Below, piece by piece: positions 1 to 64,000 of a DNA stretch of 64,000 nucleotides. The stretch comes from Pseudomonadales bacterium (GTDB lineage: Bacteria > Pseudomonadota > Gammaproteobacteria > Pseudomonadales > Azotimanducaceae), in contig JAYOYG010000002.1 of assembly GCA_038153445.1 (NCBI GenBank), positions 9,628 through 73,627 of the forward strand, in the 5' to 3' direction. Under the pieces are notes generated by a model. That model did no database searches and was not told the DNA's origin. It worked only from the letters and a program-made list of their open reading frames with translations. A program made the position numbers and the translations under genes. Positions within the stretch are counted from its first letter, which is position 1; each line of letters starts with the position of its first letter.

Positions 1-323
1 TCGCGGCCTGGCAGGCGGGAGCCCTCGCAGAAGACATCATGATGAACGCCGAGCAGGCGACGATGACGCTCCTGCGGCTCCTGTGGGTGCGCCTGCGGGC
101 GCGCTCGGAGATAGAAGGGCGGGTGTTGCTTGATCTTCATGTGAGTCACGATTTGACCCTTTACTTGCTCCGAGCCGTGGCCGGGGCCCTCGTCCCCTCA
201 GAGGACGCACCGGTGCGCTATCTCGATGGCCTCGCGCTCTTCGAAGCCGACGGGCAGGCTTTCCTAACGACCCATGACCTTCCGCCGAGGCCCCTGCCTT
301 GGCTGACTGAGGAGACTTACTGA
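1..323 (+). CDS. Hypothetical protein, 3' portion (frame open to the window edge)
   Basis: Frame 3 has no stop from base 3 onward, and the listed ORF is 39..323. Its TGA overlaps the next gene's ATG (TGATG at 321-325). A GAGGAG ribosome-binding site for the next gene sits in its last codons. No family recognised. Confidence 0.35.
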   Translation, partial: AAWQAGALAEDIMMNAEQATMTLLRLLWVRLRARSEIEGRVLLDLHVSHDLTLYLLRAVAGALVPSEDAPVRYLDGLALFEADGQAFLTTHDLPPRPLPWLTEETY

Positions 324-1159
324 TGGCCGATCCGAGCCTCTATCGCCCGAAGCCCCCGCAGGACAGCGCCTATGAAACCTTCACCGTGGAGCATCGGGGT
401 GGCGCCCACTGGGTCACCCTAAATCGCCCGGAAAGTCTGAATGCCATGAGCCGCACCATGATGCTCGAGCTTCAGCACTACTTCGGAGAGCTCTACACCC
501 GTCCCGAGATCCGCGCCGTCGTGCTCCGGGGCGCGGGGAAGGCCTTCTGCGCGGGGCTCGATCTTAAGGAGCGGCGGGAGCCCGGGGAGGGCGGTCCCGT
601 GAACGGGCTGCGGGTGCAGCGTCGGGTATCGGAAATCGTCATGCGCATGCGCCGGGCGCCCCAGCCCATCATTTCCCTGATTCACGGCGCCGCGAGCGGG
701 GGCGGTTTTGCCCTGGCCCTCGCTTCCGATATCCGCTTGGCGGGCCCCCGGGCGCGCATGAACGCCGCGTTTATTCGCATTGGGCTCACGGCCTGTGACG
801 TAGGCGTCTCCTATTTCCTCCCCCGGCTTGTGGGGAGCGCGCTGGCTTCGGAGCTGCTGCTTACCGGCGCCTTCATCGATGCAGAGCGGGCGCTTAAGGT
901 GGGCCTGGTATCCGACGTGGTCCCGGAGGCCGATCTTGAGGCTCGGGGCCAGGCCATGGTTGACGCGATCCTGGCGAACTCGCCCCTGGGGGTGCGGCTC
1001 ACGAAGGAGGCGCTGAACATGAATATCGACGCTCAAAGCCTCGAGGCCGCCATTGCCTTGGAGGATCGGCAGCAAATCCTCTGCGCCCAAACCGACGATA
1101 TGCGGGAGGGCATCGGTGCCTTCCTGGAAAAACGCGATCCCGCTTACCAAGACGCCTAA
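323..1159 (+). CDS. Enoyl-CoA hydratase/isomerase (crotonase) family protein
   Basis: 278 aa. Crotonase-fold motifs VVLRGAGKAFCAGLDL and LIHGAASGGGFALALASD (oxyanion-hole region). Ends with the typical GIGAFLEKRDP motif. Confidence 0.9.
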   Translation: MADPSLYRPKPPQDSAYETFTVEHRGGAHWVTLNRPESLNAMSRTMMLELQHYFGELYTRPEIRAVVLRGAGKAFCAGLDLKERREPGEGGPVNGLRVQRRVSEIVMRMRRAPQPIISLIHGAASGGGFALALASDIRLAGPRARMNAAFIRIGLTACDVGVSYFLPRLVGSALASELLLTGAFIDAERALKVGLVSDVVPEADLEARGQAMVDAILANSPLGVRLTKEALNMNIDAQSLEAAIALEDRQQILCAQTDDMREGIGAFLEKRDPAYQDA

Positions 1160-1170
1160 GGACTGTACTG

Positions 1171-2247
1171 ATGACCGATGCTCATGAGCCCCTCGCTCTT
1201 CCCCGCGGCCCCGCCATGCCTAACCGGCTCATGCTGGCGCCCCTCACCAATCTCCAGAGCCATGCCGATGGGACGCTCTCCGATGACGAGTTCACCTGGC
1301 TGGCGAAGCGGGCCGAGGGGGGCTTTGGGCTCACCATGACCTGCGCGGCCCACGTTCAGGCCATCGGCCAGGGCTTTCCTGGGCAGCTAGGCATCTTCTC
1401 CGACGATCACCTGCCGGGGCTGACGCGCCTCGCCGCCGCGCTGAACGCCCAGGGCGGGCTGTCCTCCGTGCAGCTGCACCATGCGGGCATGCGGTCCCCA
1501 GCGGAGCTGATTGGGGAAGCGCCGGTGAGCGCGTCGCCGCAGGAGGAGTTTGGGGCCCGAGCCCTGACGGAAGACGAAGTGGAAACCATGATTGAGGCCT
1601 TTATTCGCGGCGCCGAGCGCGCAGAAGAGGCAGGTTTTCACGGCGTGGAGCTCCATGGCGCCCACGGCTATCTGCTCTGTCAGTTCTTAAGCGCGGAGAC
1701 GAACCGGCGAGACGACCGCTTCGGGGGCAGCCTTGAGAACCGCATGGCGCCCCTGCAGCGCATTATCGATGGCATCCGCGCGCGCTGCGGCGCCGCGTTC
1801 CAGCTTGGGGTTCGTTTGTCCCCGGAGCGCTTTGGCATGACCCTGGAGGATGCCACGGAGATTGCCCGGCGCCTGCTGGCGGAGGGGAAGATCGATTATC
1901 TCGATTTGTCCCTTTGGGATATCCGAAAGGACGCCCTCGATGCCCCGGAAACGCCCCTCATTGCACCCTTTATGGCGCTGCCTCGAGGGAACGTTGCCGT
2001 GGGCGTGGCGGGGAAGATCAACAGCGGCGAGGACGTGCGTTTTGCCTTCGAGCAGGGCGCTGACTTCGTGCTGCTCGGGCGCGCGGCCATTCTCCATCAC
2101 GATTTCCCCAAGCGCCTCGCGGCCGATGGGAACTTCCAGGCGGCGACGCTGCCCGTGACCCGAGCGCACCTCGTAGCCGAGGGGCTCGGGCCCAAGTTCG
2201 TCGATTACATGGCCACCTGGAAGGGCTTCGTGTCCGAAGACGGTTAA
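1171..2247 (+). CDS. NADH:flavin oxidoreductase, Old Yellow Enzyme family
   Basis: 358 aa. OYE-type motifs GFHGVELHGAHGYLLCQFLS and TNRRDDRFGGSLENR. Confidence 0.9.
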   Translation: MTDAHEPLALPRGPAMPNRLMLAPLTNLQSHADGTLSDDEFTWLAKRAEGGFGLTMTCAAHVQAIGQGFPGQLGIFSDDHLPGLTRLAAALNAQGGLSSVQLHHAGMRSPAELIGEAPVSASPQEEFGARALTEDEVETMIEAFIRGAERAEEAGFHGVELHGAHGYLLCQFLSAETNRRDDRFGGSLENRMAPLQRIIDGIRARCGAAFQLGVRLSPERFGMTLEDATEIARRLLAEGKIDYLDLSLWDIRKDALDAPETPLIAPFMALPRGNVAVGVAGKINSGEDVRFAFEQGADFVLLGRAAILHHDFPKRLAADGNFQAATLPVTRAHLVAEGLGPKFVDYMATWKGFVSEDG

Positions 2248-2254
2248 GGGTGAC

Positions 2255-3121
2255 CTAGGGCTCCGCGCCTTCCCGCATGGGGAGGCTCGGGTCCGCGACC
2301 CATTCGCTCATGGAACCGTCGTAGACCGCCACCTTCTCGTGGCCCAGAGCCACGAGGGCGAAGGCGTCGCAGGTGGCCGAGATGCCCCCACCGCAGTAGC
2401 AGATCACTTCTTGATCGAAGGCCTTCACCGTCTCGAAGGCGCCCTTTAGGGTTGCTGCATCGGCGAACTCCAGGGCGGGCCCCTGGAAGAGGGCGGCGAA
2501 GGGCACGTTGACGGACCCCGTGATGTGGCCCCGGCGGCCGTAGTTAGCCCCGCCGTCTCCGCGGTACACCTCCGGCGCAAGCGCGTTGATGGTGCAGATG
2601 CCCTGGGCGTCGATCGCCGCCAACACTGCGTCTTGATCGGCCCAAAGCGCTGGCGTCGGCGCGATGGTCAGCGTGCCCGGGGCGTAGCGTTCCTGCCCCA
2701 TGGCCAGGGGCGCACCCGCGGCTTTCCAGGCAGCCAGGCCGCCGTCGAGCACCTTGGCCGAAACCCCAAGGGCCCGGAGCATCCACCATACCCGGGTGGC
2801 CCACATGGGATGGCCGCTGCTGTAGAGCACGATCTCCGCGCCATCCACCACCCCTTCGGCAGCGAAGGCTGCCCCCAGAGCCTCGTCATCTAGACGGGTG
2901 AAGCGGTGCGGGGCGTCGTTGTCTGAGAGCGTGCCCTGAAGGTCTAGAAAGGCGGCGCCGGGAATGTGGCCCGCCTCGTAGTCCGCGAGGCCACTTTCGA
3001 CCCGGTAGGCCCGGGGTGGGTCCGGGCGTAGGTGAACGGTGCAGTCAAAAATGCGCGGAGCGTTGCCGGCCGTTTGAAGCTCGGCAACGGTGATGAGCTG
3101 GGTAGGTGCTTGCAGTGCCAT
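2255..3121 (-). CDS. Sulfurtransferase with two rhodanese domains (SseA/thiosulfate sulfurtransferase-like)
   Basis: Listed ORF is 2255..3403. I trimmed it to the internal ATG (MALQAPTQLITV) at 3119-3121, which is preceded by GGGGAGAA. The upstream extension is Arg/Pro/Cys-rich junk. Motifs: HIPGAAFLD and active-site loop CYCGGGISA. Confidence 0.8.
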   Translation of the reverse strand: MALQAPTQLITVAELQTAGNAPRIFDCTVHLRPDPPRAYRVESGLADYEAGHIPGAAFLDLQGTLSDNDAPHRFTRLDDEALGAAFAAEGVVDGAEIVLYSSGHPMWATRVWWMLRALGVSAKVLDGGLAAWKAAGAPLAMGQERYAPGTLTIAPTPALWADQDAVLAAIDAQGICTINALAPEVYRGDGGANYGRRGHITGSVNVPFAALFQGPALEFADAATLKGAFETVKAFDQEVICYCGGGISATCDAFALVALGHEKVAVYDGSMSEWVADPSLPMREGAEP

Positions 3122-3140
3122 GGTGTTTTCTCCCCGGTGC

Positions 3141-4424
3141 TTAGGCCCAGAGGGCCCGTTCCTCGGCCACGGCCTCAAGGGCGCGGCGAATGTGATCGTC
3201 CGTGTTGTACACGTGGGGGGACAGGCGCAGGCCCCCGGTGGGTGCGGCAATGAGGCCGTGCTTCTCATAAAGCGCCTGGAACAACGCCCGACGGTTGGGG
3301 CCCGGCACGGAAACGATGCACACCCCAGCGCTGAAGCGGTCCGCCTCGGGGGTGAGGACCGGGGCTCCGAGGTCCCGGAGCCCGTCCTTAAGGGTGCGGA
3401 CATGAGCCTTTAGCTGCGCTTCGATGGCCTTGGGGCCGAGCGTGCGATGGAGTGCCGCAGCTTCCACCATGGCGCCGAGGGCTGCGTCGTCGCGCTGCCC
3501 GAGGGATTCAAACTTTCGCGCGCCCACGGGGTCTGGGTCTGCGTCGTCCCCCCAGCCCGGCGCGACCACCGACGGCCAGAGGCTTTGAATACGGTCTTCT
3601 CGCACCCAAAGGATGCCGACCTCCTTGGGCCCCATGAACCACTTGTGCGCGCTCCCGCTATAGCTATGGGCGCCGCTCGCCTCAAGGTCCACTGCCAGGG
3701 CCCCAAAGCTTTGGGCCCCATCTACGTGAAAGTGGGGGACGCCCCGGGCGGCAAGGCGCGCGCCGATCACGGGAAGGGGAAGGGCCAGACCGCTGACATT
3801 GGAGACATGGCTCAGGGCCACCACCCGTGTGCGCGGGGTTAGGGCCGCCTCCAAGGGCGCGAGGAGTTCCTCTTCGTCCGAGGGATTGGCCGGGAAGGCG
3901 ATGATTTTCAGGGCGAAGCCGTGGCGCGCAGCCCGCACCTTCCAGGCCACGAGGTTCGTGGGATGGTTTTGGTCCCAGAGCACCACCTCATCGCCGGGGC
4001 CCAGATCGAGGCCCGCATTGACGATGTTGTTGGCTTCGCTCGTGTTCCGGACCAGGGCTAGGTGATCGGCTTTCGCGCCGAGCAGGGCCGCGACGGCGCG
4101 TCTCGCATCCTCCCGTAGGGCTTCGATGGGGCCCCGGTTTTGGAAGGAGCAATCGGCGTCGATGGCTGCTCCTAGGGCCTGCTGGCGCTGGGTAACGCGA
4201 AGCGGGGCGGGGCAGAGATTGGCCGCATTCATGGGCACGTGGCGCTCGTCGAAGGTGAAGGCTGCGCGGACCCCGCGCAGTCCCGCTTCGCCCACCCCCG
4301 CAGGGGCAAGGGTCTCTGCGCGCCCTTCCGCGCCTAGGGCTTTGTTCGCAAGCCCTCCGCTAAGCCCCGTAGCCAGGGCGCCCAGGGCGCCCCCCTTCAA
4401 AACATCGCGTCGTCGCAGCGTCAT
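3141..4424 (-). CDS. Class V aminotransferase-fold PLP enzyme (cysteine desulfurase / isopenicillin-N epimerase-like) with a twin-arginine signal peptide
   Basis: Listed ORF is 3141..4727, trimmed to the ATG at 4422-4424. The N-terminus MTLRRRDVLKGGALGALATGLSGGLANKALGAEG is a Tat-type signal. PLP-lysine motif SGSAHKWFMGPKEVG; also SHVSNVSG. Confidence 0.8.
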   Translation of the reverse strand: MTLRRRDVLKGGALGALATGLSGGLANKALGAEGRAETLAPAGVGEAGLRGVRAAFTFDERHVPMNAANLCPAPLRVTQRQQALGAAIDADCSFQNRGPIEALREDARRAVAALLGAKADHLALVRNTSEANNIVNAGLDLGPGDEVVLWDQNHPTNLVAWKVRAARHGFALKIIAFPANPSDEEELLAPLEAALTPRTRVVALSHVSNVSGLALPLPVIGARLAARGVPHFHVDGAQSFGALAVDLEASGAHSYSGSAHKWFMGPKEVGILWVREDRIQSLWPSVVAPGWGDDADPDPVGARKFESLGQRDDAALGAMVEAAALHRTLGPKAIEAQLKAHVRTLKDGLRDLGAPVLTPEADRFSAGVCIVSVPGPNRRALFQALYEKHGLIAAPTGGLRLSPHVYNTDDHIRRALEAVAEERALWA

Positions 4425-4497
4425 GCTCCCGCCTCCCCGGTGCCGGCACCCCTGTGCGCCGGTCTCGAGGAGTGTAGACCCCGCAGCGCGACCCTGC

Positions 4498-6102
4498 CTA
4501 GGCAGCGGGTTCCCGGGCCGCCCCGGGGGCGCTGGCGCCGGGAGCGGCCTCAAGGTGGTTGTTGCCCCGAGCCGTGAGGTAGGCCGCCGCGAGCCGCTCT
4601 TCCCGACGCTTTTCCGTGATCGTTGCCATATGCCAGAACTCCCCCTGGAGCCGGTCCCGGGTGATGTCGAGCAGCACATAGCCCTTGTGGAAAAGGTCGA
4701 TAAACCGCATGTGGGGGTGGGCCTCAAGGCCCTGAGCTGCCCGCGCTTCCGCGGCCTTCCGATCCGTCAGGAAGGGCGAGGTGACCGAGGGGGTGACGAA
4801 TTCGACGGCGAGGCTGCCCTTGCCGGAGCTGGCGTTGTAGGCCGCGCCGAAGGGGTCCCGGGCGACGTCCATGGCCCAGGAGGAGTGAATATCCCCGGTG
4901 AGCACGGCGACGTTATCGATGCCCCCCTCCTCAAGGACGTCGAGGAGCCGGGTGCGGGCGTGGGGGTAACCGTCCCACTGGTCCGTGTTCAGAATGGGGG
5001 TGTCGTCGTAGCCCCCAAGCTGCCCCAGCATCACCTGTTGGCCGAGGATTCGCCAGCTTACCCCGTCCCCCTTGGAGCGTTGCAACTGATCGTAAAGCCA
5101 CGCTTCCTGGGTGGGGCCGAGGAGGCTGCGCTTGGGGTCCTGAATGACAGCGAGGTCCTTAGGATTGGCCGCCTCCCGATCCCGGCCGTAGAGACGGGTA
5201 TCTAACATGGTGAGATCGAGCAGGTCTCCAAAGCGGAAGCTGCGCCAAATTTGTGCGTCCCCGGGGCTTTGCGCTTCCCGGGTGGGCAGCCACTCGTGCC
5301 AGGCCTTCACCGCCGCCCCTTTCCGGGCCGCCCAAGCCCCTTCCCCCTCGTTGTGATTCTGCGCGCCATCGCGCCAACTGTTGTTAGCGGATTCGTGGTC
5401 ATCCCAAATCACGACCATGGGGTGCTGACGGTGCAGTTCTTGCAGATCCTCGTCCGTACGATAGAGCGCGTAGCGTTCCCGATAATCGGCAAGGGTGGTG
5501 ATCTCCCGGTCCGGCGCGTGGCGCCGGCCGAGGGCGGTCCCGTCGCCGTATTCGCCGTTGCCATACTCGTAGATGTAGTCGCCGAGGTGCAGCACGAGGT
5601 CGAGGTCGTTGCGCCGGGCCATGGCGCCATAGGCATTGAAGTAGCCAAAGAGCCAGTGCGAGCAGGAGGTATAGGCGATGCGCAGACGATCGACACCGGG
5701 GCCCGGGAGGGTGCGGGTGCGGCCCAGGGGGGACGCTTCCCCAGCAGCGATGAAGCGATAATAGTAGGTGCGCCCGGGCGTCAGGCCGTCGACAATAACC
5801 TTCACGGTGTAATCGCGGCCGCCATGGGTGCTGACTTCGCCGCGCTGAAGCGGCCGTCGACCTTGCGGATCAGCGTAGAGGGTCCAGCCGACCGTAAGGG
5901 GGGCGCCGTCCTGCTGCGGGGTGGCTCGGGTCCAGAGTACGATGCTGTCCTGGCTAGGGTCCCCGGAGGCGACGCCGTGGAGGAACACCTTGCGACCAGT
6001 GTCGGCGGTGCGCGGCGCCAACGGACTCGCGCAGGCGCCCAGGAGCGGCAGGGTCAGGCTAGCGGCGGAGCTGCGGAGTAGATGACGGCGGGTGACGGCC
6101 AT
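4498..6102 (-). CDS. phoD: Alkaline phosphatase D family (PhoD), Tat-exported, possible lipoprotein
   Basis: Tat motif TRRHLLRSS followed by LLGACA. PhoD metallophosphatase motifs HLGDYIYEYG and VIWDDHE. Start placed at the second ATG (6100-6102) because AAGGGAG precedes it; the first ATG at 6120 remains possible. Confidence 0.85.
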   Translation of the reverse strand: MAVTRRHLLRSSAASLTLPLLGACASPLAPRTADTGRKVFLHGVASGDPSQDSIVLWTRATPQQDGAPLTVGWTLYADPQGRRPLQRGEVSTHGGRDYTVKVIVDGLTPGRTYYYRFIAAGEASPLGRTRTLPGPGVDRLRIAYTSCSHWLFGYFNAYGAMARRNDLDLVLHLGDYIYEYGNGEYGDGTALGRRHAPDREITTLADYRERYALYRTDEDLQELHRQHPMVVIWDDHESANNSWRDGAQNHNEGEGAWAARKGAAVKAWHEWLPTREAQSPGDAQIWRSFRFGDLLDLTMLDTRLYGRDREAANPKDLAVIQDPKRSLLGPTQEAWLYDQLQRSKGDGVSWRILGQQVMLGQLGGYDDTPILNTDQWDGYPHARTRLLDVLEEGGIDNVAVLTGDIHSSWAMDVARDPFGAAYNASSGKGSLAVEFVTPSVTSPFLTDRKAAEARAAQGLEAHPHMRFIDLFHKGYVLLDITRDRLQGEFWHMATITEKRREERLAAAYLTARGNNHLEAAPGASAPGAAREPAA

Positions 6103-6175
6103 GGAGTGCACTCCCTTCATGGGGATCGGAAATCTTGGGTGAGACGAAGTATGCCGGGAAATTCCTGGGGCGTGG

Positions 6176-6193
6176 ATGACCGTCCCGTGACAG
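6176..6193 (-). promoter_or_regulatory. Candidate Pho box (PhoB binding site) upstream of phoD
   Basis: The minus strand reads CTGTCAC-GGGA-CGGTCAT. These are two 7-bp direct repeats, each 6/7 to the E. coli CTGTCAT consensus, with the canonical 4-bp spacer. It lies 55-73 nt upstream of the phoD start candidates, within the 101-bp divergent region shared with the ATP-grasp operon. Confidence 0.4.
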
Positions 6194-6221
6194 TACGGAG
6201 CGAGAAGGGGCCGGTGCGCGC

Positions 6222-8759
6222 ATGAACGCGCTCGATCGCCCGGGACCGAGCGTGCTCCACAGCGCCTATGGCGCGGAGATGGGCGCCTTTGACGAATTGC
6301 TTGGGGAGGACGGGGCGCCCCGGCCCCATTGGGCGCGACTGCTCCACGCCTTTGGACAGCTGGGGCCAGAGGACCTTGAACAGCGGCGCCGCGATGCCCG
6401 GCGACTGTTTAGGGAAAACGGCCTGACCTTCAGCGCGGGTCCGGGGGCGGCCAGCCGTCCCTATGATCTCGACCCCATTCCCCACCTTGTGCCGCCGGAC
6501 GCCTGGGCCGTGCTCGAAAGCGGCCTGCGGCAGCGTGCCCAGCTCCTCGATGCGGTGCTCCAGGACCTCTACGGCCCTCGCCATCTGCTGCGCCAGGGGG
6601 TGCTTCCTGCGGATCTTATTTACCGGCACCGGGGCTATCTTCAGGGCCTCGTAGGGGCTGGCGGCATGGAGCAGGCCCTGGCCTTCTACGGCGCTGATGT
6701 GGTGCGCCGGGGCGACGGATCCTTCGCCGTGCTGGGGGATCGTACCCAGGCGCCCGCAGGGGTGGGGCTCGCCCTGGAAACGCGTATTGTCACTTCGCGC
6801 ATCCTCCCGAACCTGATTCGGGCCAGCCATGTGCATCGCCTAGCCAGCTTCTTTGAACATCTTCGCGGCGCCGTGGTGGACCTGGCTCCGCATCAGCGGT
6901 TGCGTCCGCGCATTGCGGTGCTCGCCTCAGGAATTAGCGATCCCCACTATTTTGACCACGCGTACCTGGCGAGCTATCTCGGCTTTCCCTTGCTCCAGGC
7001 CGGGGATCTCACGGTTCGGGAGGGCCGGGTCTGGCTGCGCACTATCGGTGGGCTGAAGCTCCTCGATGTGGTGCTCCGTCGAACCGGTGATCACGACAGC
7101 GATGCCCTTCTCGTTCTCGATGGGGAAACGGGGGTTCCGGGGCTAGGGGAAGCGGCCCTTCGAGGGGAGGTGGCGCTAGCGAATGGGCTTGGGGTGTCGA
7201 TCCTTGAGCACCCAGGGCTTATGCCCTACCTGCCTCAGCTCGCTCGCCAGGTCCTTGGGGAAGATTTGAAGCTCCCGTCCGTGGAAACCTGGTGGTGCGG
7301 GAACGCCCAGGCGCGGCAGCACGTATTGGCGAACCTTGAATCGATGGTGATCAAGCCCATCGATCGCAGTGGACAAGCCCTCTGGGGCGGGGCCCTCTCC
7401 GCCGAGGCCCGGGATACCCTTCGGCGGCAAATTAAAGCGGACCCGGAGACCTTCGTGGGGCAGCCCGCGGCCTTGGAGGGGACGGCTGCGACCCTGGTGG
7501 ACGGGCAGCTTCGTCCCCAGGCCGTGCTCACTCGCTTCTTCGCCACCCGCCAGGGGCGGGACTTTGAGGTGATGACCGGCGGCTTTACCCGGGTGGCGGG
7601 GCCTCGGGGCGGGCCCCTGGCGCTGGGCAGCGAGCTCCGCGGCCTGTGTAAGGACACCTGGGTGCTGGCCGACGAGACGGAGCGTCATTTGATTCGCTGG
7701 CCCCGGGCCGTCCCAGAGGTGGGGCCGGGGGCTCCGGAGCAGCTTCCTAGCCGGGTCGCCGATAATTTGTATTGGGTAGGGCGCTATGCAGAGCGGGCCG
7801 AGGGGCTCGCGCGCATGGCCCGGGCCGTGCTGCGCCACGCCCGGGAGGTTCGGGATTACGGCGACCCTGCCGATGCCGTTGCCCTTGCGCGCCTCATCGA
7901 CGGCTTCTGCGCCCTCGCCGGGGTAGCCTCCGATAGCTTCCCCCACCGGGATGAGGTGCTGCTCACCCTCCTGCTTGATGAACAGCAACCGGGCAGCCTG
8001 CCCCAAACCCTTCAGCGCCTAGGGCAAGCGGCGGAGCAATTGAAGGACCGCTGGGCTCCGGACGCCAGCCGCGTGCTCGATGAGATTGGGCAGCGCCTCG
8101 CGCAAGCCCAGGGGCTGTCCCCCCAGGCCCTCGGAGCCGTCGAGGAGGCCCTCGATCCCTTGATTACGGCGCTTTTGACCTTCTCCGGGTTGAGCCTGGA
8201 GAGCATGACCCGGGAGCAGGGGTGGCGCTTTTTGATGATCGGGCGGCGCCTCGAACGGGCCCAGGGGACGGCCACGCTGCTGCTGGAAACCCTTGCCGAG
8301 GCCTCCGATAGTGCAGCGGAGCCTCTCCTTCTCGAGAGCTTGCTCCGGGCTCACGACAGCGTGATGACGCACCGGCGTCGCTATCGGGCGCTTCTTGATC
8401 CCGCCTCGTTCCTCGAGGTGCTTCTGCTCGATGAGCAAAACCCCCGGAGCGTGGCCTTCCAGCTCCTCGAGCTCGAAGCCCTGCTTCAAGCCTTGCCCCG
8501 GAGCGGCCCAGGCCTTGCCCCGGAGCAGCGGGCTCTTTTGGAGGTCCGCACCGCCCTGCGTCTTGCCGAAGCGGAGGCCCTGGCGGCTCAGCCCGTCACC
8601 GGTGGGTCCGAATCGCGGCAGCGGCGGGCCCTGCAAAGCCTGCTCTGGACCTTGCTCACGGGGCTTTCTCAAACCAGCAGCGCCTTGGACGATGCCTATT
8701 TCCTTCACCTGGAGGCCGCTCGACCCATGGCACTCCGGGGTCAGGGGGGCAGGGCATGA
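6222..8759 (+). CDS. Fusion protein: circularly permuted ATP-grasp (type 2) domain plus C-terminal alpha-E domain
   Basis: 845 aa. The N-terminal ~495 aa is collinear with the stand-alone ATP-grasp at 9660..11111 (shared motifs such as HYFDHAYLASYLG / AYFEHAYLAQQMG and GG.TRVA). From about nt 7745 the segment LPSRVADNLYWVGRYAERAE matches the start of the alpha-E protein at 11111 (LARVAENMYWMARYLERAE). Confidence 0.8.
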   Translation: MNALDRPGPSVLHSAYGAEMGAFDELLGEDGAPRPHWARLLHAFGQLGPEDLEQRRRDARRLFRENGLTFSAGPGAASRPYDLDPIPHLVPPDAWAVLESGLRQRAQLLDAVLQDLYGPRHLLRQGVLPADLIYRHRGYLQGLVGAGGMEQALAFYGADVVRRGDGSFAVLGDRTQAPAGVGLALETRIVTSRILPNLIRASHVHRLASFFEHLRGAVVDLAPHQRLRPRIAVLASGISDPHYFDHAYLASYLGFPLLQAGDLTVREGRVWLRTIGGLKLLDVVLRRTGDHDSDALLVLDGETGVPGLGEAALRGEVALANGLGVSILEHPGLMPYLPQLARQVLGEDLKLPSVETWWCGNAQARQHVLANLESMVIKPIDRSGQALWGGALSAEARDTLRRQIKADPETFVGQPAALEGTAATLVDGQLRPQAVLTRFFATRQGRDFEVMTGGFTRVAGPRGGPLALGSELRGLCKDTWVLADETERHLIRWPRAVPEVGPGAPEQLPSRVADNLYWVGRYAERAEGLARMARAVLRHAREVRDYGDPADAVALARLIDGFCALAGVASDSFPHRDEVLLTLLLDEQQPGSLPQTLQRLGQAAEQLKDRWAPDASRVLDEIGQRLAQAQGLSPQALGAVEEALDPLITALLTFSGLSLESMTREQGWRFLMIGRRLERAQGTATLLLETLAEASDSAAEPLLLESLLRAHDSVMTHRRRYRALLDPASFLEVLLLDEQNPRSVAFQLLELEALLQALPRSGPGLAPEQRALLEVRTALRLAEAEALAAQPVTGGSESRQRRALQSLLWTLLTGLSQTSSALDDAYFLHLEAARPMALRGQGGRA

Positions 8760-9679
8760 GGCTTCAGGTCCGCCATCGCACCACCTACCACTACAGCGAG
8801 CCGGTCACCCTGGGCCATACGGAGGCGCGGTTGACGCCCCCGGACCGGGGCCGGCAGCGCCGGCTCAGCTTCGATCTGCAGGTCACCCCGGCGCCCAAGG
8901 TGCTCCATAGCCGAGAGGATGCCTTTGGAAATGCAGTGACCCGCTTCTCCGTGGAAACGCCCCACGATCAGCTCGTGGTGGAGGCCCACTCGGTGCTGGA
9001 GATCGCCCCCGCGGAGGCGGAGCTGCCCCTAGCGGGGCCGCGCAGCGTCGCCGAGATGCAGGCGGCCTTTCAGGATCCGCAAACGGAGGCGCAGCGGCTC
9101 CATCGGCTCTTTTGCCTGCCCTCGGCCTACGTGCCCCAGCTCCCCGAGCTTCGTGCATACGGCTTAGAAAGCTTCCATCCCCAGCGCGATGTAGTGGCGG
9201 CCACGCAGGAGCTCATGGAGCGTATTTACGACGATTTCCACTACGACCCCACGGCGACGGAGGTCGCGACCCCCTTGCGCGAGGTGTTCGAGGGGCGTCG
9301 CGGCGTCTGCCAGGACTTTGCCCATTGTGCTCTCGGCGTGCTCCGAGCCCTGGGCCTGCCCGCGGCCTACTGCTCGGGCTATCTGGAAACGGATCCGCCG
9401 CCGGGGGGTGAAAAGCTGGTGGGCGCTGACGCGTCCCACGCCTGGTTTGCCCTTTACGTGCCTGAGCAGGGCTGGCTGGAATTCGACCCGACGAACCGTC
9501 AACGGCCGACGGAACGCTACGTGTTTCTGGGGCAGGGCCGGGATTACGGCGATGCGGCGCCGCTCCGCGGGATTGTGCAGGGGGGTGGCCATCACGAGGT
9601 TCAGGTGAGCGTCGACGTGCACACCCAGCCGCTAACGTCATCGATGGAGGAAGGCAGCCATGACCATCAACTGGGGTAG
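8756..9679 (+). CDS. Transglutaminase-like cysteine protease family protein (Bact_transglu_N plus transglutaminase core)
   Basis: 307 aa. ATGA overlap with the upstream gene. N-terminus MRLQVRHRTTYHYSEPV is typical of the bacterial transglutaminase N domain. Cys-His-Asp triad context is intact: GVCQDFAH (Cys codon 9308-9310), ASHAWF, FDPTN. Confidence 0.85.
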   Translation: MRLQVRHRTTYHYSEPVTLGHTEARLTPPDRGRQRRLSFDLQVTPAPKVLHSREDAFGNAVTRFSVETPHDQLVVEAHSVLEIAPAEAELPLAGPRSVAEMQAAFQDPQTEAQRLHRLFCLPSAYVPQLPELRAYGLESFHPQRDVVAATQELMERIYDDFHYDPTATEVATPLREVFEGRRGVCQDFAHCALGVLRALGLPAAYCSGYLETDPPPGGEKLVGADASHAWFALYVPEQGWLEFDPTNRQRPTERYVFLGQGRDYGDAAPLRGIVQGGGHHEVQVSVDVHTQPLTSSMEEGSHDHQLG

Positions 9680-11111
9680 CTACGCCCAGCCCGGGCTTTT
9701 CGATGAGTGGGTGACGGAGAAGGGTCGTCTGCGCGCCGGCTTCGGGCGGCTGGGTAAGCGCTTTGCCACCTATTCCATGGAGGCGCTCCAGGATCGTAGC
9801 GCCAACCTTGAGCGCGCCATCAAGGAGCAGGGGGTGACCTTTACGGTCTATTCCGAGGCCCACGGATCCATTGATCGCAGCTGGCCCCTGGATTTGATGC
9901 CCCGGATCCTTCGGCGCCAGGAATGGCTCACCATTGAAGCGGGCCTAGCGCAGCGGGTGAAGGCCCTCAATTGCCTCATCGATGATCTCTATCACGATCA
10001 GCGCTGCATCAAGGATGGGGTGTTGCCGGCTTTTCTTCTGGAAAACTCCGCCAATTTTCGTCCTCAGTGCGTGGGAGTAAATCCGCCCCTTGGGGTATGG
10101 GCCCACATCTGCGGGAGCGATCTGGTTCGCCACGAAGACGGGCAGATGTACGTCCTTGAGGACAACCTCCGAGTGCCCTCGGGCGTTTCCTACATGCTGG
10201 AAAACCGCGGCGTGATGAAGCGGACCTTCCCCGAGCTCTTTGCGAACTTTGCCATCGAGCCCGTGGACGCCTATCCCTCTCAGCTTTACGACACGCTTTG
10301 CGCGCTGGCGCCGCACCGGGCCCAGCCTGAAGTGGTGGTGCTCACCCCGGGGGTCTTTAACTCCGCCTACTTTGAGCACGCGTACCTCGCGCAACAGATG
10401 GGCTGCGAGCTGGTGGAGGGGCGGGATCTGGTGGTGAACAGCCAGGATGAGGTGTTCATGCTGACCACCCGGGGGCGGGCTCGGGTGGATGTGATCTACC
10501 GCCGGATCGATGATGCCTTCCTCGATCCCGAAGCCTTTAACAAGGATTCCCTCCTTGGCGTGCCCGGGCTCATGCGCGCCTGGAAGGCCGGGAAGGTGGC
10601 GCTCGCGAATGCCCCCGGGGCGGGCGTGGCTGATGACAAAGCGGTGTATTGCTTCGTGCCGGATCTCATCCGTTACTACCTCAGCGAAGCGCCCCTGCTG
10701 CCGAATGTGCCGAGCCACATCTGTGCGCGGAAGGAGGAGCGGGAGTACGTGCTTGACCACATTCATGAGCTGGTGGTGAAGCCGGTGAACGAGTCCGGGG
10801 GCTACGGCATGCTCCTGGGCCCCCAGGCCACCCCCAAGGCGCGGGAGGCCTTCCGTAAAAAGATTCAGCGTAATCCGCGAAACTACATGGCCCAGCCCAT
10901 GTTGAATCTGTCCACCGTTCCCACCTTCCTTGGCCAGGCGGTGGAGCCGCGGCACGTGGATCTGCGTCCCTTTATCCTGTCCGGAGAGTCCGTACAGGTC
11001 ACCACGGGAGGGCTCACGCGGGTGGCCATGCGCAAGGGCTCCCTGGTGGTGAACTCTTCCCAGGGGGGCGGCAGCAAGGACACCTGGGTGATCGACGAGG
11101 GGGGACGCTGA
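9660..11111 (+). CDS. Circularly permuted ATP-grasp type 2 protein
   Basis: 483 aa. GGAGGAAGG lies upstream of the ATG, and the start overlaps the upstream stop by 20 nt. The sequence is typical of the DUF404/DUF407-type family that precedes alpha-E proteins. Confidence 0.85.
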   Translation: MTINWGSYAQPGLFDEWVTEKGRLRAGFGRLGKRFATYSMEALQDRSANLERAIKEQGVTFTVYSEAHGSIDRSWPLDLMPRILRRQEWLTIEAGLAQRVKALNCLIDDLYHDQRCIKDGVLPAFLLENSANFRPQCVGVNPPLGVWAHICGSDLVRHEDGQMYVLEDNLRVPSGVSYMLENRGVMKRTFPELFANFAIEPVDAYPSQLYDTLCALAPHRAQPEVVVLTPGVFNSAYFEHAYLAQQMGCELVEGRDLVVNSQDEVFMLTTRGRARVDVIYRRIDDAFLDPEAFNKDSLLGVPGLMRAWKAGKVALANAPGAGVADDKAVYCFVPDLIRYYLSEAPLLPNVPSHICARKEEREYVLDHIHELVVKPVNESGGYGMLLGPQATPKAREAFRKKIQRNPRNYMAQPMLNLSTVPTFLGQAVEPRHVDLRPFILSGESVQVTTGGLTRVAMRKGSLVVNSSQGGGSKDTWVIDEGGR

Positions 11112-12070
11112 TGCTCGCGCGGGTTGCGGAAAATATGTATTGGATGGCGCGCTACCTCGAGCGCGCCGAGGATCTCGCGCGTCTGATCGACGTGACGACG
11201 CACCTCCACCTCGATTTGCCCCGGGGCAGCACGCCCAGCTGGGGAACGCTGCTGACGCTTATCGGGGCAGAGGAAAGCTACCGGGAAAAGCATGGTACGG
11301 CGGAGGACGAAGGGCGAGTGCTGCGCTTTCTGCTTGGGGATAAGGACCACCCTCAGTCTCTGCGGGCCGCCATCGCTGCGGCTCGGTCGAACGCCCGGGG
11401 CTTCCGAGAAGTCTTTCCCCGGGAAGCCTGGGAAGACATTAATGGCCTCTACCACTTTAGTCAGGAGCAGCTGAAGAGCGGCCTGAGTAAGCGGGGCCGC
11501 CATACCTACCTCCGGGGAATTATCACGCGGGTGCAAACGGTGGTGGGGCGCCTCGAAGGGGCCATGAACCGCGATGAGGCTTACTACTTTATCGAACTTG
11601 GGCGCCAGCTTGAGCGCGCCGACATGACCACCCGGCTGATTGACAGCAGCAGCGCGCGCCTCGTCCCCCAGGAGGGCAGCAATGGGGCACGCTTCGACGA
11701 TTTACAGTGGATGAGTGTGCTGAAAAGCCTCACCGGGTATCAGATGTATCGCCTGGAGATGCAGCGGGCCATTCGCTCTGAGTCTGTGCTGGCGTTTCTT
11801 TTTCAGTCCTCGCGCTTTCCTCGATCCGTGGCCGGCGCCCTGCTGGCGCTTCGCCGCAGCCTCGAAGCGCTGGATCCAGAAGCCACCCTGCCTCGGCGCC
11901 TTCCCCAGGTGCTACGCCAGGTGAGCCAGCTTGAGCCCGAGGGGTTGGCTGGGGAGAAGCTTCACGCCCTGATTGATGAACTGCAGCAGGGCTTTGCGGA
12001 TATTCATGGCCAGCTCGAGCGTCGCTATTTCCGCCCCTCCCGGAGCGCGGACCCGGAAGCGGGGAGCTAG
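11111..12070 (+). CDS. Alpha-E domain protein (DUF403 family)
   Basis: 319 aa. TGATG overlap with the upstream ATP-grasp gene. N-terminal MLARVAENMYWMARYLERAEDLARL is the family signature. Confidence 0.85.
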   Translation: MLARVAENMYWMARYLERAEDLARLIDVTTHLHLDLPRGSTPSWGTLLTLIGAEESYREKHGTAEDEGRVLRFLLGDKDHPQSLRAAIAAARSNARGFREVFPREAWEDINGLYHFSQEQLKSGLSKRGRHTYLRGIITRVQTVVGRLEGAMNRDEAYYFIELGRQLERADMTTRLIDSSSARLVPQEGSNGARFDDLQWMSVLKSLTGYQMYRLEMQRAIRSESVLAFLFQSSRFPRSVAGALLALRRSLEALDPEATLPRRLPQVLRQVSQLEPEGLAGEKLHALIDELQQGFADIHGQLERRYFRPSRSADPEAGS

Positions 12071-13524
12071 CCCCGCCAAAAGCTGGGGGTGAGGAGCACC
12101 ATCACGGTCATGATCTCGAGGCGCCCGAGGAGCATGCCGAGGGTTAGAAGACCCTTGGCAGCGTCCGGCAGCGTTGAGAAATTTCCGGAGGGGCCGATGG
12201 TGCTGCCGAGCCCCGGGCCCACGTTGGCCACGGCGGTGGCCGCGCCGGAAAGGGCCGTGAGGAAGTCGAGGCCCAGGGCCGAGAGGGCGAGGGCGATGAC
12301 GCCAATGGTGGCCATGAAGAAGAAGGCAAAGCCCGTCACGGAATGAAGGACCTCCTCCGGCACCCGACGCCCGTTGAAGCGCACGGGGAAGAGCCCTCGG
12401 GGATGGACAAGGCGCTTTAGCTGGTTGGTCAGTACGGCGAAGCCCAGCTGGAGGCGGAACACCTTCATGCTGCCGCTTGTGGAGCCGGAGCAGGCGCCGA
12501 TGAAGAGGGCAAAGAAAAACAGCATCACCGCCGTTTGGCCCCAGCTGTTGTAGTCGCTAACGGCGTAGCCCGTGGTGGTCAGAATCGAAACCGTGTTGAA
12601 GAAAATCCAAAGCCAGCTGCTGTCCGCACTCGGCCCGCCGCCCACCTTTAGCAGCAGGACGAAAGCCCCGTAAAACAGGAGGACGAGCAGGAAGAAGGTG
12701 CGCACCTGCTGGTCCCGAACGAGATTCCGCAGGGCGGAGCGCACGCCTCGGAGGTAGAGGGAGAAGGGAAGCGCCGAGGCCAGCATGAAGACGCAGGCGG
12801 TCAGCAGAAGGGCCGGTTGCTTCCCGAAGGCGCCGAAGGACGCGTCGTAGTTGGCGAAGCCTCCGGTGGCGACCGTGGTCATGCCATGGCATAGGGCATC
12901 AAAAGGCGCCATGCCAAAGAGGGCGTAGGTGCCCACGCAAAGCGCGGTCATGCCCAGGTAGACGAGGCCAATGCCCCCGGCCATGCGATTGGTGCGGGGC
13001 AGGGCCTTATCGGACCAGTCCGAAGATTCGGTCTGGAAGAGGCGCATGCCCCCCACCCGGAGGAAGGGGAGGATGGCGATGCCGATGACGATGATCCCCA
13101 CCCCCCCTAACCATTGGAGCATGGCGCGCCAGAGCTTGAGGCTTCGAGGCAGGGCTTCGAGGTGGGTAATGATGGTGGATCCGGTCGTGGTGATCCCCGA
13201 GGCCGCTTCAAAAATGGCGTTCACCGCGCCCAGCTCTGGGCGCCCAAGGTAGAAGGGTAGGGCGGCAAAAAGGGCCAGGGCCGTCCAGGTGCTGGTGGTG
13301 GCCAGAAAAAGGCTTTGGGGCTTTAAGCGGAAATCCTGCCGGAGACCAGGGAGAAAGAGGATCAGCCCCGCGCCCAGGGTGATCGCTGCGGCCTGCCCCA
13401 GGGCAGCGGTGTGCCCGTCTCCGTCGAAGTAGGAGAGGAGCACGGGCGGCATCATTAGCAGCGCCAGCAGGCACAGGAGCGCTCCGCTGAGGAAGAGCGC
13501 AGGCGAATAGGGGCGTCTGGGCAA
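12067..13524 (-). CDS. trkH: Trk-type K+ uptake transporter subunit TrkH
   Basis: Polytopic membrane protein with repeated pore-loop-like segments (ITTTGSTII, TTVATGGFAN, TTTGYAV, GPGLGS). The listed ORF runs to 13794, but its first ~90 aa are non-membrane junk overlapping the divergent channel gene. I propose a TTG start at 13522-13524 preceded by GAGGG. The start is uncertain (13524-13614). Confidence 0.8.
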   Translation of the reverse strand: MPRRPYSPALFLSGALLCLLALLMMPPVLLSYFDGDGHTAALGQAAAITLGAGLILFLPGLRQDFRLKPQSLFLATTSTWTALALFAALPFYLGRPELGAVNAIFEAASGITTTGSTIITHLEALPRSLKLWRAMLQWLGGVGIIVIGIAILPFLRVGGMRLFQTESSDWSDKALPRTNRMAGGIGLVYLGMTALCVGTYALFGMAPFDALCHGMTTVATGGFANYDASFGAFGKQPALLLTACVFMLASALPFSLYLRGVRSALRNLVRDQQVRTFFLLVLLFYGAFVLLLKVGGGPSADSSWLWIFFNTVSILTTTGYAVSDYNSWGQTAVMLFFFALFIGACSGSTSGSMKVFRLQLGFAVLTNQLKRLVHPRGLFPVRFNGRRVPEEVLHSVTGFAFFFMATIGVIALALSALGLDFLTALSGAATAVANVGPGLGSTIGPSGNFSTLPDAAKGLLTLGMLLGRLEIMTVMVLLTPSFWRG

Positions 13525-13594
13525 GGCGTGACCCTCGTTTTGCTTGCCGCCGCATTGTACGCTCGCCAGAGCAGAAGGACAGGGTGGGCAAAGC

Positions 13595-14413
13595 ATGGGG
13601 GAGCGCAGCGGCATGGGCCTTCGGGCGCGCCTAGGAGAGATCATTTTCGAATCCACGGCGGGGGCGCCCCGGCATTTCGACCTGGCGCTCATGGTCGCCA
13701 TCGTGGTGTCCGTGCTCGCGGTGCTGCTGAACAGCGTGCCCTCCATCAATGCGCGCTTTGGGGAGGCGCTGCGCCTCCTCGAGTGGGCCTTCACCGTGCT
13801 CTTTACCCTGGAGTACTTCCTGCGCCTTTGGGTGACGGAGCGCCCCTGGCGCTATGCCCGGTCCTTCTACGGCATTGTGGATGCGCTGAGTGCGCTGCCG
13901 ACCTGGCTCAGCCTCTTTATTCAGGGGACGGAGTACATGATGGTGGTGCGCCTTCTTCGCGTGCTGCGCATCTTCCGCGTGCTCCGCATGGCGCGCTGGC
14001 TCGAGGAGTCGCGCCTCCTGATCTCTGCCCTCCGCGGTGCCTGGCGGAAGATCCTCGTATTCCTGCTCACCATTCTTACCCTGATCACGATCTTTGCCGC
14101 GTTGCTCTATGTCATTGAGGGTCCCGAGCACGGCTTCACAAGCATTCCCATCGCCATGTACTGGGCCATCGTCACCTTGACCACCGTGGGGTATGGGGAT
14201 CTCGTGCCGCAAACGGGCCTGGGCAAGGCCATCGCCGCCTGTGCCATGATTGCGGGCTACGCGATCATTGCCGTGCCCACGGGGATTGTGACCGTAGAGC
14301 TCAATCAGGCCCTGCGCCAGCGGGGCGGAACCCTTCGCCGCTGCGATCGCTGTGCGAGCCCCGTGGATCGCCCGGAGGCGCGCTATTGCTGGGGCTGCGG
14401 CGGCGGCCTTTAG
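13595..14413 (+). CDS. Voltage-gated (Kv-like, 6-TM) potassium channel with C-terminal zinc-ribbon tail
   Basis: S4-type arginine ladder VVRLLRVLRIFRVLRMAR. K+ selectivity filter TTVGYGD. C-terminal CDRCASPVDRPEARYCWGCGG (CxxC-N11-CxxC). The start is either ATG 13595 or ATG 13613. Confidence 0.8.
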   Translation: MGERSGMGLRARLGEIIFESTAGAPRHFDLALMVAIVVSVLAVLLNSVPSINARFGEALRLLEWAFTVLFTLEYFLRLWVTERPWRYARSFYGIVDALSALPTWLSLFIQGTEYMMVVRLLRVLRIFRVLRMARWLEESRLLISALRGAWRKILVFLLTILTLITIFAALLYVIEGPEHGFTSIPIAMYWAIVTLTTVGYGDLVPQTGLGKAIAACAMIAGYAIIAVPTGIVTVELNQALRQRGGTLRRCDRCASPVDRPEARYCWGCGGGL

Positions 14414-15288
14414 GGGGCTTCCCGCAGGAGCTGGCTTCGAAAGTTTTGCGCGGCGGGGGAGAGCGTACGTCCCTTCCGCTCGGCGAGAGCCAGCTTCCGA
14501 CTGATCCGAAGCCCGACCACGGGCACCTCCTGCACCAAATCCTGCCCCTGCACGCCTAGGCGGCTCACGAAGGCCAGGCTTTTGGTGGTGGCCACCATGC
14601 GCAGGATCGCAGGGATGGAGCGCAGCTCCATCACCACGTTGATCTCTACCCCGGCCTGGCGAAGGCTGTCATCGACAATCTGGCGGATGGCACTGCCCCC
14701 CTCGAAGCCGACGAAGTTCTCCCCGTCGATGGCTTCCAGAGGGACCCGGCCGAGGCGGGTGAGGGGATGGCCCGCAGCGGCAATGAGCACGATCTGATCG
14801 TCTAGGAGCGGCGCGATGGCGAGGCCCGTTTTCCGAATGGGGAGGGTGACCAGCCCGAGCTCAAGGCGCCCCGAGGCCACGTCTTCAGCGATATCGCTGG
14901 AGCTGCCCTCCTTCACCTGGAAATGCACGTTGGGATAGTGGGTCTGGAAGCGAGCGATTTCCCCGGGGAGGAGAAAGGAGACGGCGGTGGCGCCGCCCCC
15001 GAGGCGAATGGTGCCCCCCGTGGCGGCGGTGTGCCGGGCCACCTCTCGCTTCGCTCCCTCATAGCGTTCAATGAGCTGGCGGGCCTCGCTCACGAGGAGG
15101 CTACCCGCTTCCGTCAGGGTGGCCCCGTTGCGTCCGCGCTGGAGCAGCGTGGTTCCAAATTCGCTTTCCAGCTGCTGGAGCCGACGCGTCAGGGCTGGCT
15201 GGGTGAGCCCGAGGCGCCGGGCCGCTTCCGTGATGGCGCCGGCTTCGGCGACGGCGACGAGGCTGCGCAGATTAGCCAAATCATGCAT
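14410..15288 (-). CDS. LysR family transcriptional regulator
   Basis: 292 aa. N-terminal wHTH ITEAARRLGLTQPALTRRLQQLE followed by a LysR substrate-binding domain. Confidence 0.9.
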   Translation of the reverse strand: MHDLANLRSLVAVAEAGAITEAARRLGLTQPALTRRLQQLESEFGTTLLQRGRNGATLTEAGSLLVSEARQLIERYEGAKREVARHTAATGGTIRLGGGATAVSFLLPGEIARFQTHYPNVHFQVKEGSSSDIAEDVASGRLELGLVTLPIRKTGLAIAPLLDDQIVLIAAAGHPLTRLGRVPLEAIDGENFVGFEGGSAIRQIVDDSLRQAGVEINVVMELRSIPAILRMVATTKSLAFVSRLGVQGQDLVQEVPVVGLRISRKLALAERKGRTLSPAAQNFRSQLLREAP

Positions 15289-15382
15289 GAAAAAAACCTA
15301 TATGAAGCATAATTTATATCCATTATACGCATGCTAATTCCTTTGCTACAGTCGCGCCCTCATTAATCAGGAGGAGAGTCCC
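15289..15382. promoter_or_regulatory. Divergent LysR/acnB control region with an AT-rich dyad
   Basis: This is the only strongly AT-rich stretch I noticed in the window. It contains the perfect dyad ATAAT-N8-ATTAT at 15309-15326, which also includes a T-N11-A arrangement (T15310/A15322) of the kind LysR regulators bind. AGGAGGAG for acnB lies at about 15369-15376. Confidence 0.35.
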
Positions 15383-17980
15383 ATGCTCGAAGCGTATCGC
15401 GCCCATGTGGCAGAGCGTGCCCAGGAGGGGTTGCCCCCGAAGGCGCTGTCTGCCGAACAGGTTTCCCAGCTGGTTGAGCTCTTGAAGGCGCCCCCCGCCG
15501 GGGAAGAGGCGACGCTCCTCGAGCTGCTCACGGAGCGCGTGCCCCCGGGGGTGGACGACGCGGCCTACGTAAAGGCGGCCTTCCTGGCGGACGTCGCCAA
15601 GGGCGAAGCCAGTTCTCCGCTGATTAGCGCGGAAGAGGCGGTCCGCCTGCTCGGCACCATGCTCGGCGGCTACAACATTATGCCCCTGGTGGAGCTTCTT
15701 GATCACGACACGCTCGCCGGCAACGCGGCCGCCGAGCTCAAGAACACCCTGCTGATGTTCGACGCCTTCCACGATGTGGCCGAACGGGCGAAGAACGGCA
15801 ATGCGCACGCGGAAGGGGTGCTCAAATCCTGGGCCGAGGCCGAGTGGTTTACGCGCCGGGAGGATCTCCCGGAAACCCTCAAGATGGTGGTCTTCAAGGT
15901 CACCGGGGAAACGAACACGGACGATCTTTCGCCGGCGCAGGACGCCTGGTCCCGCCCGGACATTCCGCTCCACGCCCTGGCCATGCTGAAGAATCCTCGG
16001 GACGGCATCACCAATGCCATCGAGCAGATCAACGGCCTCAAGGAAACGGGGCTCCCCGTGGCCTACGTGGGCGATGTGGTCGGCACCGGTTCTTCCCGGA
16101 AGAGTGCCACCAACTCGGTGCTGTGGCACATGGGGAACGACATTCCCTTCGTGCCCAACAAGCGCCAGGGGGGCGTGGTGCTGGGCTCGAAGATCGCGCC
16201 CATCTTCTTTAACACCGTGGAAGACTCCGGGGCCCTCCCCATCGAGTGCCCCGTGGACCAAATGAACATGGGCGACGTTATCGTCATCAAGCCCTATGCG
16301 GGGGTGGTGGAGAATGAGGCCGGGGAAGTGATCTCCGAGTTCTCCTTGAAAACCCAGGTGCTCCTGGACGAGGTCAAGGCCGGGGGGCGCATTCCCCTGA
16401 TCATCGGCCGCAGCCTCACGGAGCGCGCTCGGGAAGCCCTGGGCCTCGGGCCGAGCGAAGCCTTCCGCCGCCCGGAAAGCCCGAAGGACAGCGGCGCCGG
16501 CTTCACCCTGGCGCAGAAAATCGTCGGCCGCGCCTGCGGCCTGGCCGAGGGGCAGGGCGTGCGCCCGGGTACCTACTGCGAGCCCCGCATGGGCACGGTG
16601 GGCTCCCAGGATACGACGGGCCCCATGACCCGGGACGAGCTCAAGGAGCTGGCCTGCCTGGGCTTCTCGGCGGACCTCGTGATGCAGAGCTTCTGCCACA
16701 CCGCGGCCTATCCCAAGCCGGTGGATATTGAAACGCAGCACACGCTCCCGGACTTCATTAAGAATCGCGGCGGCGTTTCCCTGCGCCCCGGGGACGGCAT
16801 CATCCACAGCTGGCTGAATCGCATGCTCCTCCCGGATCAGGTGGGCACCGGTGGTGACTCCCACACCCGCTTCCCCCTCGGGATTTCCTTCCCCGCTGGG
16901 TCGGGCCTCGTGGCCTTCGCAGCGGCCCTGGGGGTCATGCCCCTGGATATGCCCGAATCGGTGCTGGTGAAGTTCACCGGGGAAATGCAGCCCGGCATCA
17001 CCCTTCGGGATTTGGTGAACGCCATTCCCTACGCGGCGCTTCAGCGCGGTTTGCTGACCGTGGAGAAGAAGGGCAAGAAGAACGTCTATAACGGCCGGAT
17101 CCTGGAGATTCAGGGGCTGCCGAACCTTACCGTGGAGCAGGCCTTCGAGCTCTCCGATGCTTCTGCCGAGCGCTCCGCTGGGGGCTGCACCATCGACCTG
17201 TCGGAAGAGTCCGTGGCGGAGTACCTCCGCTCGAACGTAGTGATGCTGCGCTGGATGATTGCCAACGGCTATGGCGACGTACGCACCCTCGAGCGTCGGG
17301 CCGCGGCCATGGAAGAGTGGCTTGCGAACCCCTCTCTCTTGCGCGCCGACGAGAACGCCGAGTACGCGGAAGTGATCGAAATCAACATGTCCGAGATCAC
17401 CGAGCCCCTGTTGGCGTGCCCGAACGATCCCGACGACGTGAAGCCCCTTTCCGAGGTGGCGGGGACGGAAATCGAAGAGGTTTTCATTGGCTCCTGCATG
17501 ACCAACATTGGGCACTTCCGGGCCGCCGGCAAGCTGCTGCAGGCCTCCGGGGAAAGCATCCCGAGCCGGCTCTGGATTGCGCCGCCGACGCGCATGGACG
17601 AGCAGCAGCTCATGGAAGAAGGCTTCTACAACATCTACGCCCAGGCCGGGGCGCGCACGGAGATGCCGGGCTGCAGCCTGTGCATGGGGAACCAGGCGCG
17701 GATTCGTGCCGGCTCCACCTGCGTGTCCACCTCCACCCGGAACTTCCCGAACCGGCTGGGGCAGGGGTCGAACGTCTTCCTCGCCTCCGCGGAGCTAGCC
17801 GCGGTGGCGGCAATCCTCGGCCGTCTGCCGACGAACGAGGAGTACCAAGGCTATGCGTCGAAGATCAATTCCATGGCCCCGGAGATCTACAACTACCTGA
17901 ACTTTGATCAGGTGCCCGAGTTCTTGTCCGCGGCAGAGGAAGGTCGCTCCATCGCCAAGGAAATCGTGGTTTCCGCCTAG
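15383..17980 (+). CDS. acnB: Aconitate hydratase B / 2-methylisocitrate dehydratase
   Basis: 865 aa, full-length collinear with AcnB. N-terminus [22 protein letters not shown] closely resembles E. coli AcnB. Fe-S ligand contexts are IGSCMTN and CSLCMGNQ. Confidence 0.95.
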
Positions 17981-17983
17981 GGC

Positions 17984-19558
17984 TTAGAAGAGCTCGCCCT
18001 GAAACGGCCCCTCTCGAGGGGCCGTTTTTAGCTTGGGGCGGGGGTTTTGCCCCCAGTTCTTCCGGCTGCCGTGGGCCAGCAGCACGCGGCGACTCTCTTC
18101 CCGGCTGGCTTCCTTACGCTGCGCATCGCCCATGCGGGCCCGCGCTGCCCGCGCGGCCTGGGCCGCGTCCAGGAGGGGGCGTGGATAGGCTGGGGCCTCC
18201 GTGAGCGCCTCCGGCCCCGGAGCGCGCAGGCGCACCCCCGCTTGCGCCAGGCGCCGGGCGGACAAGAGCCAGGGCTGGTGAATTTCATCATCACGCAGGG
18301 GCGCCAGCTCCGGCACAAAGGTGCGAATGAAGGTGCCTCGGGGATCCAGCCGTTGTCCCTGGAGCAGGGGGTTATAGATGCGCAGGGCGTTGATGCCCGT
18401 CACCCCAGACTGCATCTGTAGCTGGCTGATATGGATCCCTGGCTCGTAGTCGATAAATTGCCGGGCTAGGGGGTGATTGAGGTCTCGCCAGTCGAGCCAG
18501 AGGTGGTAGGCCGCTACGGAGACGAGCATGGCCCGCATGCGGAAGTTGATCCAGCCCCAGTGCTGAAGGGCGCGCATGGCGGCATCCACGAAAGGCCAGC
18601 CCGTTTGCCCCCGTAGCCAGGCGTCAAGGGCGTCGCTAGGGCCCCGGGGGCGCAGGGTATCGAGGGCACGGTTAAAGCTCACGGTCTCGAGGGCGGGCTC
18701 CGATTCCAGCTTCTGAATGAAGTGGCAGTGCCAGTGGAGGCGAGCTTCAAAGGCGCTCCGTGCCCGAGGGGAGAGGGCGGGGGCCCGCTCGGGCTGTTTC
18801 TTCGCTTCCCGCACCCGTTGCACGACGCGGCGCAGGGACAGGCTTCCCCAGGCCAGATGATGGGAAAGGCGAGAGCCGCTGTGCACCGCTTGGGCTGGGG
18901 CGGACATGCGCCGGTGGTAATCCGCCCCCGCGTCCTCCAGGAACTCGCTTAGGCGCGCCTGGGCGGCGTCTTCCCCCGCTACCAGAGGGGCTCCGCGGTG
19001 GGGAACGGCCGGATGAAACGCGCTCGTGGGGATATTCTGGAACAGCGGGGTCCAGGGGGCCGTCGGGGCTGGCGTGCCGGGCACGTGGGCCGGCGCGGGG
19101 CGCGCCGGGCGGGTCATGTGCGCTTCCCAGCCGCGGCTAAAGCGGTTTCGGTTCCCAAGGCCCCGGGTGACCCCAAAGGATTGATGCTCCCCCCAGGGAA
19201 TGCCCTCGGCCCGGCACCAGGCCTTCACGGCCCGGTCCCGGGCGTAGGTCCAGCCGTTCCCCGTTTCCTCATGGCTTTCAAGATGGGTCACGCCCTCGCT
19301 ACGCCGAAGGGCTTCGAGGACCGAGACGGCATGGCCTTCCCGAACCCAGAGCCCCGAGCCCCGGGCGCGAAGGTCCCGATCGAGGGCCCGTAGGCTCGCC
19401 TCAAGAAAGCGGGCATGCTGAAGGTCAAGATCGCCCTGGCGCCAAAGGTCCGGTTCTAGAATATAGAGGGGGAGCACGGGGCCCCGGGCCAGGGCGGCCT
19501 GAAGGGCTTCGTGATCGTCGAGGCGCAGATCGCGCTTGAACCAGAGGACCGTGAGCAC
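17984..19558 (-). CDS. Cryptochrome/photolyase family flavoprotein with basic C-terminal extension
   Basis: GTG start. N-terminus LTVLWFKRDLRLDDHEAL (photolyase alpha/beta domain). FAD-binding region TGWPFVDAAMRAL..GWINFRMRAML..IYNP. The subclass (CPD, 6-4 or cryptochrome) cannot be assigned by eye. Confidence 0.85.
   Translation of the reverse strand: MLTVLWFKRDLRLDDHEALQAALARGPVLPLYILEPDLWRQGDLDLQHARFLEASLRALDRDLRARGSGLWVREGHAVSVLEALRRSEGVTHLESHEETGNGWTYARDRAVKAWCRAEGIPWGEHQSFGVTRGLGNRNRFSRGWEAHMTRPARPAPAHVPGTPAPTAPWTPLFQNIPTSAFHPAVPHRGAPLVAGEDAAQARLSEFLEDAGADYHRRMSAPAQAVHSGSRLSHHLAWGSLSLRRVVQRVREAKKQPERAPALSPRARSAFEARLHWHCHFIQKLESEPALETVSFNRALDTLRPRGPSDALDAWLRGQTGWPFVDAAMRALQHWGWINFRMRAMLVSVAAYHLWLDWRDLNHPLARQFIDYEPGIHISQLQMQSGVTGINALRIYNPLLQGQRLDPRGTFIRTFVPELAPLRDDEIHQPWLLSARRLAQAGVRLRAPGPEALTEAPAYPRPLLDAAQAARAARARMGDAQRKEASREESRRVLLAHGSRKNWGQNPRPKLKTAPREGPFQGELF
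18002..18027. terminator. Candidate bidirectional intrinsic terminator hairpin between acnB and the photolyase gene
   Basis: AAACGGCCCCTC/GAGGGGCCGTTT is a near-perfect 12-bp inverted repeat. It is followed by a T-run on the plus strand (18025-18029), 22 nt after the acnB stop. It lies inside the last codons of the minus-strand photolyase-family ORF. Confidence 0.45.
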
Positions 19559-19669
19559 GGTAAAAGCTCGCTATTGTCTGACGCGCCCGCGACTGCGGTA
19601 GCATGCCACGGCGCTTCAGTGCAGCCTAGAAACGACGGCATCGAGCAACGAGCAGGAGGGAGACGGCCC

Positions 19670-20077
19670 ATGGCTTATGACAGCGGCGGCGCCGGGGGCG
19701 GCGGGGCGCGAAACGTGCTGGGAGGGCCCCTGCAGCTGTGCTCGGAGGCGCCCCTTACGGGCTTCTATCGCGATGGCTGTTGCCACACGGGACCGGAGGA
19801 TCTCGGGCGTCACGTGGTGTGCGCCGTCATGACTGAGGCCTTTTTGCAGTTCTCCAGCGCCGTAGGGAACGATCTACAAACGCCCCGGCCCGAATTTGCC
19901 TTCCCGGGGCTACGTCCCGGGGACCGGTGGTGCCTCTGCGCCGATCGTTGGCGGGAGGCAGACGAGGCGGACTGTGCCCCCCCGGTGGTGCTGGCGGCGA
20001 CGCACCAGAACGCCCTGGCTCGCATTGATCGTGCTCGGCTCCTGGCCCTGGCGGTGGACGCCCCGACCCAGGGTTAG
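19670..20077 (+). CDS. DUF2237 family protein
   Basis: Listed ORF is 19511..20077, trimmed to the ATG at 19670 preceded by GCAGGAGGGAG. The conserved core PLTGFYRDGCCHTGPEDLGRHVVCAVMT..RWCLCADRW matches my memory of DUF2237. Confidence 0.7.
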   Translation: MAYDSGGAGGGGARNVLGGPLQLCSEAPLTGFYRDGCCHTGPEDLGRHVVCAVMTEAFLQFSSAVGNDLQTPRPEFAFPGLRPGDRWCLCADRWREADEADCAPPVVLAATHQNALARIDRARLLALAVDAPTQG

Positions 20078-21519
20078 GGTCGGGGATAGAGGGCGGCGAC
20101 GTTTACCGGAACCCCGGAGGCCTGTACGACGCTTGCGTGGTGACGCTCGAATGCTCGAGCGTCCGGGAGGCCGCAGGCGTGGGCCAGCTGCTCCACTTCC
20201 TTAACCAGATTCCGATGATAGTGGGCGACCCGTTCGGCCTTGTCGCTTGGGACCAGGCCGCGCTGGAGCCGGGGATCATGGGTGGTGATGCCCGTGGGGC
20301 AGGTGTTTTGGTTGCACTGCAGCGCCTGAATGCAGCCCAGGGAGAACATAAAGCCCCGGGCCGTCACGCACACGTCGGCGCCGAGGCATAGGGCAAAGGC
20401 GACGTCCGTGGGGGTAATGAGCTTTCCCGAGGCAATCAGCCGGATCCGATCCCGGAGCCCCGCGGCGCGGAGGGCGTTGTCCACCAGGGGCAAGCTGTCC
20501 CGGAGCAGCAGGCCCACGTCGTCGAGGAGCCCCATGGGCGCGGCGCCCGTCCCCCCGTCGCCGCTGTCCAAGCTGAGGAAATCGGGGGCGCTCTCGAGGC
20601 CCCGGCGCTTAATCTCATCGCAGAGGGTTTGGAGCCAGGCGTCGCTGCCGAGGACGAATTTGAGCCCCGTGGGCTTTCCCGTGATCTCCCGCACCTGGGC
20701 CACGAAATCCAGGCAACTGGGGACGTCGGTTATTTCGGGATGGCGGTTTGGAGAGAGGGAGTCCCGGCCCTCGGGGATGCCCCGCACCCGAGCAATGGCC
20801 GGGGTGACCTTTGCCCCCGGGAGCACACCGCCCTTTCCGGGCTTCGCCCCCTGGGAGAGCTTGATCTCAAACATGCGCACTTGCCGGTGCTGAGCAATGG
20901 CAGCGAGCTTGGCTTCGTCGAGGCGCCCCTCGGCCGTGCGCACGCCATACTTGGCCGTGCCTACCTGAAACACGATGTCCGCGCCGCTTTCGAGGTGCAG
21001 CGGGGCAAGGCCCCCTTCCCCCGTGTTCACCCAGCAGCCAGCTTTGGCAGCGCCAAGGCCCAGGGCGCGGATGGCGACGTCGGAAAGGGCGCCGTAGCTC
21101 ATGCCGGACATGTGAAAGAAGCTCTTGGCTTCATAGGGCTGGCGGCACCCGGGCCCAAAGGTGAGGGGTGGGGTTTCCTGGCATTCCTCATCGAGGCGGG
21201 CGAAGGGGGCGTTGAGAAAGCGAACCGTACCCGGCGTGGTGGCGATTTTCGTGCTGCCGAAGGCCACCGTGTTATCGAGGTTCTTCGCCGCCCGGTAGAC
21301 CCAGCTTCGCTGGGCGCGATTGAAGGGCATCTCCTCTCGGTCCATGGCGAAAAAGTACTGCCGAAGGAAAATGCCGAGGTGCTCAAGCTGGTAGCGGGCC
21401 CGCCCCAGCACGGGGTAGTTCCGAAGCAGGGTATGGGCCGTTTGCTGTCGATCCTGCAAATAGGCCTTCAATAGAAGGGCCGCGCCGAGAAGCAGTCCTA
21501 GCCAGAGCACGGTGCTCAT
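20074..21519 (-). CDS. FMN-binding glutamate synthase family protein (GltB domain-2-like), membrane anchored
   Basis: 481 aa. N-terminal TM MSTVLWLGLLLGAALLL. Motifs NTGEGGL, KLSQGAKPGKGG and SGDGGTGA are typical of the GltS FMN domain. Confidence 0.85.
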   Translation of the reverse strand: MSTVLWLGLLLGAALLLKAYLQDRQQTAHTLLRNYPVLGRARYQLEHLGIFLRQYFFAMDREEMPFNRAQRSWVYRAAKNLDNTVAFGSTKIATTPGTVRFLNAPFARLDEECQETPPLTFGPGCRQPYEAKSFFHMSGMSYGALSDVAIRALGLGAAKAGCWVNTGEGGLAPLHLESGADIVFQVGTAKYGVRTAEGRLDEAKLAAIAQHRQVRMFEIKLSQGAKPGKGGVLPGAKVTPAIARVRGIPEGRDSLSPNRHPEITDVPSCLDFVAQVREITGKPTGLKFVLGSDAWLQTLCDEIKRRGLESAPDFLSLDSGDGGTGAAPMGLLDDVGLLLRDSLPLVDNALRAAGLRDRIRLIASGKLITPTDVAFALCLGADVCVTARGFMFSLGCIQALQCNQNTCPTGITTHDPRLQRGLVPSDKAERVAHYHRNLVKEVEQLAHACGLPDARAFERHHASVVQASGVPVNVAALYPRP

Positions 21520-21536
21520 GGGTTCTTAATCCTTCC

Positions 21537-22823
21537 TTAGGGCTGGGCGCCTTCGGTGGCATAGCCCGAGGGCGCGTTCGCTAGATCATCATCCGCCGAT
21601 TCCGCGCGCGGGTCGAGTTCTAGACCCGCCGGGGTAAGACTGGCGGCAAGGACGAATTGTTCCGTTTCCTCCAGCACCGGACGGGGTTTTTGTTGCCGCT
21701 GCTGGACAAGGCCAAGAGCAAAGAGCAGCAACGCCGCGCCGCTAAACCACCATAGCCCCTCGGGGCCGATGAGGTGCATGGCGTAGGCGGCGAGGGGCGC
21801 GCCGAGGGCCGAGGTGGCCCCGTAGGTGAGGAGCAGGCTTGTGCCAACCATCACGAACTGGGAGGGTTCGGCGCGATCGTTCGCATGGGCATTGCAAACG
21901 GCGTAGAGGGTGAGCACAAAACCGCCCCAGAGCGTGCTGAGGCCAATAACCAGGGCCGGCCGCGCGGCATCGGAGAATAGGGCTAGGGCGAAGGCCGTAC
22001 CGGCGCCAGCGAGGCAGGAGAACAGTAGGACCAGGCGTCGGTCGAGGTGATCGGACAGGCGCCCCAGGGGGTACTGGAATAGGGCTGCGCCGAGGGTGGC
22101 ACCGCTAATGACCCAGGTGACCGCCTGCGTATCGAGCCCTAGGGTGCGTCCAAACACCGGGCCTAGGGCCCAGAAGCTTCCCGTGATCAGCCCAAGCATG
22201 GCCGCGCCCCCGAGGCCCACGGGGCTAATGCGCCAGAGGGCGCGCAGGTCCAGCTGCACGTCGGCCAGGGGTGCAGGGGCCGTGGCGCCGGAAAGGGAAA
22301 CGGGGATGACCGCGAGGGACAGGAGCACCGCGGCGCCGGCGAAGAGCATGGGGTCCTGGGCGGGGGCGAGGTTCACCGCCTGCTGGCCAAGAATGATCAT
22401 CACGAGATTGATGATGGTGTAGATGGACAGCAGGGCACCCCGGTTGTCGCTCGAGGCCCGCTCGTTCAGCCAGCTTTCGATAATCATGTAGAGACCTGAC
22501 ATGCAGACCCCGGTCGCCGCGCGGAGGAGGGTCCAGCTGAGCACCTCGGGCACCATGGGGAACAGGAGCACAAGGGCGGAGAAGGCGCTTGAGAGCACGG
22601 CGAAGCTGCGGATATGGCCCACGCGCCGCACCACCCGGGGGGTAAGCAAGCAGCCGCCGATAAAGCCCACAAAGTAGGCCGAGCCGGTGATGGCGATGGC
22701 GCCGTCGCTAAAGCCTTCGGCGACCGCACGAAGGGGCAGGACGGTGAATGAAAGTCCATGACCCACCAATAGAAGCGCGTCCGAAAGCAGCAGGGCTGCG
22801 ACGGGGAGAAGCATGGCGGGCAT
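21537..22823 (-). CDS. MFS transporter
   Basis: 428 aa with about 12 hydrophobic segments. MFS loop motif GRLSDHLDRR. Confidence 0.85.
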   Translation of the reverse strand: MPAMLLPVAALLLSDALLLVGHGLSFTVLPLRAVAEGFSDGAIAITGSAYFVGFIGGCLLTPRVVRRVGHIRSFAVLSSAFSALVLLFPMVPEVLSWTLLRAATGVCMSGLYMIIESWLNERASSDNRGALLSIYTIINLVMIILGQQAVNLAPAQDPMLFAGAAVLLSLAVIPVSLSGATAPAPLADVQLDLRALWRISPVGLGGAAMLGLITGSFWALGPVFGRTLGLDTQAVTWVISGATLGAALFQYPLGRLSDHLDRRLVLLFSCLAGAGTAFALALFSDAARPALVIGLSTLWGGFVLTLYAVCNAHANDRAEPSQFVMVGTSLLLTYGATSALGAPLAAYAMHLIGPEGLWWFSGAALLLFALGLVQQRQQKPRPVLEETEQFVLAASLTPAGLELDPRAESADDDLANAPSGYATEGAQP

Positions 22824-22854
22824 GGGGGCGACTCACGCAAAAAGGGAGCATTCC

Positions 22855-23625
22855 CTAGTTTACGTTGGTCTCGTGAATCGCGTCTGAATAAATCAGCGCC
22901 CGGCCCGCCTCCTGGGCTAAAACAAAGCTGGGTTTACGCACCTCGAAGAAGGGGGACAGGTCGAAATCCCGGGGTGTGATGAGGGAATGGTGGCGCGCCT
23001 GAAGGGGGAGCGGTTCGCCTCGGCGGAGGGCCTCTGCGTCTAAGAGCTCCGGCAGAATGGGGTAGGCCTCGGCTTGGAACGCCTCGGCGATGAGGGTGGA
23101 GCAAATGGCCCGGGTCGGGTCTCCGGAACCGAGGGTGATCAGCCGACGGCGCCAGGGAGAGGGCACGGGGGGTAGGGGAAAAAGGTAGCGCGCAAGATCC
23201 ACGATATTTCGCAGATCGTACTGGTGGCCAAGGCGGGCCAGGGCGTGGGTTGTCACGGCCTCGCGCTGGGCGGAATCGAGCCCCCAGGGTCGACAGATGC
23301 GCACGTTGCTTCCCAGGTAGATCGAGGCGGGGACGCAGCGCACGCCCTCCACCACGTCCGCCTCCACTAAGTGGACGGGATCCTTGGGCCCCGGGTGGGG
23401 TCCCAGCACGAGCGCGGCATGGGACCAGGTGGACTGGGTGAGGTACTTGATGGCCGTGGAAATCCGGCTGCTGCCTTCCACCAGCAGCACGTCCCCGGTC
23501 TTCAGATAAGGCAGCCAGGAGCCTAGGCCCGAGACCGGGGCAGCCCCTTTGCCTGGACGAGGGTCGGTAAGGAAGCGCGCAAGCCGTCCCCCTGCGCGCT
23601 CAAGCCACTGTCCCCGTCCCGCCAT
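22855..23625 (-). CDS. YiiX-like permuted papain-fold (NlpC/P60 superfamily) protein
   Basis: 256 aa. GDVLLVEGSSRISTAIKYLTQSTWSHAALV and the later ICSTLIAEAF resemble the permuted His..Cys arrangement of the YiiX/DUF830 group. Assignment is from memory of the family. Confidence 0.65.
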   Translation of the reverse strand: MAGRGQWLERAGGRLARFLTDPRPGKGAAPVSGLGSWLPYLKTGDVLLVEGSSRISTAIKYLTQSTWSHAALVLGPHPGPKDPVHLVEADVVEGVRCVPASIYLGSNVRICRPWGLDSAQREAVTTHALARLGHQYDLRNIVDLARYLFPLPPVPSPWRRRLITLGSGDPTRAICSTLIAEAFQAEAYPILPELLDAEALRRGEPLPLQARHHSLITPRDFDLSPFFEVRKPSFVLAQEAGRALIYSDAIHETNVN

Positions 23626-23807
23626 GGTGCTGTCCCCGCCTCGCTAAGGAGCCCCCCTAAAACCGGGAGGGAAAGGCGAGCTTAGCGACTTCTTCGAAGC
23701 GGCTCACGTAGTGAATGGTGAGCCCGCGGGTGACGGCAGCGGGAAGGGGCTTCCCGTCTGGGGGTTGGCTGCCTGGCGTATGGGGCCCCGGGGCGGAGCT
23801 TAAAGGG

Positions 23808-24110
23808 CTATACGGCGGAAAAGCGCAGGGGCGTGCGCAGGGGCGCCGGGGGCGGGCCGTCATCGCCGCGGCCGATCATCTCGTCGTAGGGGGAATGGTG
23901 GCGCAGCATGCCCTCCCGAAGCCCCAGGGCGTAGAGGGCCCTTCCCGCCGCGTGGGCACTGGGGAAGGATGCCGCTTGCCGGTCGGCGTCCCGCTTTTTC
24001 AAGGGCTCGTCGTTAATAAGCGCCAGGTAGATGACGCCATCGAGGGAGAGAATCTCTGCGTTAACCGCGTCCCCGCGGGCGACGGCCTTTCGGACCCACC
24101 GGTAGTCCAT
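23808..24110 (-). CDS. Hypothetical protein (~100 aa)
   Basis: Listed ORF is 23808..24374, trimmed to the ATG at 24108-24110 (MDYRWVRKAVARGD...) because the longer form overlaps the thrS start. The composition looks coding, but I recognise no family. Confidence 0.35.
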   Translation of the reverse strand: MDYRWVRKAVARGDAVNAEILSLDGVIYLALINDEPLKKRDADRQAASFPSAHAAGRALYALGLREGMLRHHSPYDEMIGRGDDGPPPAPLRTPLRFSAV

Positions 24111-24237
24111 GAGCTGATCCTTGGCGGCGCAACGGGAGGGAGCGCTGCAATAGTCGAGGGGGCCCGCGTAGCGGTGGCATAATAGGGGCTCAGCGCTATG
24201 ATGCAACGCCAGCGCACCCCCAGACCAGCGAGGACCT

Positions 24238-26124
24238 ATGGCACGCTTTGAGCACAGCGGCGAAGAAGATCGGGATCGCCCCCTGTACCGAATCCGACAT
24301 TCCCTGGCCCACGTCCTGGCCCAGGCCGTGCTGGAGCTGCGCCCCGGTTCGACGCTGGGCTTCGGTCCGCCCATCGACGACGGCTTTTACTACGACTTCC
24401 TGCTGTCCGAGCCCTTAACCGACGCGGACTTCCCGGAAATCGAACGGCGCATGCGGAAGATCATCAAAAAGGGCCAGCGCTTCGACTGCGAAAACCTGCC
24501 CTACGACGCGGCCATGGCGCGCCTCGAGGAGATGGGGGAGCCCTACAAGCGGGAATACGCGGAAACGCTCTTTGAGCGCCACAACCTCTCCGAGCTGACC
24601 TTCTATCGCAATGGCCCCTTTGTCGATATGTGCGAAGGGCCCCACGTGGATACCACTAAGGCCATTCCCCGGGATGCGTTCAAGCTGCGCAGCCTCGCTG
24701 GCGCCTATTGGCGCGGCGATTCCCGCAACGTGATGATGACGCGCATCTACGCCTGGGCCTTTGAGACCAAGGACGAGCTCGACGCTCACGTCACCGCCTA
24801 CGAAGAAGCGCAGGCCCGGGACCATAAGAAGTTGGGTCGAGAGCTGGACATCTACCATATTGATCAAACCATTGGGAAAGGCCTCCCGCTGTGGTTGCCG
24901 AAGGGCACGGTGATCCGGGACGAGCTCGAGCGCTACGCCAAGGACCTCGAATTCGCCTACGGTTATGAGCGGGTGACCACGCCGCCCCTGGCGAAGGTGG
25001 ACCTGTACTGGCAGTCCGGGCACTTACCGTATTACCAAGACGCCATGTTCCCGGTGATGGAGGTCGAGGATCACGCCGAGGAACCCGCGGAGGGTGACGG
25101 GGAAGAGGGCGAGGGCACGCGGGTGAAGGAGCGCTACGTGCTTCGTCCCATGAACTGCCCCCACCACCACCGGGTCTTCTCGGCCCGGCCCCGGTCCTAC
25201 CGAGATCTGCCCCTGCGCCTTGCGGAGTATGGTCAGGTGTATCGCTGGGAAGAGTCCGGCGCGGTGGGTGGCCTCGTGCGGGTGCGCGGGATGTGCATGA
25301 ACGATGCGCACATCTACTGTACGGAAGCGCAGATCAAGGACGAATTCAAAGCCGTACTCCAGATGTACCAGGAGGCCTACGCGGTGCTCGGGGTTACGGA
25401 CTACCGGGTGCGCCTGTCCCGCTGGGATCCGGAGGATGAAAAGGGCAAGGAAAAGTACATCAACGATCCTGACGCCTGGGCCCACGCCGAGCGGGTGCTC
25501 GCGGAGGTGCTGGACGAGTTGGGCTGGGACTACTTCGATGGCCCCGGGGAAGCGGCGTTCTACGGCCCGAAGATCGACATCCAGTTCAAAACGGTAACGG
25601 GGCGGGAGGAAACGGTCTCCACGGTGCAGCTCGACTTTGCCCAGCCCGGGCGCCTTGGTCTTCAATATAAGGGCGCAGACGGCGAGCTTCACACCCCCTG
25701 GGTGATTCACCGGGCGCCCTTCTCCACCCACGAGCGCATGGTGGCCTTCCTCCTGGAGCATTACGGCGGGGCCTTCCCGGCGTGGCTGGCGCCGGTGCAG
25801 GTGCAGGTCATTACCGTCGCCGATCGCTTCAACGACTACGGCCAGGCCCTGGTGCGCCGGCTTCGCGGCCACCGGGTGCGGGCGGAAATGGCGGCAGAAG
25901 GGGAAACGGTGGGGCGAAAGATTCGCGAAGGCACCACGCAGAAGATCCCGAACCTGCTCATTATTGGGGAGCGGGAAGTGGAGGAGGGGACCGTGACCCT
26001 TCGTCGCTATGGGGTAGATCAGCAGCTGACCCTAAGCCAGGACGCCTTTGTTGCGGCGCTCCTTGAGACCGTCGAAACGCGGGCCCCGGCCTTCCTCCTC
26101 GACGGCGTCGAGGCGGCCGGCTAG
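24238..26124 (+). CDS. thrS: Threonine--tRNA ligase lacking the N-terminal TGS domain
   Basis: 628 aa. Editing-domain motifs RHSLAHVL and VDMCEGPH. Class II core RDHKKLGRELDIYH, RPMNCPHH, FYGPKID. C-terminal anticodon-binding domain is present. An in-frame TGA at 24199-24201 excludes any upstream TGS-coding extension. Confidence 0.9.
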   Translation: MARFEHSGEEDRDRPLYRIRHSLAHVLAQAVLELRPGSTLGFGPPIDDGFYYDFLLSEPLTDADFPEIERRMRKIIKKGQRFDCENLPYDAAMARLEEMGEPYKREYAETLFERHNLSELTFYRNGPFVDMCEGPHVDTTKAIPRDAFKLRSLAGAYWRGDSRNVMMTRIYAWAFETKDELDAHVTAYEEAQARDHKKLGRELDIYHIDQTIGKGLPLWLPKGTVIRDELERYAKDLEFAYGYERVTTPPLAKVDLYWQSGHLPYYQDAMFPVMEVEDHAEEPAEGDGEEGEGTRVKERYVLRPMNCPHHHRVFSARPRSYRDLPLRLAEYGQVYRWEESGAVGGLVRVRGMCMNDAHIYCTEAQIKDEFKAVLQMYQEAYAVLGVTDYRVRLSRWDPEDEKGKEKYINDPDAWAHAERVLAEVLDELGWDYFDGPGEAAFYGPKIDIQFKTVTGREETVSTVQLDFAQPGRLGLQYKGADGELHTPWVIHRAPFSTHERMVAFLLEHYGGAFPAWLAPVQVQVITVADRFNDYGQALVRRLRGHRVRAEMAAEGETVGRKIREGTTQKIPNLLIIGEREVEEGTVTLRRYGVDQQLTLSQDAFVAALLETVETRAPAFLLDGVEAAG

Positions 26125-26126
26125 CC

Positions 26127-26681
26127 ATGGGCCTCGGCGAGCCACTCCGCACCTCTGGGGGGGAGTGGCTCCGCCCTGTCGAGGCGAGCCAGGCGGCGGC
26201 GCTCTTCGAGGCCGTCGATGCCTCTCGGGACGCCCTAGCGCCCTGGCTACCCTGGTGTACCGCGCGCTACACCCTAGCCAGCGCCGAGGCCTTTCTCTCC
26301 GAGGCCACCCTCGAGCACCGCACCCTCATCTTTCCCGCGCAGGATTCCACGGTGGTGCTGGGCGCCGTAAGCCTCATGCCCGTGGATCGCTACGACGGCG
26401 TCTGGAAGTTGGGCTATTGGGTGCGCGCCGATGCTCAGCGCAGTGGGGTCGCGCGCCGAGCCGCCGCTACGCTTTGCCAGGCGGCCTTCGTTTCGGGGAC
26501 GGCGCAGCGCGTATCGATTTTGGTTGCGGTGGAGAACACCCCAAGCCGGCGCGTTGCCGAGGCGCTTGGGGCGGAACTTGAAGGGGTGCTCAAAAGCCGG
26601 CTTTTGCTGCCCAGCGGTCGGCATGATGCGGCGATCTATGGCCTGGTGCCGGAAGCCCTCGCGGAGGACCTCCGGCCCTAG
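26127..26681 (+). CDS. GNAT N-acetyltransferase, RimJ/RimL-like
   Basis: 184 aa, starting 2 nt after the thrS stop. The Acetyltransf_3-like pattern is WLRPVEASQAAALFEAV ... LGYWVRADAQRSGVARRAA ... ENTPSRRVAEALG. Confidence 0.8.
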   Translation: MGLGEPLRTSGGEWLRPVEASQAAALFEAVDASRDALAPWLPWCTARYTLASAEAFLSEATLEHRTLIFPAQDSTVVLGAVSLMPVDRYDGVWKLGYWVRADAQRSGVARRAAATLCQAAFVSGTAQRVSILVAVENTPSRRVAEALGAELEGVLKSRLLLPSGRHDAAIYGLVPEALAEDLRP

Positions 26682-26702
26682 TTAGCGCTACAAAAGTCAG
26701 GC

Positions 26703-28247
26703 CTACAGAATGCGGGACTTCCCGTGCCCTTCCCAGTAGCGATCCCGGAGCAGACGCTTATACAGCTTGCCCGTGGGATGGCGCGGCAGCTCCGCTTCAA
26801 AATCGACGGAGCGGGGGCACTTCAGGTGAGCCAGGTTCGCTCGGCAGAAGGCGATGAGTTCTTCTGCAAGCTCGGGCCCGGCAAGGTCCATGGAGAGGGG
26901 CTGGACCACGGCCTTCACCTCTTCCCCGAATTCCTCGTTAGGGACCCCAAATACCGCAACGTCCGCCACCTTGTCGTGGGTGACGAGGAGGTTCTCGACT
27001 TCCTGGGGATAGATGTTCACGCCCCCGGAAATGATCATGAAGGTCTTCCGATCGGTGAGGAACAGGAAGCCATCCTCGTCGACGTAGCCCATGTCCCCGA
27101 GGGTGGTCCAGCCGCGCTGGGAGGGGTGCTGGGAGTCAGCGGTTTTGTCCGGGTCGTTGTGGTATTCGAAGGTGCCGCCATCACTAAAGTAGATCGTGCC
27201 CGTCTCCCCCGGGGGAAGTTCGCGCCCGTCGTCGTCGCAGATGTGCACCGCGCCGAGGAGGGGACGGCCCACGGTACCGGGGTGAGCAAGCCATTCCTGA
27301 GGACCAGCGGCGCAGAAGCCATTGCCTTCCGTGCCCGCGTAGTACTCGTGAATGACCGGTCCCCACCAGTCCATCATGGCTTGCTTCACGGGGACGGGGC
27401 AGGGGGCCGCGGCGTGGATAGCGACCTTCAGGCTTGAGACGTCATAGCGGAGCCGATCCGCCTCGGGGAGCTTCAGCATGCGGACGAACATGGTGGGCAC
27501 AAACTGGCCGTGGGTCAGCTGGTGCTTCTCGATGAGGGCGAGGGCTTCCTCCGGATCGAAGCGCTCCATGATGACCGAGGTGCCCCCGTGGCGCATGACC
27601 GCCATGTTGTAGCGCAAGGGCGCCGAGTGATAGAGCGGCGCCGGGGATAGGTAGCGGACGTTCTCATCCATTTGATAGAGGGCCTGGGTGAGGCCCAGGA
27701 GGCCGCCGGCGCTGCCGAGGGGCTCGCCGCTTAAGGGCACCTTGATGCCCTTGGGGCGCCCCGTGGTGCCGGAGGAGTAGAGCATATCCGCCCCTTCCGT
27801 TTCGTCAGCAATGGGCGTGGTGGGCTGGGAGGCTACGGCGCTTTCCCAGCTGTCAAAGCCCTCGATGGTTCCGTTCAGCATGAAGCGATGGACGTTCAAG
27901 CGCCCCGCAAGGCGGCCGGCGAGGTCGCGCTGCGCATGGGTGGTGATGAACACCTTCGCTTCACAATCCTCAACGATGTAAGCAACTTCTTCTTCCTGGA
28001 GCCGGTAGCTAATGGCCGTGTAGTAGAGCCCAGCGCGCTGCGCCGCCCAGCACAGGGTGAAGAAGGCGGGGTGGTTCTCCATCATGATGGCGATGTGGTC
28101 CCCCACCCCCAGCCCCAGGCTTCGGAACAGCTGGGCCCCCTGATTCGAGCGGGCTTCGAGGTCTCCGTAGGTGACCGTCTCCCCCGAGGCGGCAAAAATA
28201 TAGGCGGGTTTGTCGGGGTTCTTAGCAGCGTGTATTCCAGGGTGCAT
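26703..28247 (-). CDS. Acyl-CoA synthetase (AMP-forming, FadD-like)
   Basis: 514 aa. AMP-binding motif MLYSSGTTGRPKGI; also YYAGTEG, LGDMGYVDEDGFL and the C-terminal PRHPTGKLYKR. Confidence 0.9.
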   Translation of the reverse strand: MHPGIHAAKNPDKPAYIFAASGETVTYGDLEARSNQGAQLFRSLGLGVGDHIAIMMENHPAFFTLCWAAQRAGLYYTAISYRLQEEEVAYIVEDCEAKVFITTHAQRDLAGRLAGRLNVHRFMLNGTIEGFDSWESAVASQPTTPIADETEGADMLYSSGTTGRPKGIKVPLSGEPLGSAGGLLGLTQALYQMDENVRYLSPAPLYHSAPLRYNMAVMRHGGTSVIMERFDPEEALALIEKHQLTHGQFVPTMFVRMLKLPEADRLRYDVSSLKVAIHAAAPCPVPVKQAMMDWWGPVIHEYYAGTEGNGFCAAGPQEWLAHPGTVGRPLLGAVHICDDDGRELPPGETGTIYFSDGGTFEYHNDPDKTADSQHPSQRGWTTLGDMGYVDEDGFLFLTDRKTFMIISGGVNIYPQEVENLLVTHDKVADVAVFGVPNEEFGEEVKAVVQPLSMDLAGPELAEELIAFCRANLAHLKCPRSVDFEAELPRHPTGKLYKRLLRDRYWEGHGKSRIL

Positions 28248-28278
28248 GGTGCGTCATTCTCCAACGGGCCGCGGCGCC

Positions 28279-30510
28279 CTAGGGGGCGCTGACCGCGGCG
28301 GTTTGGCGTAGGGATAGGTAATCGACCAGGATCTCGGCGCCCTCGGCGAGCAGCGCATCTCGGTCTTCTTCATCGTCCTCTTCTTCCGCTAGGTCGCTAT
28401 CGGCATCGCTTTCAAGATCCTCCACGAGGGCGCTGGCGGCCTTGATGGTGGCATCTTCCGTGCTGTCCTCGTCCTGGCTTTCGGAGTCGTCATCGTCTTC
28501 CTTTTCCAGGGCCTCTAGGCTGGCCACCACAGGAAGGCCCTTCGCTTCCCGCCGAGTGTTCTCTATGGCCAGACGCAGGGCCTCATCCTCCTCACGCTCC
28601 AGGCGCCGCTGCGCCTCGTTAAGAGAAAGGCGATTGCGGGCGCTTCGGGCTCGGGCCCGTTCCACCATGGCTTCCAGGTAGGCAAAGTCCGGGTCCGTTT
28701 CCACGCGGGTTTCGTGCCGGTCCTCGAGGAGCGCCAGCAGCGGGGCCAAGTTGGGTCCCCGGCGATAGCGGGTGGGCCGTATTACGTCCCAGGGCAGGGC
28801 GTCATCGAGCGTGCTCTCGCCAATTTCATCCCGGTCGTAGACCTCGGGGTACTCAATGTCCGGAATCACCCCCTGGTGCTGGGTACTCTGCCCCGACACC
28901 CGGTAGAACTTGGCCTGGGTCATCTTGAGCTGGCCCCGGTTTAAGGGGATGAGGGTTTGCACCGTGCCCTTGCCGAAGGTTTGCCCCCCCAGGACCAGGC
29001 CTCGCTGGTAATCCTGGATGGCGCCGGCGAAGATCTCCGAGGCGGAGGCCGACAAGCGATTCACCAACACGGCGAGGGGCCCTTCCCAGGCCACCTGCCC
29101 GTCTTCGTCATTAAAGAGATCGACCCGGCCGCTGGCGCTGCGAATTTGCACCGTGGGGCCCGCTTCAATGAAGAGCCCCGTGAGGGCGTTGGCTTCCTGA
29201 AGGGAGCCGCCGCCATTATTGCGAAGGTCGATGACAATGCCGTCCACCGGTTCGCAGGGCGCCGCGGCCTCGGCCTCCGCTGCCTCCGTGTCTTCACAGC
29301 GCAGCCCCTCAATCAGGCGCTGCACGTCCCGGGTGGTGCTCTTGTATTCCGGATCTCCCTGCTGAAGCGCTTTGAAGTCGATGTAGAAGGTGGGGATGTC
29401 GATCACCCCTATGCGGTAGGTGTCCTGGCCTCGGGGTACCTCGATGACTTCACTTTGCGCCGATTGCTCTTCGAGCTTTACGGCCTCCCGCACCAGGCTT
29501 AGGACCCGGGGCGGGGCCCCGGCTTCGCTATCCGGCGGAAGCACTTCAAGGCGCACCGTGGTGCCCGCGGGCCCTCGAATGAGATCCACGACGTCATCGA
29601 GGCGCCAGCCCACGACGTCCACAAATTCCCCGTCTTCCCCCTGGGCCACGGCGCTGATGCGATCGGACGGCTCAATCTGCTTGCTCTTCTCCGCCGGCCC
29701 CGCGGGGACCAGGCTCGCGATGGTGGTGTATTCGTCTTCTACCCGCAGTACCGCGCCAATGCCCTCGAGGGACAGGCTCATCTGGATGTTGAAGTTCTCC
29801 GAGGTGCGCGGAGAAAAGTATTGCGTATGGGGGTCGTAGCTCGCCGCCAGAGCGTTCATGTAGAGCTGGAAGGCATCCTCGGCGGTGGTCTGCCTCAACC
29901 GGTTCAGGCGGTTGCGGTAGCGTTTCTCAAGGAGGGGGCCAATCTCGTCGTCCGCCTTATCCGCGAGCTTGAGGGATAGCACGCTGGCCTTTAAGCGCCG
30001 GCGCCAAAGGTCCTCGCGCGCCTCAGCGCTGGCGAGGAAGGGCTCCTCGCTCCGATCCATGGCGAGGTATTCCTCTTTGCTGAAATCGAGGGTCTCGATG
30101 CCGCTCTCCAAGAGGCGAAGCAGGGACTCGAGCTGGGTCTCCGCGGCGGCTTGGTAGCGGTTAAAGATTTCGAAGGCGGGGGTCAGATCCCCGCGCCGGA
30201 GCGCATCGTCTAGGGTGTAGCGGTAGCGCTCGAACTGGGCGATGTCGCCCTCGAGAAAGTAGGCGCGCTGGGGGTCTAAGGCATCGAGGTAATGATCCAG
30301 CGTGTCGCTGGAAAGGGTGTCGTCGATGGCCCGACGCACGTAGTGGTGCCGCGCAAGCTGCTCAAGAACCGCAAGGGCCGTTTCGGGATGTTCGGCCTCC
30401 GGCGAAAGGGGCGTGAGGGGGCCCTCCTCGGGGCTTAGGGCCTGAGCCCCAGCCGTAAAGGACAGGGCAAGAAGGGCCGCGGTCAGCGGCCGAAGAAGCG
30501 GGTTTCGCAT
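28279..30510 (-). CDS. prc: Carboxy-terminal processing (tail-specific) protease, S41 family, with a long acidic tail
   Basis: 743 aa. Signal peptide MRNPLLRPLTAALLALSFTAGAQA. PDZ region, then S41 motifs DLRNNGGGSL, SASASEIFAGAIQDY and GKGTVQ. The C-terminal ~75 aa are Asp/Glu-rich. Confidence 0.9.
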   Translation of the reverse strand: MRNPLLRPLTAALLALSFTAGAQALSPEEGPLTPLSPEAEHPETALAVLEQLARHHYVRRAIDDTLSSDTLDHYLDALDPQRAYFLEGDIAQFERYRYTLDDALRRGDLTPAFEIFNRYQAAAETQLESLLRLLESGIETLDFSKEEYLAMDRSEEPFLASAEAREDLWRRRLKASVLSLKLADKADDEIGPLLEKRYRNRLNRLRQTTAEDAFQLYMNALAASYDPHTQYFSPRTSENFNIQMSLSLEGIGAVLRVEDEYTTIASLVPAGPAEKSKQIEPSDRISAVAQGEDGEFVDVVGWRLDDVVDLIRGPAGTTVRLEVLPPDSEAGAPPRVLSLVREAVKLEEQSAQSEVIEVPRGQDTYRIGVIDIPTFYIDFKALQQGDPEYKSTTRDVQRLIEGLRCEDTEAAEAEAAAPCEPVDGIVIDLRNNGGGSLQEANALTGLFIEAGPTVQIRSASGRVDLFNDEDGQVAWEGPLAVLVNRLSASASEIFAGAIQDYQRGLVLGGQTFGKGTVQTLIPLNRGQLKMTQAKFYRVSGQSTQHQGVIPDIEYPEVYDRDEIGESTLDDALPWDVIRPTRYRRGPNLAPLLALLEDRHETRVETDPDFAYLEAMVERARARSARNRLSLNEAQRRLEREEDEALRLAIENTRREAKGLPVVASLEALEKEDDDDSESQDEDSTEDATIKAASALVEDLESDADSDLAEEEDDEEDRDALLAEGAEILVDYLSLRQTAAVSAP

Positions 30511-30687
30511 GCGTCACATCCTAAGGTGGGCGTGGGTGCGAAGGCCGAGGCGCGCTTACGTGCCAGGCCCCCTTTGCCTCGGTATAGTAGGCGTCGCCAT
30601 TTGGGCCACGCAACCGCAGCGTGTCCCCGCGCCGAAGGCCCCGGGGAGGGCCCCGGTTTCATTCCCTTGCCTTGGAGCACCCTTGCT

Positions 30688-31407
30688 ATGGCCACGGCCT
30701 TATTTAAGCCCGTCCTTTTGACCGCCACCCTCAGTACTTTGCTGCTCGCCGGCTGCGCCCCGCAGGAAGGGGACGGGCCGAAGGCAGCGCCCACGAGCGA
30801 CGCGGGGCGCGTCAGCTACGGCCTGGGCTACAACACCGTGGAAAGCCTCGCGGGGCAGCTTGAGGAAGATTTTGACGGCGAGGCCTTCGCTCAAGGGGTG
30901 GCTGACGCCGTGGCCGGGCGGCCCCAGCAGGTGGATGAGGCGGGCCTAAACGACGCTCGGGATAGCATTGTGGAGCGGCGCCAGGCGGAGGCCGACGCCG
31001 AAGCGGCCTCGGCCGCGGAGGAAGCGGCGCGCTTCCTTGAGGAAAACCAAAGCCAGGAGGGGGTCGTGGTTACGGCGTCCGGGCTCCAGTACCAAGTGCT
31101 GAAGCGGAGCGACAGCGAGCAGCGGCCAACGCCGGAAGATACGGTGCGCACCCACTACACCGGGCAGCTCGCGGATGGCAGCGTGTTTGACAGCTCGGAA
31201 GCCCGGGGCGTTCCCGCCACCTTTGGGGTCAGCCGGGTGATTCCGGGCTGGCAGGAGGCGCTCCAGCTCATGGCCGTGGGCGATCGCTTCAAGCTCTGGA
31301 TACCCCCGGAGCTGGCCTACGGCAGCCGCGGGGCCGGGGATAGCATCCCCCCGAACGCTGCCCTGGTCTTTGAGGTAGAGCTTCTCGCGATCAACCCCGA
31401 AGACTGA
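30688..31407 (+). CDS. FKBP-type peptidyl-prolyl cis-trans isomerase, lipoprotein
   Basis: Listed ORF is 30526..31407, trimmed to the ATG at 30688. Lipobox LLLAGC. FKBP domain YTGQLADGSVFDSS, VIPGWQEAL and PPNAALVFEVELL. Confidence 0.85.
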   Translation: MATALFKPVLLTATLSTLLLAGCAPQEGDGPKAAPTSDAGRVSYGLGYNTVESLAGQLEEDFDGEAFAQGVADAVAGRPQQVDEAGLNDARDSIVERRQAEADAEAASAAEEAARFLEENQSQEGVVVTASGLQYQVLKRSDSEQRPTPEDTVRTHYTGQLADGSVFDSSEARGVPATFGVSRVIPGWQEALQLMAVGDRFKLWIPPELAYGSRGAGDSIPPNAALVFEVELLAINPED

Positions 31408-31416
31408 TCCGGCGCC

Positions 31417-32700
31417 ATGGCGAAGGATCGAAGCCCGGCCGCTGCGGCGGCCGAGGATCCTGCCAGGTCCACGCCCCGCCGCCGGAAAGCGCCCTTTCTG
31501 GGTTGGCGTATGGTGGCGGTGGCCTTTTTTGTCGATTTCATCGCCGTGGGGTTTTTCTTCTACTCCTACGGTGTGTTCTTTAAGGCCCTGGCTGCGGAGT
31601 TTGGTGGGGCCCGCTTTGATGTCTCCCTGGGCCTGACCTTGGTGAACGCCGTGGGGGCGCTCCTTGCGCCGTTTCTCGGGCAGGCGTTGGATCGCTACCC
31701 CATCAAATATGTCATCGCCGCGGGCACGGCCGCCATGAGCCTGGGCTTTTGCCTGCTGAGCTTGATTACAGCGCAGTGGCAGTTCTACCTGATTCTCTCC
31801 ACCCTCATCGGCTTCGGCCTGAACTCCATGGGTGGCCTGGCCACGGCGAAGTTGGTGGCCAACTGGTTCGATCGCCGGCGGGGCATGGCCCTCGGCGTGG
31901 CCACCATGGGCATTTCCCTCTCCGGCGTGCTGATGCCCGTGCTCTCCGCTCTGCTAATCGAGGCCGTCGGCTGGCGCGGGGGTTTTTTGGTCTTCGGCGC
32001 TTTCACCGCGCTTCTCGTTTTGCCCGTGACCCTGCGCTTTGTGGTCTCCTCCCCGGAGCACCTCGGCCTCGCCCCGGATGGCGATAAACCATCGCCAGCC
32101 CCCGCCGCGCCGAGGCCCGTGCTCGCGACCCGCGGTTTTCTGCGCGATCGGAACTTTTGGATGCTGACCCTCTGCGTGGGGTGCCTTTTTTGCTGCATGA
32201 GCGCGACGCTCACGCACATGGTTCCTAGGGTGAGCGATCTTGGCTACACCGTGCTCGAAGCGGCGCCCATCTTGTCCTTCGGGGCCGCGGCGGGGGTGCT
32301 TGGGAAGGTGCTCTTCGGCTACCTGGTGGATCGGGTCGATCCTCGGGTGGCTCTCTACACCGCGATTGGGACCCAGTTCCTGGGGCAGCTGGGCATGCTG
32401 CAGACCACGGACTACGCCCTCTTTGCGGTCTTTGCGACGCTCTTTGGTTTTGGCATGGGGGGCATCGTGCCGCTCCACGGGGCCATTGCGGGACAGGTGT
32501 TTGGGCGGGAGAATTTCGGCAAGGTCATGGGGCTTATGCGCCCGGCCATGATGCCTCTGCAAATCGCCGGCTTACCCTTTGCTGGGTGGGTTTTTGACCG
32601 TTTCGGGGCGTACGATCTGGCATTCCAGGTATTCCTGGTGCTTTATGGGCTGAGCGCGCTCTGCGCCTCCGCGCTGCGCATCGAAAAATCCACGGCCTAG
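31417..32700 (+). CDS. MFS transporter (oxalate/formate antiporter-like)
   Basis: 427 aa with 12 predicted TM segments. Motif LVANWFDRRRGMALG. Confidence 0.85.
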   Translation: MAKDRSPAAAAAEDPARSTPRRRKAPFLGWRMVAVAFFVDFIAVGFFFYSYGVFFKALAAEFGGARFDVSLGLTLVNAVGALLAPFLGQALDRYPIKYVIAAGTAAMSLGFCLLSLITAQWQFYLILSTLIGFGLNSMGGLATAKLVANWFDRRRGMALGVATMGISLSGVLMPVLSALLIEAVGWRGGFLVFGAFTALLVLPVTLRFVVSSPEHLGLAPDGDKPSPAPAAPRPVLATRGFLRDRNFWMLTLCVGCLFCCMSATLTHMVPRVSDLGYTVLEAAPILSFGAAAGVLGKVLFGYLVDRVDPRVALYTAIGTQFLGQLGMLQTTDYALFAVFATLFGFGMGGIVPLHGAIAGQVFGRENFGKVMGLMRPAMMPLQIAGLPFAGWVFDRFGAYDLAFQVFLVLYGLSALCASALRIEKSTA

Positions 32701-32713
32701 GGAGAGGCTCACC

Positions 32714-32917
32714 ATGGCTGGCTCGGGAAGCACGCTTCGCCGTCGCATCCTCCTCGGAAGCGCTCTTCTGGGCGGCTTCTTCTGGATTTTCTGGGACAGC
32801 TGGGGGCTCGATCCTGCGCTCTTGGCCGAGTTCCTTTTCGGCGCAAGCCTCCTGGTGCTGGCCTGCGCCGTTCCCGCCGCTGTCGTGGGTTGGCTGCTTG
32901 CGCGCTGGCGCCGTTAG
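32714..32917 (+). CDS. Small hypothetical membrane protein (two TM segments)
   Basis: 67 aa, starting 13 nt after the MFS gene. It has two hydrophobic helices and basic termini. No family recognised. Confidence 0.35.
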   Translation: MAGSGSTLRRRILLGSALLGGFFWIFWDSWGLDPALLAEFLFGASLLVLACAVPAAVVGWLLARWRR

Positions 32918-32927
32918 CTCGCGCCCC

Positions 32928-33006
32928 CTAGCGCACGCCGCTAGCGCACGCCGCTAGCACGCGTCTGCTAACGCGCGTCTGCTAACGCGCGTCTGCTAAC
33001 GCGCGT
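32928..33006. repeat. Compound short tandem repeat: 13-bp unit x2, one degenerate unit, then 14-bp unit x3
   Basis: Read directly: CTAGCGCACGCCG at 32928-32940 and 32941-32953; CTAGCACGCGT at 32954-32964; CTGCTAACGCGCGT at 32965-32978, 32979-32992 and 32993-33006. Each 14-mer contains the 8-bp palindrome ACGCGCGT. The last copy supplies the pyrC stop codon and final codons. Confidence 0.9.
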
Positions 33007-34048
33007 CCCCCACCAACCGCCAGGGGAGCGTTTCGCCGCCGTGGTAGATCCGCACGTCCCCGAGGGGCGTGGCCCAGTTCACGGGCACGGGGTCTTCGGT
33101 CCGCTCCAGGGTGACCGTGCCCTCGTTCAGGGGCAGGCCGTAGAAGCGGGGCCCGAATTCGCTGGCAAAGGCCTCGAGCCGGTCAAGGGCGCCGTCTTCC
33201 TCGAAGGTGGTGGCGTAGCTTTCCAGGGCGACGGGGGCGCTAAAGATGCCCGCGCAGCCGCAGGCGCTTTCCTTATCGCTCACCAAATGGGGCGCCGAGT
33301 CCGTGCCGAGGAAGAACTTCGGGTTGCCGCTGGTGGCGGCGCGGCGAAGGGCGAGGCGGTGAACCTCTCGCTTCGCCACGGGCAAGCAAAAGTGGTGGGG
33401 GCGCATGCCCCCCACCAGCAGATCATTACGGTTCAGCCGAAGATGATGGGCCGTGATGGTTGCCGCAAGGTTCGGCCCTTCGCTCTCCACGTAGGCTACC
33501 GCCTCCGCCGTGGTGATGTGCTCAAACACGACCTTCAGCTCCGGATGGCGCTGGCGCAGGGGCTTTAATTCGCGCTCGATGAAGACGGCCTCGCGATCAA
33601 AGATGTCGATTTCAGGGTCGACGACTTCTCCGTGAATGAGCAGGGGCATGCCCAGCTCGGCCATGGTTTCGAAGACAGGGTCGAGGACCTTAAGGTTCCG
33701 AACCCCGGCGTCGGAGTTGGTGGTGGCGCCGGCTGGGTAGAGCTTCACCGCGGTCACAAGACCCGCTTCCCTGCCCTGGCGCAGGTCCTCCGCGTCGGTG
33801 GTTTCCGTGAGGTAAAGGGTCATGAGCGGCTCGAAGGCCTGGCCTGGCGGAATCGCTGAGAGGATGGCGTCCCGGTAGCGCGCGGCGTCTTCGCTGCGTC
33901 GCACCGGCGGCACTAAGTTCGGCATGACGATGGCCCGGCGAAACTGGGCGCTGGTCGCCGGGGCCACGGCGGCAAGCATGGCTCCGTCGCGAAGGTGCAG
34001 GTGCCAATCGTCCGGAGTGCGCAGGGTCAGGCGTAGGGGGGCGGTCAT
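32996..34048 (-). CDS. pyrC: Dihydroorotase (class II, homodimeric type)
   Basis: 350 aa. N-terminus [15 protein letters not shown] closely matches E. coli PyrC. Also [11 protein letters not shown] and GTDSAPH. Confidence 0.9.
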
Positions 34049-34073
34049 GGGCGATCAATCTCCAGTGGGGGGC

Positions 34074-34331
34074 CTACTTCTGGAAGTCCCGCTTCCATAC
34101 CTCGTAGGGCATGCCGTACACCCGTTCCCGGGCAGCGCTGTCTTCCAGGGGCGCCCCGGCCGCTTCCGCTGCTTCCCGGTACCAGCGGCTGAGGCAGTTT
34201 CGGCAAAAGCCAGCGAGATTCATGAGATCGATGTTCTGCACGTCCCGATGGCTGTCTAAGTGCTCAAGCAGCCGGCGAAAGGCCGCGGCTTCGATGGCAT
34301 TTTGTTCTGGACTTGGGGCTGGATGATCCAT
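34074..34331 (-). CDS. DUF1244 family protein
   Basis: 85 aa. Conserved core LMNLAGFCRNCLSRWY as I recall for DUF1244. Confidence 0.7.
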   Translation of the reverse strand: MDHPAPSPEQNAIEAAAFRRLLEHLDSHRDVQNIDLMNLAGFCRNCLSRWYREAAEAAGAPLEDSAARERVYGMPYEVWKRDFQK

Positions 34332-34339
34332 GGGGCCTC

Positions 34340-35497
34340 CTAGGGGCGTTCAGCTTCGAAGGTTTGCAGGATGGCCGGGAGCAGATCGGCCCCGAGGGCC
34401 TGGCTCCGAGCCGGGGACCAGCCTTCCTCGGGATCGGGGTGATTGCGATCATCCTTGAAGGGCATTTCCAGGGTAAAGGCTGGGCAGTGAAAGCGGTGCG
34501 CTACGGCGGCCGTGGCCATGGTGAGATTCGCGCGCCCCGGGGGCGCCACGGGATAGCCGTAGCGCTGCTGATAGGCCGGATTCAAGGCTTCTAGATGATC
34601 GCGGAAGCGCTGCTGCCGGGCGGCCCAGCGCGCTCCTGCGTCGCCGTCCCCGAAGCCCGGCACGCCCTCGCAGCCTGCGGTGAAGACATAGGGCAGGGCT
34701 TCATCGCCGTGAAGATCGAGAAACAGCGCAACCCCGCTGTTTGCCATGGCTTGCCATACCCCGGCGACCTCCGGGGCGGAAAGCCCCACCGGATCCTGCC
34801 AGGCGCGGTTCAAGTTGGTGCCCGCGGCGTTGGTGCGCAGATAGCCCCGGGCGGCCCCATCGGGGTTCATGTTGGGGACGATGTGGAACTCAAAGCTTTC
34901 CCGCAGGCGCTGGCTGCTGTCCCGGGTGGGATCGAGCAGGGCGCGGATCAGCCCCTCACTGGCCCAGCTCGCCATGGTTTCTCCCGGGTGCTGGCGAGCA
35001 ATTACCCAAATCGGCGTGCCCCCGGGTTTGCCGATGCGCAGCCCCTCCACCGGGCGCCCTTCGCAAGAGACGGCCCAACAATGGCGCGCCGCGCCCTGGG
35101 CGCTGGCCCAGGCCAAGAGGTTGTCGATAGCGGGTTGGTCGTGGGGGACGAAGTAGGCGCAGTCCACCCAGCCGCCCTCTAGGGGGGCTTCCCAGCTGAG
35201 GACCCCCTCGGCGTAGGTGGTGGGGTGCCGATGCCACCCCTTCCCGCCGTGGCGAAGCACCACCGCATAGTCGTCCCAGCCCCGGGGGTAGGCCGCGTCC
35301 CCGGCATTCACCAGGCGGACCTTTACGCGCTGCCCCGCCGTGCCCCAGAGGCGAAAGTAAAACCATTGGAGGAAGGGCTTGTCCTCGCCGCCGGCGTCCG
35401 GGGTAATTTCCACCTCTGCGGTGGCGGCCTCGGGGTGCCAGGCCCGAAGGCAGCCATTGCCGCCGGGAAAGGCGCTGCTGAAATGGAGTTCAGCCAT
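34340..35497 (-). CDS. M14 family zinc carboxypeptidase (cytosolic carboxypeptidase-like, with N-terminal beta-domain)
   Basis: Listed ORF is 34340..35542, trimmed to the ATG at 35495-35497 (MAELHFSS). Zinc-ligand contexts are ARQHPGETMASW (HxxE) and FLDLHGDE. No signal peptide. Confidence 0.8.
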   Translation of the reverse strand: MAELHFSSAFPGGNGCLRAWHPEAATAEVEITPDAGGEDKPFLQWFYFRLWGTAGQRVKVRLVNAGDAAYPRGWDDYAVVLRHGGKGWHRHPTTYAEGVLSWEAPLEGGWVDCAYFVPHDQPAIDNLLAWASAQGAARHCWAVSCEGRPVEGLRIGKPGGTPIWVIARQHPGETMASWASEGLIRALLDPTRDSSQRLRESFEFHIVPNMNPDGAARGYLRTNAAGTNLNRAWQDPVGLSAPEVAGVWQAMANSGVALFLDLHGDEALPYVFTAGCEGVPGFGDGDAGARWAARQQRFRDHLEALNPAYQQRYGYPVAPPGRANLTMATAAVAHRFHCPAFTLEMPFKDDRNHPDPEEGWSPARSQALGADLLPAILQTFEAERP

Positions 35498-36410
35498 CGG
35501 TGTCGTCCTTTTGAAGGCCCCCAAGGGCCGGCAGCAGCGCATCGATGAGCTTGCCGAGGGTGGGCGCGAGGAGGGCTAGATTGGCATCTAGCGCGGCCGC
35601 CGCGTCCTCTGCGGGGGTGTCGTCGTTGGCTTCGGGAAGGCGGAGCCTTTTGATCACCCCTTCCTCGTCGAGCACGAAACTCACCGCGGCATCATCGGTT
35701 AGCTGATAGTGCAGCTCCAGGGCGGTGACGCGAAGGCCCCGCTCGAGGGTGGCGTGCACCTCCGCTTCATCGAGGTCCTGGCCTCGGAAGCGAACCTTAT
35801 TCGCCCGGTCCAAGGGATGTTCGAGATCGGCCCATTGCCCAAGAGAAAAGCCCGCGGGCAGGGGATCCCCCATGAGCCAGCGGGTGAGCACGCCGTCTAA
35901 GGGGTTTTCGAAGCGCAGGGGGGCGATGGGCAGGCTGCCCAGGGCCCCTCGGAGGCTCTCCAGCACAGCTTCAGCCTTTGCGGCCACGCTGCCCTCCGTC
36001 GCGAGGAGGCCCCGGTCCCGATCGATGAGCACCCAGGTGCGGCGGGACCGAACCAGAGCCTGGGAGAGGAGTTCGCTGGTGAGCGTTTCGATCAGTTCCC
36101 GCCGCGCCATGCCCTTCACAGGAATGCCCGTTTTCGCCTCTTGCGCTGCCGCGCGCTCGGGGTAGCACTCCATGATGGCGGCCTTCGGCAGGATCCGCTC
36201 CTGGGTACGCAGGCGACAGAGCTGGAAGGGGCCTTGGCCGAGCACGTGGGCGCCATCCTCCTCCTCGAGCAGGGGCGCCCAGCCGCTTCGTTCCGTCTGC
36301 CCCGGGCCACAGGGGGTGAAGGGTTGAGACGCGAGGGCTTGGTCGAATTCCTCATCGGAGAGGGTCCAGGGGGCGCGGAGCTGCCATAGGCGAAGAGCGC
36401 GAAACCACAT
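35490..36410 (-). CDS. rdgC: Recombination-associated protein RdgC
   Basis: Listed ORF is 35490..36461, trimmed to the ATG at 36408-36410. The N-terminus MWFRALRLWQL parallels E. coli RdgC, and length is ~306 aa. Confidence 0.85.
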   Translation of the reverse strand: MWFRALRLWQLRAPWTLSDEEFDQALASQPFTPCGPGQTERSGWAPLLEEEDGAHVLGQGPFQLCRLRTQERILPKAAIMECYPERAAAQEAKTGIPVKGMARRELIETLTSELLSQALVRSRRTWVLIDRDRGLLATEGSVAAKAEAVLESLRGALGSLPIAPLRFENPLDGVLTRWLMGDPLPAGFSLGQWADLEHPLDRANKVRFRGQDLDEAEVHATLERGLRVTALELHYQLTDDAAVSFVLDEEGVIKRLRLPEANDDTPAEDAAAALDANLALLAPTLGKLIDALLPALGGLQKDDTDG

Positions 36411-36541
36411 AGGGGGGTCCTTGTGCCGGAGGCCGGGAAGTATGAAGGACTCCGAGCCCAAGCTCTATGATTTGCCATGGCGATGAGGTGCGCGCCTTCG
36501 CTGAGCGGTCTACACTGACTCCGGGCACAGGGGGAATCTCT

Positions 36542-39500
36542 ATGACGCGCCGCCACGTTCACGCCGCATTGGGGCTGTTGCTTCTGGCACTGCTGGGGGG
36601 GTGCGCGGCGCCGGGCCCGTCGCCTGAGGCCCTTACGGAGCTCACCTTCGCCCTCGAGGATTCGGAGCAGAGCGGGGAGGCCCGCCTCGCCGAACTGCTC
36701 CTCCGCTATCCCGATCACCTTCCCCTGCTTGATTTAGCGTTGGCCCATAGCGAAGCCCAGGGTGATCAAGAAGGACGTTTGCGCTACGCCCGCGCCGCCT
36801 TTTCCGCCGCCCTCGGGGCGGGACTCGCCCCGGACGCGCTTGAGGCGCGGGAGCGGGCGCTTCTCGACGCCCTCCGTGCGCCGCCGGCCCCCGCGCCGGC
36901 CTCGCCCCGTGAGGGTGCAAGCGCTGACGATCAGGCCTTCCTTGATGAGCTGGCGTTTCTTCAGCTGGAAGCCCAGGCCCTCTTCGATGACGGCGCCGCG
37001 GAAGACGCCTTCGGAACGTTGGAGCTGGCTCTGGCGCTTGCCGATGACGTCCTCGGCCCAAGCAGCGAAGACAGTCAGCGTTTGAGTGTATCCCTTGGCG
37101 ATCTCGCCCTTTTTCTCGGAGATCCGCGGCGCGCCGAAGGACTTTATGGCGCGGTGTTGGAGGGGGCATCGCCTGCGCTGGCGCAGACCGCGCGAAGCCG
37201 GCTTGCGGAGCTGTACGAACAGGAAGGGCGCATGGCCGCGGCTGCTGCCGTAACCCAACAGGCCCTTGGTGCCACGAAAAATCCTCTTGAGCGCGCAGGC
37301 CTTGCGGAAGACCTAGGGCGGCAGCTCGATCAGGCCGGACAGCTCTCCGCGGGCCTAAGTGCCGTGCAGGGGGCGTGCGATGCCCTGGCGGAAGCGGGTC
37401 ACCCTCTCCTGGCTCCGGTCCTTCAGTGCCGCCAAAGCCGAATCACCATGCTCGCCCGAGGCGGGCGTTCCGATGAGGCGCTCGCGGCCCTGGAGGTCCT
37501 CCAGGCTCAGCGTGCGCAGCGCTTTGGTGGGGAAGCCCCTGAGACACTTCGCGGCGAGCTGGACCGGGCTAACCTCGAGCGGGCGCTAGGGCAGAGGGAT
37601 GCCGCGGCTGCGCGCCTCGCGGCCCTGGCCTCGGCGCCGGGTTTCGGCGACGGGGCGCTGGGTGCGGAGCTTAGGGAGGCGCAGGCCCGGCTCGCCTTCG
37701 ATGCGGGGGCGGATCGGCAGGCGCTCGAGGCGGCCCAGGAAAGCCTGCGCCTTCGCGAGGCGCTTTTCGCAGATGATCATCCTCTGCTCTTGGAAACGAA
37801 GAACCTCCTAGCGGCCATCACGCTGCGCCTCGGGGATCGGCCATCGGCGGAGGGCGCCTGGCGGGAGGTGCTCGCGGGCTTTGAACGGCGCTACGGCGAG
37901 GAAAGCCTCGCGACCCTGACGGTGATGAGCAACCTGGGCATGCTTCTGGAGCAGGTAGGGCTCTTCGATGAGGCCGAGCCGCTCCTCAGAGATGCCCTCG
38001 CCGCAGCGCGCACCGTGCTGGGCCCCACCCATCCCCAAACCCTGACCATCATGAATAACCTCGCCCTGCTCCTCGAAAGCCAGGGCACCTTTGATCAGGC
38101 CGAGGCGCTCTATCTCGAGCCGCTGGAAACGCTGCGGGCGCTGGGCCAGGGGGAGCGACCGGAAGCGCTCGCCATGGAAAATAACCTGGCCTACCTCTAT
38201 TTACTGCAGGGGGCTGGAGCCGAGGCTCAGCAGCGCTTCGCCGAGCTTTTCGATCGCTTTGCCGGAACGCTCGGGCCGACCCACCCCGATACGCTCCGGG
38301 CGTTGAATAATCGGGGGCGGGCGGAAGCGCTCCTCGGCGATCTGGGGGCCGCGCGGCAGAGCTTGCTATCCGCGCTGGCGGGGCGAGAGGCACGCTATGG
38401 GCCCCTGCATCGGGATGTCATTCGCTCCCAAATCGACCTTGGCTCCCTAGAGCAGCAGGAGGGGGCCCTTGCGGCTGCGGAGGCCCGGCTTCGGGAGGCT
38501 CTCAGCCGGGCAGAGCGTGGGCTTGGAGAAGCCCATCCCTATACCTTTGATGCGCTCAATGCGCTGGCGGCGGTGCTGCGCCAGCGGGGTAAGAAGGACG
38601 CGGCCTTCCGTCTTCAGCGCACGGGCTTTGAGCGGCGCACGGCGTTCTTCCAGCGCGTGCTACCGGTGACCGGGGAAAACGCCCGGGAGGGCTATCTTCG
38701 TCTCCATCGTCCAGAGCTCGATGCGTTTCTGGCGCTCATTCCCGATCACCCCGATGAAGCGGAGGCGGGGCGAGCCCTCCTTCAGGTCAGCCTGGCGCGG
38801 AAGGGGCTGCTTCTGGCCATTGCCTCGGATATCGCCCAAATCGCCGCCCTGGGCCTCAACCCCGAACTATCGGCGCTCACCGAATCCCTCGCGGACGCCC
38901 GAGAAACGCTGGCCCAGCTCACCCTGGGCGGCCCCGGGGAGGGCGATCCCCTTGCGCATCTCGCGCAGCTTCGCGCGGAGGAGGGGCGCATCGAGGATCT
39001 GCAGCGGGCCCTCGGGCGGGCAAGCCTCCGCTACCAGCAAACTATTGAGGCGCCGACCATTGATGAGCTTGCCGCCCAGCTGCCTGCCGAGGGTGCGGCC
39101 CTCGTGGACTTCCTCGCCTATCGGGACGATGAGGGGACGCGTAGGCTCCTGGCCGCGGTGCTGCAGCGTGACCCGGAGGGGGGCATGGTGGTGCAACCGG
39201 TCACCTTCGCGCCCTTGGACAAGATTGAAGAGGGCATTCGCTATTACCGGGAGCTGATCCAGGACGAGGGCGTGGGCGATGACGAGCTCCTGGAGGAGGG
39301 CATGTTCCTCTACGAGGACGTTTGGGCGCCGGTGGCGGAGTACTTGGATCCGGACCTGCCCGTGTACCTCGTTCCCGATGGACTCTTAAACATTTTGCCC
39401 TTCGACGCGCTGGTGGATGAGGACGAGCGTTACCTTCTCGAAACCCTCGATTTGCGCATTTTGTCTTCCGCTCGCGACTTGCTGCCAAACCGCCTTCCCG

Positions 39501-40390
39501 CCGCGGCAGCGCCGCCCCTGGTGATGGCCGGGCCCGACTACGACACCGACGCCGTGGCGGACCCGGAGCAGCTGGCCCAGGCTCGAAGCCGAGCGGCGGT
39601 GCGCCCCGCGTCCGCGGCACGCGGCGCGAAGGCGGAAGAGGCCTTGCCAGCTTCTCGCGCCGCTGTGGTGCTCGAATCACTCCGGGCCGCTTCCGATGGC
39701 CTTCGGGGGCTCAGCTTCAGCCCCTTGCCCGGGGCCCGGCTTGAGGGAGAGCTGATCGTGCGGCGCCTCGGCGAAGAGTCCACGACCGCGCCGGAAATTC
39801 TGACGGCCCTGGACGCACAGGAAGCCGTGCTGGGTCAGTTGACGGCCCCTCCCACCATTCTCCACCTCGCGACCCACGGCTTTTTTCTGGCACCGGAGGA
39901 AAAGCTTCGCAAGCGCCTGATGAAGGCTCAGCGCTCTGCGGAGATGATCATTCCTCCCCCCGGGGATAACCCCTTGCTGCGCGCGGGCCTCGCCTTCGCG
40001 GGTATTAACGAGAATGCCCCCTTCTTCGGTCAGCTCGATACGCGAAATGACGGCGTGCTTACGGCCATGGAGGTGCTCGACCTGGATCTCACGGGGACCC
40101 AGCTGGCCGTGCTTTCGGCCTGCGAAACGGGACTCGGGGAGATTCATGAAGGGGAGGGCGTTTACGGTCTTCGCCGGGCCTTTCAGGAGGCCGGGGTGCG
40201 GGAGGTGGTCACGTCCCTCTGGGAAGTGAGCGATGCGGGCACGCAGGCGCTCATGACCGCGATGTATGCCCGCCTCGCCGAGGGCATGGCGCCCCGGGAA
40301 GCGTTGCGGGAAGCGCAGCGGGAACTGGCGGCTTCCCCGCGCTGGGGCTACCCCTACGTGTGGGCAGCCTTCATGATGGTCAGTCGATAA
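36542..40390 (+). CDS. Lipoprotein-type TPR-repeat protein with C-terminal CHAT (caspase-like) peptidase domain
   Basis: Listed ORF is 36467..40390, trimmed to the ATG at 36542. Signal peptide/lipobox MTRRHVHAALGLLLLALLGGCAAP. Multiple kinesin-light-chain-type TPRs follow (recurring ..LGPTHPDTL.., ..NNLA.LL..G...EAE.L). CHAT domain has FSPLPGARLE, the catalytic His in ILHLATHGFF (codon 39875-39877) and the catalytic Cys in AVLSACETG (codon 40121-40123). Confidence 0.85.
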   Translation: MTRRHVHAALGLLLLALLGGCAAPGPSPEALTELTFALEDSEQSGEARLAELLLRYPDHLPLLDLALAHSEAQGDQEGRLRYARAAFSAALGAGLAPDALEARERALLDALRAPPAPAPASPREGASADDQAFLDELAFLQLEAQALFDDGAAEDAFGTLELALALADDVLGPSSEDSQRLSVSLGDLALFLGDPRRAEGLYGAVLEGASPALAQTARSRLAELYEQEGRMAAAAAVTQQALGATKNPLERAGLAEDLGRQLDQAGQLSAGLSAVQGACDALAEAGHPLLAPVLQCRQSRITMLARGGRSDEALAALEVLQAQRAQRFGGEAPETLRGELDRANLERALGQRDAAAARLAALASAPGFGDGALGAELREAQARLAFDAGADRQALEAAQESLRLREALFADDHPLLLETKNLLAAITLRLGDRPSAEGAWREVLAGFERRYGEESLATLTVMSNLGMLLEQVGLFDEAEPLLRDALAAARTVLGPTHPQTLTIMNNLALLLESQGTFDQAEALYLEPLETLRALGQGERPEALAMENNLAYLYLLQGAGAEAQQRFAELFDRFAGTLGPTHPDTLRALNNRGRAEALLGDLGAARQSLLSALAGREARYGPLHRDVIRSQIDLGSLEQQEGALAAAEARLREALSRAERGLGEAHPYTFDALNALAAVLRQRGKKDAAFRLQRTGFERRTAFFQRVLPVTGENAREGYLRLHRPELDAFLALIPDHPDEAEAGRALLQVSLARKGLLLAIASDIAQIAALGLNPELSALTESLADARETLAQLTLGGPGEGDPLAHLAQLRAEEGRIEDLQRALGRASLRYQQTIEAPTIDELAAQLPAEGAALVDFLAYRDDEGTRRLLAAVLQRDPEGGMVVQPVTFAPLDKIEEGIRYYRELIQDEGVGDDELLEEGMFLYEDVWAPVAEYLDPDLPVYLVPDGLLNILPFDALVDEDERYLLETLDLRILSSARDLLPNRLPAAAAPPLVMAGPDYDTDAVADPEQLAQARSRAAVRPASAARGAKAEEALPASRAAVVLESLRAASDGLRGLSFSPLPGARLEGELIVRRLGEESTTAPEILTALDAQEAVLGQLTAPPTILHLATHGFFLAPEEKLRKRLMKAQRSAEMIIPPPGDNPLLRAGLAFAGINENAPFFGQLDTRNDGVLTAMEVLDLDLTGTQLAVLSACETGLGEIHEGEGVYGLRRAFQEAGVREVVTSLWEVSDAGTQALMTAMYARLAEGMAPREALREAQRELAASPRWGYPYVWAAFMMVSR

Positions 40391-40435
40391 CGCGCTAAAC
40401 TCGAGCCAAGCTAACGGCTTTAAGGAGTGGAACGG

Positions 40436-41386
40436 ATGAAACAGATTCAGCGCATGGCCTTCGCCCTCGTGCTCGGCCTCCTGGCGCCGCTCGCGGCGCT
40501 GGCTGCAGGCCCGGTGGCAAAGCTGAGCCAGCTAGAGGGTACGGTGGAATTCAGCCGGGATGGGGCGGCTTGGGAGGTGCTCTCCCGGAACAAATACCTC
40601 TTCCCCGGGCACGAGGTGCGCACCGGCGCCGACGGCTCGGCGAAGCTGTCGAGCCAGGCCTCGGGGGAAATCCGCGATCTCGGCGCCTCCACCCATTTGC
40701 GAGTCCTCGATGCGGGCATTGAGGTGCTTGCCGGCTCCGGGCTCGGGGCTTCGGGAGACGCGGCGGGGGGTTTCTGGCAAGGGGTTGAGAATAAGTTTGC
40801 GACTTCCCAGCGCTACACCACGGTGCGTCGCTCCGTGAAGAAAGCCGAGGATCTCCCGAAGATCGATACGGCACGAAACCTCGTGCTGACCGCCGAGCAC
40901 CCGGAAGTGGTGTGGTCCAACGCCGGGCCGGAGTTTAGCTACGTGCTTCGCGTCGGCAGCGAACGCTACACCGTTGCACCGGCTTCCACCGCGGAAATGA
41001 TTCGCTTTGCCGTGCCGGCGCAGCCCGCGGGAGAGTATGAGTACGAGATGCTGATCTATTTAGACGGGGAAGAGGTCTACGCCCCGCGCCGGCCGGGTAC
41101 GTTGACCTGGCTCGGGGGCCCCGAGGCGGAGGCACTTCACGCGGCGGTGCAGGCTCGGAAAGCCGATCCCGACCAGAACGACGTCTTTGCCCTCGCCGAA
41201 GTTTACGAGCAGGCGGGGCTGCTGGTGCCGGTCATGGACCTCTATCGGGACTTCTTCCAGGCCTATCCCGCGGAAAACGAGATGCGTCCGCTGCTGATTA
41301 AGGCCTATCACGACCTGAAGCTCATGGATCTGAAGGAAAAGGAAGCCATCACCTTCAATACCATCGAGATGGAACGCCAGCTCTAG
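40436..41386 (+). CDS. Secreted FecR-domain protein
   Basis: Start placed at the ATG at 40436, 8 nt after AAGGAG; the listed ORF begins at a GTG at 40427. Signal peptide MKQIQRMAFALVLGLLAPLAALAA. FecR-like beta-rich segment LEGTVEFSRDGAAWEVLSRNKYLFPGHEVRTGADGSAKL. The C-terminal half is helical. Confidence 0.7.
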   Translation: MKQIQRMAFALVLGLLAPLAALAAGPVAKLSQLEGTVEFSRDGAAWEVLSRNKYLFPGHEVRTGADGSAKLSSQASGEIRDLGASTHLRVLDAGIEVLAGSGLGASGDAAGGFWQGVENKFATSQRYTTVRRSVKKAEDLPKIDTARNLVLTAEHPEVVWSNAGPEFSYVLRVGSERYTVAPASTAEMIRFAVPAQPAGEYEYEMLIYLDGEEVYAPRRPGTLTWLGGPEAEALHAAVQARKADPDQNDVFALAEVYEQAGLLVPVMDLYRDFFQAYPAENEMRPLLIKAYHDLKLMDLKEKEAITFNTIEMERQL

Positions 41387-41419
41387 CCGCTGGCGTTGTA
41401 AGCGACCGGGGAGGGCCGC

Positions 41420-43486
41420 ATGGCGAATTTCAAAGGCCGCTGGGATTTTCTCCTGGCGGCGATCCTCTTTTTCCTTGCCCTGGTGGCCCAGCGCGCGGAT
41501 CTCTTCGCGGCTCTAGAACTACAAACCCAATCCTTCCGGCAGATTCTCCGCATGGCCGATGCGGAGCGCGTGTTCCCGGAAGATAAGATCGTCTTCGTTA
41601 ATCAGGATGAAGCTTTCTTCGAAGATTACGGTAGCTGGCCCCTCCGCCGCCTTGACCTAGCTCGGGTGGCGGAAAACGTGGAGGCCCTCGGGGGCCGGGT
41701 CATGGCTGTCGATAATCTGTTCGATTTTCCCTCCTCCTACGGGGAGGACGGTCCCACGGCGGAGAAGTTTGAGGGGGTGCCGGGCCTGCTCCTCGTATCC
41801 CAGGGGGTGGTTGAAGACGGGCGACTCATCTACATCAAACAGCCCGTGGAGCCCATTAACGGCGTTGCCCGCACCGGCTATACAAACGTGGAGTCCCGCA
41901 GTGGCTTGAGTGAGGTCATTAGTGATCTGCGCCTCTTCCCCGAGGCCATCCCCATGGAGAATGGCTGGCCCTTCGCTGTGCAGGCCGTGGGGCTCTACCT
42001 CGGAGAAACGCCCAGCTACGATCGGGAGGCGCGGGTGCTGAGCTTCGGTGATCAGCTCTCCGTGCAGCTGGATCAAAACCATCGTCTCGCTATCGATTTC
42101 CCCTCCTTTCCCGCGGGGGCACAGGGCTACGTCGCGGACTTCGGCATTCCCGTGCTGGAAATGCTGCGCCTCGAGGAGCTTGAAGAGGACGAGGCCTGGG
42201 AGCTGCGCTTCTGGGTGGAAGACAAGATCGTGATCCTCGGCGATACCTCGGAAGTCTCCCACGACTACTTTGAAACGCCCGTGGGGCGGCTTTATGGGGT
42301 CGAGCTGATTGGCGCGACCATCGCCACGCTCCTCGCCGGCGGGCCCCTCCTGCCCGCGAGCTTCGCTATGGAGGCGGCGGTGGCCCTAGGGTTGCTTTTG
42401 GCCCTGGTGGGTACGGGGCTTCTGCAGAATCCAGCCGGGCGCCTGGCAGCGTCCCTCGCTGCCCTTGGCCTTTGGGCAGCGCTCGCCACCGTGCTCTATG
42501 TGGATCGGGGCATCATGCTGTCCATGGCCTATGCAGGGGTCGCGGCAATATTGAGCATTGTGCTCATGAACATCCGCTTCTACCTCGTGGAGCGGGGGCA
42601 GAAGACCCTCATCCGTGATGCCTTTGGCCAGTATCTGTCGCCGAAGGTGGTGAACATTCTCGTGAAGGATCCCTCGCGCCTCTCCCTGGGCGGGGAGCAG
42701 CGGGAGATGACCGCCTTCTTTTCCGACGTGGCGGGCTTCTCGAGCATCTCCGAGCAGCTCACGCCAGCGGGGCTCGTGGCCTTGCTCAACGAATACCTCA
42801 CGGCCATGTGCGACATCATCGCCGAGCATGAGGGTACGGTGGATAAGTTCGAAGGGGACGCCATTATCGCCTTCTGGGGCGCGCCGCTCGATCAGCCCGA
42901 TCACGCCCTGAAGGCCTGCCTCGCGGCCATCGACATGCAGCGCTACATGGTGGATTACCGGAAGCGCCTGGAGGCGGAGGGGCGGCCCCTCCTGAAGGTG
43001 CGCATGGGGCTCAACTCCGGGCAGATCCTCGTGGGCAACATGGGATCGGCGCAGCGTATGGACTACACCATCATGGGGGACGCGGTGAACCTGGCGGCGC
43101 GCCTCGAAGGGGTCAACAAGTTCTACGGCAGCGCGACCCTCATTTCCCAGCATACGCAGCGCCTTGTGGGCGATGCCCTGGAAGTGCGCGAGGTCGATGT
43201 GGTCCGGGTGGTGGGGAAAAATGAACCGGTTACCCTCTTTGAGCCCTTGGCCCGAGCGGGGGAACTGCGCCCCGAGGAAGCCGCCCTCCGGGAGGCCTTC
43301 ACCGAGGCCCGCAGCCACTACCAGCGCCGGGATTTTCCCGCGGCCGTCGCCGCCTTCGAGGCCGTGCTGGTGAAGTTTCCTGGGGACGGACCCTCGGAGA
43401 CCCTGCTCGCACGGAGTAAACTCTACGCCGAAGCGCCACCGCCGGCGGACTGGGATGGGGTATTCCAGCTCACGGAGAAGGGCTAG
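41420..43486 (+). CDS. CHASE2 sensor domain-containing class III adenylate cyclase
   Basis: 688 aa. Layout is N-terminal TM, a ~300-aa extracytoplasmic region with CHASE2-like features, three TM segments, then the cyclase domain. Both metal Asp residues are present (FFSDVAGF, FEGDAIIA), as are the substrate Lys/Asp (VDKFEGD, RMDYTIMGD) and the transition-state Asn/Arg (VNLAARLE). The Lys/Asp pair favours ATP as substrate. Confidence 0.85.
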   Translation: MANFKGRWDFLLAAILFFLALVAQRADLFAALELQTQSFRQILRMADAERVFPEDKIVFVNQDEAFFEDYGSWPLRRLDLARVAENVEALGGRVMAVDNLFDFPSSYGEDGPTAEKFEGVPGLLLVSQGVVEDGRLIYIKQPVEPINGVARTGYTNVESRSGLSEVISDLRLFPEAIPMENGWPFAVQAVGLYLGETPSYDREARVLSFGDQLSVQLDQNHRLAIDFPSFPAGAQGYVADFGIPVLEMLRLEELEEDEAWELRFWVEDKIVILGDTSEVSHDYFETPVGRLYGVELIGATIATLLAGGPLLPASFAMEAAVALGLLLALVGTGLLQNPAGRLAASLAALGLWAALATVLYVDRGIMLSMAYAGVAAILSIVLMNIRFYLVERGQKTLIRDAFGQYLSPKVVNILVKDPSRLSLGGEQREMTAFFSDVAGFSSISEQLTPAGLVALLNEYLTAMCDIIAEHEGTVDKFEGDAIIAFWGAPLDQPDHALKACLAAIDMQRYMVDYRKRLEAEGRPLLKVRMGLNSGQILVGNMGSAQRMDYTIMGDAVNLAARLEGVNKFYGSATLISQHTQRLVGDALEVREVDVVRVVGKNEPVTLFEPLARAGELRPEEAALREAFTEARSHYQRRDFPAAVAAFEAVLVKFPGDGPSETLLARSKLYAEAPPPADWDGVFQLTEKG

Positions 43487-43513
43487 GCGCGCACGCAGCG
43501 TTGGAGTAGTGCC

Positions 43514-43852
43514 ATGGATGAAGCATTGCGGGGCGCGCCCGGTTCGCGCCAAGCGGCCCTTGAGGCTGCGCTTACGGAGGCCCTGGCCCCCACCGTGCTC
43601 GAGGTTTTAAACGAGAGCCATAGTCATAACGTGCCGCCGGGCTCCGAATCCCATTTCCGGGTGACGGTCGTCAGCGACGCCTTTACGGGGGAGCGGCTCG
43701 TGGGACGGCATCGGGCTGTGAACCGGGTCGCGGCGCCCTTCTTCGCCGAAGGACTCCATGCCCTTGCGCTGCATACCTTCACCCCGGAGGAGTGGGCCCA
43801 GCGGAGTGGGGTAAGCGATTCCCCGGCGTGCCGGGGTGGCAGTGGGCGGTGA
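43514..43852 (+). CDS. bolA: BolA family transcriptional regulator / Fe-S trafficking partner
   Basis: 112 aa. ESHSHNVPPGSESHFRVTVVSDAFTGERLVGRHR and LHALALHTFTPEEW..SPACRGG closely parallel E. coli BolA. Confidence 0.85.
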   Translation: MDEALRGAPGSRQAALEAALTEALAPTVLEVLNESHSHNVPPGSESHFRVTVVSDAFTGERLVGRHRAVNRVAAPFFAEGLHALALHTFTPEEWAQRSGVSDSPACRGGSGR

Positions 43853-44780
43853 GGCAACGCCGGCCCTTTGGACCGGCTTTGCCCTCGCGCCCCTCGCCGA
43901 TCCGCCGGCCCTAGAAGCGGCCTGCCGTGGGGCCGCGGCGCCGACCCTTCGGGGCACGCTGCACCTGGCGCCGGAGGGCTTGAACTTTACCCTCTGGGGG
44001 CCCGAAGGGGCGCTTCAGGCCCTTTTTGAGCCCATTGATGCGGCCCTGGGGGCTGACACCTACCGGCTTCGGCGCCTGCCTGCACCTCCCGAGGCACCCT
44101 TTCGGCGTCTGAAGATTAAGGCGCGTCGCCATCTGATCCCCCTGGAGGGCTATCCCCTGGAGGATCCGGGCACGCCCCAGCGCGTGGCGCCGGAGGCCTG
44201 GCACGCGGTGCTCGATGATCCGGCGATTCCGGTCATCGATCTGCGCAATGATTACGAGGTGGCCGTGGGCACCTTTCCCGAGGCGTTGAACCCAAAAACG
44301 GAGGCCTTCACGGACTTCCCGGCCTGGGTGGCGGAGCATCTCGATCCCGCCCGGGATCGCACCGTGGCCATGTTTTGCACCGGCGGCATTCGCTGCGAGA
44401 AGGCCGCCGCTTGGATGCGCGGCCAAGGCTTTGAAGCGGTGCTCGAACTCGATGGGGGCGTGCTGGCTTACCTCGATGCCATTCCCGAGGCGGAACAGCG
44501 CTGGGAAGGGGAATGCTTCGTCTTCGATGAGCGGGTTGCCCTTACCGGGGCGCTGACGCCGGGGCAGACGACCCTTTGCCACGGCTGCCGGCGACCCCTG
44601 ACGCCGACGGATCGACAAAGCAACGGTTTTGAAGCGGGCGTGAGCTGCCCCTATTGCATTGAATCCCTGACCCCCGCGCAGCGGGCTGCCCGGCGGGAGC
44701 GTTTTCGTCAGGTGTCCCTGGCCGAGGCCCGGGGCCAAACCCACCTTGCACCGCAACCCAAGAAGGATGAAAGCCCATGA
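43836..44780 (+). CDS. trhO: Rhodanese-related tRNA uridine(34) hydroxylase (UPF0176/YceA family)
   Basis: 314 aa. GTG start overlaps the bolA end. Rhodanese active site MFCTGGIRCEKA. C-terminal Cys cluster CHGCRRPL..VSCPYC. Confidence 0.8.
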   Translation: MAVGGEATPALWTGFALAPLADPPALEAACRGAAAPTLRGTLHLAPEGLNFTLWGPEGALQALFEPIDAALGADTYRLRRLPAPPEAPFRRLKIKARRHLIPLEGYPLEDPGTPQRVAPEAWHAVLDDPAIPVIDLRNDYEVAVGTFPEALNPKTEAFTDFPAWVAEHLDPARDRTVAMFCTGGIRCEKAAAWMRGQGFEAVLELDGGVLAYLDAIPEAEQRWEGECFVFDERVALTGALTPGQTTLCHGCRRPLTPTDRQSNGFEAGVSCPYCIESLTPAQRAARRERFRQVSLAEARGQTHLAPQPKKDESP

Positions 44781-45541
44781 TCGATGCGAAGCCCCTGGCG
44801 GGAGAGCGGATCCTGATTACCGGCGCGTCGAGCGGCCTTGGGGCGCACTTTGCGCGCCTTGCCGTGGACGCCGGGGCCGAGGTGGTGCTGGCCGCCCGGC
44901 GCGTGGATGCGCTGAAGGCCCTCGTGTCGGAGCTCAGGGACGCAGGAGGGACAGCGGAGGCGCTGGCCCTGGACGTGACCGACAGTGCGTCCGTGGAGCA
45001 AGTGTTTGCAGCCTTAGGGGGGCGCTTGCCCACGGTGCTCGTGAACAACGCGGGCATGGAGCCTGGGGTGTTTTCCTTCCTCGATCTCGACGAGGCGGGT
45101 TGGGATGCCACCATCAATACGAACTTGAAGGGCACCTGGCTCATGGCCCGGGCCGCGGCCCGGGCCTGGCGGGAAGCGGGGCAGGGGGGGAACATCGTCA
45201 ACGTTGCGAGCATTCTCGCCTTCCGCCAGCAGAAGGGGGTCACGCCCTACGCCGTCAGCAAAGCCGGGGTGGTGCAGCTGACGAAGCAAATTGCCCTGGA
45301 AGGGGCGCGCTTTTCCCTGCGCTGCAACGCTCTGGCACCAGGCTACTTCCGCAGCGCCGTGAGCGCACGGCTCCTCGACAGTCCGGAGGCGGAGGCCTTC
45401 CTACGGCCCATTCCCCAGCGTCGGGCGGGGGTGCTGGAGGATTACGACGGGGCTTTCCTGCTCCTGGCCGGGCGCGCCAGCGCGCACATGACCGGGCAGG
45501 TGATTACGGTGGATGGCGGACACCTGGTCAGCAGCCTCTAG
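44777..45541 (+). CDS. SDR family oxidoreductase
   Basis: 254 aa. ATGA overlap with trhO. ITGASSGLG cofactor motif, NNAG, and catalytic YAVSKAG. Confidence 0.9.
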   Translation: MIDAKPLAGERILITGASSGLGAHFARLAVDAGAEVVLAARRVDALKALVSELRDAGGTAEALALDVTDSASVEQVFAALGGRLPTVLVNNAGMEPGVFSFLDLDEAGWDATINTNLKGTWLMARAAARAWREAGQGGNIVNVASILAFRQQKGVTPYAVSKAGVVQLTKQIALEGARFSLRCNALAPGYFRSAVSARLLDSPEAEAFLRPIPQRRAGVLEDYDGAFLLLAGRASAHMTGQVITVDGGHLVSSL

Positions 45542-45563
45542 GGCGCGCCGCCGGAGCTCGGCT

Positions 45564-46232
45564 TTAGGCTTTGCTGCTTCCCGGAGCGGTCATGCCGCCC
45601 ACAAGGTAGTCCAGTAGGCGCTCATAGCTGGCCTGGGCGCTCCCCGTTCGCAAATCGCCGAGGGAGGTGTTCTTCCAGGTGCCGCCGGCGGCTAGACCGT
45701 GCAGGGTTAAGGTCCAGGAGTAGATATAGCGGGTGCGCCGCTCCTGGTCGCCGAGCTCCGGGAGGGCTTTGGCCAGGAGGGCATCTAGGCGAGCTGGAAT
45801 GCCGTGGGCATCTTGGTTTAGAAGCGTTTGCGTTTCGGGATCGATATCCGTGTGGAGCCGGGCCAGGAAGAGCACGCCGTGGCGCCCAAGCTGGGGGTCC
45901 TCGTAAAGGCGGATATAGGGCCAGTAGTTGGCGCCGAGAATCTCCCGCACCGTTAGGGGTTCCCCCGCCGCGGCCCGGGCTTCGAGGCTCGTCACCATGG
46001 GAAGGCGGTGCACATCGAGCTGACTTTTCAGGAACTCGATGATGGCTTTCACCATGCCCATTTTTGAGCCGAAGTGGTAATGCACGGCGGAGGCGTTTCG
46101 TGCGCCGGCGTGGGCGTTAATGGTGCGCATGGAGACGGCGTCGAGGCCTTGAGTGGAGAAGAGCTCAAGACCCGAGAGAATCAGGCTGGCTTTGGTATCG
46201 CCACGAACGGCATCGAGGACGGATTCAGACAC
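45564..46232 (-). CDS. TetR/AcrR family transcriptional regulator
   Basis: 222 aa, GTG start. HTH region GLDAVSMRTINAHAGARNASAVHYHFGSK. Confidence 0.85.
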   Translation of the reverse strand: MSESVLDAVRGDTKASLILSGLELFSTQGLDAVSMRTINAHAGARNASAVHYHFGSKMGMVKAIIEFLKSQLDVHRLPMVTSLEARAAAGEPLTVREILGANYWPYIRLYEDPQLGRHGVLFLARLHTDIDPETQTLLNQDAHGIPARLDALLAKALPELGDQERRTRYIYSWTLTLHGLAAGGTWKNTSLGDLRTGSAQASYERLLDYLVGGMTAPGSSKA

Positions 46233-46250
46233 GGACAGGGATCCCTTTTT

Positions 46251-46919
46251 TTATTCGAGTGTAGCAGCCTCGGGGGTCTCCAGGGACATCGCCTTCGCCG
46301 AACCCGTGCCCAGTAGAGGGGTAAGGGCGGGCCAGAGGGCCTCAAGCATGAGGGGCTGGGCTTGGGCCGTGGGGTGGATGCCGTCGGCCTGCATCATGTC
46401 GGCGTTTAGGGGCAACAGGGAGCGGGTGAAGGGGAGGAGGGGAACGGCCTCTGCTTCTGCGACGGCCTCGAAGGTCCCCTGAAAGGCCCTCACATACCGG
46501 GGTCCGTAGTTGGGGGGCAGGGGGATGGAAACGAGTAGAACCTCAGCCCCCGTGGCCTTAATGGCTTTGACCATTTCCCTCAAGTTGCTGTGAATTTGCT
46601 CAATCGGGTACCCTCGCAACCCGTCGTTGCCCCCAAGTTCGAGGATGACCACATCGGGTTCCTGGCGGGCGAGCACGTCGCCTAGGCGCCGAAGGCCACC
46701 CCGGGTGGTCTCTCCGCTGATGGATGCGTTCACCAGCGCCACGGGCAGACCCGCCGCTTCGGTCCGCGCGGCGAGCAGGGCCACCCAGCCTTCGCCCGCT
46801 TGAAGGCCATAGCCCGCACTAAGGCTATCTCCGAAAACCAGTACCTTCTTGTCGTCCGCCCACGCTTCGAGCACGGGGAGGCACAGGAGGAGCATCAGCA
46901 AGGGAAGGCGTAGCGTCAT
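46251..46919 (-). CDS. tesA: SGNH/GDSL arylesterase-thioesterase I (TesA-like), secreted
   Basis: Listed ORF is 46251..47192, trimmed to the ATG at 46917-46919. Signal peptide MTLRLPLLMLLLCLPVLEAWA. SGNH blocks VFGDSLSAGYG, LGGNDGLRG and DGIHPT. It is divergent from ybbA, as in E. coli. Confidence 0.85.
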   Translation of the reverse strand: MTLRLPLLMLLLCLPVLEAWADDKKVLVFGDSLSAGYGLQAGEGWVALLAARTEAAGLPVALVNASISGETTRGGLRRLGDVLARQEPDVVILELGGNDGLRGYPIEQIHSNLREMVKAIKATGAEVLLVSIPLPPNYGPRYVRAFQGTFEAVAEAEAVPLLPFTRSLLPLNADMMQADGIHPTAQAQPLMLEALWPALTPLLGTGSAKAMSLETPEAATLE

Positions 46920-47616
46920 GGAATCGGATCGTCCTGTCATATTGTCGGCCCAGCGCCTGGGTAAGCGCCTAGCCCTCGGCGATGAGCAGCTTTCCATCCT
47001 TACGGGGATCGACCTTGAGATCAAGGCGGGGGATAGCGTTGCCCTCGTCGGCGCCTCGGGATCGGGGAAAACCACGCTCCTGGGGCTCTTGGCGGGGCTC
47101 GATACGCCTACGGAAGGGACGGTGCACTTCGCGGGCCAGCCCTTCAGTTCCGAGTCCGAAGATCGTCGCGCTGCCCTGCGGGCTGAGGGCATTGCCTTTG
47201 TGTTTCAGAACTTCCAGCTCCTGGGCGCCCTCACGGCCCTGGAGAATGTCATGATTCCCCTGGAGCTCGCAGGGCGGGAGGCCCCGGAGGCGTTAGCCCG
47301 CAGCTATCTGGAGCGGGTGGGCCTGGGCGACCGAGCCCGCCATACGCCGCGCCAGCTTTCCGGGGGAGAACAGCAGCGGGTGGCCCTGGCCCGGGCCTTC
47401 GCTGCCCAGCCCAAGCTGCTCTTTGCCGATGAGCCCACGGGCAATTTGGATCGGGCCACGGGGCAGCGCATCGCCGATTTGCTGTTTGAGCTGAATGCGG
47501 AGGCGAAGACCACCCTGGTGCTGGTCACCCACGATCCCGCCCTCGCAGCCCGCTGTGATCGGGCCCTGCGGGTTGAGGCGGGACAGCTTCACTCCAATCA
47601 GGATTCGACCCCGTGA
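46918..47616 (+). CDS. ybbA: ABC transporter ATP-binding protein (YbbA-like)
   Basis: Listed ORF is 46849..47616, trimmed to the ATG at 46918. Walker A GASGSGKTTL, signature LSGGEQQRV, Walker B LLFADEPT. Confidence 0.85.
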   Translation: MESDRPVILSAQRLGKRLALGDEQLSILTGIDLEIKAGDSVALVGASGSGKTTLLGLLAGLDTPTEGTVHFAGQPFSSESEDRRAALRAEGIAFVFQNFQLLGALTALENVMIPLELAGREAPEALARSYLERVGLGDRARHTPRQLSGGEQQRVALARAFAAQPKLLFADEPTGNLDRATGQRIADLLFELNAEAKTTLVLVTHDPALAARCDRALRVEAGQLHSNQDSTP

Positions 47617-50090
47617 GCCGAGGCCTGGCCCAGCGCATGCTTCGCCGGCACTGGCGGGGCGGGGAGCTTAGGCTCCTCGCCGCAGCGCTGCTTCTGGCCA
47701 TTACCGCGGTAACCGGCATTTCCCTCTTCGTGGACCGGCTCGAGCGGGCCCTCGTGCTCGAGGCCAGCGCCTTTCTGGCCGCGGACCGGCGCATCGAAGG
47801 TCGAGAGGTCCCTCCGGAGGCCTGGGAGGCCGAGGCCCAGGCCCTGGGCCTGGCGACGGCGCGCACCGTGGGCTTTACCTCCATGGCCTTTTCCGACCTC
47901 GATGCCCTTCTGGTATCGGTGCAGGCCGTTTCATCGACCTATCCCCTGCGCGGCGCCTTAAAAACGGCCAGCGATCCCCTGGCCGCGGGCGCCGTCACTA
48001 CGGATACCCCGGCCCCGGGAACGCTATGGGCGGCACCCCGGGTACTCCTGTCTCTGGGTCTGGAGGTGGGAGCAACCCTCGATCTAGGGGCGGCCTCCCT
48101 GCGCATCGACCGGGTGCTGACCGATACGCCGGATCAGGGCGGGAACTTTTTGCTGGCCCCCCGGGTGCTCATGGCCATAGAGGATGTGGCCAAAACCCAG
48201 GTGCTTCGCCCGGGCGCCCGGGTGGAGCACGCGCTGCTCCTTGCGGGCCCGGAATCGGCCCTTGGGGCCTTTGAGGCGCGGCTTCCGGCGGATTTTGACG
48301 CGCGCTTTGATCTTGAGGACGTGCGCACCGGGAACCGGAGCCTGGGGCGGGCCTTGGATCGAGCGGAGCGCTTTCTTCGCCTCGGGGGACTCATGGCCGT
48401 GCTTTTGGCCAGCCTTGCCGTGGCCCTCGCAGCGTCGCGCTATGCGTCCCAGCAAGCCGACGCGGTGGCGGTGATGAAAACCCTGGGCGCCTCCAGCGGC
48501 ACCATTCGGCGCCTCTATCTTGGGCAGCTTTTTCAGCTGGGCGCGCTGGTGACCGGGCTGGCTCTGGGCCTGGCCTACGGGGTGCAGGCGGCGCTTTTTA
48601 AGCTGCTCGCCGCTTACGTGCCCGTGGCCCTGCCCGCACCGGGGTGGGTGCCCTGGGTCCTGGGCACGCTAACGGGCTGGCTATGCCTGCTGGCCTTTGC
48701 CCTGCCGCCCCTTCTCGAGCTTGAGACGGTGACGCCGGTGCGCGTGCTCCGCCGCGACCTGACCCAGGCCTCCCGGAAGGGGCCGCTCTACCGAGGGCTC
48801 GGGCTCCTGGCCCTCCTGGGGCTTCTCTTCGCCTACGCGGGAAGCTTCGAGCTCGCGGGCTGGGTGCTCCTGGGCCTCGGCGGCACTTCCGCCTTCTTCG
48901 CCGCCCTCGCCTTTGTCCTGCTTCGCAGTGGGCGGGTGCTGGGGATGCAGGCCGGACGCGCCTGGCGTCTGGGGCTGGCCGCCCTGTCCCGGCGCCAGGG
49001 GGCCAGCATTGTGCAGATGCTGGTCTTTGGCACGGCGCTCATGCTGCTTCTCACCCTGACCGTGCTGCGGAGTTCGCTCCTCGATAGCTGGCGGGCCCAG
49101 CTCCCGGAGGGGGCGCCCAATCACTTCGTGCTGAATTTGGACAGCGAGGAGCGGGCGGCCTTTCAGCAAGCCCTCGAAGCCCAGGGCGTTGCCCCCCAGC
49201 CGGCCTTCCCCATGACTCGAGGGCGGATCACGGCGGTGAATGGGGAGGTCCTCGACCCGAAGGCCAGCCGCGCCGCAGCCCGGCTCACGGAGGAGCGTAA
49301 TTTAAGCTGGAGTGGACCTTTGCCCGAGGGCAATGAGGTCGTGGCGGGCCAGTGGTGGGCGGGTGCGGGGGCAGCTCCGGGGCTGTCCCTCGAGGCGGAT
49401 TTTGCCGAGAACGTTGGGCTTGCCCTGGGGGATCGGGTGACCCTTGAGGTGGGGGATCAGCGCTTCGATCTGCCGCTAGTCGCGCTCCGCCGCGTTGCCT
49501 GGGATTCCCTGCGCCCGAACTTTTTTCTGCTCGTCTCTCCGGGCCTGCTTGAGGATCGGGACGCCACCTACCTCACGAGCTTCTTCCTTTCGCCGGACCG
49601 CCAAAGCGCCTTACCGACCCTCCTTCGCGCGTTTCCGAGCGTCAGCATCATTGCCGTGGATGGGCTCATTGCACAGCTTCAACAAATCGTTGCTCGGGTC
49701 TCCATCGCGGTCGAGGTGGTGCTCTTTTTGGTGCTGGGCGCGGGGGCTCTTGTGCTGTTGGCCTCGATCCAGTCGACCATGGATGAACGGCTTCGGGAGT
49801 ACGGCCTGTTGCGCGCCCTCGGGGGTAGCCGGCAGCGCCTTCAGGGGGCACTGGTAGTGGAATTTGCTACCCTGGGGGTCTTCTCGGGCATGCTGGCGGC
49901 CCTGGGCGCTGAACTGATGATCTGGGCAATGGAAACGCAACTCTTCGGTCTTCCGGCACAAAGCCATGGCATCCTCTGGTTCCTTGGTCCCGTGCTCGGG
50001 GTAACCTTGGTCCTTACCCTGGGGCTCCTAGCCACCCGTAAGGTGATTTCCGTGCCGCCCCTCACCGTGCTTCGGGAGCACGGGGCGTGA
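47613..50090 (+). CDS. ybbP: ABC transporter permease with two FtsX-like modules (YbbP-like)
   Basis: 825 aa. Its start overlaps the ybbA stop by 4 nt. Duplicated 4-TM FtsX-type permease architecture. Confidence 0.85.
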   Translation: MSRGLAQRMLRRHWRGGELRLLAAALLLAITAVTGISLFVDRLERALVLEASAFLAADRRIEGREVPPEAWEAEAQALGLATARTVGFTSMAFSDLDALLVSVQAVSSTYPLRGALKTASDPLAAGAVTTDTPAPGTLWAAPRVLLSLGLEVGATLDLGAASLRIDRVLTDTPDQGGNFLLAPRVLMAIEDVAKTQVLRPGARVEHALLLAGPESALGAFEARLPADFDARFDLEDVRTGNRSLGRALDRAERFLRLGGLMAVLLASLAVALAASRYASQQADAVAVMKTLGASSGTIRRLYLGQLFQLGALVTGLALGLAYGVQAALFKLLAAYVPVALPAPGWVPWVLGTLTGWLCLLAFALPPLLELETVTPVRVLRRDLTQASRKGPLYRGLGLLALLGLLFAYAGSFELAGWVLLGLGGTSAFFAALAFVLLRSGRVLGMQAGRAWRLGLAALSRRQGASIVQMLVFGTALMLLLTLTVLRSSLLDSWRAQLPEGAPNHFVLNLDSEERAAFQQALEAQGVAPQPAFPMTRGRITAVNGEVLDPKASRAAARLTEERNLSWSGPLPEGNEVVAGQWWAGAGAAPGLSLEADFAENVGLALGDRVTLEVGDQRFDLPLVALRRVAWDSLRPNFFLLVSPGLLEDRDATYLTSFFLSPDRQSALPTLLRAFPSVSIIAVDGLIAQLQQIVARVSIAVEVVLFLVLGAGALVLLASIQSTMDERLREYGLLRALGGSRQRLQGALVVEFATLGVFSGMLAALGAELMIWAMETQLFGLPAQSHGILWFLGPVLGVTLVLTLGLLATRKVISVPPLTVLREHGA

Positions 50091-50911
50091 AAGCGCTGCA
50101 GGTGCTTCTGGCGCGGCTTAGAACCTTGCCTCGGCCGTCGCTCCGGCAGGGGCAGGGGTTTGGCGCGGGGCTGGTGGTGGTGGCGCTGCTCCTGTGGTGG
50201 GCAGGGCATCGTCCCGAGGGCGAGGCCGTCGATTCGGTCCTTCGAGGCTCGGCGCCGGAGCAGGTTCCCGATTTCGCCGCGCTGCCGACGGTGAGTGCTC
50301 GGAAAGCGGCGTTTTTCGCCTTTCTCCTACCGCGCATTGAGGCGGAGAACCAGCGTATCGGCGAACTCCGGGCCCGCATCGAGGCGTTGAAAACCGCGGA
50401 AGGGCCCTGGGACGGGGCGACGGAAGGGTGGCTGGTAGCCCTTGAGGACCACTACGGTCTACCGTCCCCTGGGGATGGCGCTGATCGTCTGCTCCGCCTG
50501 CTTCGCCGCGTGGATCGCATTCCCCCCTCCCTGGCCCTGGCCCAGGCCGCCACGGAGTCGGCCTGGGGCACCTCGCGCTTTGCTCAGGTCGGTCGCAATT
50601 TCTTTGGCCAGTGGTGCTACAGCGAGGGGTGCGGCCTGGTGCCTCTGCTACGTCCGGAGGGGTCGGAGCACGAGGTGCGCCTCTTCGAGCGCTCCGCCGA
50701 TTCCGTGGTGAGCTACATGCATAACTTAAACAGCCACCCGGCCCACCGTTCCTTCCGCGTGCTGCGGGCTGCGGCGCGGCGCGAGGGGCGCCCCCTCTCC
50801 GGAGAGCTGCTTGCCCCCGGGCTGTTGCGCTATTCCGAACGGCGAGCGGCTTACGTCGCCGATCTCCTCGCCATCATGCGCTTCAATCGCCTCGGTCGCT
50901 TCGATCACTAG
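50087..50911 (+). CDS. bax: Bax-like glucosaminidase-domain protein
   Basis: 274 aa. GTGA overlap with ybbP. LALAQAATESAWGTSRFA and NFFGQWCY are typical of the mannosyl-glycoprotein endo-beta-N-acetylglucosaminidase fold in Bax. Confidence 0.75.
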   Translation: MKALQVLLARLRTLPRPSLRQGQGFGAGLVVVALLLWWAGHRPEGEAVDSVLRGSAPEQVPDFAALPTVSARKAAFFAFLLPRIEAENQRIGELRARIEALKTAEGPWDGATEGWLVALEDHYGLPSPGDGADRLLRLLRRVDRIPPSLALAQAATESAWGTSRFAQVGRNFFGQWCYSEGCGLVPLLRPEGSEHEVRLFERSADSVVSYMHNLNSHPAHRSFRVLRAAARREGRPLSGELLAPGLLRYSERRAAYVADLLAIMRFNRLGRFDH

Positions 50912-52017
50912 GGCAGGCGCAGCAGAGGCTGGGACAGCCAGTGCCAGTGGCCTCCCGGCCCCTGGGCCGTACAGTTAAAGCGGCTTCGCCCCAGGGGCAC
51001 GGGGGCGGGTGCCGAAGCTTCCACCCGGTTTCCCTCTCGCGTCGTGGGAATCGCGCCTTGGCCACTTAAGTAGCACTGCACCGGTCCCCGGTGGGCCTCG
51101 GGGAAACGCAGGGTGAAGCGGAGCGTGGGCTGCTCTGCCCCCGGGGGCAAAATCATGGAGGTCGGGCTTTCCATGGTGGCCGCCAGGGCCTTCATGGTGA
51201 GCTTGGGACCCAGGCTTTTGAGGTCCCCATAAACTCCGGAGGCGGGAAAGCGGGGAAGGGCTTGGGGATCGCTGCCCGCCCATAGCGGGCCCGAATGCTG
51301 TCCGAACGCTGCATAGCCCTGGGCCTTCAGCCAGGCCTGGAGCGCCGGGGCGAACTCGCCGTAGGGGTAGGCGAAGAGCTTGGGCTGGGCGCCCAGTTCG
51401 GCGTCAATGCGGACCTGGGCGTCAAGCACCTGGCTCTCGAGGTAGGTCTCGAAGGCCGGTGCCGCCGGGGGCGGGAGTCCCTGGCCTTCGCCGCGCACCA
51501 TGTAGTCGTGGCGCAGGCCGTGGTTGCCGATGGTCGCCCCCTCGGCGGTCAGCTGTCGAAGCTGGTCCCAGGACAGAAAACCGCCGTGGCGCCCATCGAT
51601 GGGCTCGGGATTCACGAAAATGGTGTAGGGCCAGCCCCGGGCCTGGAGCAGGGGGTGGGCGGCCTCCGCTATGCTTTCATAGGCGTCGTCGAAGGTGATG
51701 GCGAGCGCCGTCTCCGGTAAAGTGCGCCCCGCCTGGAGCGCCTCGAGCGCCTCCGCAAGGGGGAGCACGGTCGCGCCCCTTGCTTCGATGGCCTCGAGGT
51801 GAGCGGCAAACTGGGCCGGAGTGACGGAGGTGCTGGCCGGCGTGTCTGTCGCCACGAAGTGATATTGCAGCACCACCACGCTGGGCGGGTAGGGCGGTGA
51901 GCTTTCCTCTCCGCCGAAGGTACTGCTCCCGAGGAGCGCAAGGCTTCCAAGCATGGCGCTGCGCAGCCAACGGCTTGACGAATTTCGCAGCCAACGATGA
52001 AAGGATGGGCTCAGCAT
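50908..52017 (-). CDS. Polysaccharide deacetylase (NodB homology) family protein, secreted
   Basis: NodB motif [11 protein letters not shown]. Signal-like N-terminus. Start placed at the ATG at 52015-52017 (MLSPSF...); the listed ORF begins 9 nt upstream at a GTG. Confidence 0.75.
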
Positions 52018-52849
52018 GGCAACCACTCCCGCCTATGAACGCGCCAAGCTTCAGAAGCGGCTTCGCCGCCAGGTCGGGCAGGCCATCGCCGACTACGCCA
52101 TGATCGAGGCGGGCGATCGCGTGATGGTGTGCCTTTCCGGGGGAAAGGACTCCTATACCCTTCTCGATATCTTACGCCAGCTTCAGGCGACGGCGCCCAT
52201 CGAATTCGAGCTCGTGGCGGTGAATCTCGATCAGAAGCAGCCGAATTTTCCCGAGCACGTGCTGCCGACCTACCTCGAGGGGTTGGGCATCGAATATCAC
52301 ATCATCGAGCAGGACACCTACAGCGTGGTGAAGGCGCTGACGCCGGAGGGGAAAACCTACTGCCCGGTGTGCTCGCGCATGCGCCGGGGCGCCCTCTATA
52401 ACTTTGCCCGGCGCATTGGGGCTACTAAGGTGGCGCTGGGGCATCACCTTGATGACATCGTGGAAACGCTCTTTTTGAACCTCTTTCACGGAGCGACCTT
52501 AAAGGCCATGCCGCCGAAGCTGCTGTCCGATGATGGGGACCATATTCTCATTCGTCCCCTGGCTTACTGCCGAGAGAAGGACATTGCGCGCTGGGCCGAG
52601 GTCCAAGCCTTCCCCATCATTCCCTGCGATCTCTGTGGTAGCCAGGACGGCCTGGAGCGCCAGGTCATTAAGCGCATGCTTGCCGAATGGGAGCGGGTTC
52701 ACCCTGCGCGCATTGAAAAGATTGCCGGGGCTCTGCGCCGGGTCGTGCCTTCCCACCTTATGGATCGGGAGCTCTTCGACTTTGCAGGCCTCGACGCGGA
52801 GCGGGCGGCGCGCCCCGAATCCCTGCGCATCCCCGTAAAGGAAGGCTAG
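52016..52849 (+). CDS. ttcA: tRNA 2-thiocytidine(32) synthetase
   Basis: 277 aa. PP-loop VCLSGGKDS. Cys motifs [10 protein letters not shown] and PCDLCGSQ. Confidence 0.9.
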
Positions 52850-52850
52850 C

Positions 52851-53081
52851 GTGCCCATCGCCATTCCCCTAGACGCCCTGGACGAAGAGACCCTCCAGGC
52901 GGTGCTCGAAGCCTTCGTCACGGAGGAGGGTACGGACTACGGTCACCGGGACTACAGCTTGGGGGAGAAGGTGGCAGCGGTTCGCGGTCAGCTCACCCAG
53001 GGGACGGCCGTACTGTGCTATGACGAAGCGACGGAGTCCGTGACGGTCCTCCCGAAGGATCAGCTCCCCGCCGATTTTTAA
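52851..53081 (+). CDS. yheU: YheU family protein (UPF0270)
   Basis: 76 aa, GTG start. LDEETLQAVLEAFVTEEGTDYG parallels E. coli YheU. Confidence 0.8.
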   Translation: MPIAIPLDALDEETLQAVLEAFVTEEGTDYGHRDYSLGEKVAAVRGQLTQGTAVLCYDEATESVTVLPKDQLPADF

Positions 53082-53152
53082 GGAACATTGCCGCCCCTGG
53101 GGCCCTGCGCTATGGTCCAGCGCCGTCCCCCCAAACCTTTTGGAGAGCCTCC

Positions 53153-55249
53153 ATGCTGTGCCGTTTGTCCCTTGCCTCGCTTACCGTTGCGGCCCTTGTC
53201 AGTTCCGCCATGGCGGGCGCTGCGGACACCGACTCGTCTGATGCTCGCCTCGAGACGATAACCGTCTCAGCGAGACCGGCCCTCTCCGACGCTTTTACGG
53301 AGGTTGGGGCCCTGACCACCCTTAGCGGTGAGCTGGTGGAGGGGCTTGCGCCGGTGCACGGGCAGGAGCTCTTCGTGCGGGTGCCGGGGGCCTGGGTGTC
53401 CCGGGGTTCGGGGCAGGAGCACCTCATGGCGCTGCGCTCGCCGGTGCTCGCCGGTCCCGGCGCCTGTGGCGCCTTTCTGCTCCTCGAGGACGGTATTCCC
53501 CTGCGTCCCGCGGGGTTTTGCAACGTCAATAACCTGTTTGAGATGAACCTAGCCCAGGCATCCGGCGTAGAAGTGCTTCGGGGCCCGGGCTCTGCGCTCT
53601 ACGGTGGCACCGCGCTCCTTGGCGCCGTCAACGTGCGTTCAGCGGCGCCCGCAGCGGAGCTTGCCGGTCCGGAAGGTATGATCCAAGCCGAGCTGGGGCC
53701 CTGGTCCTATGGGGGGCTTCAGGGGCAGGTGGCCGCGCCCCTGGGCGAGGAGCGGGTACTGGCCACCTTTGACGTGGTGGACACGGACGGCTGGCAGGAC
53801 GACACGGGCTTCCGGCACCGCAAGGGCAGCCTGCGTGCCCAGGGGGAGAGGGGCGCCTGGCGCCATGATTTCCAGCTCTCCGGAGCCTCTCTGGATCAGA
53901 ATACGGGAGGCTTCGTGGTGGGGCCGGAGGCCTTTGCCGACGCCACCCTTCGCAATACCAATCCCAACCCCGAGGCCTATCGGGAGGCCTATGCACTGCG
54001 GGCCTCGCTAGGCCTTGAGCGCGACCTCCCCGCCGGGGCCATGCTTGGCATTACGCCCTACGCGCGTCGTTCGGAAATGGAATTCTTTCAGCACTTCCTC
54101 CCGGGCCAGCCTCTCGAGGAAAACGGACAGGACAGCCTAGGGGTGATCGCTCGGGTAACGAAGGCTGGGGAGCGCTGGCGTGGCATCGTTGGCCTCCAGC
54201 TGGAGTGGGCGGATACCTGGCTGACTCAGCGGCAAGATGGCCCCACGGTGGGTTCCGCTTTCCTCGTGGCTACGCGCCCCGAGGGGCAGCACTACGATTA
54301 CGCGGTGGAGAGCACCCTGGCGGCCGCCTTCTATGACGTTTCCCTGGACCTCTCGCCGCGCCTGACTCTCGTGCACAGTGCCCGTCTCGAGCAGCTTCGC
54401 TACGACTATGACAACCGGATGCTGGCCGGGAACACGCGGGATGACGGCACGGCCTGCGGCTTCGGCGGCTGTAACTACTCGCGCCCAGAGGATCGGGAAG
54501 ATCGATTCACGGATCAAGCCGGTCGTCTGGGGGTCGTTTATGGCCTCACGGCCCACAGCCAGCTGGCGTTCACCGCCTCCGCCGGTTTCCGGGCGCCGCA
54601 GAGCACGGAGCTTTACCGCCTGCAGTCCGGGCAGACCGTGGCCGATCTCCGCAGCGAGTTTGTGCGCAGCTTTGAGCTGGCCTATGGCTATGCTCGGGAC
54701 GGCTTCACCCTAAGCCTGACGGCCTTCGAGCAGCGGGCCGAGGATCAGGTCCTCCGGGACGCGGAGGGCTTCAACATCTCCGCAGGCAAGACCGATAGCG
54801 ATGGGGTAGAGGGGCAGCTCAGCTACGCCATCTATCCCACGCTCTCCCTCGCAGCGCAGGTGACCTATGCGCGCCATCGCTATGCCTTCAGCCAGGATCT
54901 GGGACGGGGAGAGGCCATTCAAAAGGGGGATGATGTCGATACGGCACCGCGGTGGTTGGGCTCGGCGCAGCTGCGCTGGACCCCGAGCGACGCCGTTAGC
55001 CTGGAGCTGGAAAACGTCACCATGGGGGATTACTTCATGGATGCGGGAAACACGGCGCGCTATGACGGCCACCGCGTTTGGAACCTTCGCGGGCGCTATG
55101 CCGTCTCCGATCAGCTCACGGTCGCCCTTCGCATCTTGAATCTGGCAGACGAGCGCTACGCTGAGCGCGCGGATTTGGCCTTTGGGAATGAGCGCTATTT
55201 CGTCGGCCAGCCTCAGCGAGCGCACTTAAGCGTTCGCTACGACTTCTAA
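53153..55249 (+). CDS. TonB-dependent outer-membrane receptor
   Basis: 698 aa. Signal peptide ending AMAGA. Plug-domain motifs (ETITVSA, VEVLRGPGSALYGG). Beta-barrel body ends in the aromatic terminus VRYDF. Confidence 0.85.
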   Translation: MLCRLSLASLTVAALVSSAMAGAADTDSSDARLETITVSARPALSDAFTEVGALTTLSGELVEGLAPVHGQELFVRVPGAWVSRGSGQEHLMALRSPVLAGPGACGAFLLLEDGIPLRPAGFCNVNNLFEMNLAQASGVEVLRGPGSALYGGTALLGAVNVRSAAPAAELAGPEGMIQAELGPWSYGGLQGQVAAPLGEERVLATFDVVDTDGWQDDTGFRHRKGSLRAQGERGAWRHDFQLSGASLDQNTGGFVVGPEAFADATLRNTNPNPEAYREAYALRASLGLERDLPAGAMLGITPYARRSEMEFFQHFLPGQPLEENGQDSLGVIARVTKAGERWRGIVGLQLEWADTWLTQRQDGPTVGSAFLVATRPEGQHYDYAVESTLAAAFYDVSLDLSPRLTLVHSARLEQLRYDYDNRMLAGNTRDDGTACGFGGCNYSRPEDREDRFTDQAGRLGVVYGLTAHSQLAFTASAGFRAPQSTELYRLQSGQTVADLRSEFVRSFELAYGYARDGFTLSLTAFEQRAEDQVLRDAEGFNISAGKTDSDGVEGQLSYAIYPTLSLAAQVTYARHRYAFSQDLGRGEAIQKGDDVDTAPRWLGSAQLRWTPSDAVSLELENVTMGDYFMDAGNTARYDGHRVWNLRGRYAVSDQLTVALRILNLADERYAERADLAFGNERYFVGQPQRAHLSVRYDF

Positions 55250-55250
55250 G

Positions 55251-56327
55251 GTGAGTCTGGATCGTTGGATCGGGCTCTGCCGACCGGGCTTTGAGGGCGA
55301 CCTCGCCGCGGAGCTCACGACCGTACTGGCCGAGGAGGGCGTTGGGGGCTATGCCCGCACGGAGGCCGGGGAAGGCCTGGTGGAGTGGGTGGCTTACGGT
55401 TTAAGCCCCCGGGAGCTCCTGGCGCTGCGGTCCCTGCCGGCGCTTCAGGAGCTGGTGTTTTGCCGCCAGCTCTCCCTGGCCGGACCCCAACTAACGGCGC
55501 TCGACCCGGCGGACCGGGCTTCGGGTATCGCGGCCGCGGCGCCCTGGCCCGCCGCCGAGGTGCTCGTGGAAAGCCCCGCGGGCCCGGCCTATGCGGGGCT
55601 AGAGCGCCTCGCCAAGCGCCTGCCCGGGCCCATCCGCGGCGCTCTTGAGGATGGGGGCAAGCTTGCCGGTCCTCAGGATCGGAAGCTGCGACTCCATGTC
55701 ACCCTAGCGAGCGGCACCTCCGCCTGGGTGGGCTATGCGCCGGCGGCCTTGAGCCTGGCCGAGCCCGGAGGCGTGCGCCGCCTGCGCCGCCTGGCCGGTG
55801 CTCCCAGTCGCTCCGGGGTGAAGCTTCAGGAAGCCTTCATGCATTTCCTGTCCCCCACGGAGCGGCACCTGGCCTTCGCCGGCCGACCGACCGCCGTGGA
55901 TTTGGGGGCCGCCCCCGGGGGCTGGACCTTTGTGCTGCGCAGCCTGGGGGCTGAAGTGCTGGCGGTGGACAATGGGGCGCTGGATCCGAGCCTTGCGGAG
56001 GATCCCCTGGTGATTCACGTGAAGGGCGACGCCTTTACCTATGAGCCGCCGCGCACCGTGGACTGGCTGGTGTGCGACGTGGTGGATAAGCCTGCTCGGG
56101 TGGTGGAAACGCTGGCCCGCTGGCTGCGCCGGCGCTGGGCCATGCGGGCGATCTTCAACCTGAAGTTGCCCATGAAGCAGCGCCACGCCGCGGTGATGGA
56201 TGCGCGGGAACGCTTCTTTCGGATTCTCGGTCCCCGGGCCGAGGAGTACACCTTTGCGGTGAAGCAGCTTTATCATGACCGGGAAGAGGTGACCTGCTAC
56301 GCGGCCCCCCGGGGCGGCGACCACTGA
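55251..56327 (+). CDS. rlmM: 23S rRNA (cytidine2498-2'-O)-methyltransferase
   Basis: 358 aa, GTG start. SAM-binding AVDLGAAPGGWTFVL and VLAVDNG, then WLVCDVVDKP, as in RlmM/YgdE. Confidence 0.85.
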   Translation: MSLDRWIGLCRPGFEGDLAAELTTVLAEEGVGGYARTEAGEGLVEWVAYGLSPRELLALRSLPALQELVFCRQLSLAGPQLTALDPADRASGIAAAAPWPAAEVLVESPAGPAYAGLERLAKRLPGPIRGALEDGGKLAGPQDRKLRLHVTLASGTSAWVGYAPAALSLAEPGGVRRLRRLAGAPSRSGVKLQEAFMHFLSPTERHLAFAGRPTAVDLGAAPGGWTFVLRSLGAEVLAVDNGALDPSLAEDPLVIHVKGDAFTYEPPRTVDWLVCDVVDKPARVVETLARWLRRRWAMRAIFNLKLPMKQRHAAVMDARERFFRILGPRAEEYTFAVKQLYHDREEVTCYAAPRGGDH

Positions 56328-56338
56328 GCGGAGGGGCC

Positions 56339-56695
56339 ATGACCAGCACTGTGGGGGCCGGGGAACGCAGCAAGCTGCTCTCCCTTGAGATCCGGGATCG
56401 CGCCGCCCTCTACGGCGCCTACATGCCCTTTCTCACCCATGGTGGTTTGTTCATCCCTACCCAAACCCTTTATCCCTTGGGTACGGAGCTCTTCCTGCTC
56501 CTGAGCTTGCTTGATGCGCCGGAGAAGTTCCCCACGGCGGCGCGCGTGGTGTGGCGCACGCCGGTGGGGGCCCAGGGGGGGCGCAAGGCCGGCCTCGGGG
56601 TGGCTTTTACTGAACCTGACTGTCCTGCGCGCAGCTATATCGAGCGGCAGCTCGCCGGGCTCAAGGCCGACGAGCGCCCCACGCATACGCTCTAG
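56339..56695 (+). CDS. pilZ: PilZ domain protein (type IV pilus assembly PilZ type)
   Basis: 118 aa. LSLEIRDRAALYGAYMPFLTHGGLFIPT resembles Pseudomonas PilZ. It lies immediately upstream of tatD, which is the usual pilZ-tatD arrangement. Confidence 0.8.
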   Translation: MTSTVGAGERSKLLSLEIRDRAALYGAYMPFLTHGGLFIPTQTLYPLGTELFLLLSLLDAPEKFPTAARVVWRTPVGAQGGRKAGLGVAFTEPDCPARSYIERQLAGLKADERPTHTL

Positions 56696-56720
56696 CCCCG
56701 ATTCCCTGAGGAGTTTTTCC

Positions 56721-57494
56721 ATGCTGGTGGATAGCCACTGTCATCTCGACTCTTTGGACGCGCCGCCGGAGGAGAGCATCGCCCGGGCCAAGGCCGCGGG
56801 GGTGGCGCATATGTTGTGCGTGGGCGCTGATCCGGAACACTTTGATCGCGTGCTGGCCGTGGTTCAGCGCGCAGAAGGGGTGGATGGCAGCGTCGGGATT
56901 CATCCCCTGGCGGTCACCGCCGAGCGTGCCCCCTGGGATGCGGTGGTGGCGCGGGCAAGCGCCCCGGGCGTGGTCGCCCTTGGGGAAACGGGACTGGACT
57001 ACGCCGATCCCGCCGCCCCCGATCGAGCCCAGCAGGAAGAGCGCTTCGCGCAGCACCTGGCCCTGGGCGCCGAGCTCGGGCTGCCCGTCATCATCCACAC
57101 CCGGGAGGCTCGGGAAGACACCCTGGCCCTGCTGCGCGCCGCCGGGCCTCGGCCGGACGCCGGGGTGCTGCACTGCTTCACGGAAAGCTGGGAAATGGCC
57201 GAGGAAGCGATCGCCCTCGGCTACTACGTGAGCTTCTCTGGCATCGTGACCTTCAAGAATGCCGCATCTCTGCGCGAGGTGGCGGCGAAGGTCCCCGCGG
57301 AACGTCTGCTGGTGGAGACCGACGCGCCCTGGCTCGCCCCCGTGCCCCATCGGGGCCGGCAGAACGAGCCGGCGCTCTTGCCCCACACGGCAGCGGTGCT
57401 GGCCCAGTGCCAGGGGGTGAGCCCCGAGGCGCTGGCTCGGCAAACCACGGAAAACTATCGACGCCTCTTTGCCCGCACGTCCCTTTCGGCCTAA
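56721..57494 (+). CDS. tatD: TatD family metal-dependent DNase/hydrolase
   Basis: Listed ORF is 56511..57494, trimmed to the ATG at 56721. MLVDSHCHLD, GETGLDY, IHTREA and VETDAPWL. Confidence 0.9.
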   Translation: MLVDSHCHLDSLDAPPEESIARAKAAGVAHMLCVGADPEHFDRVLAVVQRAEGVDGSVGIHPLAVTAERAPWDAVVARASAPGVVALGETGLDYADPAAPDRAQQEERFAQHLALGAELGLPVIIHTREAREDTLALLRAAGPRPDAGVLHCFTESWEMAEEAIALGYYVSFSGIVTFKNAASLREVAAKVPAERLLVETDAPWLAPVPHRGRQNEPALLPHTAAVLAQCQGVSPEALARQTTENYRRLFARTSLSA

Positions 57495-57504
57495 GCCAAC
57501 GGTT

Positions 57505-57969
57505 CTAGGTGCGGGGGAAGAGTTCCTCGAACAAGCGGTAGTCCGTTTCCTTCATGCCTAGGGCTTCGTAGGTGCGCTGCGCCCGCAGGTTATCCCGCTC
57601 CACATAGAGGCGCAGGCCGATGCCCGTGGGATCTGCGAGGGCCTCCTCGCGCACCGTTTCATAGAGGGAACGGAATACCCCCCGCTGGCGCCAGGCGGGC
57701 GTCACGTAAACGCTTTGCAGCCACCAGAAGGTACCCGCGCGCCAGTCGCTCCATTCAAAGGTTACAGAGGCGGTGCCGACGCAGCGGTCCGCCTCATCCA
57801 CGGCGACCCACACCCGGCCCCGGGCCGGCACGGTGATGAGCCCTTCAATACCCGCGGTAACGATGGCTTCCGGGAGCACATGGTCCTCCGTCTCCAGCGC
57901 CATGGCGCACTGAAAGGCGGCAAGGGTCGATACGTCCGCGAGGGTGGCGGCCCGAAGGGAAAAGGTCAT
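57505..57969 (-). CDS. GNAT family N-acetyltransferase
   Basis: 154 aa. Acetyl-CoA binding region TPAWRQRGVFRSLY. 4-nt overlap with the upstream peptidase gene. Confidence 0.8.
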   Translation of the reverse strand: MTFSLRAATLADVSTLAAFQCAMALETEDHVLPEAIVTAGIEGLITVPARGRVWVAVDEADRCVGTASVTFEWSDWRAGTFWWLQSVYVTPAWRQRGVFRSLYETVREEALADPTGIGLRLYVERDNLRAQRTYEALGMKETDYRLFEELFPRT

Positions 57970-60128
57970 GGGGTGGCCTCCGTGAAGCGCCGGGTCAGAA
58001 AGGCGCAGAGCTGTTCGTAGCGATGGGTGCTCACCTCGGCGCCGGCGATGGCGTGCTTAGCCCCGGGGTAGGCCATCATTTCAAAGGGAATGGCGGCTTT
58101 CTGTAGCGCCGCCATAAGCCGCGTGCTGTGGGTGAAGAGCACGTTGTCGTCGGCCATGCCGTGGACCAGCAGTAGGGCGCCGGGCGCCTGGCCTAGCCCC
58201 TCGAGGTAGGGCATCACGCCGGAGCGCGCATAGCCCTCGGGGTTCTCCTCCGGGGTGCCGAGGTAGCGTTCCGTATAGTGGGTGTCGTAGAGATGCCAGT
58301 CCGTGACCGGCGCCACGGAAACGGCGGCGCGGAAGCGCTCCGGCGCCGCCGCCAGGCAACGGAGGGCCATGAAGCCGCCGTAGCTATGGCCGAAGACCGC
58401 GACGCGGCTCTCGTCTAACCACGGGGCATCGGCAAAGGCGTCAAGGGCGCGGAATTGGTCCCGTACCTCTACGGCCCCGAAGGTTCGATAGATGGGGCGC
58501 TCGAAGGCTTCTCCGCGTCCGGCGCTACCCCGGTTATCGAGTTCCAGCACGGCCCAGCCGTGCTGTACGAAGACCTGGTGGAGTAGGGGTGGCCAGCCCT
58601 GGGTCACGCGCTGGGCGCCGGGGCCGCCGTACACCGCCAGAATCACGGGGAAGGGTCCGTCCCCTTCGGGCTTGGTGAGACGGTAGTACAGGGGCTGACC
58701 ATCTTCCCCCGGGAGCTGGCCGAGCTCCGGGGTCGCGCGGGTGGCGAGGTAGGGCGCGTAGGCGTGGTCTTTGTCGCTGAGGCGGTTTGCCGTGAGCGTG
58801 GCCCGAGGCGTGCCGGCGCCGTCGCGCAGCGTGGCTTCGGGCGGCTGATCGGGATGTTCCTCGACCACCACCATCCAGGCGCCGCCGGGAGCTACGGCGC
58901 CCTGGTGCCAGCCCCTTTCCGCAGTGAGGGCTTCCACGGAGCTGCCATCGAACTGCGCTCGAAGCACCTGGCGCGCCGTGGGATCGCCCAGGGTCCCCTC
59001 AAAAAGCACGACGCCGGCGGCTTCGTCCACGGCCAGGAGCCGGTGCACGATGCTGCCCTCCGGGGTCAGGCGGAGCTCTTCGGCCTCCCCCAAGCGTGGG
59101 CGGTAATACAGCTGCCGGGGACCTCCGCGTTCCGCACTCCACAGGGCACCGCCAGAGGCCAGGGGGCGGAAGTCGTCATGGAGATTTACCCAGCTTTCGC
59201 TGTGCTCCTCCAGGGCGAGCTCGAGGGTGCCATCGAGGCCTAGGCGCAGCAGGCTCAGGGTTTTCTGATCCCGGGGCTGGCGCTGAAGGTAGAGCGCGTC
59301 GCTGCCCGGGGCCCAGGTGACCCGGGCCAGGTAGGCTTCCGGATCGTCGCTCCAGGGCAGCCAGCGCAGGGTGCGGTCTTCCAGGGAGAGCACCCCCAGG
59401 GAGAGCTTGGCATTCGGGCCCCCGGTAAAGGGGTAGCGCTGCGCAATGGCTTCGATGCCCGCTTCCGTGGCATCAAAGCGCAGGGTTTCAGGAATGGGCG
59501 TTTCGTCAGCCTTAATAAAGGCGAGCTGCGTGCCGTCCGGGGAGAACCAGAAGGCGTCCTGGCGGTGCATTTCCTCTGCAGCGATAAAGTCCGGCAAGCC
59601 CACGACGATGCCGTCGGCCGCTTCTTCCGTGAGGCGCTCCACGGCGCCGCCGGAGGTGCCCAGCCAAAGATCCCCCTCGTGCACGTAGGCAAAGCGGTGA
59701 TCGCCGGGGGCGCTGGTGAGCTGATGGACCTGGTGGCCCTCCGGACTCAGGCGCTCGGGGCTGCCGTCCTCGAGGTTCTGCTCGTAGGCGACCCCATTGA
59801 GGGTAAAGCGCAGGGCCTGGCCGTCGGCGCGCCAGTGAAACTCCGTGACTCCGGAGAAGAAGAGGCGAAGCCGTTCCCGGCGAGCCTTCTCCGCTTCCGA
59901 GCTGGGCGCTTCCGGGCCTTCCCCGGCGCTGGAGAACATTCGCCGGGCGGAGAAGTCCTCTCCCGTGGTCCAGGTGCCGAGCCAAAGCTCTAGGCGGTTG
60001 CCGTCGTCGGCGGCGCTTTGGAGCCAGGCCAGAGCCTGGCCCGTCGGGGCAAAGCGAAATTGGCTGAGGGCGGGCCCCGCTAGGGGCGGCGAGGCGAAAA
60101 GCCGGGGGATAGAAAGGGCTTGGGTCAC
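57966..60128 (-). CDS. S9 family serine peptidase (dipeptidyl-peptidase IV / prolyl oligopeptidase-like)
   Basis: 720 aa, GTG start. N-terminal beta-propeller region, then the catalytic domain with nucleophile elbow FGHSYGG, LVHGMADDNV and GAKHAI. Confidence 0.85.
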   Translation of the reverse strand: MTQALSIPRLFASPPLAGPALSQFRFAPTGQALAWLQSAADDGNRLELWLGTWTTGEDFSARRMFSSAGEGPEAPSSEAEKARRERLRLFFSGVTEFHWRADGQALRFTLNGVAYEQNLEDGSPERLSPEGHQVHQLTSAPGDHRFAYVHEGDLWLGTSGGAVERLTEEAADGIVVGLPDFIAAEEMHRQDAFWFSPDGTQLAFIKADETPIPETLRFDATEAGIEAIAQRYPFTGGPNAKLSLGVLSLEDRTLRWLPWSDDPEAYLARVTWAPGSDALYLQRQPRDQKTLSLLRLGLDGTLELALEEHSESWVNLHDDFRPLASGGALWSAERGGPRQLYYRPRLGEAEELRLTPEGSIVHRLLAVDEAAGVVLFEGTLGDPTARQVLRAQFDGSSVEALTAERGWHQGAVAPGGAWMVVVEEHPDQPPEATLRDGAGTPRATLTANRLSDKDHAYAPYLATRATPELGQLPGEDGQPLYYRLTKPEGDGPFPVILAVYGGPGAQRVTQGWPPLLHQVFVQHGWAVLELDNRGSAGRGEAFERPIYRTFGAVEVRDQFRALDAFADAPWLDESRVAVFGHSYGGFMALRCLAAAPERFRAAVSVAPVTDWHLYDTHYTERYLGTPEENPEGYARSGVMPYLEGLGQAPGALLLVHGMADDNVLFTHSTRLMAALQKAAIPFEMMAYPGAKHAIAGAEVSTHRYEQLCAFLTRRFTEATP

Positions 60129-61444
60129 GGCGTGGCTGCTCCCGCAAAGGCGTCTCGGGTGAGGTTTTCCGGTCCTTCCGGCGTGATGCGCACGTTGTCT
60201 TCAATGCGAATGCCCCCGAAGGGTGTGAGGGTTTCGATGAGGGGCCAGTTCAGAAGATCCCGTTCTCGCCCCTCCCGCAGGGTCTTGAGGAAGCTCGGTA
60301 TGAAGTAAAGGCCGGGCTCTACGGTCACCACCATCTCCGGAGTCAGGGTGCGGGTAAGGCGCAGGGCCGGGTGGTTGGCCGGGGGCGGCGTCAGGTCCCC
60401 CTCGGCGTTGGCCAGCTGGCCCCCGGCGTCGTGCACCTGAATCCCCAGCAGGTGGCCCAGGCCGTGGGGCATGAAGCGCTCGGGTACGCCGGCCTCCAGC
60501 AGGGCGGCTTTCGAGCCGCGAGCGATGCCGCTCTCGATCAGCACGTCAGCCAGGGCTTCCATGGTGGCATCCTGGAGGCTCGCCCAGGGCACGCCGGGGG
60601 CGAGGCGGGCGACGATACCTTGCTGGAGCGCGTCCATGGCATGGATGAGGTCCTGGAAGGGCCCCGGTTCCCGGGCGTAGGTGCGGGTGATGTCGGCAGC
60701 GTAGCCCCCAGCGCTCGCCCCGGCATCGATCAGGAGGCTCCGGCTCGGGCCTCGGTCCCGGGTGCGGTGGTGGTAGTGGAGGATCGCCCCCCGTTCATTT
60801 AGGCCAATGATGTTGGTGTAGGGCAGTTCGTGGTCTTCGTGCCCCGTGGCAGCGAGGTAGCGAAGGTGCAGCTCAAACTCGCTGTCCTCGGCGCGAAAGC
60901 CCTCGGCCACGGCCCGATGGCCGCGCACGGCCCGGACATTGGCGGCGCGCAGGCAGGCCAGTTCATAGGGGGTTTTCTCCGCCCGGGCAAAGTCCACGCG
61001 GTGGCGCAGCGCCGTAGGGTCGGGGTGCCCCGGCCCGAGCGCGACCGTCGGCCCCGCGCAGCGGGCGGCCCAGGCTTTGATGTGCTGGTCGCGCTCGCGC
61101 TCGCTCGTCACCAAGGTGGCGGGGAGTACGTCGAGCCAGGGGCCCTCCGGCGACCGGGGAGGCGCATGCCAGAAGTCGTCCGCTTGCAGATGTAGTAATT
61201 CCGGGGCCCCGGACGCGGGGATGAGCACGGCCGAGCCGGCGGCGTCGGGAAGCGGTGCAAATAGGGAAAAGTGGGGATTCGGTTTCCAGCTGGCGCTGGT
61301 GTCATCCAGGAAGTGGTCCGTGGGTGCGCCGGCGGTGATCACGACGCCACCGAGGCCCTCCTGCGCCAGCGCCCCCTGGTAGCGAGCCAGGAGCGTGCGG
61401 AGGTGATCACGGTGAGAATCGGCAAGGCTTGGATCGGAAGGCAT
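60125..61444 (-). CDS. pepQ: Xaa-Pro dipeptidase (M24B)
   Basis: Listed ORF is 60125..61585, trimmed to the ATG at 61442-61444. M24 metal-ligand contexts LIDAGASAGGYAADITRT, HGLGHLLGIQVHD, VVTVEPGLYF and GGIRIEDNV. Confidence 0.85.
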   Translation of the reverse strand: MPSDPSLADSHRDHLRTLLARYQGALAQEGLGGVVITAGAPTDHFLDDTSASWKPNPHFSLFAPLPDAAGSAVLIPASGAPELLHLQADDFWHAPPRSPEGPWLDVLPATLVTSERERDQHIKAWAARCAGPTVALGPGHPDPTALRHRVDFARAEKTPYELACLRAANVRAVRGHRAVAEGFRAEDSEFELHLRYLAATGHEDHELPYTNIIGLNERGAILHYHHRTRDRGPSRSLLIDAGASAGGYAADITRTYAREPGPFQDLIHAMDALQQGIVARLAPGVPWASLQDATMEALADVLIESGIARGSKAALLEAGVPERFMPHGLGHLLGIQVHDAGGQLANAEGDLTPPPANHPALRLTRTLTPEMVVTVEPGLYFIPSFLKTLREGRERDLLNWPLIETLTPFGGIRIEDNVRITPEGPENLTRDAFAGAATP

Positions 61445-61579
61445 CGGGATCTCCAGGGGTGCTTCACGGGTCCGGGGGCGCAGTGTAGCGAGGGCCGGGG
61501 GACAGGCCCAGACCATGGAGTCCGGGGGCGCCGCCATGGTATACAACGGGAGTTTTTTAGCACTCCGAGGGAGAGGGTT

Positions 61580-62467
61580 ATGCAAGGTTTTGCCTACGAG
61601 GCACCATCATCGCTGGACGCGCTTCGGGCGCGGCTGGCGGCGGCCCAGGGGGCTGGGGAATTGACCCAGGTTCTGGCCGGCGGCACGGACCTGCTCGTGC
61701 AAATGAAGCAGGGGCAGCGGGCCCCGGGCCTGATTCTCGACATCAAGCGCGTGGGGGAAACCCAGGCCCTGGGGGTCGACGGCGATACGCTCGTCATTGG
61801 CGCCTCCGTGCCGGCGGCGAAGGCGAAGGCCTTCCCCCTCGTGGCCGAGGCCTTCCCGGGGCTGGCCCACGCCATCGACCTCATTGGCTCCTCGCAAATT
61901 CAGGGCCGCGCCTCCCTCGGCGGTAACCTCTGCAATGCGTCGCCGGCCGGGGACACCATTCCCGCCCTCATTGCCAACGGTTTTGAAGCGCAGATCCTCA
62001 CCGCTGAGGGGCTCCGGACCTTGCCCGTGGAGGCCTTCGTGACCGGCGTGGGCAAAAATGCCCTTGCCGCCGGGGAAGTGCTCCTCGCCCTCCAGGCGCC
62101 GGTGCCCGGCCCCCGCAGTGGCGATGCCTACCAGCGCTTTACGCCGCGCACGGAAATGGATATCGCCGTGGTGGGCGTGGGCGCTCGCCTCACGCTGGAT
62201 GATACCGGGGTGATTGCCTCGGCCCGCATTGCCCTGGGCGCCGTGGCGCCCCATGCCTTCCTCGCGGAGGCCGCGGGGGCGGCTCTGGTCGGCACCCGCG
62301 GTGAGCCGGAGGCCCTCGAGGCGGCCGCTGCGGCGGCCATGGAGGCGGCGAAGCCGATCTCCGATAAGCGGGGCTCGGCGGACTTCCGCCGACGGATTTG
62401 CGGGGTGCTGGTGAAGCGCGTGGTGGCGCAGGCGCTCGAGCGCTGCACGACGGAAGGAGCGAAGTAA
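61580..62467 (+). CDS. Molybdenum hydroxylase family, FAD-binding medium subunit (CoxM/XdhB-like)
   Basis: Listed ORF is 61271..62467, trimmed to the ATG at 61580 preceded by GGGAGAGGG. GGTDLLVQMK and ISDKRGSADFRR. Confidence 0.85.
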   Translation: MQGFAYEAPSSLDALRARLAAAQGAGELTQVLAGGTDLLVQMKQGQRAPGLILDIKRVGETQALGVDGDTLVIGASVPAAKAKAFPLVAEAFPGLAHAIDLIGSSQIQGRASLGGNLCNASPAGDTIPALIANGFEAQILTAEGLRTLPVEAFVTGVGKNALAAGEVLLALQAPVPGPRSGDAYQRFTPRTEMDIAVVGVGARLTLDDTGVIASARIALGAVAPHAFLAEAAGAALVGTRGEPEALEAAAAAAMEAAKPISDKRGSADFRRRICGVLVKRVVAQALERCTTEGAK

Positions 62468-62946
62468 TGAAGGTTCATGTGCAAACGGAAGTAAACGGGG
62501 AAGCGGTGGAGTTTCTTTGCGATCCCACGACCACGTTGTTGGAAGTGCTTCGGGACAACCTTGGGCTTCGGGGCAGCAAGGAAGGCTGCGGGACCGGGGA
62601 CTGCGGCGCGTGCAGCGTGGAGCTCGACGGCGCCCTGGCGTGCAGCTGCCTGATTCTGGCGGCGGAAACGCAAGGGCGCTCCGTGGCCACCATTGAAGGG
62701 GTGGCCACCCCGGAGGCGCTCCATCCCCTGCAAAGCCATCTGCTGAAAAGCGCCGGGCTCCAGTGCGGCGTGTGCACGCCGGGCATTGTGGTGGCAGCGA
62801 AGCACCTGCTGGAGCAGGACCCGAACCCCACGGAGGAAGCGGTGCGCTACTTCCTGGCCGGGAATCTTTGCCGGTGCACGGGCTACGACAAGATCATTCG
62901 GGCGGTGCTCGACGCCGCGGCGGAGATGCGAGGAGAAGCGGCATGA
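62467..62946 (+). CDS. Molybdenum hydroxylase family, [2Fe-2S] small subunit (CoxS-like)
   Basis: TAATG overlap with the upstream gene. Cluster motifs GCGTGDCGACSV, QCGVCTPG and CRCTGY. Confidence 0.9.
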   Translation: MKVHVQTEVNGEAVEFLCDPTTTLLEVLRDNLGLRGSKEGCGTGDCGACSVELDGALACSCLILAAETQGRSVATIEGVATPEALHPLQSHLLKSAGLQCGVCTPGIVVAAKHLLEQDPNPTEEAVRYFLAGNLCRCTGYDKIIRAVLDAAAEMRGEAA

Positions 62947-64000
62947 GCGAAGCCACGGATTTTAAGGTGATTGGAACCCGCCCGATCCGCCCCGATGGGG
63001 TGGACAAGGTGACGGGGCGCGCTAGCTTCGGCGCCGACTTCTCTCTGCCGGGCATGCTCGAGGGGGCCGTGTTGCGCTCGCCTCACGCCCATGCGCGGAT
63101 CAAGAGCATTAAGACGGACGCGGCCCTCGCGGCCCCCGGCGTCAAGGCCGTGGTGACGGGCGCGGATTTCCCCCAGGTCGCTGCTGGCGCCATCGAAGGC
63201 GGGGAAGGGGGCGGCGATTTCGCCGATCTCGCGGGGAACGTCATTGCCCGGGGTAAGGTGCGCTACCACGGCCATGCCGTGGCGGCCGTGGCGGCGCAAA
63301 GCCGGGCCCAGGCCCTTGCGGCCCTGGCCCTCATCGAGGTGGAGTACGAGCCGCTCCCGGCGGTGCTGTCCCTAGACGCGGCCCTCGCAGACAGCGCGCC
63401 CCTCATCGATGAAGGGCTCATGACCTCCGGACTTCCCGAGCCGGCCACCGCACCCTCCAACCTGGCGTCGGTGATCGAGATGGGCAACGGCGATCTTGAG
63501 GCGGGCTTTGCAGAGGCTGCGCTCATCATCGAGCGGCGCTACCAAACGCCCACGGTGCACCAGGGCTACATCGAGCCTCACGCGTGCGTAGGCCGCTGGG
63601 GCCAGGACGACCAGGCCATGCTGTGGTGCTGTACCCAGGGCGCTTTCGATGTGCGCTCCATGACGGCGAAGGTGCTGGGCCAGCCCGTGGGCTCCTTGAA
63701 AGTCATTCCCAGCGAGATTGGCGGCGGCTTCGGGGGTAAGACCACGGTTTACCTCGAGCCTCTGGCCCTGCAGCTCTCGAAGAAGAGCGGTCGCCCGGTC
63801 CGTATGGTGATGAGCCGGGAAGAGGTCTTCCGAGCCACCGGCCCCGCGTCGGCGGCCACCATCGATCTGCGCATGGGCTTCTCCCAGGACGGCAAGATCA
63901 CCGCTGCGGAAGCCACCATGGCCTACGAGGCTGGCGCCTTCCCCGGGTCCCCCGTGGGCCCGGGCACCATGTGCGTGTTTGCCCCCTATCGGATTGCCAA
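62943..64000 (+). CDS. Molybdenum hydroxylase family, molybdopterin-binding large subunit, 5' part (runs off the window)
   Basis: ATGA overlap with the small subunit. My own translation gives MSEATDFKVIGTRPIRPDGVDKVTGRASFGADF, typical of the aldehyde oxidase/xanthine dehydrogenase a/b hammerhead domain. No stop before 64000. Confidence 0.85.
   Translation, partial: MSEATDFKVIGTRPIRPDGVDKVTGRASFGADFSLPGMLEGAVLRSPHAHARIKSIKTDAALAAPGVKAVVTGADFPQVAAGAIEGGEGGGDFADLAGNVIARGKVRYHGHAVAAVAAQSRAQALAALALIEVEYEPLPAVLSLDAALADSAPLIDEGLMTSGLPEPATAPSNLASVIEMGNGDLEAGFAEAALIIERRYQTPTVHQGYIEPHACVGRWGQDDQAMLWCCTQGAFDVRSMTAKVLGQPVGSLKVIPSEIGGGFGGKTTVYLEPLALQLSKKSGRPVRMVMSREEVFRATGPASAATIDLRMGFSQDGKITAAEATMAYEAGAFPGSPVGPGTMCVFAPYRIA

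Follow-up and report, generated by a model that had tools for sequence, protein, structure and literature searches.

A reduced permuted-ATP-grasp/Alpha-E/transglutaminase operon with one intact ligase and one probable pseudo-ligase in Azotimanducaceae

Organization of the locus and its relation to a known system

The 64-kb stretch of DNA analyzed here (the window) carries four consecutive genes on its plus strand, each overlapping the next. Gene 1 (6222-8759) encodes an 845 aa fusion of a permuted ATP-grasp domain with an Alpha-E domain, which has degenerate catalytic residues and is a probable pseudo-ligase. Gene 2 (8756-9679) encodes a transglutaminase-like thiol enzyme of 307 aa, gene 3 (9660-11111) a circularly permuted ATP-grasp carboxylate-amine ligase of the COG2308 type with intact catalytic residues (483 aa), and gene 4 (11111-12070) the Alpha-E partner protein of this ligase (319 aa). 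The junctions consist of an ATGA overlap between genes 1 and 2 (8756-8759), a 20-nt overlap between genes 2 and 3 (9660-9679) and a TGATG between genes 3 and 4 (11109-11113); these open reading frames and junction sequences, and with them the translational coupling put forward in the original prediction for this locus, were confirmed. A gene 3 start at 9660 agrees with the N-terminus of its family, where M1, W5 and Y8 are invariant, so that the 20-nt overlap is real. Downstream, the stop codon of gene 4 overlaps that of the convergent trkH gene. Upstream, phoD lies on the minus strand 101 bp from gene 1, at the place where a DUF2126 gene would stand, and the divergent control region between phoD and the four genes (6121-6221, 101 bp) carries a Pho-box-like element.

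The ATP-grasp, Alpha-E and transglutaminase assignments, made earlier from the letters alone, were upheld by Pfam profile searches with scores far above the thresholds. In gene 1, CP_ATPgrasp_2 was found at residues 87-459 (E 1e-118, 396.8 bits, gathering cut-off 32) and Alpha-E at residues 508-827 (E 2e-69, 234.7 bits); gene 2 contains Bact_transglu_N and Transglut_core, gene 3 CP_ATPgrasp_2 (E 2e-165, 550.6 bits, cut-off 32) and gene 4 Alpha-E (E 6e-82, 276 bits). Scans of the four proteins against NCBIfam and PADLOC returned no matches, so the set has neither a curated name nor a tie to known defence systems. The catalytic triad of gene 2 (Cys185, His228 and Asp244), whose intact context had already been remarked upon, is invariant in 54/54 surveyed small transglutaminases, and the relatives of gene 2 in the PDB are 6G49 and 3ISR. 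The four-gene arrangement recurs in four other related assemblies at 91-98% protein identity, for which reason an assembly artefact was rejected; trkH lies downstream in all four and phoD upstream in 3/4 (where the contig reaches that far).

Judged by domain content and gene order, genes 1-4 are one operon of the permuted-ATP-grasp/Alpha-E/transglutaminase system (COG2308/COG2307/COG1305), reportedly described by Iyer, Abhiman, Burroughs and Aravind in 2009, and it joins the two standard modules of the system head to tail. The attribution to this system holds, and the locus is an ordinary member of it in a reduced form. The peptide-ligase or protein-tagging role of the system is a published prediction (PMC3495828; PMC6376114), and the sole published biochemical result is the release of phosphate from ATP by the orthologous split ATP-grasp protein of Y. 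bercovieri (PMC6376114). In agreement with the original prediction on substrate and product, our literature search found no published chemistry for orthologues, nor any demonstration of a substrate, product or complex for a family member. One lead on the function of Rv2567 and Rv2411c of M. tuberculosis, taken from a 2026 preprint, proved to be a negative control result, both proteins being negative for GABA-trehalose synthesis.

Gene order survey and loss of the DUF2126 ligase

Gene order was surveyed in 60 loci that contain the fused gene. The usual order is a transglutaminase-DUF2126 ligase gene followed by the fusion and a small transglutaminase gene, often with the split ATP-grasp/Alpha-E pair nearby; the DUF2126 gene adjoins the fused gene in 54 of the 60 loci, and the small transglutaminase is found downstream of it in 59. 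The nearest relatives outside the lineage (L098 and L099, 52-54% identity) show, at the same site, phoD followed by DUF2126, fusion, transglutaminase, ATP-grasp and Alpha-E genes. DUF2126 (PF09899) had no match in the source genome, which is 79% complete, or in the four related genomes, which agree on its absence. Since the phoD-fusion junction lacking DUF2126 recurs in three other assemblies, an assembly error was rejected as the cause of the missing gene. By this comparison of gene content, the lineage (five genomes) has lost the large transglutaminase-DUF2126 ligase gene that normally heads the processing module, represented here by genes 1 and 2. The description of the locus as two units flanking one thiol peptidase is accordingly replaced by that of a remnant of a five-gene operon. 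The reported lack of an Anbu-type gene was borne out: no Proteasome-family match (PF00227) was obtained at E <= 1 across the 79% complete genome, and the operon leaves no room for an Anbu gene.

An intact split ligase and a degenerate fused copy

The ATP-grasp parts of the fused and split proteins share 33% identity (E 4e-73) and their Alpha-E parts 28% (E 3e-14). These values, together with class-wide differences, led us to reject a recent duplication, and the alignments make the two ATP-grasp copies paralogues of ancient origin, not equivalent units. In an unrooted FastTree phylogeny of ATP-grasp domains, the fused class forms one clade. The paralogy of the two copies had been recognized in the original prediction and is real, if old, but the parallel motifs then noted at equivalent positions do not include the catalytic ones.

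The split family shows no variation at D154, R157, E167, N169, K327, K374 and Q412 or in the Gly loop; D154, E167, N169, K327, K374 and the ESGGYGM loop were kept in 23/23 and 22/22 sequences, and by the mapping to E. coli Gss gene 3 retains all Mg-ATP residues (D154, E167-x-N169, K327 and K374). In gene 1, the E-x-N motif reads G172-D-R174, Pro331 stands in place of K327, and the Gly-rich loop is gone. Among 56 diverse fused proteins, the position of N169 is never occupied by Asn (Arg in 46, His in 9), that of E167 by Glu in only two and that of K327 never by Lys, with Lys at the K374 position in 12; the same loss of catalytic residues is seen in 60 closer homologues of the fused protein, whose homologues number more than 3300. 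The Alpha-E half of gene 1 keeps both ER motifs and lacks the split-invariant N94, R96, D171, R175 and D178, and on this residue pattern it is degenerate as well. We conclude that the fused gene 1 probably encodes a conserved pseudo-ligase, a dead enzyme, and that gene 3 appears to be the only competent ATP-dependent carboxylate-amine ligase of the operon. The fused domain may have a non-canonical active site. The Pfam entry CP_ATPgrasp_1 is reported to cover 'active and inactive versions'.

It had been proposed that two ligase/Alpha-E units act in a two-step ligation. In its full form, this explanation has both units active and adding two residues in turn, with the transglutaminase trimming or maturing the product. 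Both copies do clear the Pfam thresholds by a wide margin and adopt the ATP-grasp fold, and the fused copy of this Azotimanducaceae lineage still retains K378 (the second lysine), Q414, R438 and the KDTW motif. Against this, in the fused proteins the Asn of E-x-N and the first lysine are missing in 56/56 and the Glu in 54/56, the Gly-rich loop has gone, and the fused class evolves much faster than the split one (about 41% versus about 67% identity between relatives from similar groups). Two-step ligation is unlikely because the fused class is a conserved pseudo-ligase without the Mg-ATP residues, and we regard two active ligases as very improbable. Among the genomes sampled, wherever the best match is a full-length fused protein a second ATP-grasp match is always present, and many sampled genomes have the split type without the fused one; this distribution suggests that the fused protein depends on the presence of the split ligase.

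Structural comparisons for the ligase and Alpha-E

Gene 3 matches PDB entry 3N6X over its full length (E 1.5e-156). The model of gene 1 (pLDDT 83, pTM 0.79) has a disordered linker at residues 489-504, and in a fold search its N-terminal half is best matched by 3N6X (TM 0.84), with only 30% identity and without the catalytic residues of 3N6X. The natural fusion, the stop/start overlap within the split pair and the pTM of this two-domain model together indicate that ATP-grasp and Alpha-E are one working unit. The model of gene 4 is all-helical (pLDDT 93.6, pTM 0.91); it has no solved relative by sequence in the PDB, and a fold search of the PDB revealed no structural neighbour (best E 0.4, TM <0.3), so the fold gives no functional hint for Alpha-E.

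The fold neighbours of the ATP-grasp domain are 3N6X, eukaryotic glutathione synthetases, Gss, YgiC and trypanothione synthetase, and the similarity to the Gss/YgiC/YjfC family at the level of the fold has E-values of 1e-5 to 1e-6. By sequence, an hmmsearch of the PDB with the split-family profile returned only 3N6X, and in hhalign neither a single Gss sequence nor, next, an alignment of Gss, YgiC and YjfC gave a significant match (probabilities <1%). A permissive local hhalign run was colinear over 349 columns and statistically weak (P 0.18). Residues were mapped by motifs and colinear alignment, this weak 349-column run serving only as support, and the split family is colinear with R316-x-D318, E330-x-N332, K498 and K533 of Gss. 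The roles of these Gss residues are, reportedly, those given in the structure paper of 2006.

These relatives bear on a strict protein-tagging explanation, in which proteins would receive an amino-acid or peptide tag from the split ligase, much as with TTL or RimK, and lose it to the transglutaminase-like enzyme, with the pseudo-ligase as the reader of the tag. Such a scheme matches the published prediction (PMC3495828; PMC6376114). Moreover, a proteasome-like Anbu protein is added in other genomes, the large helical partners suit protein-protein recognition, and transglutaminase-like folds act on proteins. However, the characterized structural relatives of the ligase all make small thiol-peptide or polyamine amides, no Pup-like small open reading frame accompanies the system (PMC2588565) and the operon has no spare coding space, the source genome has no Anbu, and no tagged protein has been reported. 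We therefore consider strict protein tagging possible but doubtful.

The control region and nutrient limitation

The Pho-box-like element, CTGTCACGGGACGGTCAT (6176-6193, minus strand), lies 29 nt upstream of the gene 1 ATG in the intergenic region shared by phoD and the operon, and faces phoD. It is the sole 12/14 match to two CTGTCAT repeats 4 nt apart on either strand of the 64-kb window, and is kept in 4/4 related assemblies; in one of them (L003) it reads CTGTCACGGGGCTGTCAT, a 13/14 match. A scan of 5900-12400 for sigma-70 promoters and terminators detected neither on the plus strand. For sigma-54 promoters (GG-N10-GC, TGGCAC-N5-TTGCW), the best match upstream of the gene 1 ATG was only 7/12, with an 8/12 match inside coding sequence, and no site was present at L098 or L099; good sigma-54-like sites occur upstream of the DUF2126 genes in some other surveyed loci. 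We infer that the operon may be regulated through the Pho-box-like site.

Regulation is also what speaks for a role in nutrient-scavenging catabolism, where a nitrogen-containing compound would be activated (one way being gamma-glutamylation, known from the Puu pathway) and then cleaved to give ammonia or an amine, under a nitrogen-limitation switch elsewhere that is possibly rewired to phosphate here. The B. cenocepacia genes I35_5080-5083 show NtrC/sigma-54-dependent induction (PMC5491218), P. putida PP_2685 and PP_2688 are induced on nitrate versus ammonium (PMC8050072), and in marine metagenomes the abundance of the system tracks that of urea-metabolism domains (PMC3597751); the sigma-54-like sites of the surveyed DUF2126 loci and the Pho-box-like site described above fit as well. 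Yet this support is regulatory only, sigma-54 sites are lacking at the locus and at its nearest relatives, the Pho-box faces phoD, and a conserved pseudo-enzyme would be odd in a simple catabolic route; we judge this explanation rather unlikely.

A broader proposal, which we put forward as a speculation with little chance of being right, is that this marine lineage has cut the system to its functional core, i.e., an active ligase with Alpha-E plus a pseudo-ligase::Alpha-E 'reader' and a thiol 'eraser', and has moved it from nitrogen (sigma-54) to phosphate-starvation control via the Pho-box shared with phoD. Were it correct, the DUF2126 ligase and Anbu would have accessory status only, the pseudo-ligase/transglutaminase pair would take what the split ligase makes as its direct target, and the system would be linked in its function to nutrient starvation generally.

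A proposed make-and-break cycle and its implications

The explanation of the whole that we favour, and hold to be somewhat better than an even bet, is a make-and-break cycle carried out by a writer module (genes 3-4) and a processing module (genes 1-2) from which DUF2126 has been lost. The gene 3 ligase would work with its Alpha-E partner, gene 4, forming an amide or isopeptide bond via an acyl-phosphate. In the processing module, the fusion keeps the ATP-grasp fold and Alpha-E core but has probably lost Mg-ATP chemistry and, as we infer, might assist the Cys-His-Asp transglutaminase-like enzyme in recognition or as a scaffold; genes 1 and 2 would then bind the product of genes 3-4 and hydrolyse or transfer it. 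By analogy, such a cycle resembles glutathionylspermidine synthetase/amidase with its synthetase and amidase halves. The operon now starts 29 nt from a Pho-box-like site held in common with phoD. The ligation-trimming cycle of the original prediction is plausible. As to the product, we slightly prefer a small peptide or amine conjugate to a protein tag. In other genomes the system has Anbu and peptidase partners, which speaks for protein substrates.

Alpha-E is present in 205/401 sampled Pseudomonadota genomes, and the system, also found in M. tuberculosis, is among the most widespread enzyme sets without a known reaction; E. coli does not have it. The locus leaves the chemistry unrevealed, but points to the split gene as the enzyme to study and to the fusion as a candidate binding partner. 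The loss of DUF2126 shows that the pseudo-ligase/transglutaminase pair is retained with the split ligase alone, which defines a four-gene minimal set, and the Pho-box context makes phosphate limitation a further condition of interest.

Comparison with known systems

Genes 1-2 correspond to the fusion and small transglutaminase of the DUF2126 module, in the same order, whereas the defining DUF2126 ligase is absent from the locus and from the four related genomes; Rv2566/Rv2567/Rv2569c of M. tuberculosis are of this type (PMC2588565). Genes 3-4 are the same ligase and Alpha-E pair as in the Anbu-operon system (Valas and Bourne, 2008; P. putida PP_2685-2688; Y. bercovieri), which likewise has a Cys-His-Asp transglutaminase-like gene in the operon and a function that is likewise unknown. 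The locus differs from it in having no Anbu gene and no detected sigma-54 promoter, and in its transglutaminase, a part of the fused-gene module that precedes the ligase gene, whereas that of the Anbu operon lies downstream. In B. cenocepacia H111, the same families form one cluster (I35_5080-5083: DUF404/407, DUF403, transglutaminase, large transglutaminase), which depends on NtrC/sigma-54 when nitrogen is limiting (PMC5491218); neither this dependence nor the large transglutaminase protein of that cluster is seen at our locus.

Among structurally defined proteins, a relative of gene 3 is 3N6X (Mfla_0391 of Methylobacillus flagellatus, 'putative glutathionylspermidine synthase'), which comes from structural genomics and has been assigned no reaction. 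Gss and the peptide-spermidine ligases YgiC and YjfC have the same permuted ATP-grasp fold as the ligase of the locus, and in E. coli Gss the R-x-D, E-x-N, K and K-P motifs follow one another as in gene 3. Gss also follows the same logic, pairing a ligase with a papain-fold thiol amidase; the putative amidase of the locus is a separate transglutaminase-like protein, in contrast to the fused CHAP domain of Gss, and the locus adds to this scheme an Alpha-E partner and a probable pseudo-ligase.

Organization of the Operon

The operon consists of four plus-strand open reading frames at the positions of the original prediction, namely gene 1 (6222-8759; 845 aa), a fusion of a permuted ATP-grasp (Pfam CP_ATPgrasp_2, E 1e-118) with an Alpha-E domain (E 2e-69); gene 2 (8756-9679; 307 aa), a small transglutaminase carrying Bact_transglu_N and Transglut_core; gene 3 (9660-11111; 483 aa), a split ATP-grasp (CP_ATPgrasp_2, E 2e-165); and gene 4 (11111-12070; 319 aa), a split Alpha-E protein (E 6e-82). 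The junctions read, in order, ATGA, a 20-nt overlap and TGATG, as had been proposed, and the 20-nt overlap of genes 2 and 3 is real, since the start of gene 3 matches the invariant N-terminus of its family. Pfam matches to all four domains bear out the predicted assignments, and the transglutaminase does have the intact Cys-His-Asp triad claimed for it (Cys185, His228 and Asp244, invariant in 54 of 54 relatives).

The neighboring genes have no relation to the system: phoD lies divergently, 101 bp upstream, and trkH is convergent and has a stop codon in common with gene 4. The two stops overlap at 12067-12070 (CTAG), leaving no space for a terminator, and a scan of 5900-12400 found none on the plus strand. 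The source genome, assembled to 2.0 Mb and 79% complete, has Candidatus Salivita marina (Candidatus Azotimanducaceae, Pseudomonadales) among its close relatives. Domain searches of this 79% complete genome located these domains at one locus only and returned no Anbu or proteasome match, in agreement with the predicted absence of an Anbu-type gene. Control searches of E. coli detected neither Alpha-E nor an ATP-grasp of this permuted kind.

Fused and Split Copies

The fused and split copies had been described as clear paralogs with parallel motifs. Their paralogy is real (33% identity between the ATP-grasp parts and 28% between the Alpha-E parts), but the copies are not equivalent, as the fused class is without the Mg-ATP catalytic residues; they stand for two old classes. 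Homologs of the fused class number more than 3300, and the split class is much more conserved, at ~67% identity versus ~41% for the fused class among homologs from other gammaproteobacterial and betaproteobacterial groups.

Gene 3 is closely related to PDB 3N6X, the Methylobacillus flagellatus protein Mfla_0391 (E 1.5e-156). The sequence of E. coli glutathionylspermidine synthetase/amidase (Gss) contains the motifs G-R316-M-D318, E330-Y-N332, N-K498 and V-K533-P, whose residues R316/D318, E330/N332, K498 and K533 we take, from the 2006 Gss structure, to be those for Mg-ATP and the acyl-phosphate. The split family has, in the same order, the invariant motifs G-S-D154-L-V-R157, V-L-E167-D-N169, D-D-K327 and V-V-K374-P-x-x-E-S-G-G-Y-G (gene 3 numbering). 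A permissive hhalign comparison of this family with Gss was colinear over 349 columns and paired exactly these motif residues, with a score that was not significant.

Among 56 diverse fused proteins, the position of E167 is Glu in only two, that of N169 is never Asn (46 have Arg and nine have His), that of K327 is never Lys and that of K374 is Lys in 12, and the Gly-rich loop is absent from the class. Gene 1 itself has G172-D-R174 at the E-x-N site and Pro at the first lysine position. Its Alpha-E half, like that of the fused class, retains both ER motifs and has lost N94, R96, D171, R175 and D178, all invariant in the split type. The structural model of gene 1 (pLDDT 83, pTM 0.79; disordered linker at 489-504) has an N-terminal half that matches 3N6X best (TM 0.84), followed by eukaryotic glutathione synthetases, Gss, YgiC and trypanothione synthetase. 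Gene 1 is thus probably a conserved pseudo-ligase that has kept its fold, and these residue comparisons show the operon to carry one intact predicted ligase (gene 3) and one degenerate one (gene 1).

Gene Order in Other Genomes and Loss of the DUF2126 Gene

Alpha-E is present in 205 of 401 sampled Pseudomonadota genomes. About one-quarter of the sample has the fused class, with a second ATP-grasp match in every such genome, and many sampled genomes have the split type without the fused class. We retrieved 60 loci that contain a fused gene and located the four protein types in each. The fused gene is followed by the small transglutaminase in 59 of them, and in 54 a gene for a protein of ~1100 aa adjoins it, mostly immediately upstream; this protein in the three examples checked comprises Bact_transglu_N, Transglut_core and DUF2126, a "putative amidoligase." This transglutaminase-DUF2126 protein is the Rv2566 family (Iyer et al., 2008; PMC2588565). 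In 24 of the 60 loci, a split ATP-grasp/Alpha-E pair is found no more than 8.5 kb away, in all orientations; five of these 24 had been picked as known to be linked.

The gene order of the window, preceded by the DUF2126 gene, occurs in two sampled genomes (L043 and L088) and in L098 and L099, the nearest metagenome relatives outside the lineage (52-54% identity), where divergent phoD is followed by DUF2126, fusion, transglutaminase, ATP-grasp and Alpha-E. The flanks of L098 are also syntenic with the window; the syntenic neighborhoods (L098:1-18978 and L099:1-20646) show ~50-75% protein identity, and the set in L098 includes a class V aminotransferase, PhoD, the operon, a K+ channel and aconitase. 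As this synteny includes phoD, its adjacency predates the loss of the DUF2126 gene. The four-gene order without that gene is found in the window and four related assemblies (91-98% identity), and searches of these five genomes gave no DUF2126 match. Because L098 and L099 keep the DUF2126-headed order, which these five genomes lack, the comparison identifies the four-gene operon as a five-gene operon minus its first gene. The predicted design of two ligase units around one peptidase therefore does not hold; the arrangement is a remnant.

Other arrangements were also seen. L048 (G301:C1:2462600-2482000) has six genes, in the order ATP-grasp, Alpha-E, small transglutaminase, DUF2126, fusion and small transglutaminase, and L089 (G202:C6:617400-636700) has a second form without DUF2126 (ATP-grasp, Alpha-E, fusion, transglutaminase).

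Regulatory Context

In other bacteria, the system responds to the nitrogen supply: in B. cenocepacia it depends on NtrC and sigma-54 (PMC5491218), in P. putida it is induced on nitrate versus ammonium (PMC8050072), and its abundance in marine metagenomes follows that of urea-metabolism domains (PMC3597751). Good sigma-54 sites lie upstream of the DUF2126 gene in some surveyed loci; none was found in the window, L098 or L099. The 101-bp region between phoD and the operon contains a Pho-box-like element, CTGTCACGGGACGGTCAT (6176-6193, minus strand), the sole 12/14 match in the 64-kb window, which is oriented toward phoD and ends 29 nt before the gene 1 ATG. It is kept in all four related assemblies, one of which (L003) reaches 13/14 through two changes. 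In another (L004:60-135), the upstream flank of the element shows no relation to the phoD side of the other genomes; the break sits exactly at GGGCGTGGATGACC, at a contig end, and could reflect either a rearrangement or an assembly error.

Functional Considerations and Comparison With Known Systems

The locus belongs to a known system that has been predicted and is biochemically unsolved. Its distinctive features, namely the lost DUF2126 gene, the very tight gene packing and the Pho-box-like context without a sigma-54 site, are modest variations. Literature searches found no published reaction for orthologs, consistent with what the original prediction said of substrate and product. The ATP-grasp of Y. 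bercovieri releases phosphate from ATP (PMC6376114). Expression of Rv2411c and Rv2567 yielded no GABA-trehalose. Within the Rv2566/Rv2567 cluster of M. tuberculosis, Rv2569c is presumably the small transglutaminase. In-vitro proteolysis by Rv2569c was reported in 2024, and the protein was described, from inhibitor data alone, as a secreted serine protease cleaving E-cadherin, while the same paper states that it has a conserved cysteine-protease domain (PMC11081392). The serine-protease label is at odds with the chemistry expected of such a domain, and the report leaves the conserved cytoplasmic operon unexplained.

ATP-grasp is tied to Alpha-E in two ways, by fusion in gene 1 and by gene overlap in genes 3 and 4, and the fused gene is almost always coupled to the small transglutaminase. 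We propose that genes 3 and 4 would make an amide bond via an acyl-phosphate and that genes 1 and 2 would recognize this amide and then cut or transfer it. The Alpha-E model of gene 4 is confident (pLDDT 93.6); a fold search found no structural neighbor and a sequence search no solved relative. The published model, in which the product is a protein tag (PMC6376114, PMC3495828), appears somewhat less likely to us. We lean slightly toward a small conjugate instead, because the products of all characterized structural relatives of the ligase are small thiol-peptide or polyamine amides. For the proposed mechanism, the closest studied analogy is Gss, in which one amide is formed by a permuted ATP-grasp synthetase and cleaved again by a papain-fold thiol amidase, and the DUF2126 protein echoes the layout of Gss in combining a thiol domain and a ligase in one protein.

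Follow-up and report, generated by a model that had tools for sequence, protein, structure and literature searches.

The closest described relative of the locus studied here is the mtx cluster of magnetotactic bacteria. This cluster consists of a gene for a Sel1-domain protein, mtxA, and a gene for an adenylate/guanylate cyclase, and the papers that list it describe no protease system (PMC5088516, PMC4439547). In Magnetococcus marinus MC-1 (Mmc1_3696 region) the genes run in the order found here, encoding a TPR/Sel1-CHAT protein, MtxA and a CHASE2 cyclase, and the three gene families are shared with Magnetospirillum gryphiswaldense (mtxA is MGR_0208) and Magnetofaba australis IT-1. The three genes we analysed, in a 64,000-nucleotide stretch of a Pseudomonadales contig (the window), are a marine gammaproteobacterial copy of the mtx cluster. 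The trio, noticed in a preliminary description of this DNA, is thus not a new assemblage, as the same gene set was already listed (PMC5088516, PMC4439547).

Does the cluster serve magnetotaxis, as the name MtxA implies? In its favor, the first description of the cluster, by Richter 2007 as related in PMC4439547, gave it as specific to magnetotactic bacteria and near the magnetosome island. However, deletion of mtxA in M. gryphiswaldense has no phenotype under standard conditions, and magnetotaxis is normal (PMC4439547). Further, marine Pseudomonadales bins, with a taxon name as their sole label, make up most of our 153 genome hits. We know of no magnetotaxis in the marine Pseudomonadales groups that carry mtx, and the present host, unlike the magnetotactic hosts, is such a marine bin with no known magnetosome link. 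A magnetotaxis function therefore seems to us extremely improbable.

The genes, here called A, B and C, are three plus-strand open reading frames with gaps of 45 nt (A-B) and 33 nt (B-C); the ORF listing and the start and stop coordinates agree with the spacing reported earlier. The longest gene A reading frame begins at 36467, and the N-termini of orthologues back the ATG at 36542 (MTRRHVHAALGLLLLALLGGC..., 1282 aa). Position 36411, earlier given as the start, falls in the intergenic region, out of frame with gene A. The gene A stop is at 40390, and the gene B ATG, 45 nt on at 40436, is preceded by an AAGGAG Shine-Dalgarno sequence; an alternative GTG start at 40427 would make the gap 36 nt. 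Gene B stops at 41386 and gene C starts at 41420.

Gene A (36542..40390, + strand) encodes a predicted exported TPR-CHAT lipoprotein of 1282 residues (Pfam CHAT 1.6e-70, TPR_12 2.9e-44). The signal peptide and lipobox LLGG-C (36542..36604) coincide with a hydrophobic segment at residues 5-27; the lipobox Cys is residue 21 (codon 36602-36604), and the Ala-Ala that follows predicts outer-membrane anchoring. The TPR array, about residues 165-800 (37034..38941; TPR_12, TPR_10, TPR_16 and TPR_MalT matches), precedes a CHAT caspase-fold protease domain at residues 923-1280 (39308..40381, PF12770). Catalytic His1112 (CAC, 39875..39877), in LHLATHGFF, and Cys1194 (TGC, 40121..40123), in LSACETG, are invariant in 27/27 orthologues. 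The earlier claims of a protein of ~1280 aa with an LLGGC lipobox, of an intact dyad, and of CHAT and TPR domains are all borne out. Export of the product is indicated by its hydropathy profile, by lipobox and AXA motifs and by the signal peptides present in all orthologues. Every MtxA-linked CHAT protein has a signal peptide and the invariant caspase-type dyad. The lipobox is kept in gammaproteobacterial orthologues, and those of Alphaproteobacteria and Magnetococcales have ordinary signal peptides, so that the protease is a predicted lipoprotein here versus a soluble secreted protein in magnetotactic bacteria.

When aligned, the CHAT domains of three bacterial classes are 56-70% identical and share 130 invariant columns; the domain here is 56% identical to that of MC-1. 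MtxA is less conserved across the classes (37-56%). A phmmer search against PDB gave no CHAT match at E<=0.01. Might the TPR-CHAT protein be a scaffold or sensor without catalytic activity, holding MtxA and CHASE2 to the outer membrane? The length of the TPR array (~900 residues) and the gammaproteobacterial lipoprotein anchor would suit such a role. The anchor, however, is not kept outside the gammaproteobacteria, and invariance of the dyad and of 130 other CHAT columns across classes is a pattern typical of an active enzyme, making a mere scaffold very unlikely.

Gene B (40436..41386, + strand) encodes a secreted MtxA orthologue of 316 residues, in which Pfam finds DUF7354/MtxA_N, MtxA_IG-like and MtxA_C. 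It aligns over its full length to the "magnetotaxis" protein MtxA of MSR-1 (PDB 4Z29; E 7e-63), and 4Z29 is also the best Foldseek match of its AlphaFold2 model (pLDDT 90; TM-score 0.90 normalised to target, rmsd 1.9). The MtxA_N beta-sandwich (40505..40738) is, by profile comparison, remotely FecR-like; Ig-like and TPR-like C-terminal domains follow at 40865..41359 (Pfam; Foldseek vs 4Z29). The preliminary description had presented a secreted FecR-like protein of ~315 aa. Size and secretion, the latter read from sequence features, hold, but the FecR domain call does not: PF04773 does not match B, not even when the N-domain is searched at E<=10, nor any of 89 family members at E<=1, which together with the MtxA domains and the 4Z29 alignment rules out B as a Pfam FecR protein. 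The remoteness of the likeness is seen in hhalign, with a probability of 88% against one true FecR protein and 0.5% against E. coli FecR, and Foldseek of MtxA_N found no FecR or PupR structure. Its best structural match, a weak one (E 7e-3), is 5IX9, titled 'Cell surface anchoring domain', which we take to be an RTX-adhesin anchoring domain of the kind released by LapG-type proteases.

The motif QRYTTVRRS (40808..40834) starts the inter-domain linker of MtxA. Among the 89 family members Q, R, Y, T, V, R and R never vary, and conservation of the second T is at least 90%. The linker appears to be exposed, since AlphaFold2 pLDDT falls there to 72-84, and in MSR-1 MtxA trypsin took off residues 1-141 and the linker after the motif is trypsin-accessible (PMC4439547).

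Gene C (41420..43486, + strand; 688 aa) encodes an inner-membrane receptor with a periplasmic CHASE2 domain before a cytoplasmic class IIIb adenylate cyclase having all its catalytic residues, so that the membrane cyclase with a CHASE2 ectodomain proposed earlier is upheld (Pfam CHASE2 2.7e-22, Guanylate_cyc 2.6e-20). The CHASE2 sensor (41471..42403) lies between TM1 (residues 10-32) and three further segments, TM2-4 (residues 309-391), after which comes the catalytic domain (42701..43234) with D436, K476, D480, T550, N557 and R561. The nearest solved structures to the cyclase are Cya2 and P. aeruginosa CyaB. The motif RMDYTIMGDAVN aligns ungapped with RMDYTIIGREVN of CyaB (PDB 3R5G), which by motif position makes Thr550 the second substrate residue, Asp548 being two residues upstream. 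All six cyclase residues are intact, as had been stated, but the Lys/Asp substrate pair first reported is ruled out by this alignment; the pair is Lys/Thr, which we take to be that of class IIIb.

The cyclase domain also matches PADLOC PycC models (up to 4e-31), and type III-E CRISPR systems employ TPR-CHAT proteases. Is the locus then an anti-phage defence system, of the cyclic-nucleotide (Pycsar-like) or the CRISPR (Craspase-like) type? The PycC matches come from the homology common to class III cyclases, PADLOC finds nothing in A or B, the protease is predicted to be exported, and the PDB search described above gave no CHAT match. The ORF list and Pfam revealed neither cas genes nor a cyclic-nucleotide-binding effector gene near the locus, whose neighbors are housekeeping genes (BolA, rhodanese, SDR, FtsX) in an order conserved across Pseudomonadales, rather than a variable island. 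Defence is hardly credible on these grounds.

How well is the linkage of the three genes conserved? A same-strand CHASE2 cyclase gene lies immediately downstream of MtxA in 70 of the 73 genome loci with room to judge, which span Pseudomonadales, Magnetococcales and Rhodospirillales. A CHAT orthologue is directly upstream of MtxA in this locus's clade, in loci L007-L013 and in some Magnetococcales including MC-1. In Magnetospirillum and Phaeospirillum it comes directly after the cyclase gene instead. The CHAT gene is thus adjacent in three classes, on the same strand and with short gaps, in two gene orders, so that adjacency is kept while order changes. These counts confirm conserved linkage and contradict a strictly obligatory trio. 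No CHAT gene is found within 10 kb in 32 of the 46 fully assessable MtxA-cyclase loci, 22 of which instead carry a CHASE2 Ser/Thr kinase, a PP2C phosphatase and an FHA protein, and MtxA or the cyclase is near a close CHAT relative in only 9 of 49 assessable metagenome loci. The MtxA-cyclase pair therefore works without an adjacent protease, and since the linker motif is conserved just as well in the CHAT-less loci, it cannot on that evidence alone be a CHAT-specific site.

One might think, therefore, that MtxA and the cyclase are the whole unit, and that the TPR-CHAT neighbor does something unrelated in the periplasm, for instance general proteolysis in the envelope. It fits this idea that two large clades of close CHAT relatives adjoin an OEP (TolC-like) gene, an Hsp70-like gene and other unrelated genes. 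We nevertheless judge it improbable, because the adjacency recurs in gammaproteobacteria, alphaproteobacteria and Magnetococcales despite the changed order, and because a neighbor-joining tree of CHAT domains places MtxA-linked and unlinked genes in separate clades, making the linked form a distinct subfamily. In addition, P0329, found in two independent assemblies, joins a secreted Peptidase_C14 caspase domain and a complete MtxA in one polypeptide; over 284 residues it has 29% identity to B (E 2e-32).

The three genes probably form one envelope-to-cAMP signalling unit. We consider it about as likely as not that the locus serves as an mtx-type module for envelope signalling, with a CHAT protease that acts on the MtxA-CHASE2 pair. 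Gene linkage suggests that MtxA is a dedicated periplasmic partner, a co-sensor or regulator, of the CHASE2 ectodomain, and the TPR-CHAT protein a third, lineage-variable component of the pathway. The TPR array might bind MtxA, or else a cue in the form of a protein or peptide, and so activate or position the protease, which would cut MtxA in the exposed linker after QRYTTVRR, or cut the CHASE2 ectodomain. Such a cut would lift CHASE2-mediated inhibition of the cyclase and raise cAMP, a one-way proteolytic switch versus reversible ligand binding. This cleavage mechanism is the least certain part of the explanation, and protease gating of cAMP synthesis is plausible, though rather less likely than not. 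The CHAT-less loci and the mtxA deletion without a phenotype weigh against it. In S. meliloti the CHASE2 domain is inhibitory, CyaD1 without it giving constitutive cAMP (PMC5498481), and CHASE2 cyclases answer a peptidic signal via the outer-membrane protein NsrA (PMC7529298, PMC13001267).

Alternatively, the exported TPR-CHAT protein might process a protein or peptide of external or envelope origin, making or destroying a signal, with MtxA a co-receptor presenting the product to CHASE2. TPR arrays bind peptides or proteins, and most loci have the pair without an adjacent protease. MtxA has Ig-like and TPR-like protein-binding surfaces (PMC4439547), and the S. meliloti cyclases respond to ribosomal protein uL2 via an envelope partner (PMC7529298). 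The caspase-MtxA fusion, compatible with both ideas, is easier to reconcile with a protease working on or together with MtxA than with free processing, and the neighborhood comparison yielded no conserved substrate-gene candidate beside the cluster. Processing of a separate signal is accordingly rather unlikely, and we prefer a protease acting on the MtxA-CHASE2 pair.

Relative to the searchable literature, which has no mention of a CHAT or caspase domain in the first mtx gene and to which Richter 2007 does not belong, several points are new. The first mtx gene encodes an apparently exported CHAT protease; the cluster occurs widely among genome bins of marine Pseudomonadales; the CHASE2 cyclase regularly follows MtxA; MtxA-linked CHAT genes form their own clades, up- or downstream by class; and a secreted caspase (C14)-MtxA fusion exists.

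Other systems invite comparison. The S. meliloti gene SMc02177, a Clr target, lies beside smc02178 and presumably beside cyaD1. Its product carries a FecR domain (PMC5498481). In the Burkholderia 'BiofilmReg' operon (LysM-FecR and CHASE2 histidine kinase) and at P. aeruginosa PA4035, a gene for a secreted beta-rich protein is directly upstream of a CHASE2 receptor gene (PMC5192318). MtxA_N is remotely similar to FecR, but B fails Pfam FecR, gives no FecR or PupR structure in Foldseek and has extra Ig-like and TPR-like domains; unlike the mtx locus here, the FecR-CHASE2 systems have no described protease. As for NsrA, its gene is said, in Garnerone 2018, to adjoin cyaK. The CHASE2 cyclases CyaK, CyaD1 and CyaD2 need this envelope partner for activation by a peptidic cue (PMC7529298, PMC13001267). 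NsrA is a beta-barrel protein of the outer membrane, unlike the protease and MtxA encoded here, and no MtxA is reported from that system.

Two protease systems are also instructive. In the type III-E CRISPR Craspase, the TPR-CHAT protein Csx29 is a regulated, site-specific protease; it cleaves Csx30 and thereby switches a response further down the pathway. The TPR and CHAT architecture is shared, but Craspase is cytoplasmic, RNA-guided and cas-linked, whereas A is exported, judging from its sequence features, has no cas genes nearby, and has no detectable match to solved CHAT structures. LapG/LapD couples a periplasmic cysteine protease to a cyclic-nucleotide pathway across the inner membrane, a likeness extended by the weak match of MtxA_N to 5IX9. 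The Lap direction is the reverse of that proposed here, as c-di-GMP inside the cell controls the protease outside, and LapG is transglutaminase-like versus the caspase fold of the mtx protease.

The region from 36467 to 43486 is occupied by three open reading frames on the + strand. The longest frame for the first, gene A, which encodes a TPR-CHAT lipoprotein, begins at 36467; the N-termini of its orthologues (MTRRHVHAALGLLLLALLGGC...) favour the ATG at 36542, which gives a gene ending at 40390 and a product of 1282 aa. The start at 36411 in the preliminary description is intergenic and out of frame. Gene B (40436-41386), encoding an MtxA orthologue, starts at an ATG with an AAGGAG site ahead of it, 45 nt past the stop of A, and gene C (41420-43486), encoding a CHASE2 class III adenylate cyclase, follows on the same strand after 33 nt; both gaps are as originally described. 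A scan for promoter- or terminator-like sites between the three genes found none above chance. On the 3' side are genes for BolA, a rhodanese, an SDR protein and FtsX, in an order that is kept across Pseudomonadales, and these are outside the module. Upstream, all on the - strand, lie genes for a Prc-like tail-specific protease with TSP_NTD, PDZ and S41 domains (28279-30510), an M14 carboxypeptidase (34340-35542) and RdgC (35490-36461), none of which is conserved with the module beyond Pseudomonadales gene order. Genes for a CHASE2 kinase, PP2C and FHA proteins are absent from the 64-kb window.

The product of gene A has a long TPR array followed by a CHAT domain (PF12770, clan CD; residues 923-1280) that Pfam detects at 1.6e-70, with 238 bits against a curated cut-off of 24. 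The codons at 39875-39877 and 40121-40123 specify His1112 (LHLATHGFF) and Cys1194 (LSACETG), so the catalytic dyad sits in ATHG and SACE motifs; both residues are invariant in 27 orthologues, and the intact dyad noted at first sight stands. By profile and dyad A is thus a CHAT peptidase, with proteolysis its predicted activity. Could the TPR-CHAT protein act as a scaffold only? We considered this, as a TPR array of such length would allow it; the invariance of the dyad is the observation to set against it. Between the three classes compared, CHAT domains share 56-70% identity and 130 alignment columns are invariant; phmmer gave the domain no match among PDB sequences. The N-terminus of A carries a lipobox followed by Ala, and every A orthologue has a signal peptide, of the lipoprotein type in gammaproteobacteria and of the ordinary type in alphaproteobacteria and Magnetococcales. 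Export of A, and of B, is predicted from such signals, which are well conserved. A protein search by word index, with the CHAT domain as query, listed only fragments of <660 aa and missed the window's near-identical full-length protein, so that long CHAT orthologues seem to be under-sampled there. The large TPR protein SMb20495 of S. meliloti, a Clr target, was rejected as a CHAT orthologue: tblastn against plasmids gave at best 37% identity and nothing close, and S. meliloti replicons were absent among the best 30 of 145 matching plasmid records.

FecR-domain proteins have been described next to CHASE2 receptors (PMC5192318, PMC5498481), and the middle protein was at first taken to have a FecR-like domain. 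By its profile matches it is not a FecR protein but an MtxA. Pfam finds DUF7354 (since renamed MtxA_N), MtxA_IG-like and MtxA_C in B at 6e-20, 1.6e-19 and 2e-23, and B aligns over its full length with the MtxA of M. gryphiswaldense in crystal structure 4Z29 (E 7e-63). It has the MRPLLI motif and a signal peptide ending in ALA. Its AlphaFold2 model is confident (pLDDT 90, pTM 0.86), and the C-terminal half of the model fits 4Z29 at a target-normalised TM-score of 0.90. PF04773, the FecR profile, gave no match to the N-domain of B even at E<=10, nor to 89 MtxA family members at E<=1, and hhalign of MtxA with E. coli FecR gave a probability of 0.5%. Foldseek with a model of the isolated MtxA_N domain, of moderate pLDDT (74), found no FecR or PupR structure; its best match, weak at E 7e-3 and a target-normalised TM-score of 0.72, was the 'cell surface anchoring domain' 5IX9. 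When 1.84 billion representatives were searched exhaustively by phmmer with the N-domain, only 103 clusters came up, nearly all of them MtxA proteins of ~315 aa. Among the matches (E 1.5e-4) was P0333, a true member of the FecR family (PF04773 at 3e-11, with STN as well); hhalign aligns the MtxA profile to it over 58 columns at 47% identity (probability 88%, E 3e-6). Given this distant link, despite the PF04773 failures, we term MtxA_N remotely FecR-like rather than a member of the FecR family.

The membrane cyclase has a CHASE2 region, as proposed: PF05226 matches C at 2.7e-22 (80 bits; cut-off 26.3), and by hydropathy this domain sits between one TM segment, 10-32, and three more, 309-391, an arrangement that places the cyclase domain (Guanylate_cyc, 2.6e-20) on the cytoplasmic side. 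The CHAT, TPR, CHASE2 and Guanylate_cyc profiles were thus all matched in Pfam. The six canonical cyclase residues are intact, namely metal-binding D436 and D480, the substrate pair K476/T550, and transition-state N557 and R561. The reading of the substrate pair as Lys/Asp, however, has to be given up. Gap-free alignment of the motif RMDYTIMGDAVN with RMDYTIIGREVN of P. aeruginosa CyaB (3R5G) makes Thr550 the second substrate residue by position; Asp548 lies two residues upstream. We take the Lys/Thr pair to be the class IIIb pattern, and ATP specificity is expected. Past the cyclase domain C has ~80 further residues (43235-43486) with no Pfam match, which by eye look helical and TPR-like.

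Is the locus an anti-phage defence system? PADLOC does give PycC matches, but these are only generic, the gene order is conserved, and the neighbours are BolA, rhodanese and SDR genes, so that defence is effectively excluded. Two particular systems were rejected. For Pycsar there is no adjacent effector with a cyclic-nucleotide-binding domain, the PycC matches being generic. For a type III-E Craspase, there are no gRAMP/Cas7-11 or Csx30 neighbours, and A has a signal peptide and no PDB sequence match.

How consistently do the three genes travel together? An MtxA scan of one genome per species was positive in 153 species, and 80 loci were examined with 10-kb flanks. A same-strand CHASE2 cyclase gene directly follows MtxA in 70 of the 73 loci with room to judge. 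One exception is L069, from a Magnetococcales bin (11562-14456), where a dCache chemoreceptor gene, and not the cyclase gene, comes after those for CHAT and MtxA. This near-constancy argues well for MtxA as the periplasmic partner of CHASE2. The link to the protease is looser: 14 of 46 full-flank loci have a CHAT gene and 32 have none. The order also varies. TPR-CHAT immediately precedes MtxA in the clade of the window (L001-L006), in L007-L013 and in several Magnetococcales, MC-1 among them; in Magnetospirillum, Phaeospirillum and other Rhodospirillaceae it comes straight after the cyclase. Conserved linkage thus holds for the MtxA-cyclase pair, and for CHAT adjacency and order in part. In 22 of the 32 CHAT-less loci a CHASE2 Ser/Thr kinase, a PP2C phosphatase and an FHA protein are encoded directly upstream of MtxA, and L007-L013 have all six genes together. 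The kinase CHASE2 domains match that of the window cyclase at 1e-80 to 1e-90 (L013, 1561-5510; L014, 5719-9850), and are about as similar to it as the local cyclase CHASE2 domains are; a single MtxA may thus work with two CHASE2 receptors. We also note a doubled locus (L167, 1-10438) with an MtxA gene, a gene for a 714-aa protein, TPR-CHAT as two gene calls, a second MtxA gene and a CHASE2 cyclase gene.

One might think that the co-location of CHAT with the MtxA-cyclase pair is coincidental, and we considered this. A metagenome scan with the CHAT-domain alignment gave 80 loci; MtxA or the cyclase is an immediate neighbour in only 16 of them (only 9 of 49 among those with enough flank), and the remainder adjoin OEP/TolC-like, Hsp70-like, ABC-F, asparaginase or SecA genes. 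In a neighbour-joining tree, however, the linked CHAT genes form clades of their own, that of the window and one that is alphaproteobacterial and Magnetococcales, and two other large CHAT clades are wholly unlinked to MtxA. This separation resolves the apparent conflict: the window protease belongs to a subfamily consistently associated with MtxA, within a wider exported TPR-CHAT family placed elsewhere. The clade structure makes a good case that the linked subfamily acts in the same pathway as MtxA and CHASE2. The unlinked clades (L087-L163, L164, L166) have recurrent OEP/TolC-like and Hsp70-like neighbours, which may be a different protease-partner set, and L166 has an ECF sigma factor.

A second kind of association is gene fusion. 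P0329 (L169, 115-2139) is a 674-aa protein in which a signal peptide and a caspase domain of the Peptidase_C14 family (6e-38; AGHG and DACR motifs) are combined with an entire MtxA; this MtxA part shares 29% identity with B over 284 residues (E 2e-32). Another assembly, independent of the first, contains the same fusion as P0342 (MBU3917495.1). That a single secreted chain carries both a caspase-fold protease and MtxA is a separate line of evidence for joint action. The partial gene after P0329 encodes a family-3 solute-binding protein-like product, not CHASE2.

What might the protease do? The exported, caspase-fold CHAT protease would be a dedicated input element of the CHASE2 receptor pathway. 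It would cut, in the periplasm, the conserved MtxA linker or the CHASE2 ectodomain, and this irreversible cut might de-repress the cyclase and so turn on cytoplasmic cAMP synthesis. We offer this scheme tentatively, as possible but on balance doubtful. In S. meliloti, CyaD1 without CHASE2 has constitutive activity (PMC5498481), and when MtxA was crystallised residues 1-141 were lost to trypsin (PMC4439547). The protease might instead process the signal and not the receptor, a reading that we also considered; the CHASE2 cyclases of S. meliloti respond to a peptidic signal via the outer-membrane protein NsrA (PMC7529298, PMC13001267). If it is the receptor pathway that is cut, the best candidate is the exposed part of the MtxA linker that follows the invariant QRYTTVRR (nt 40808-40834). 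In MtxA from loci where CHAT is not a neighbour, QRYTTVRR is just as invariant, and so may be a CHASE2-binding or structural element rather than a cleavage site.

The linker has a further peculiarity. Nearly all Pseudomonadales MtxA proteins without adjacent CHAT (L014-L078) have a Cys pair, in xxCD[NS]KVRTI of the linker and in RNACPE at the start of the Ig-domain, which probably forms a disulfide stapling the linker. Both residues are missing in all 40 MtxA from CHAT-linked loci (the window counterpart is 40835-40900), and the window MtxA has zero Cys. Shared ancestry could by itself explain the pattern, or else it may have to do with protease access.

The preliminary observation is real and mostly accurate, with its annotation corrected on two points. 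To our knowledge CHASE2, a common bacterial sensor domain, has no known ligand or mechanism, and MtxA has a crystal structure and no known function. If protease gating were true, it would be the first CHASE2 signalling mechanism, the first MtxA function and the first role of a periplasmic caspase-like protease in second-messenger control; a protease gating a cyclase would be a new signalling logic. Even if it is false, the MtxA-CHASE2 pairing alone reassigns a mis-named family. The name ties the protein wrongly to magnetotaxis. Its near-constant partner is the CHASE2 cyclase; in relatives MtxA is also found beside a CHASE2 Ser/Thr kinase, and a distinct exported caspase-like protease subfamily travels with the MtxA-cyclase pair.

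How does the module compare with what is known? The 2007 definition of MtxA confined it to magnetotactic bacteria, and a CHASE2 adenylate cyclase gene follows mtxA (PMC4439547); the mtx cluster of Magnetofaba and MC-1 consists of genes for a Sel1-domain protein, mtxA and the cyclase (PMC5088516). We found no literature linking CHASE2 with CHAT, and so far the cluster has been recognised as a set of genes and not as a system coupled to a protease. Does it serve magnetotaxis? That definition suggested so; deletion of mtxA had no phenotype, and such a role is effectively excluded (PMC4439547). The likeness of the window to the mtx cluster is close, as its MtxA orthologue has all three domains, the CHASE2 cyclase gene comes directly after, and A is orthologous to the large Sel1/TPR neighbours in MC-1 and Phaeospirillum. 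The difference is in the host: the original restriction to magnetotactic bacteria fails, most matches being marine Pseudomonadales bins, and as a criterion it appears obsolete. The window trio is thus a new member, and a non-magnetotactic one, of a known, functionally blank cluster.
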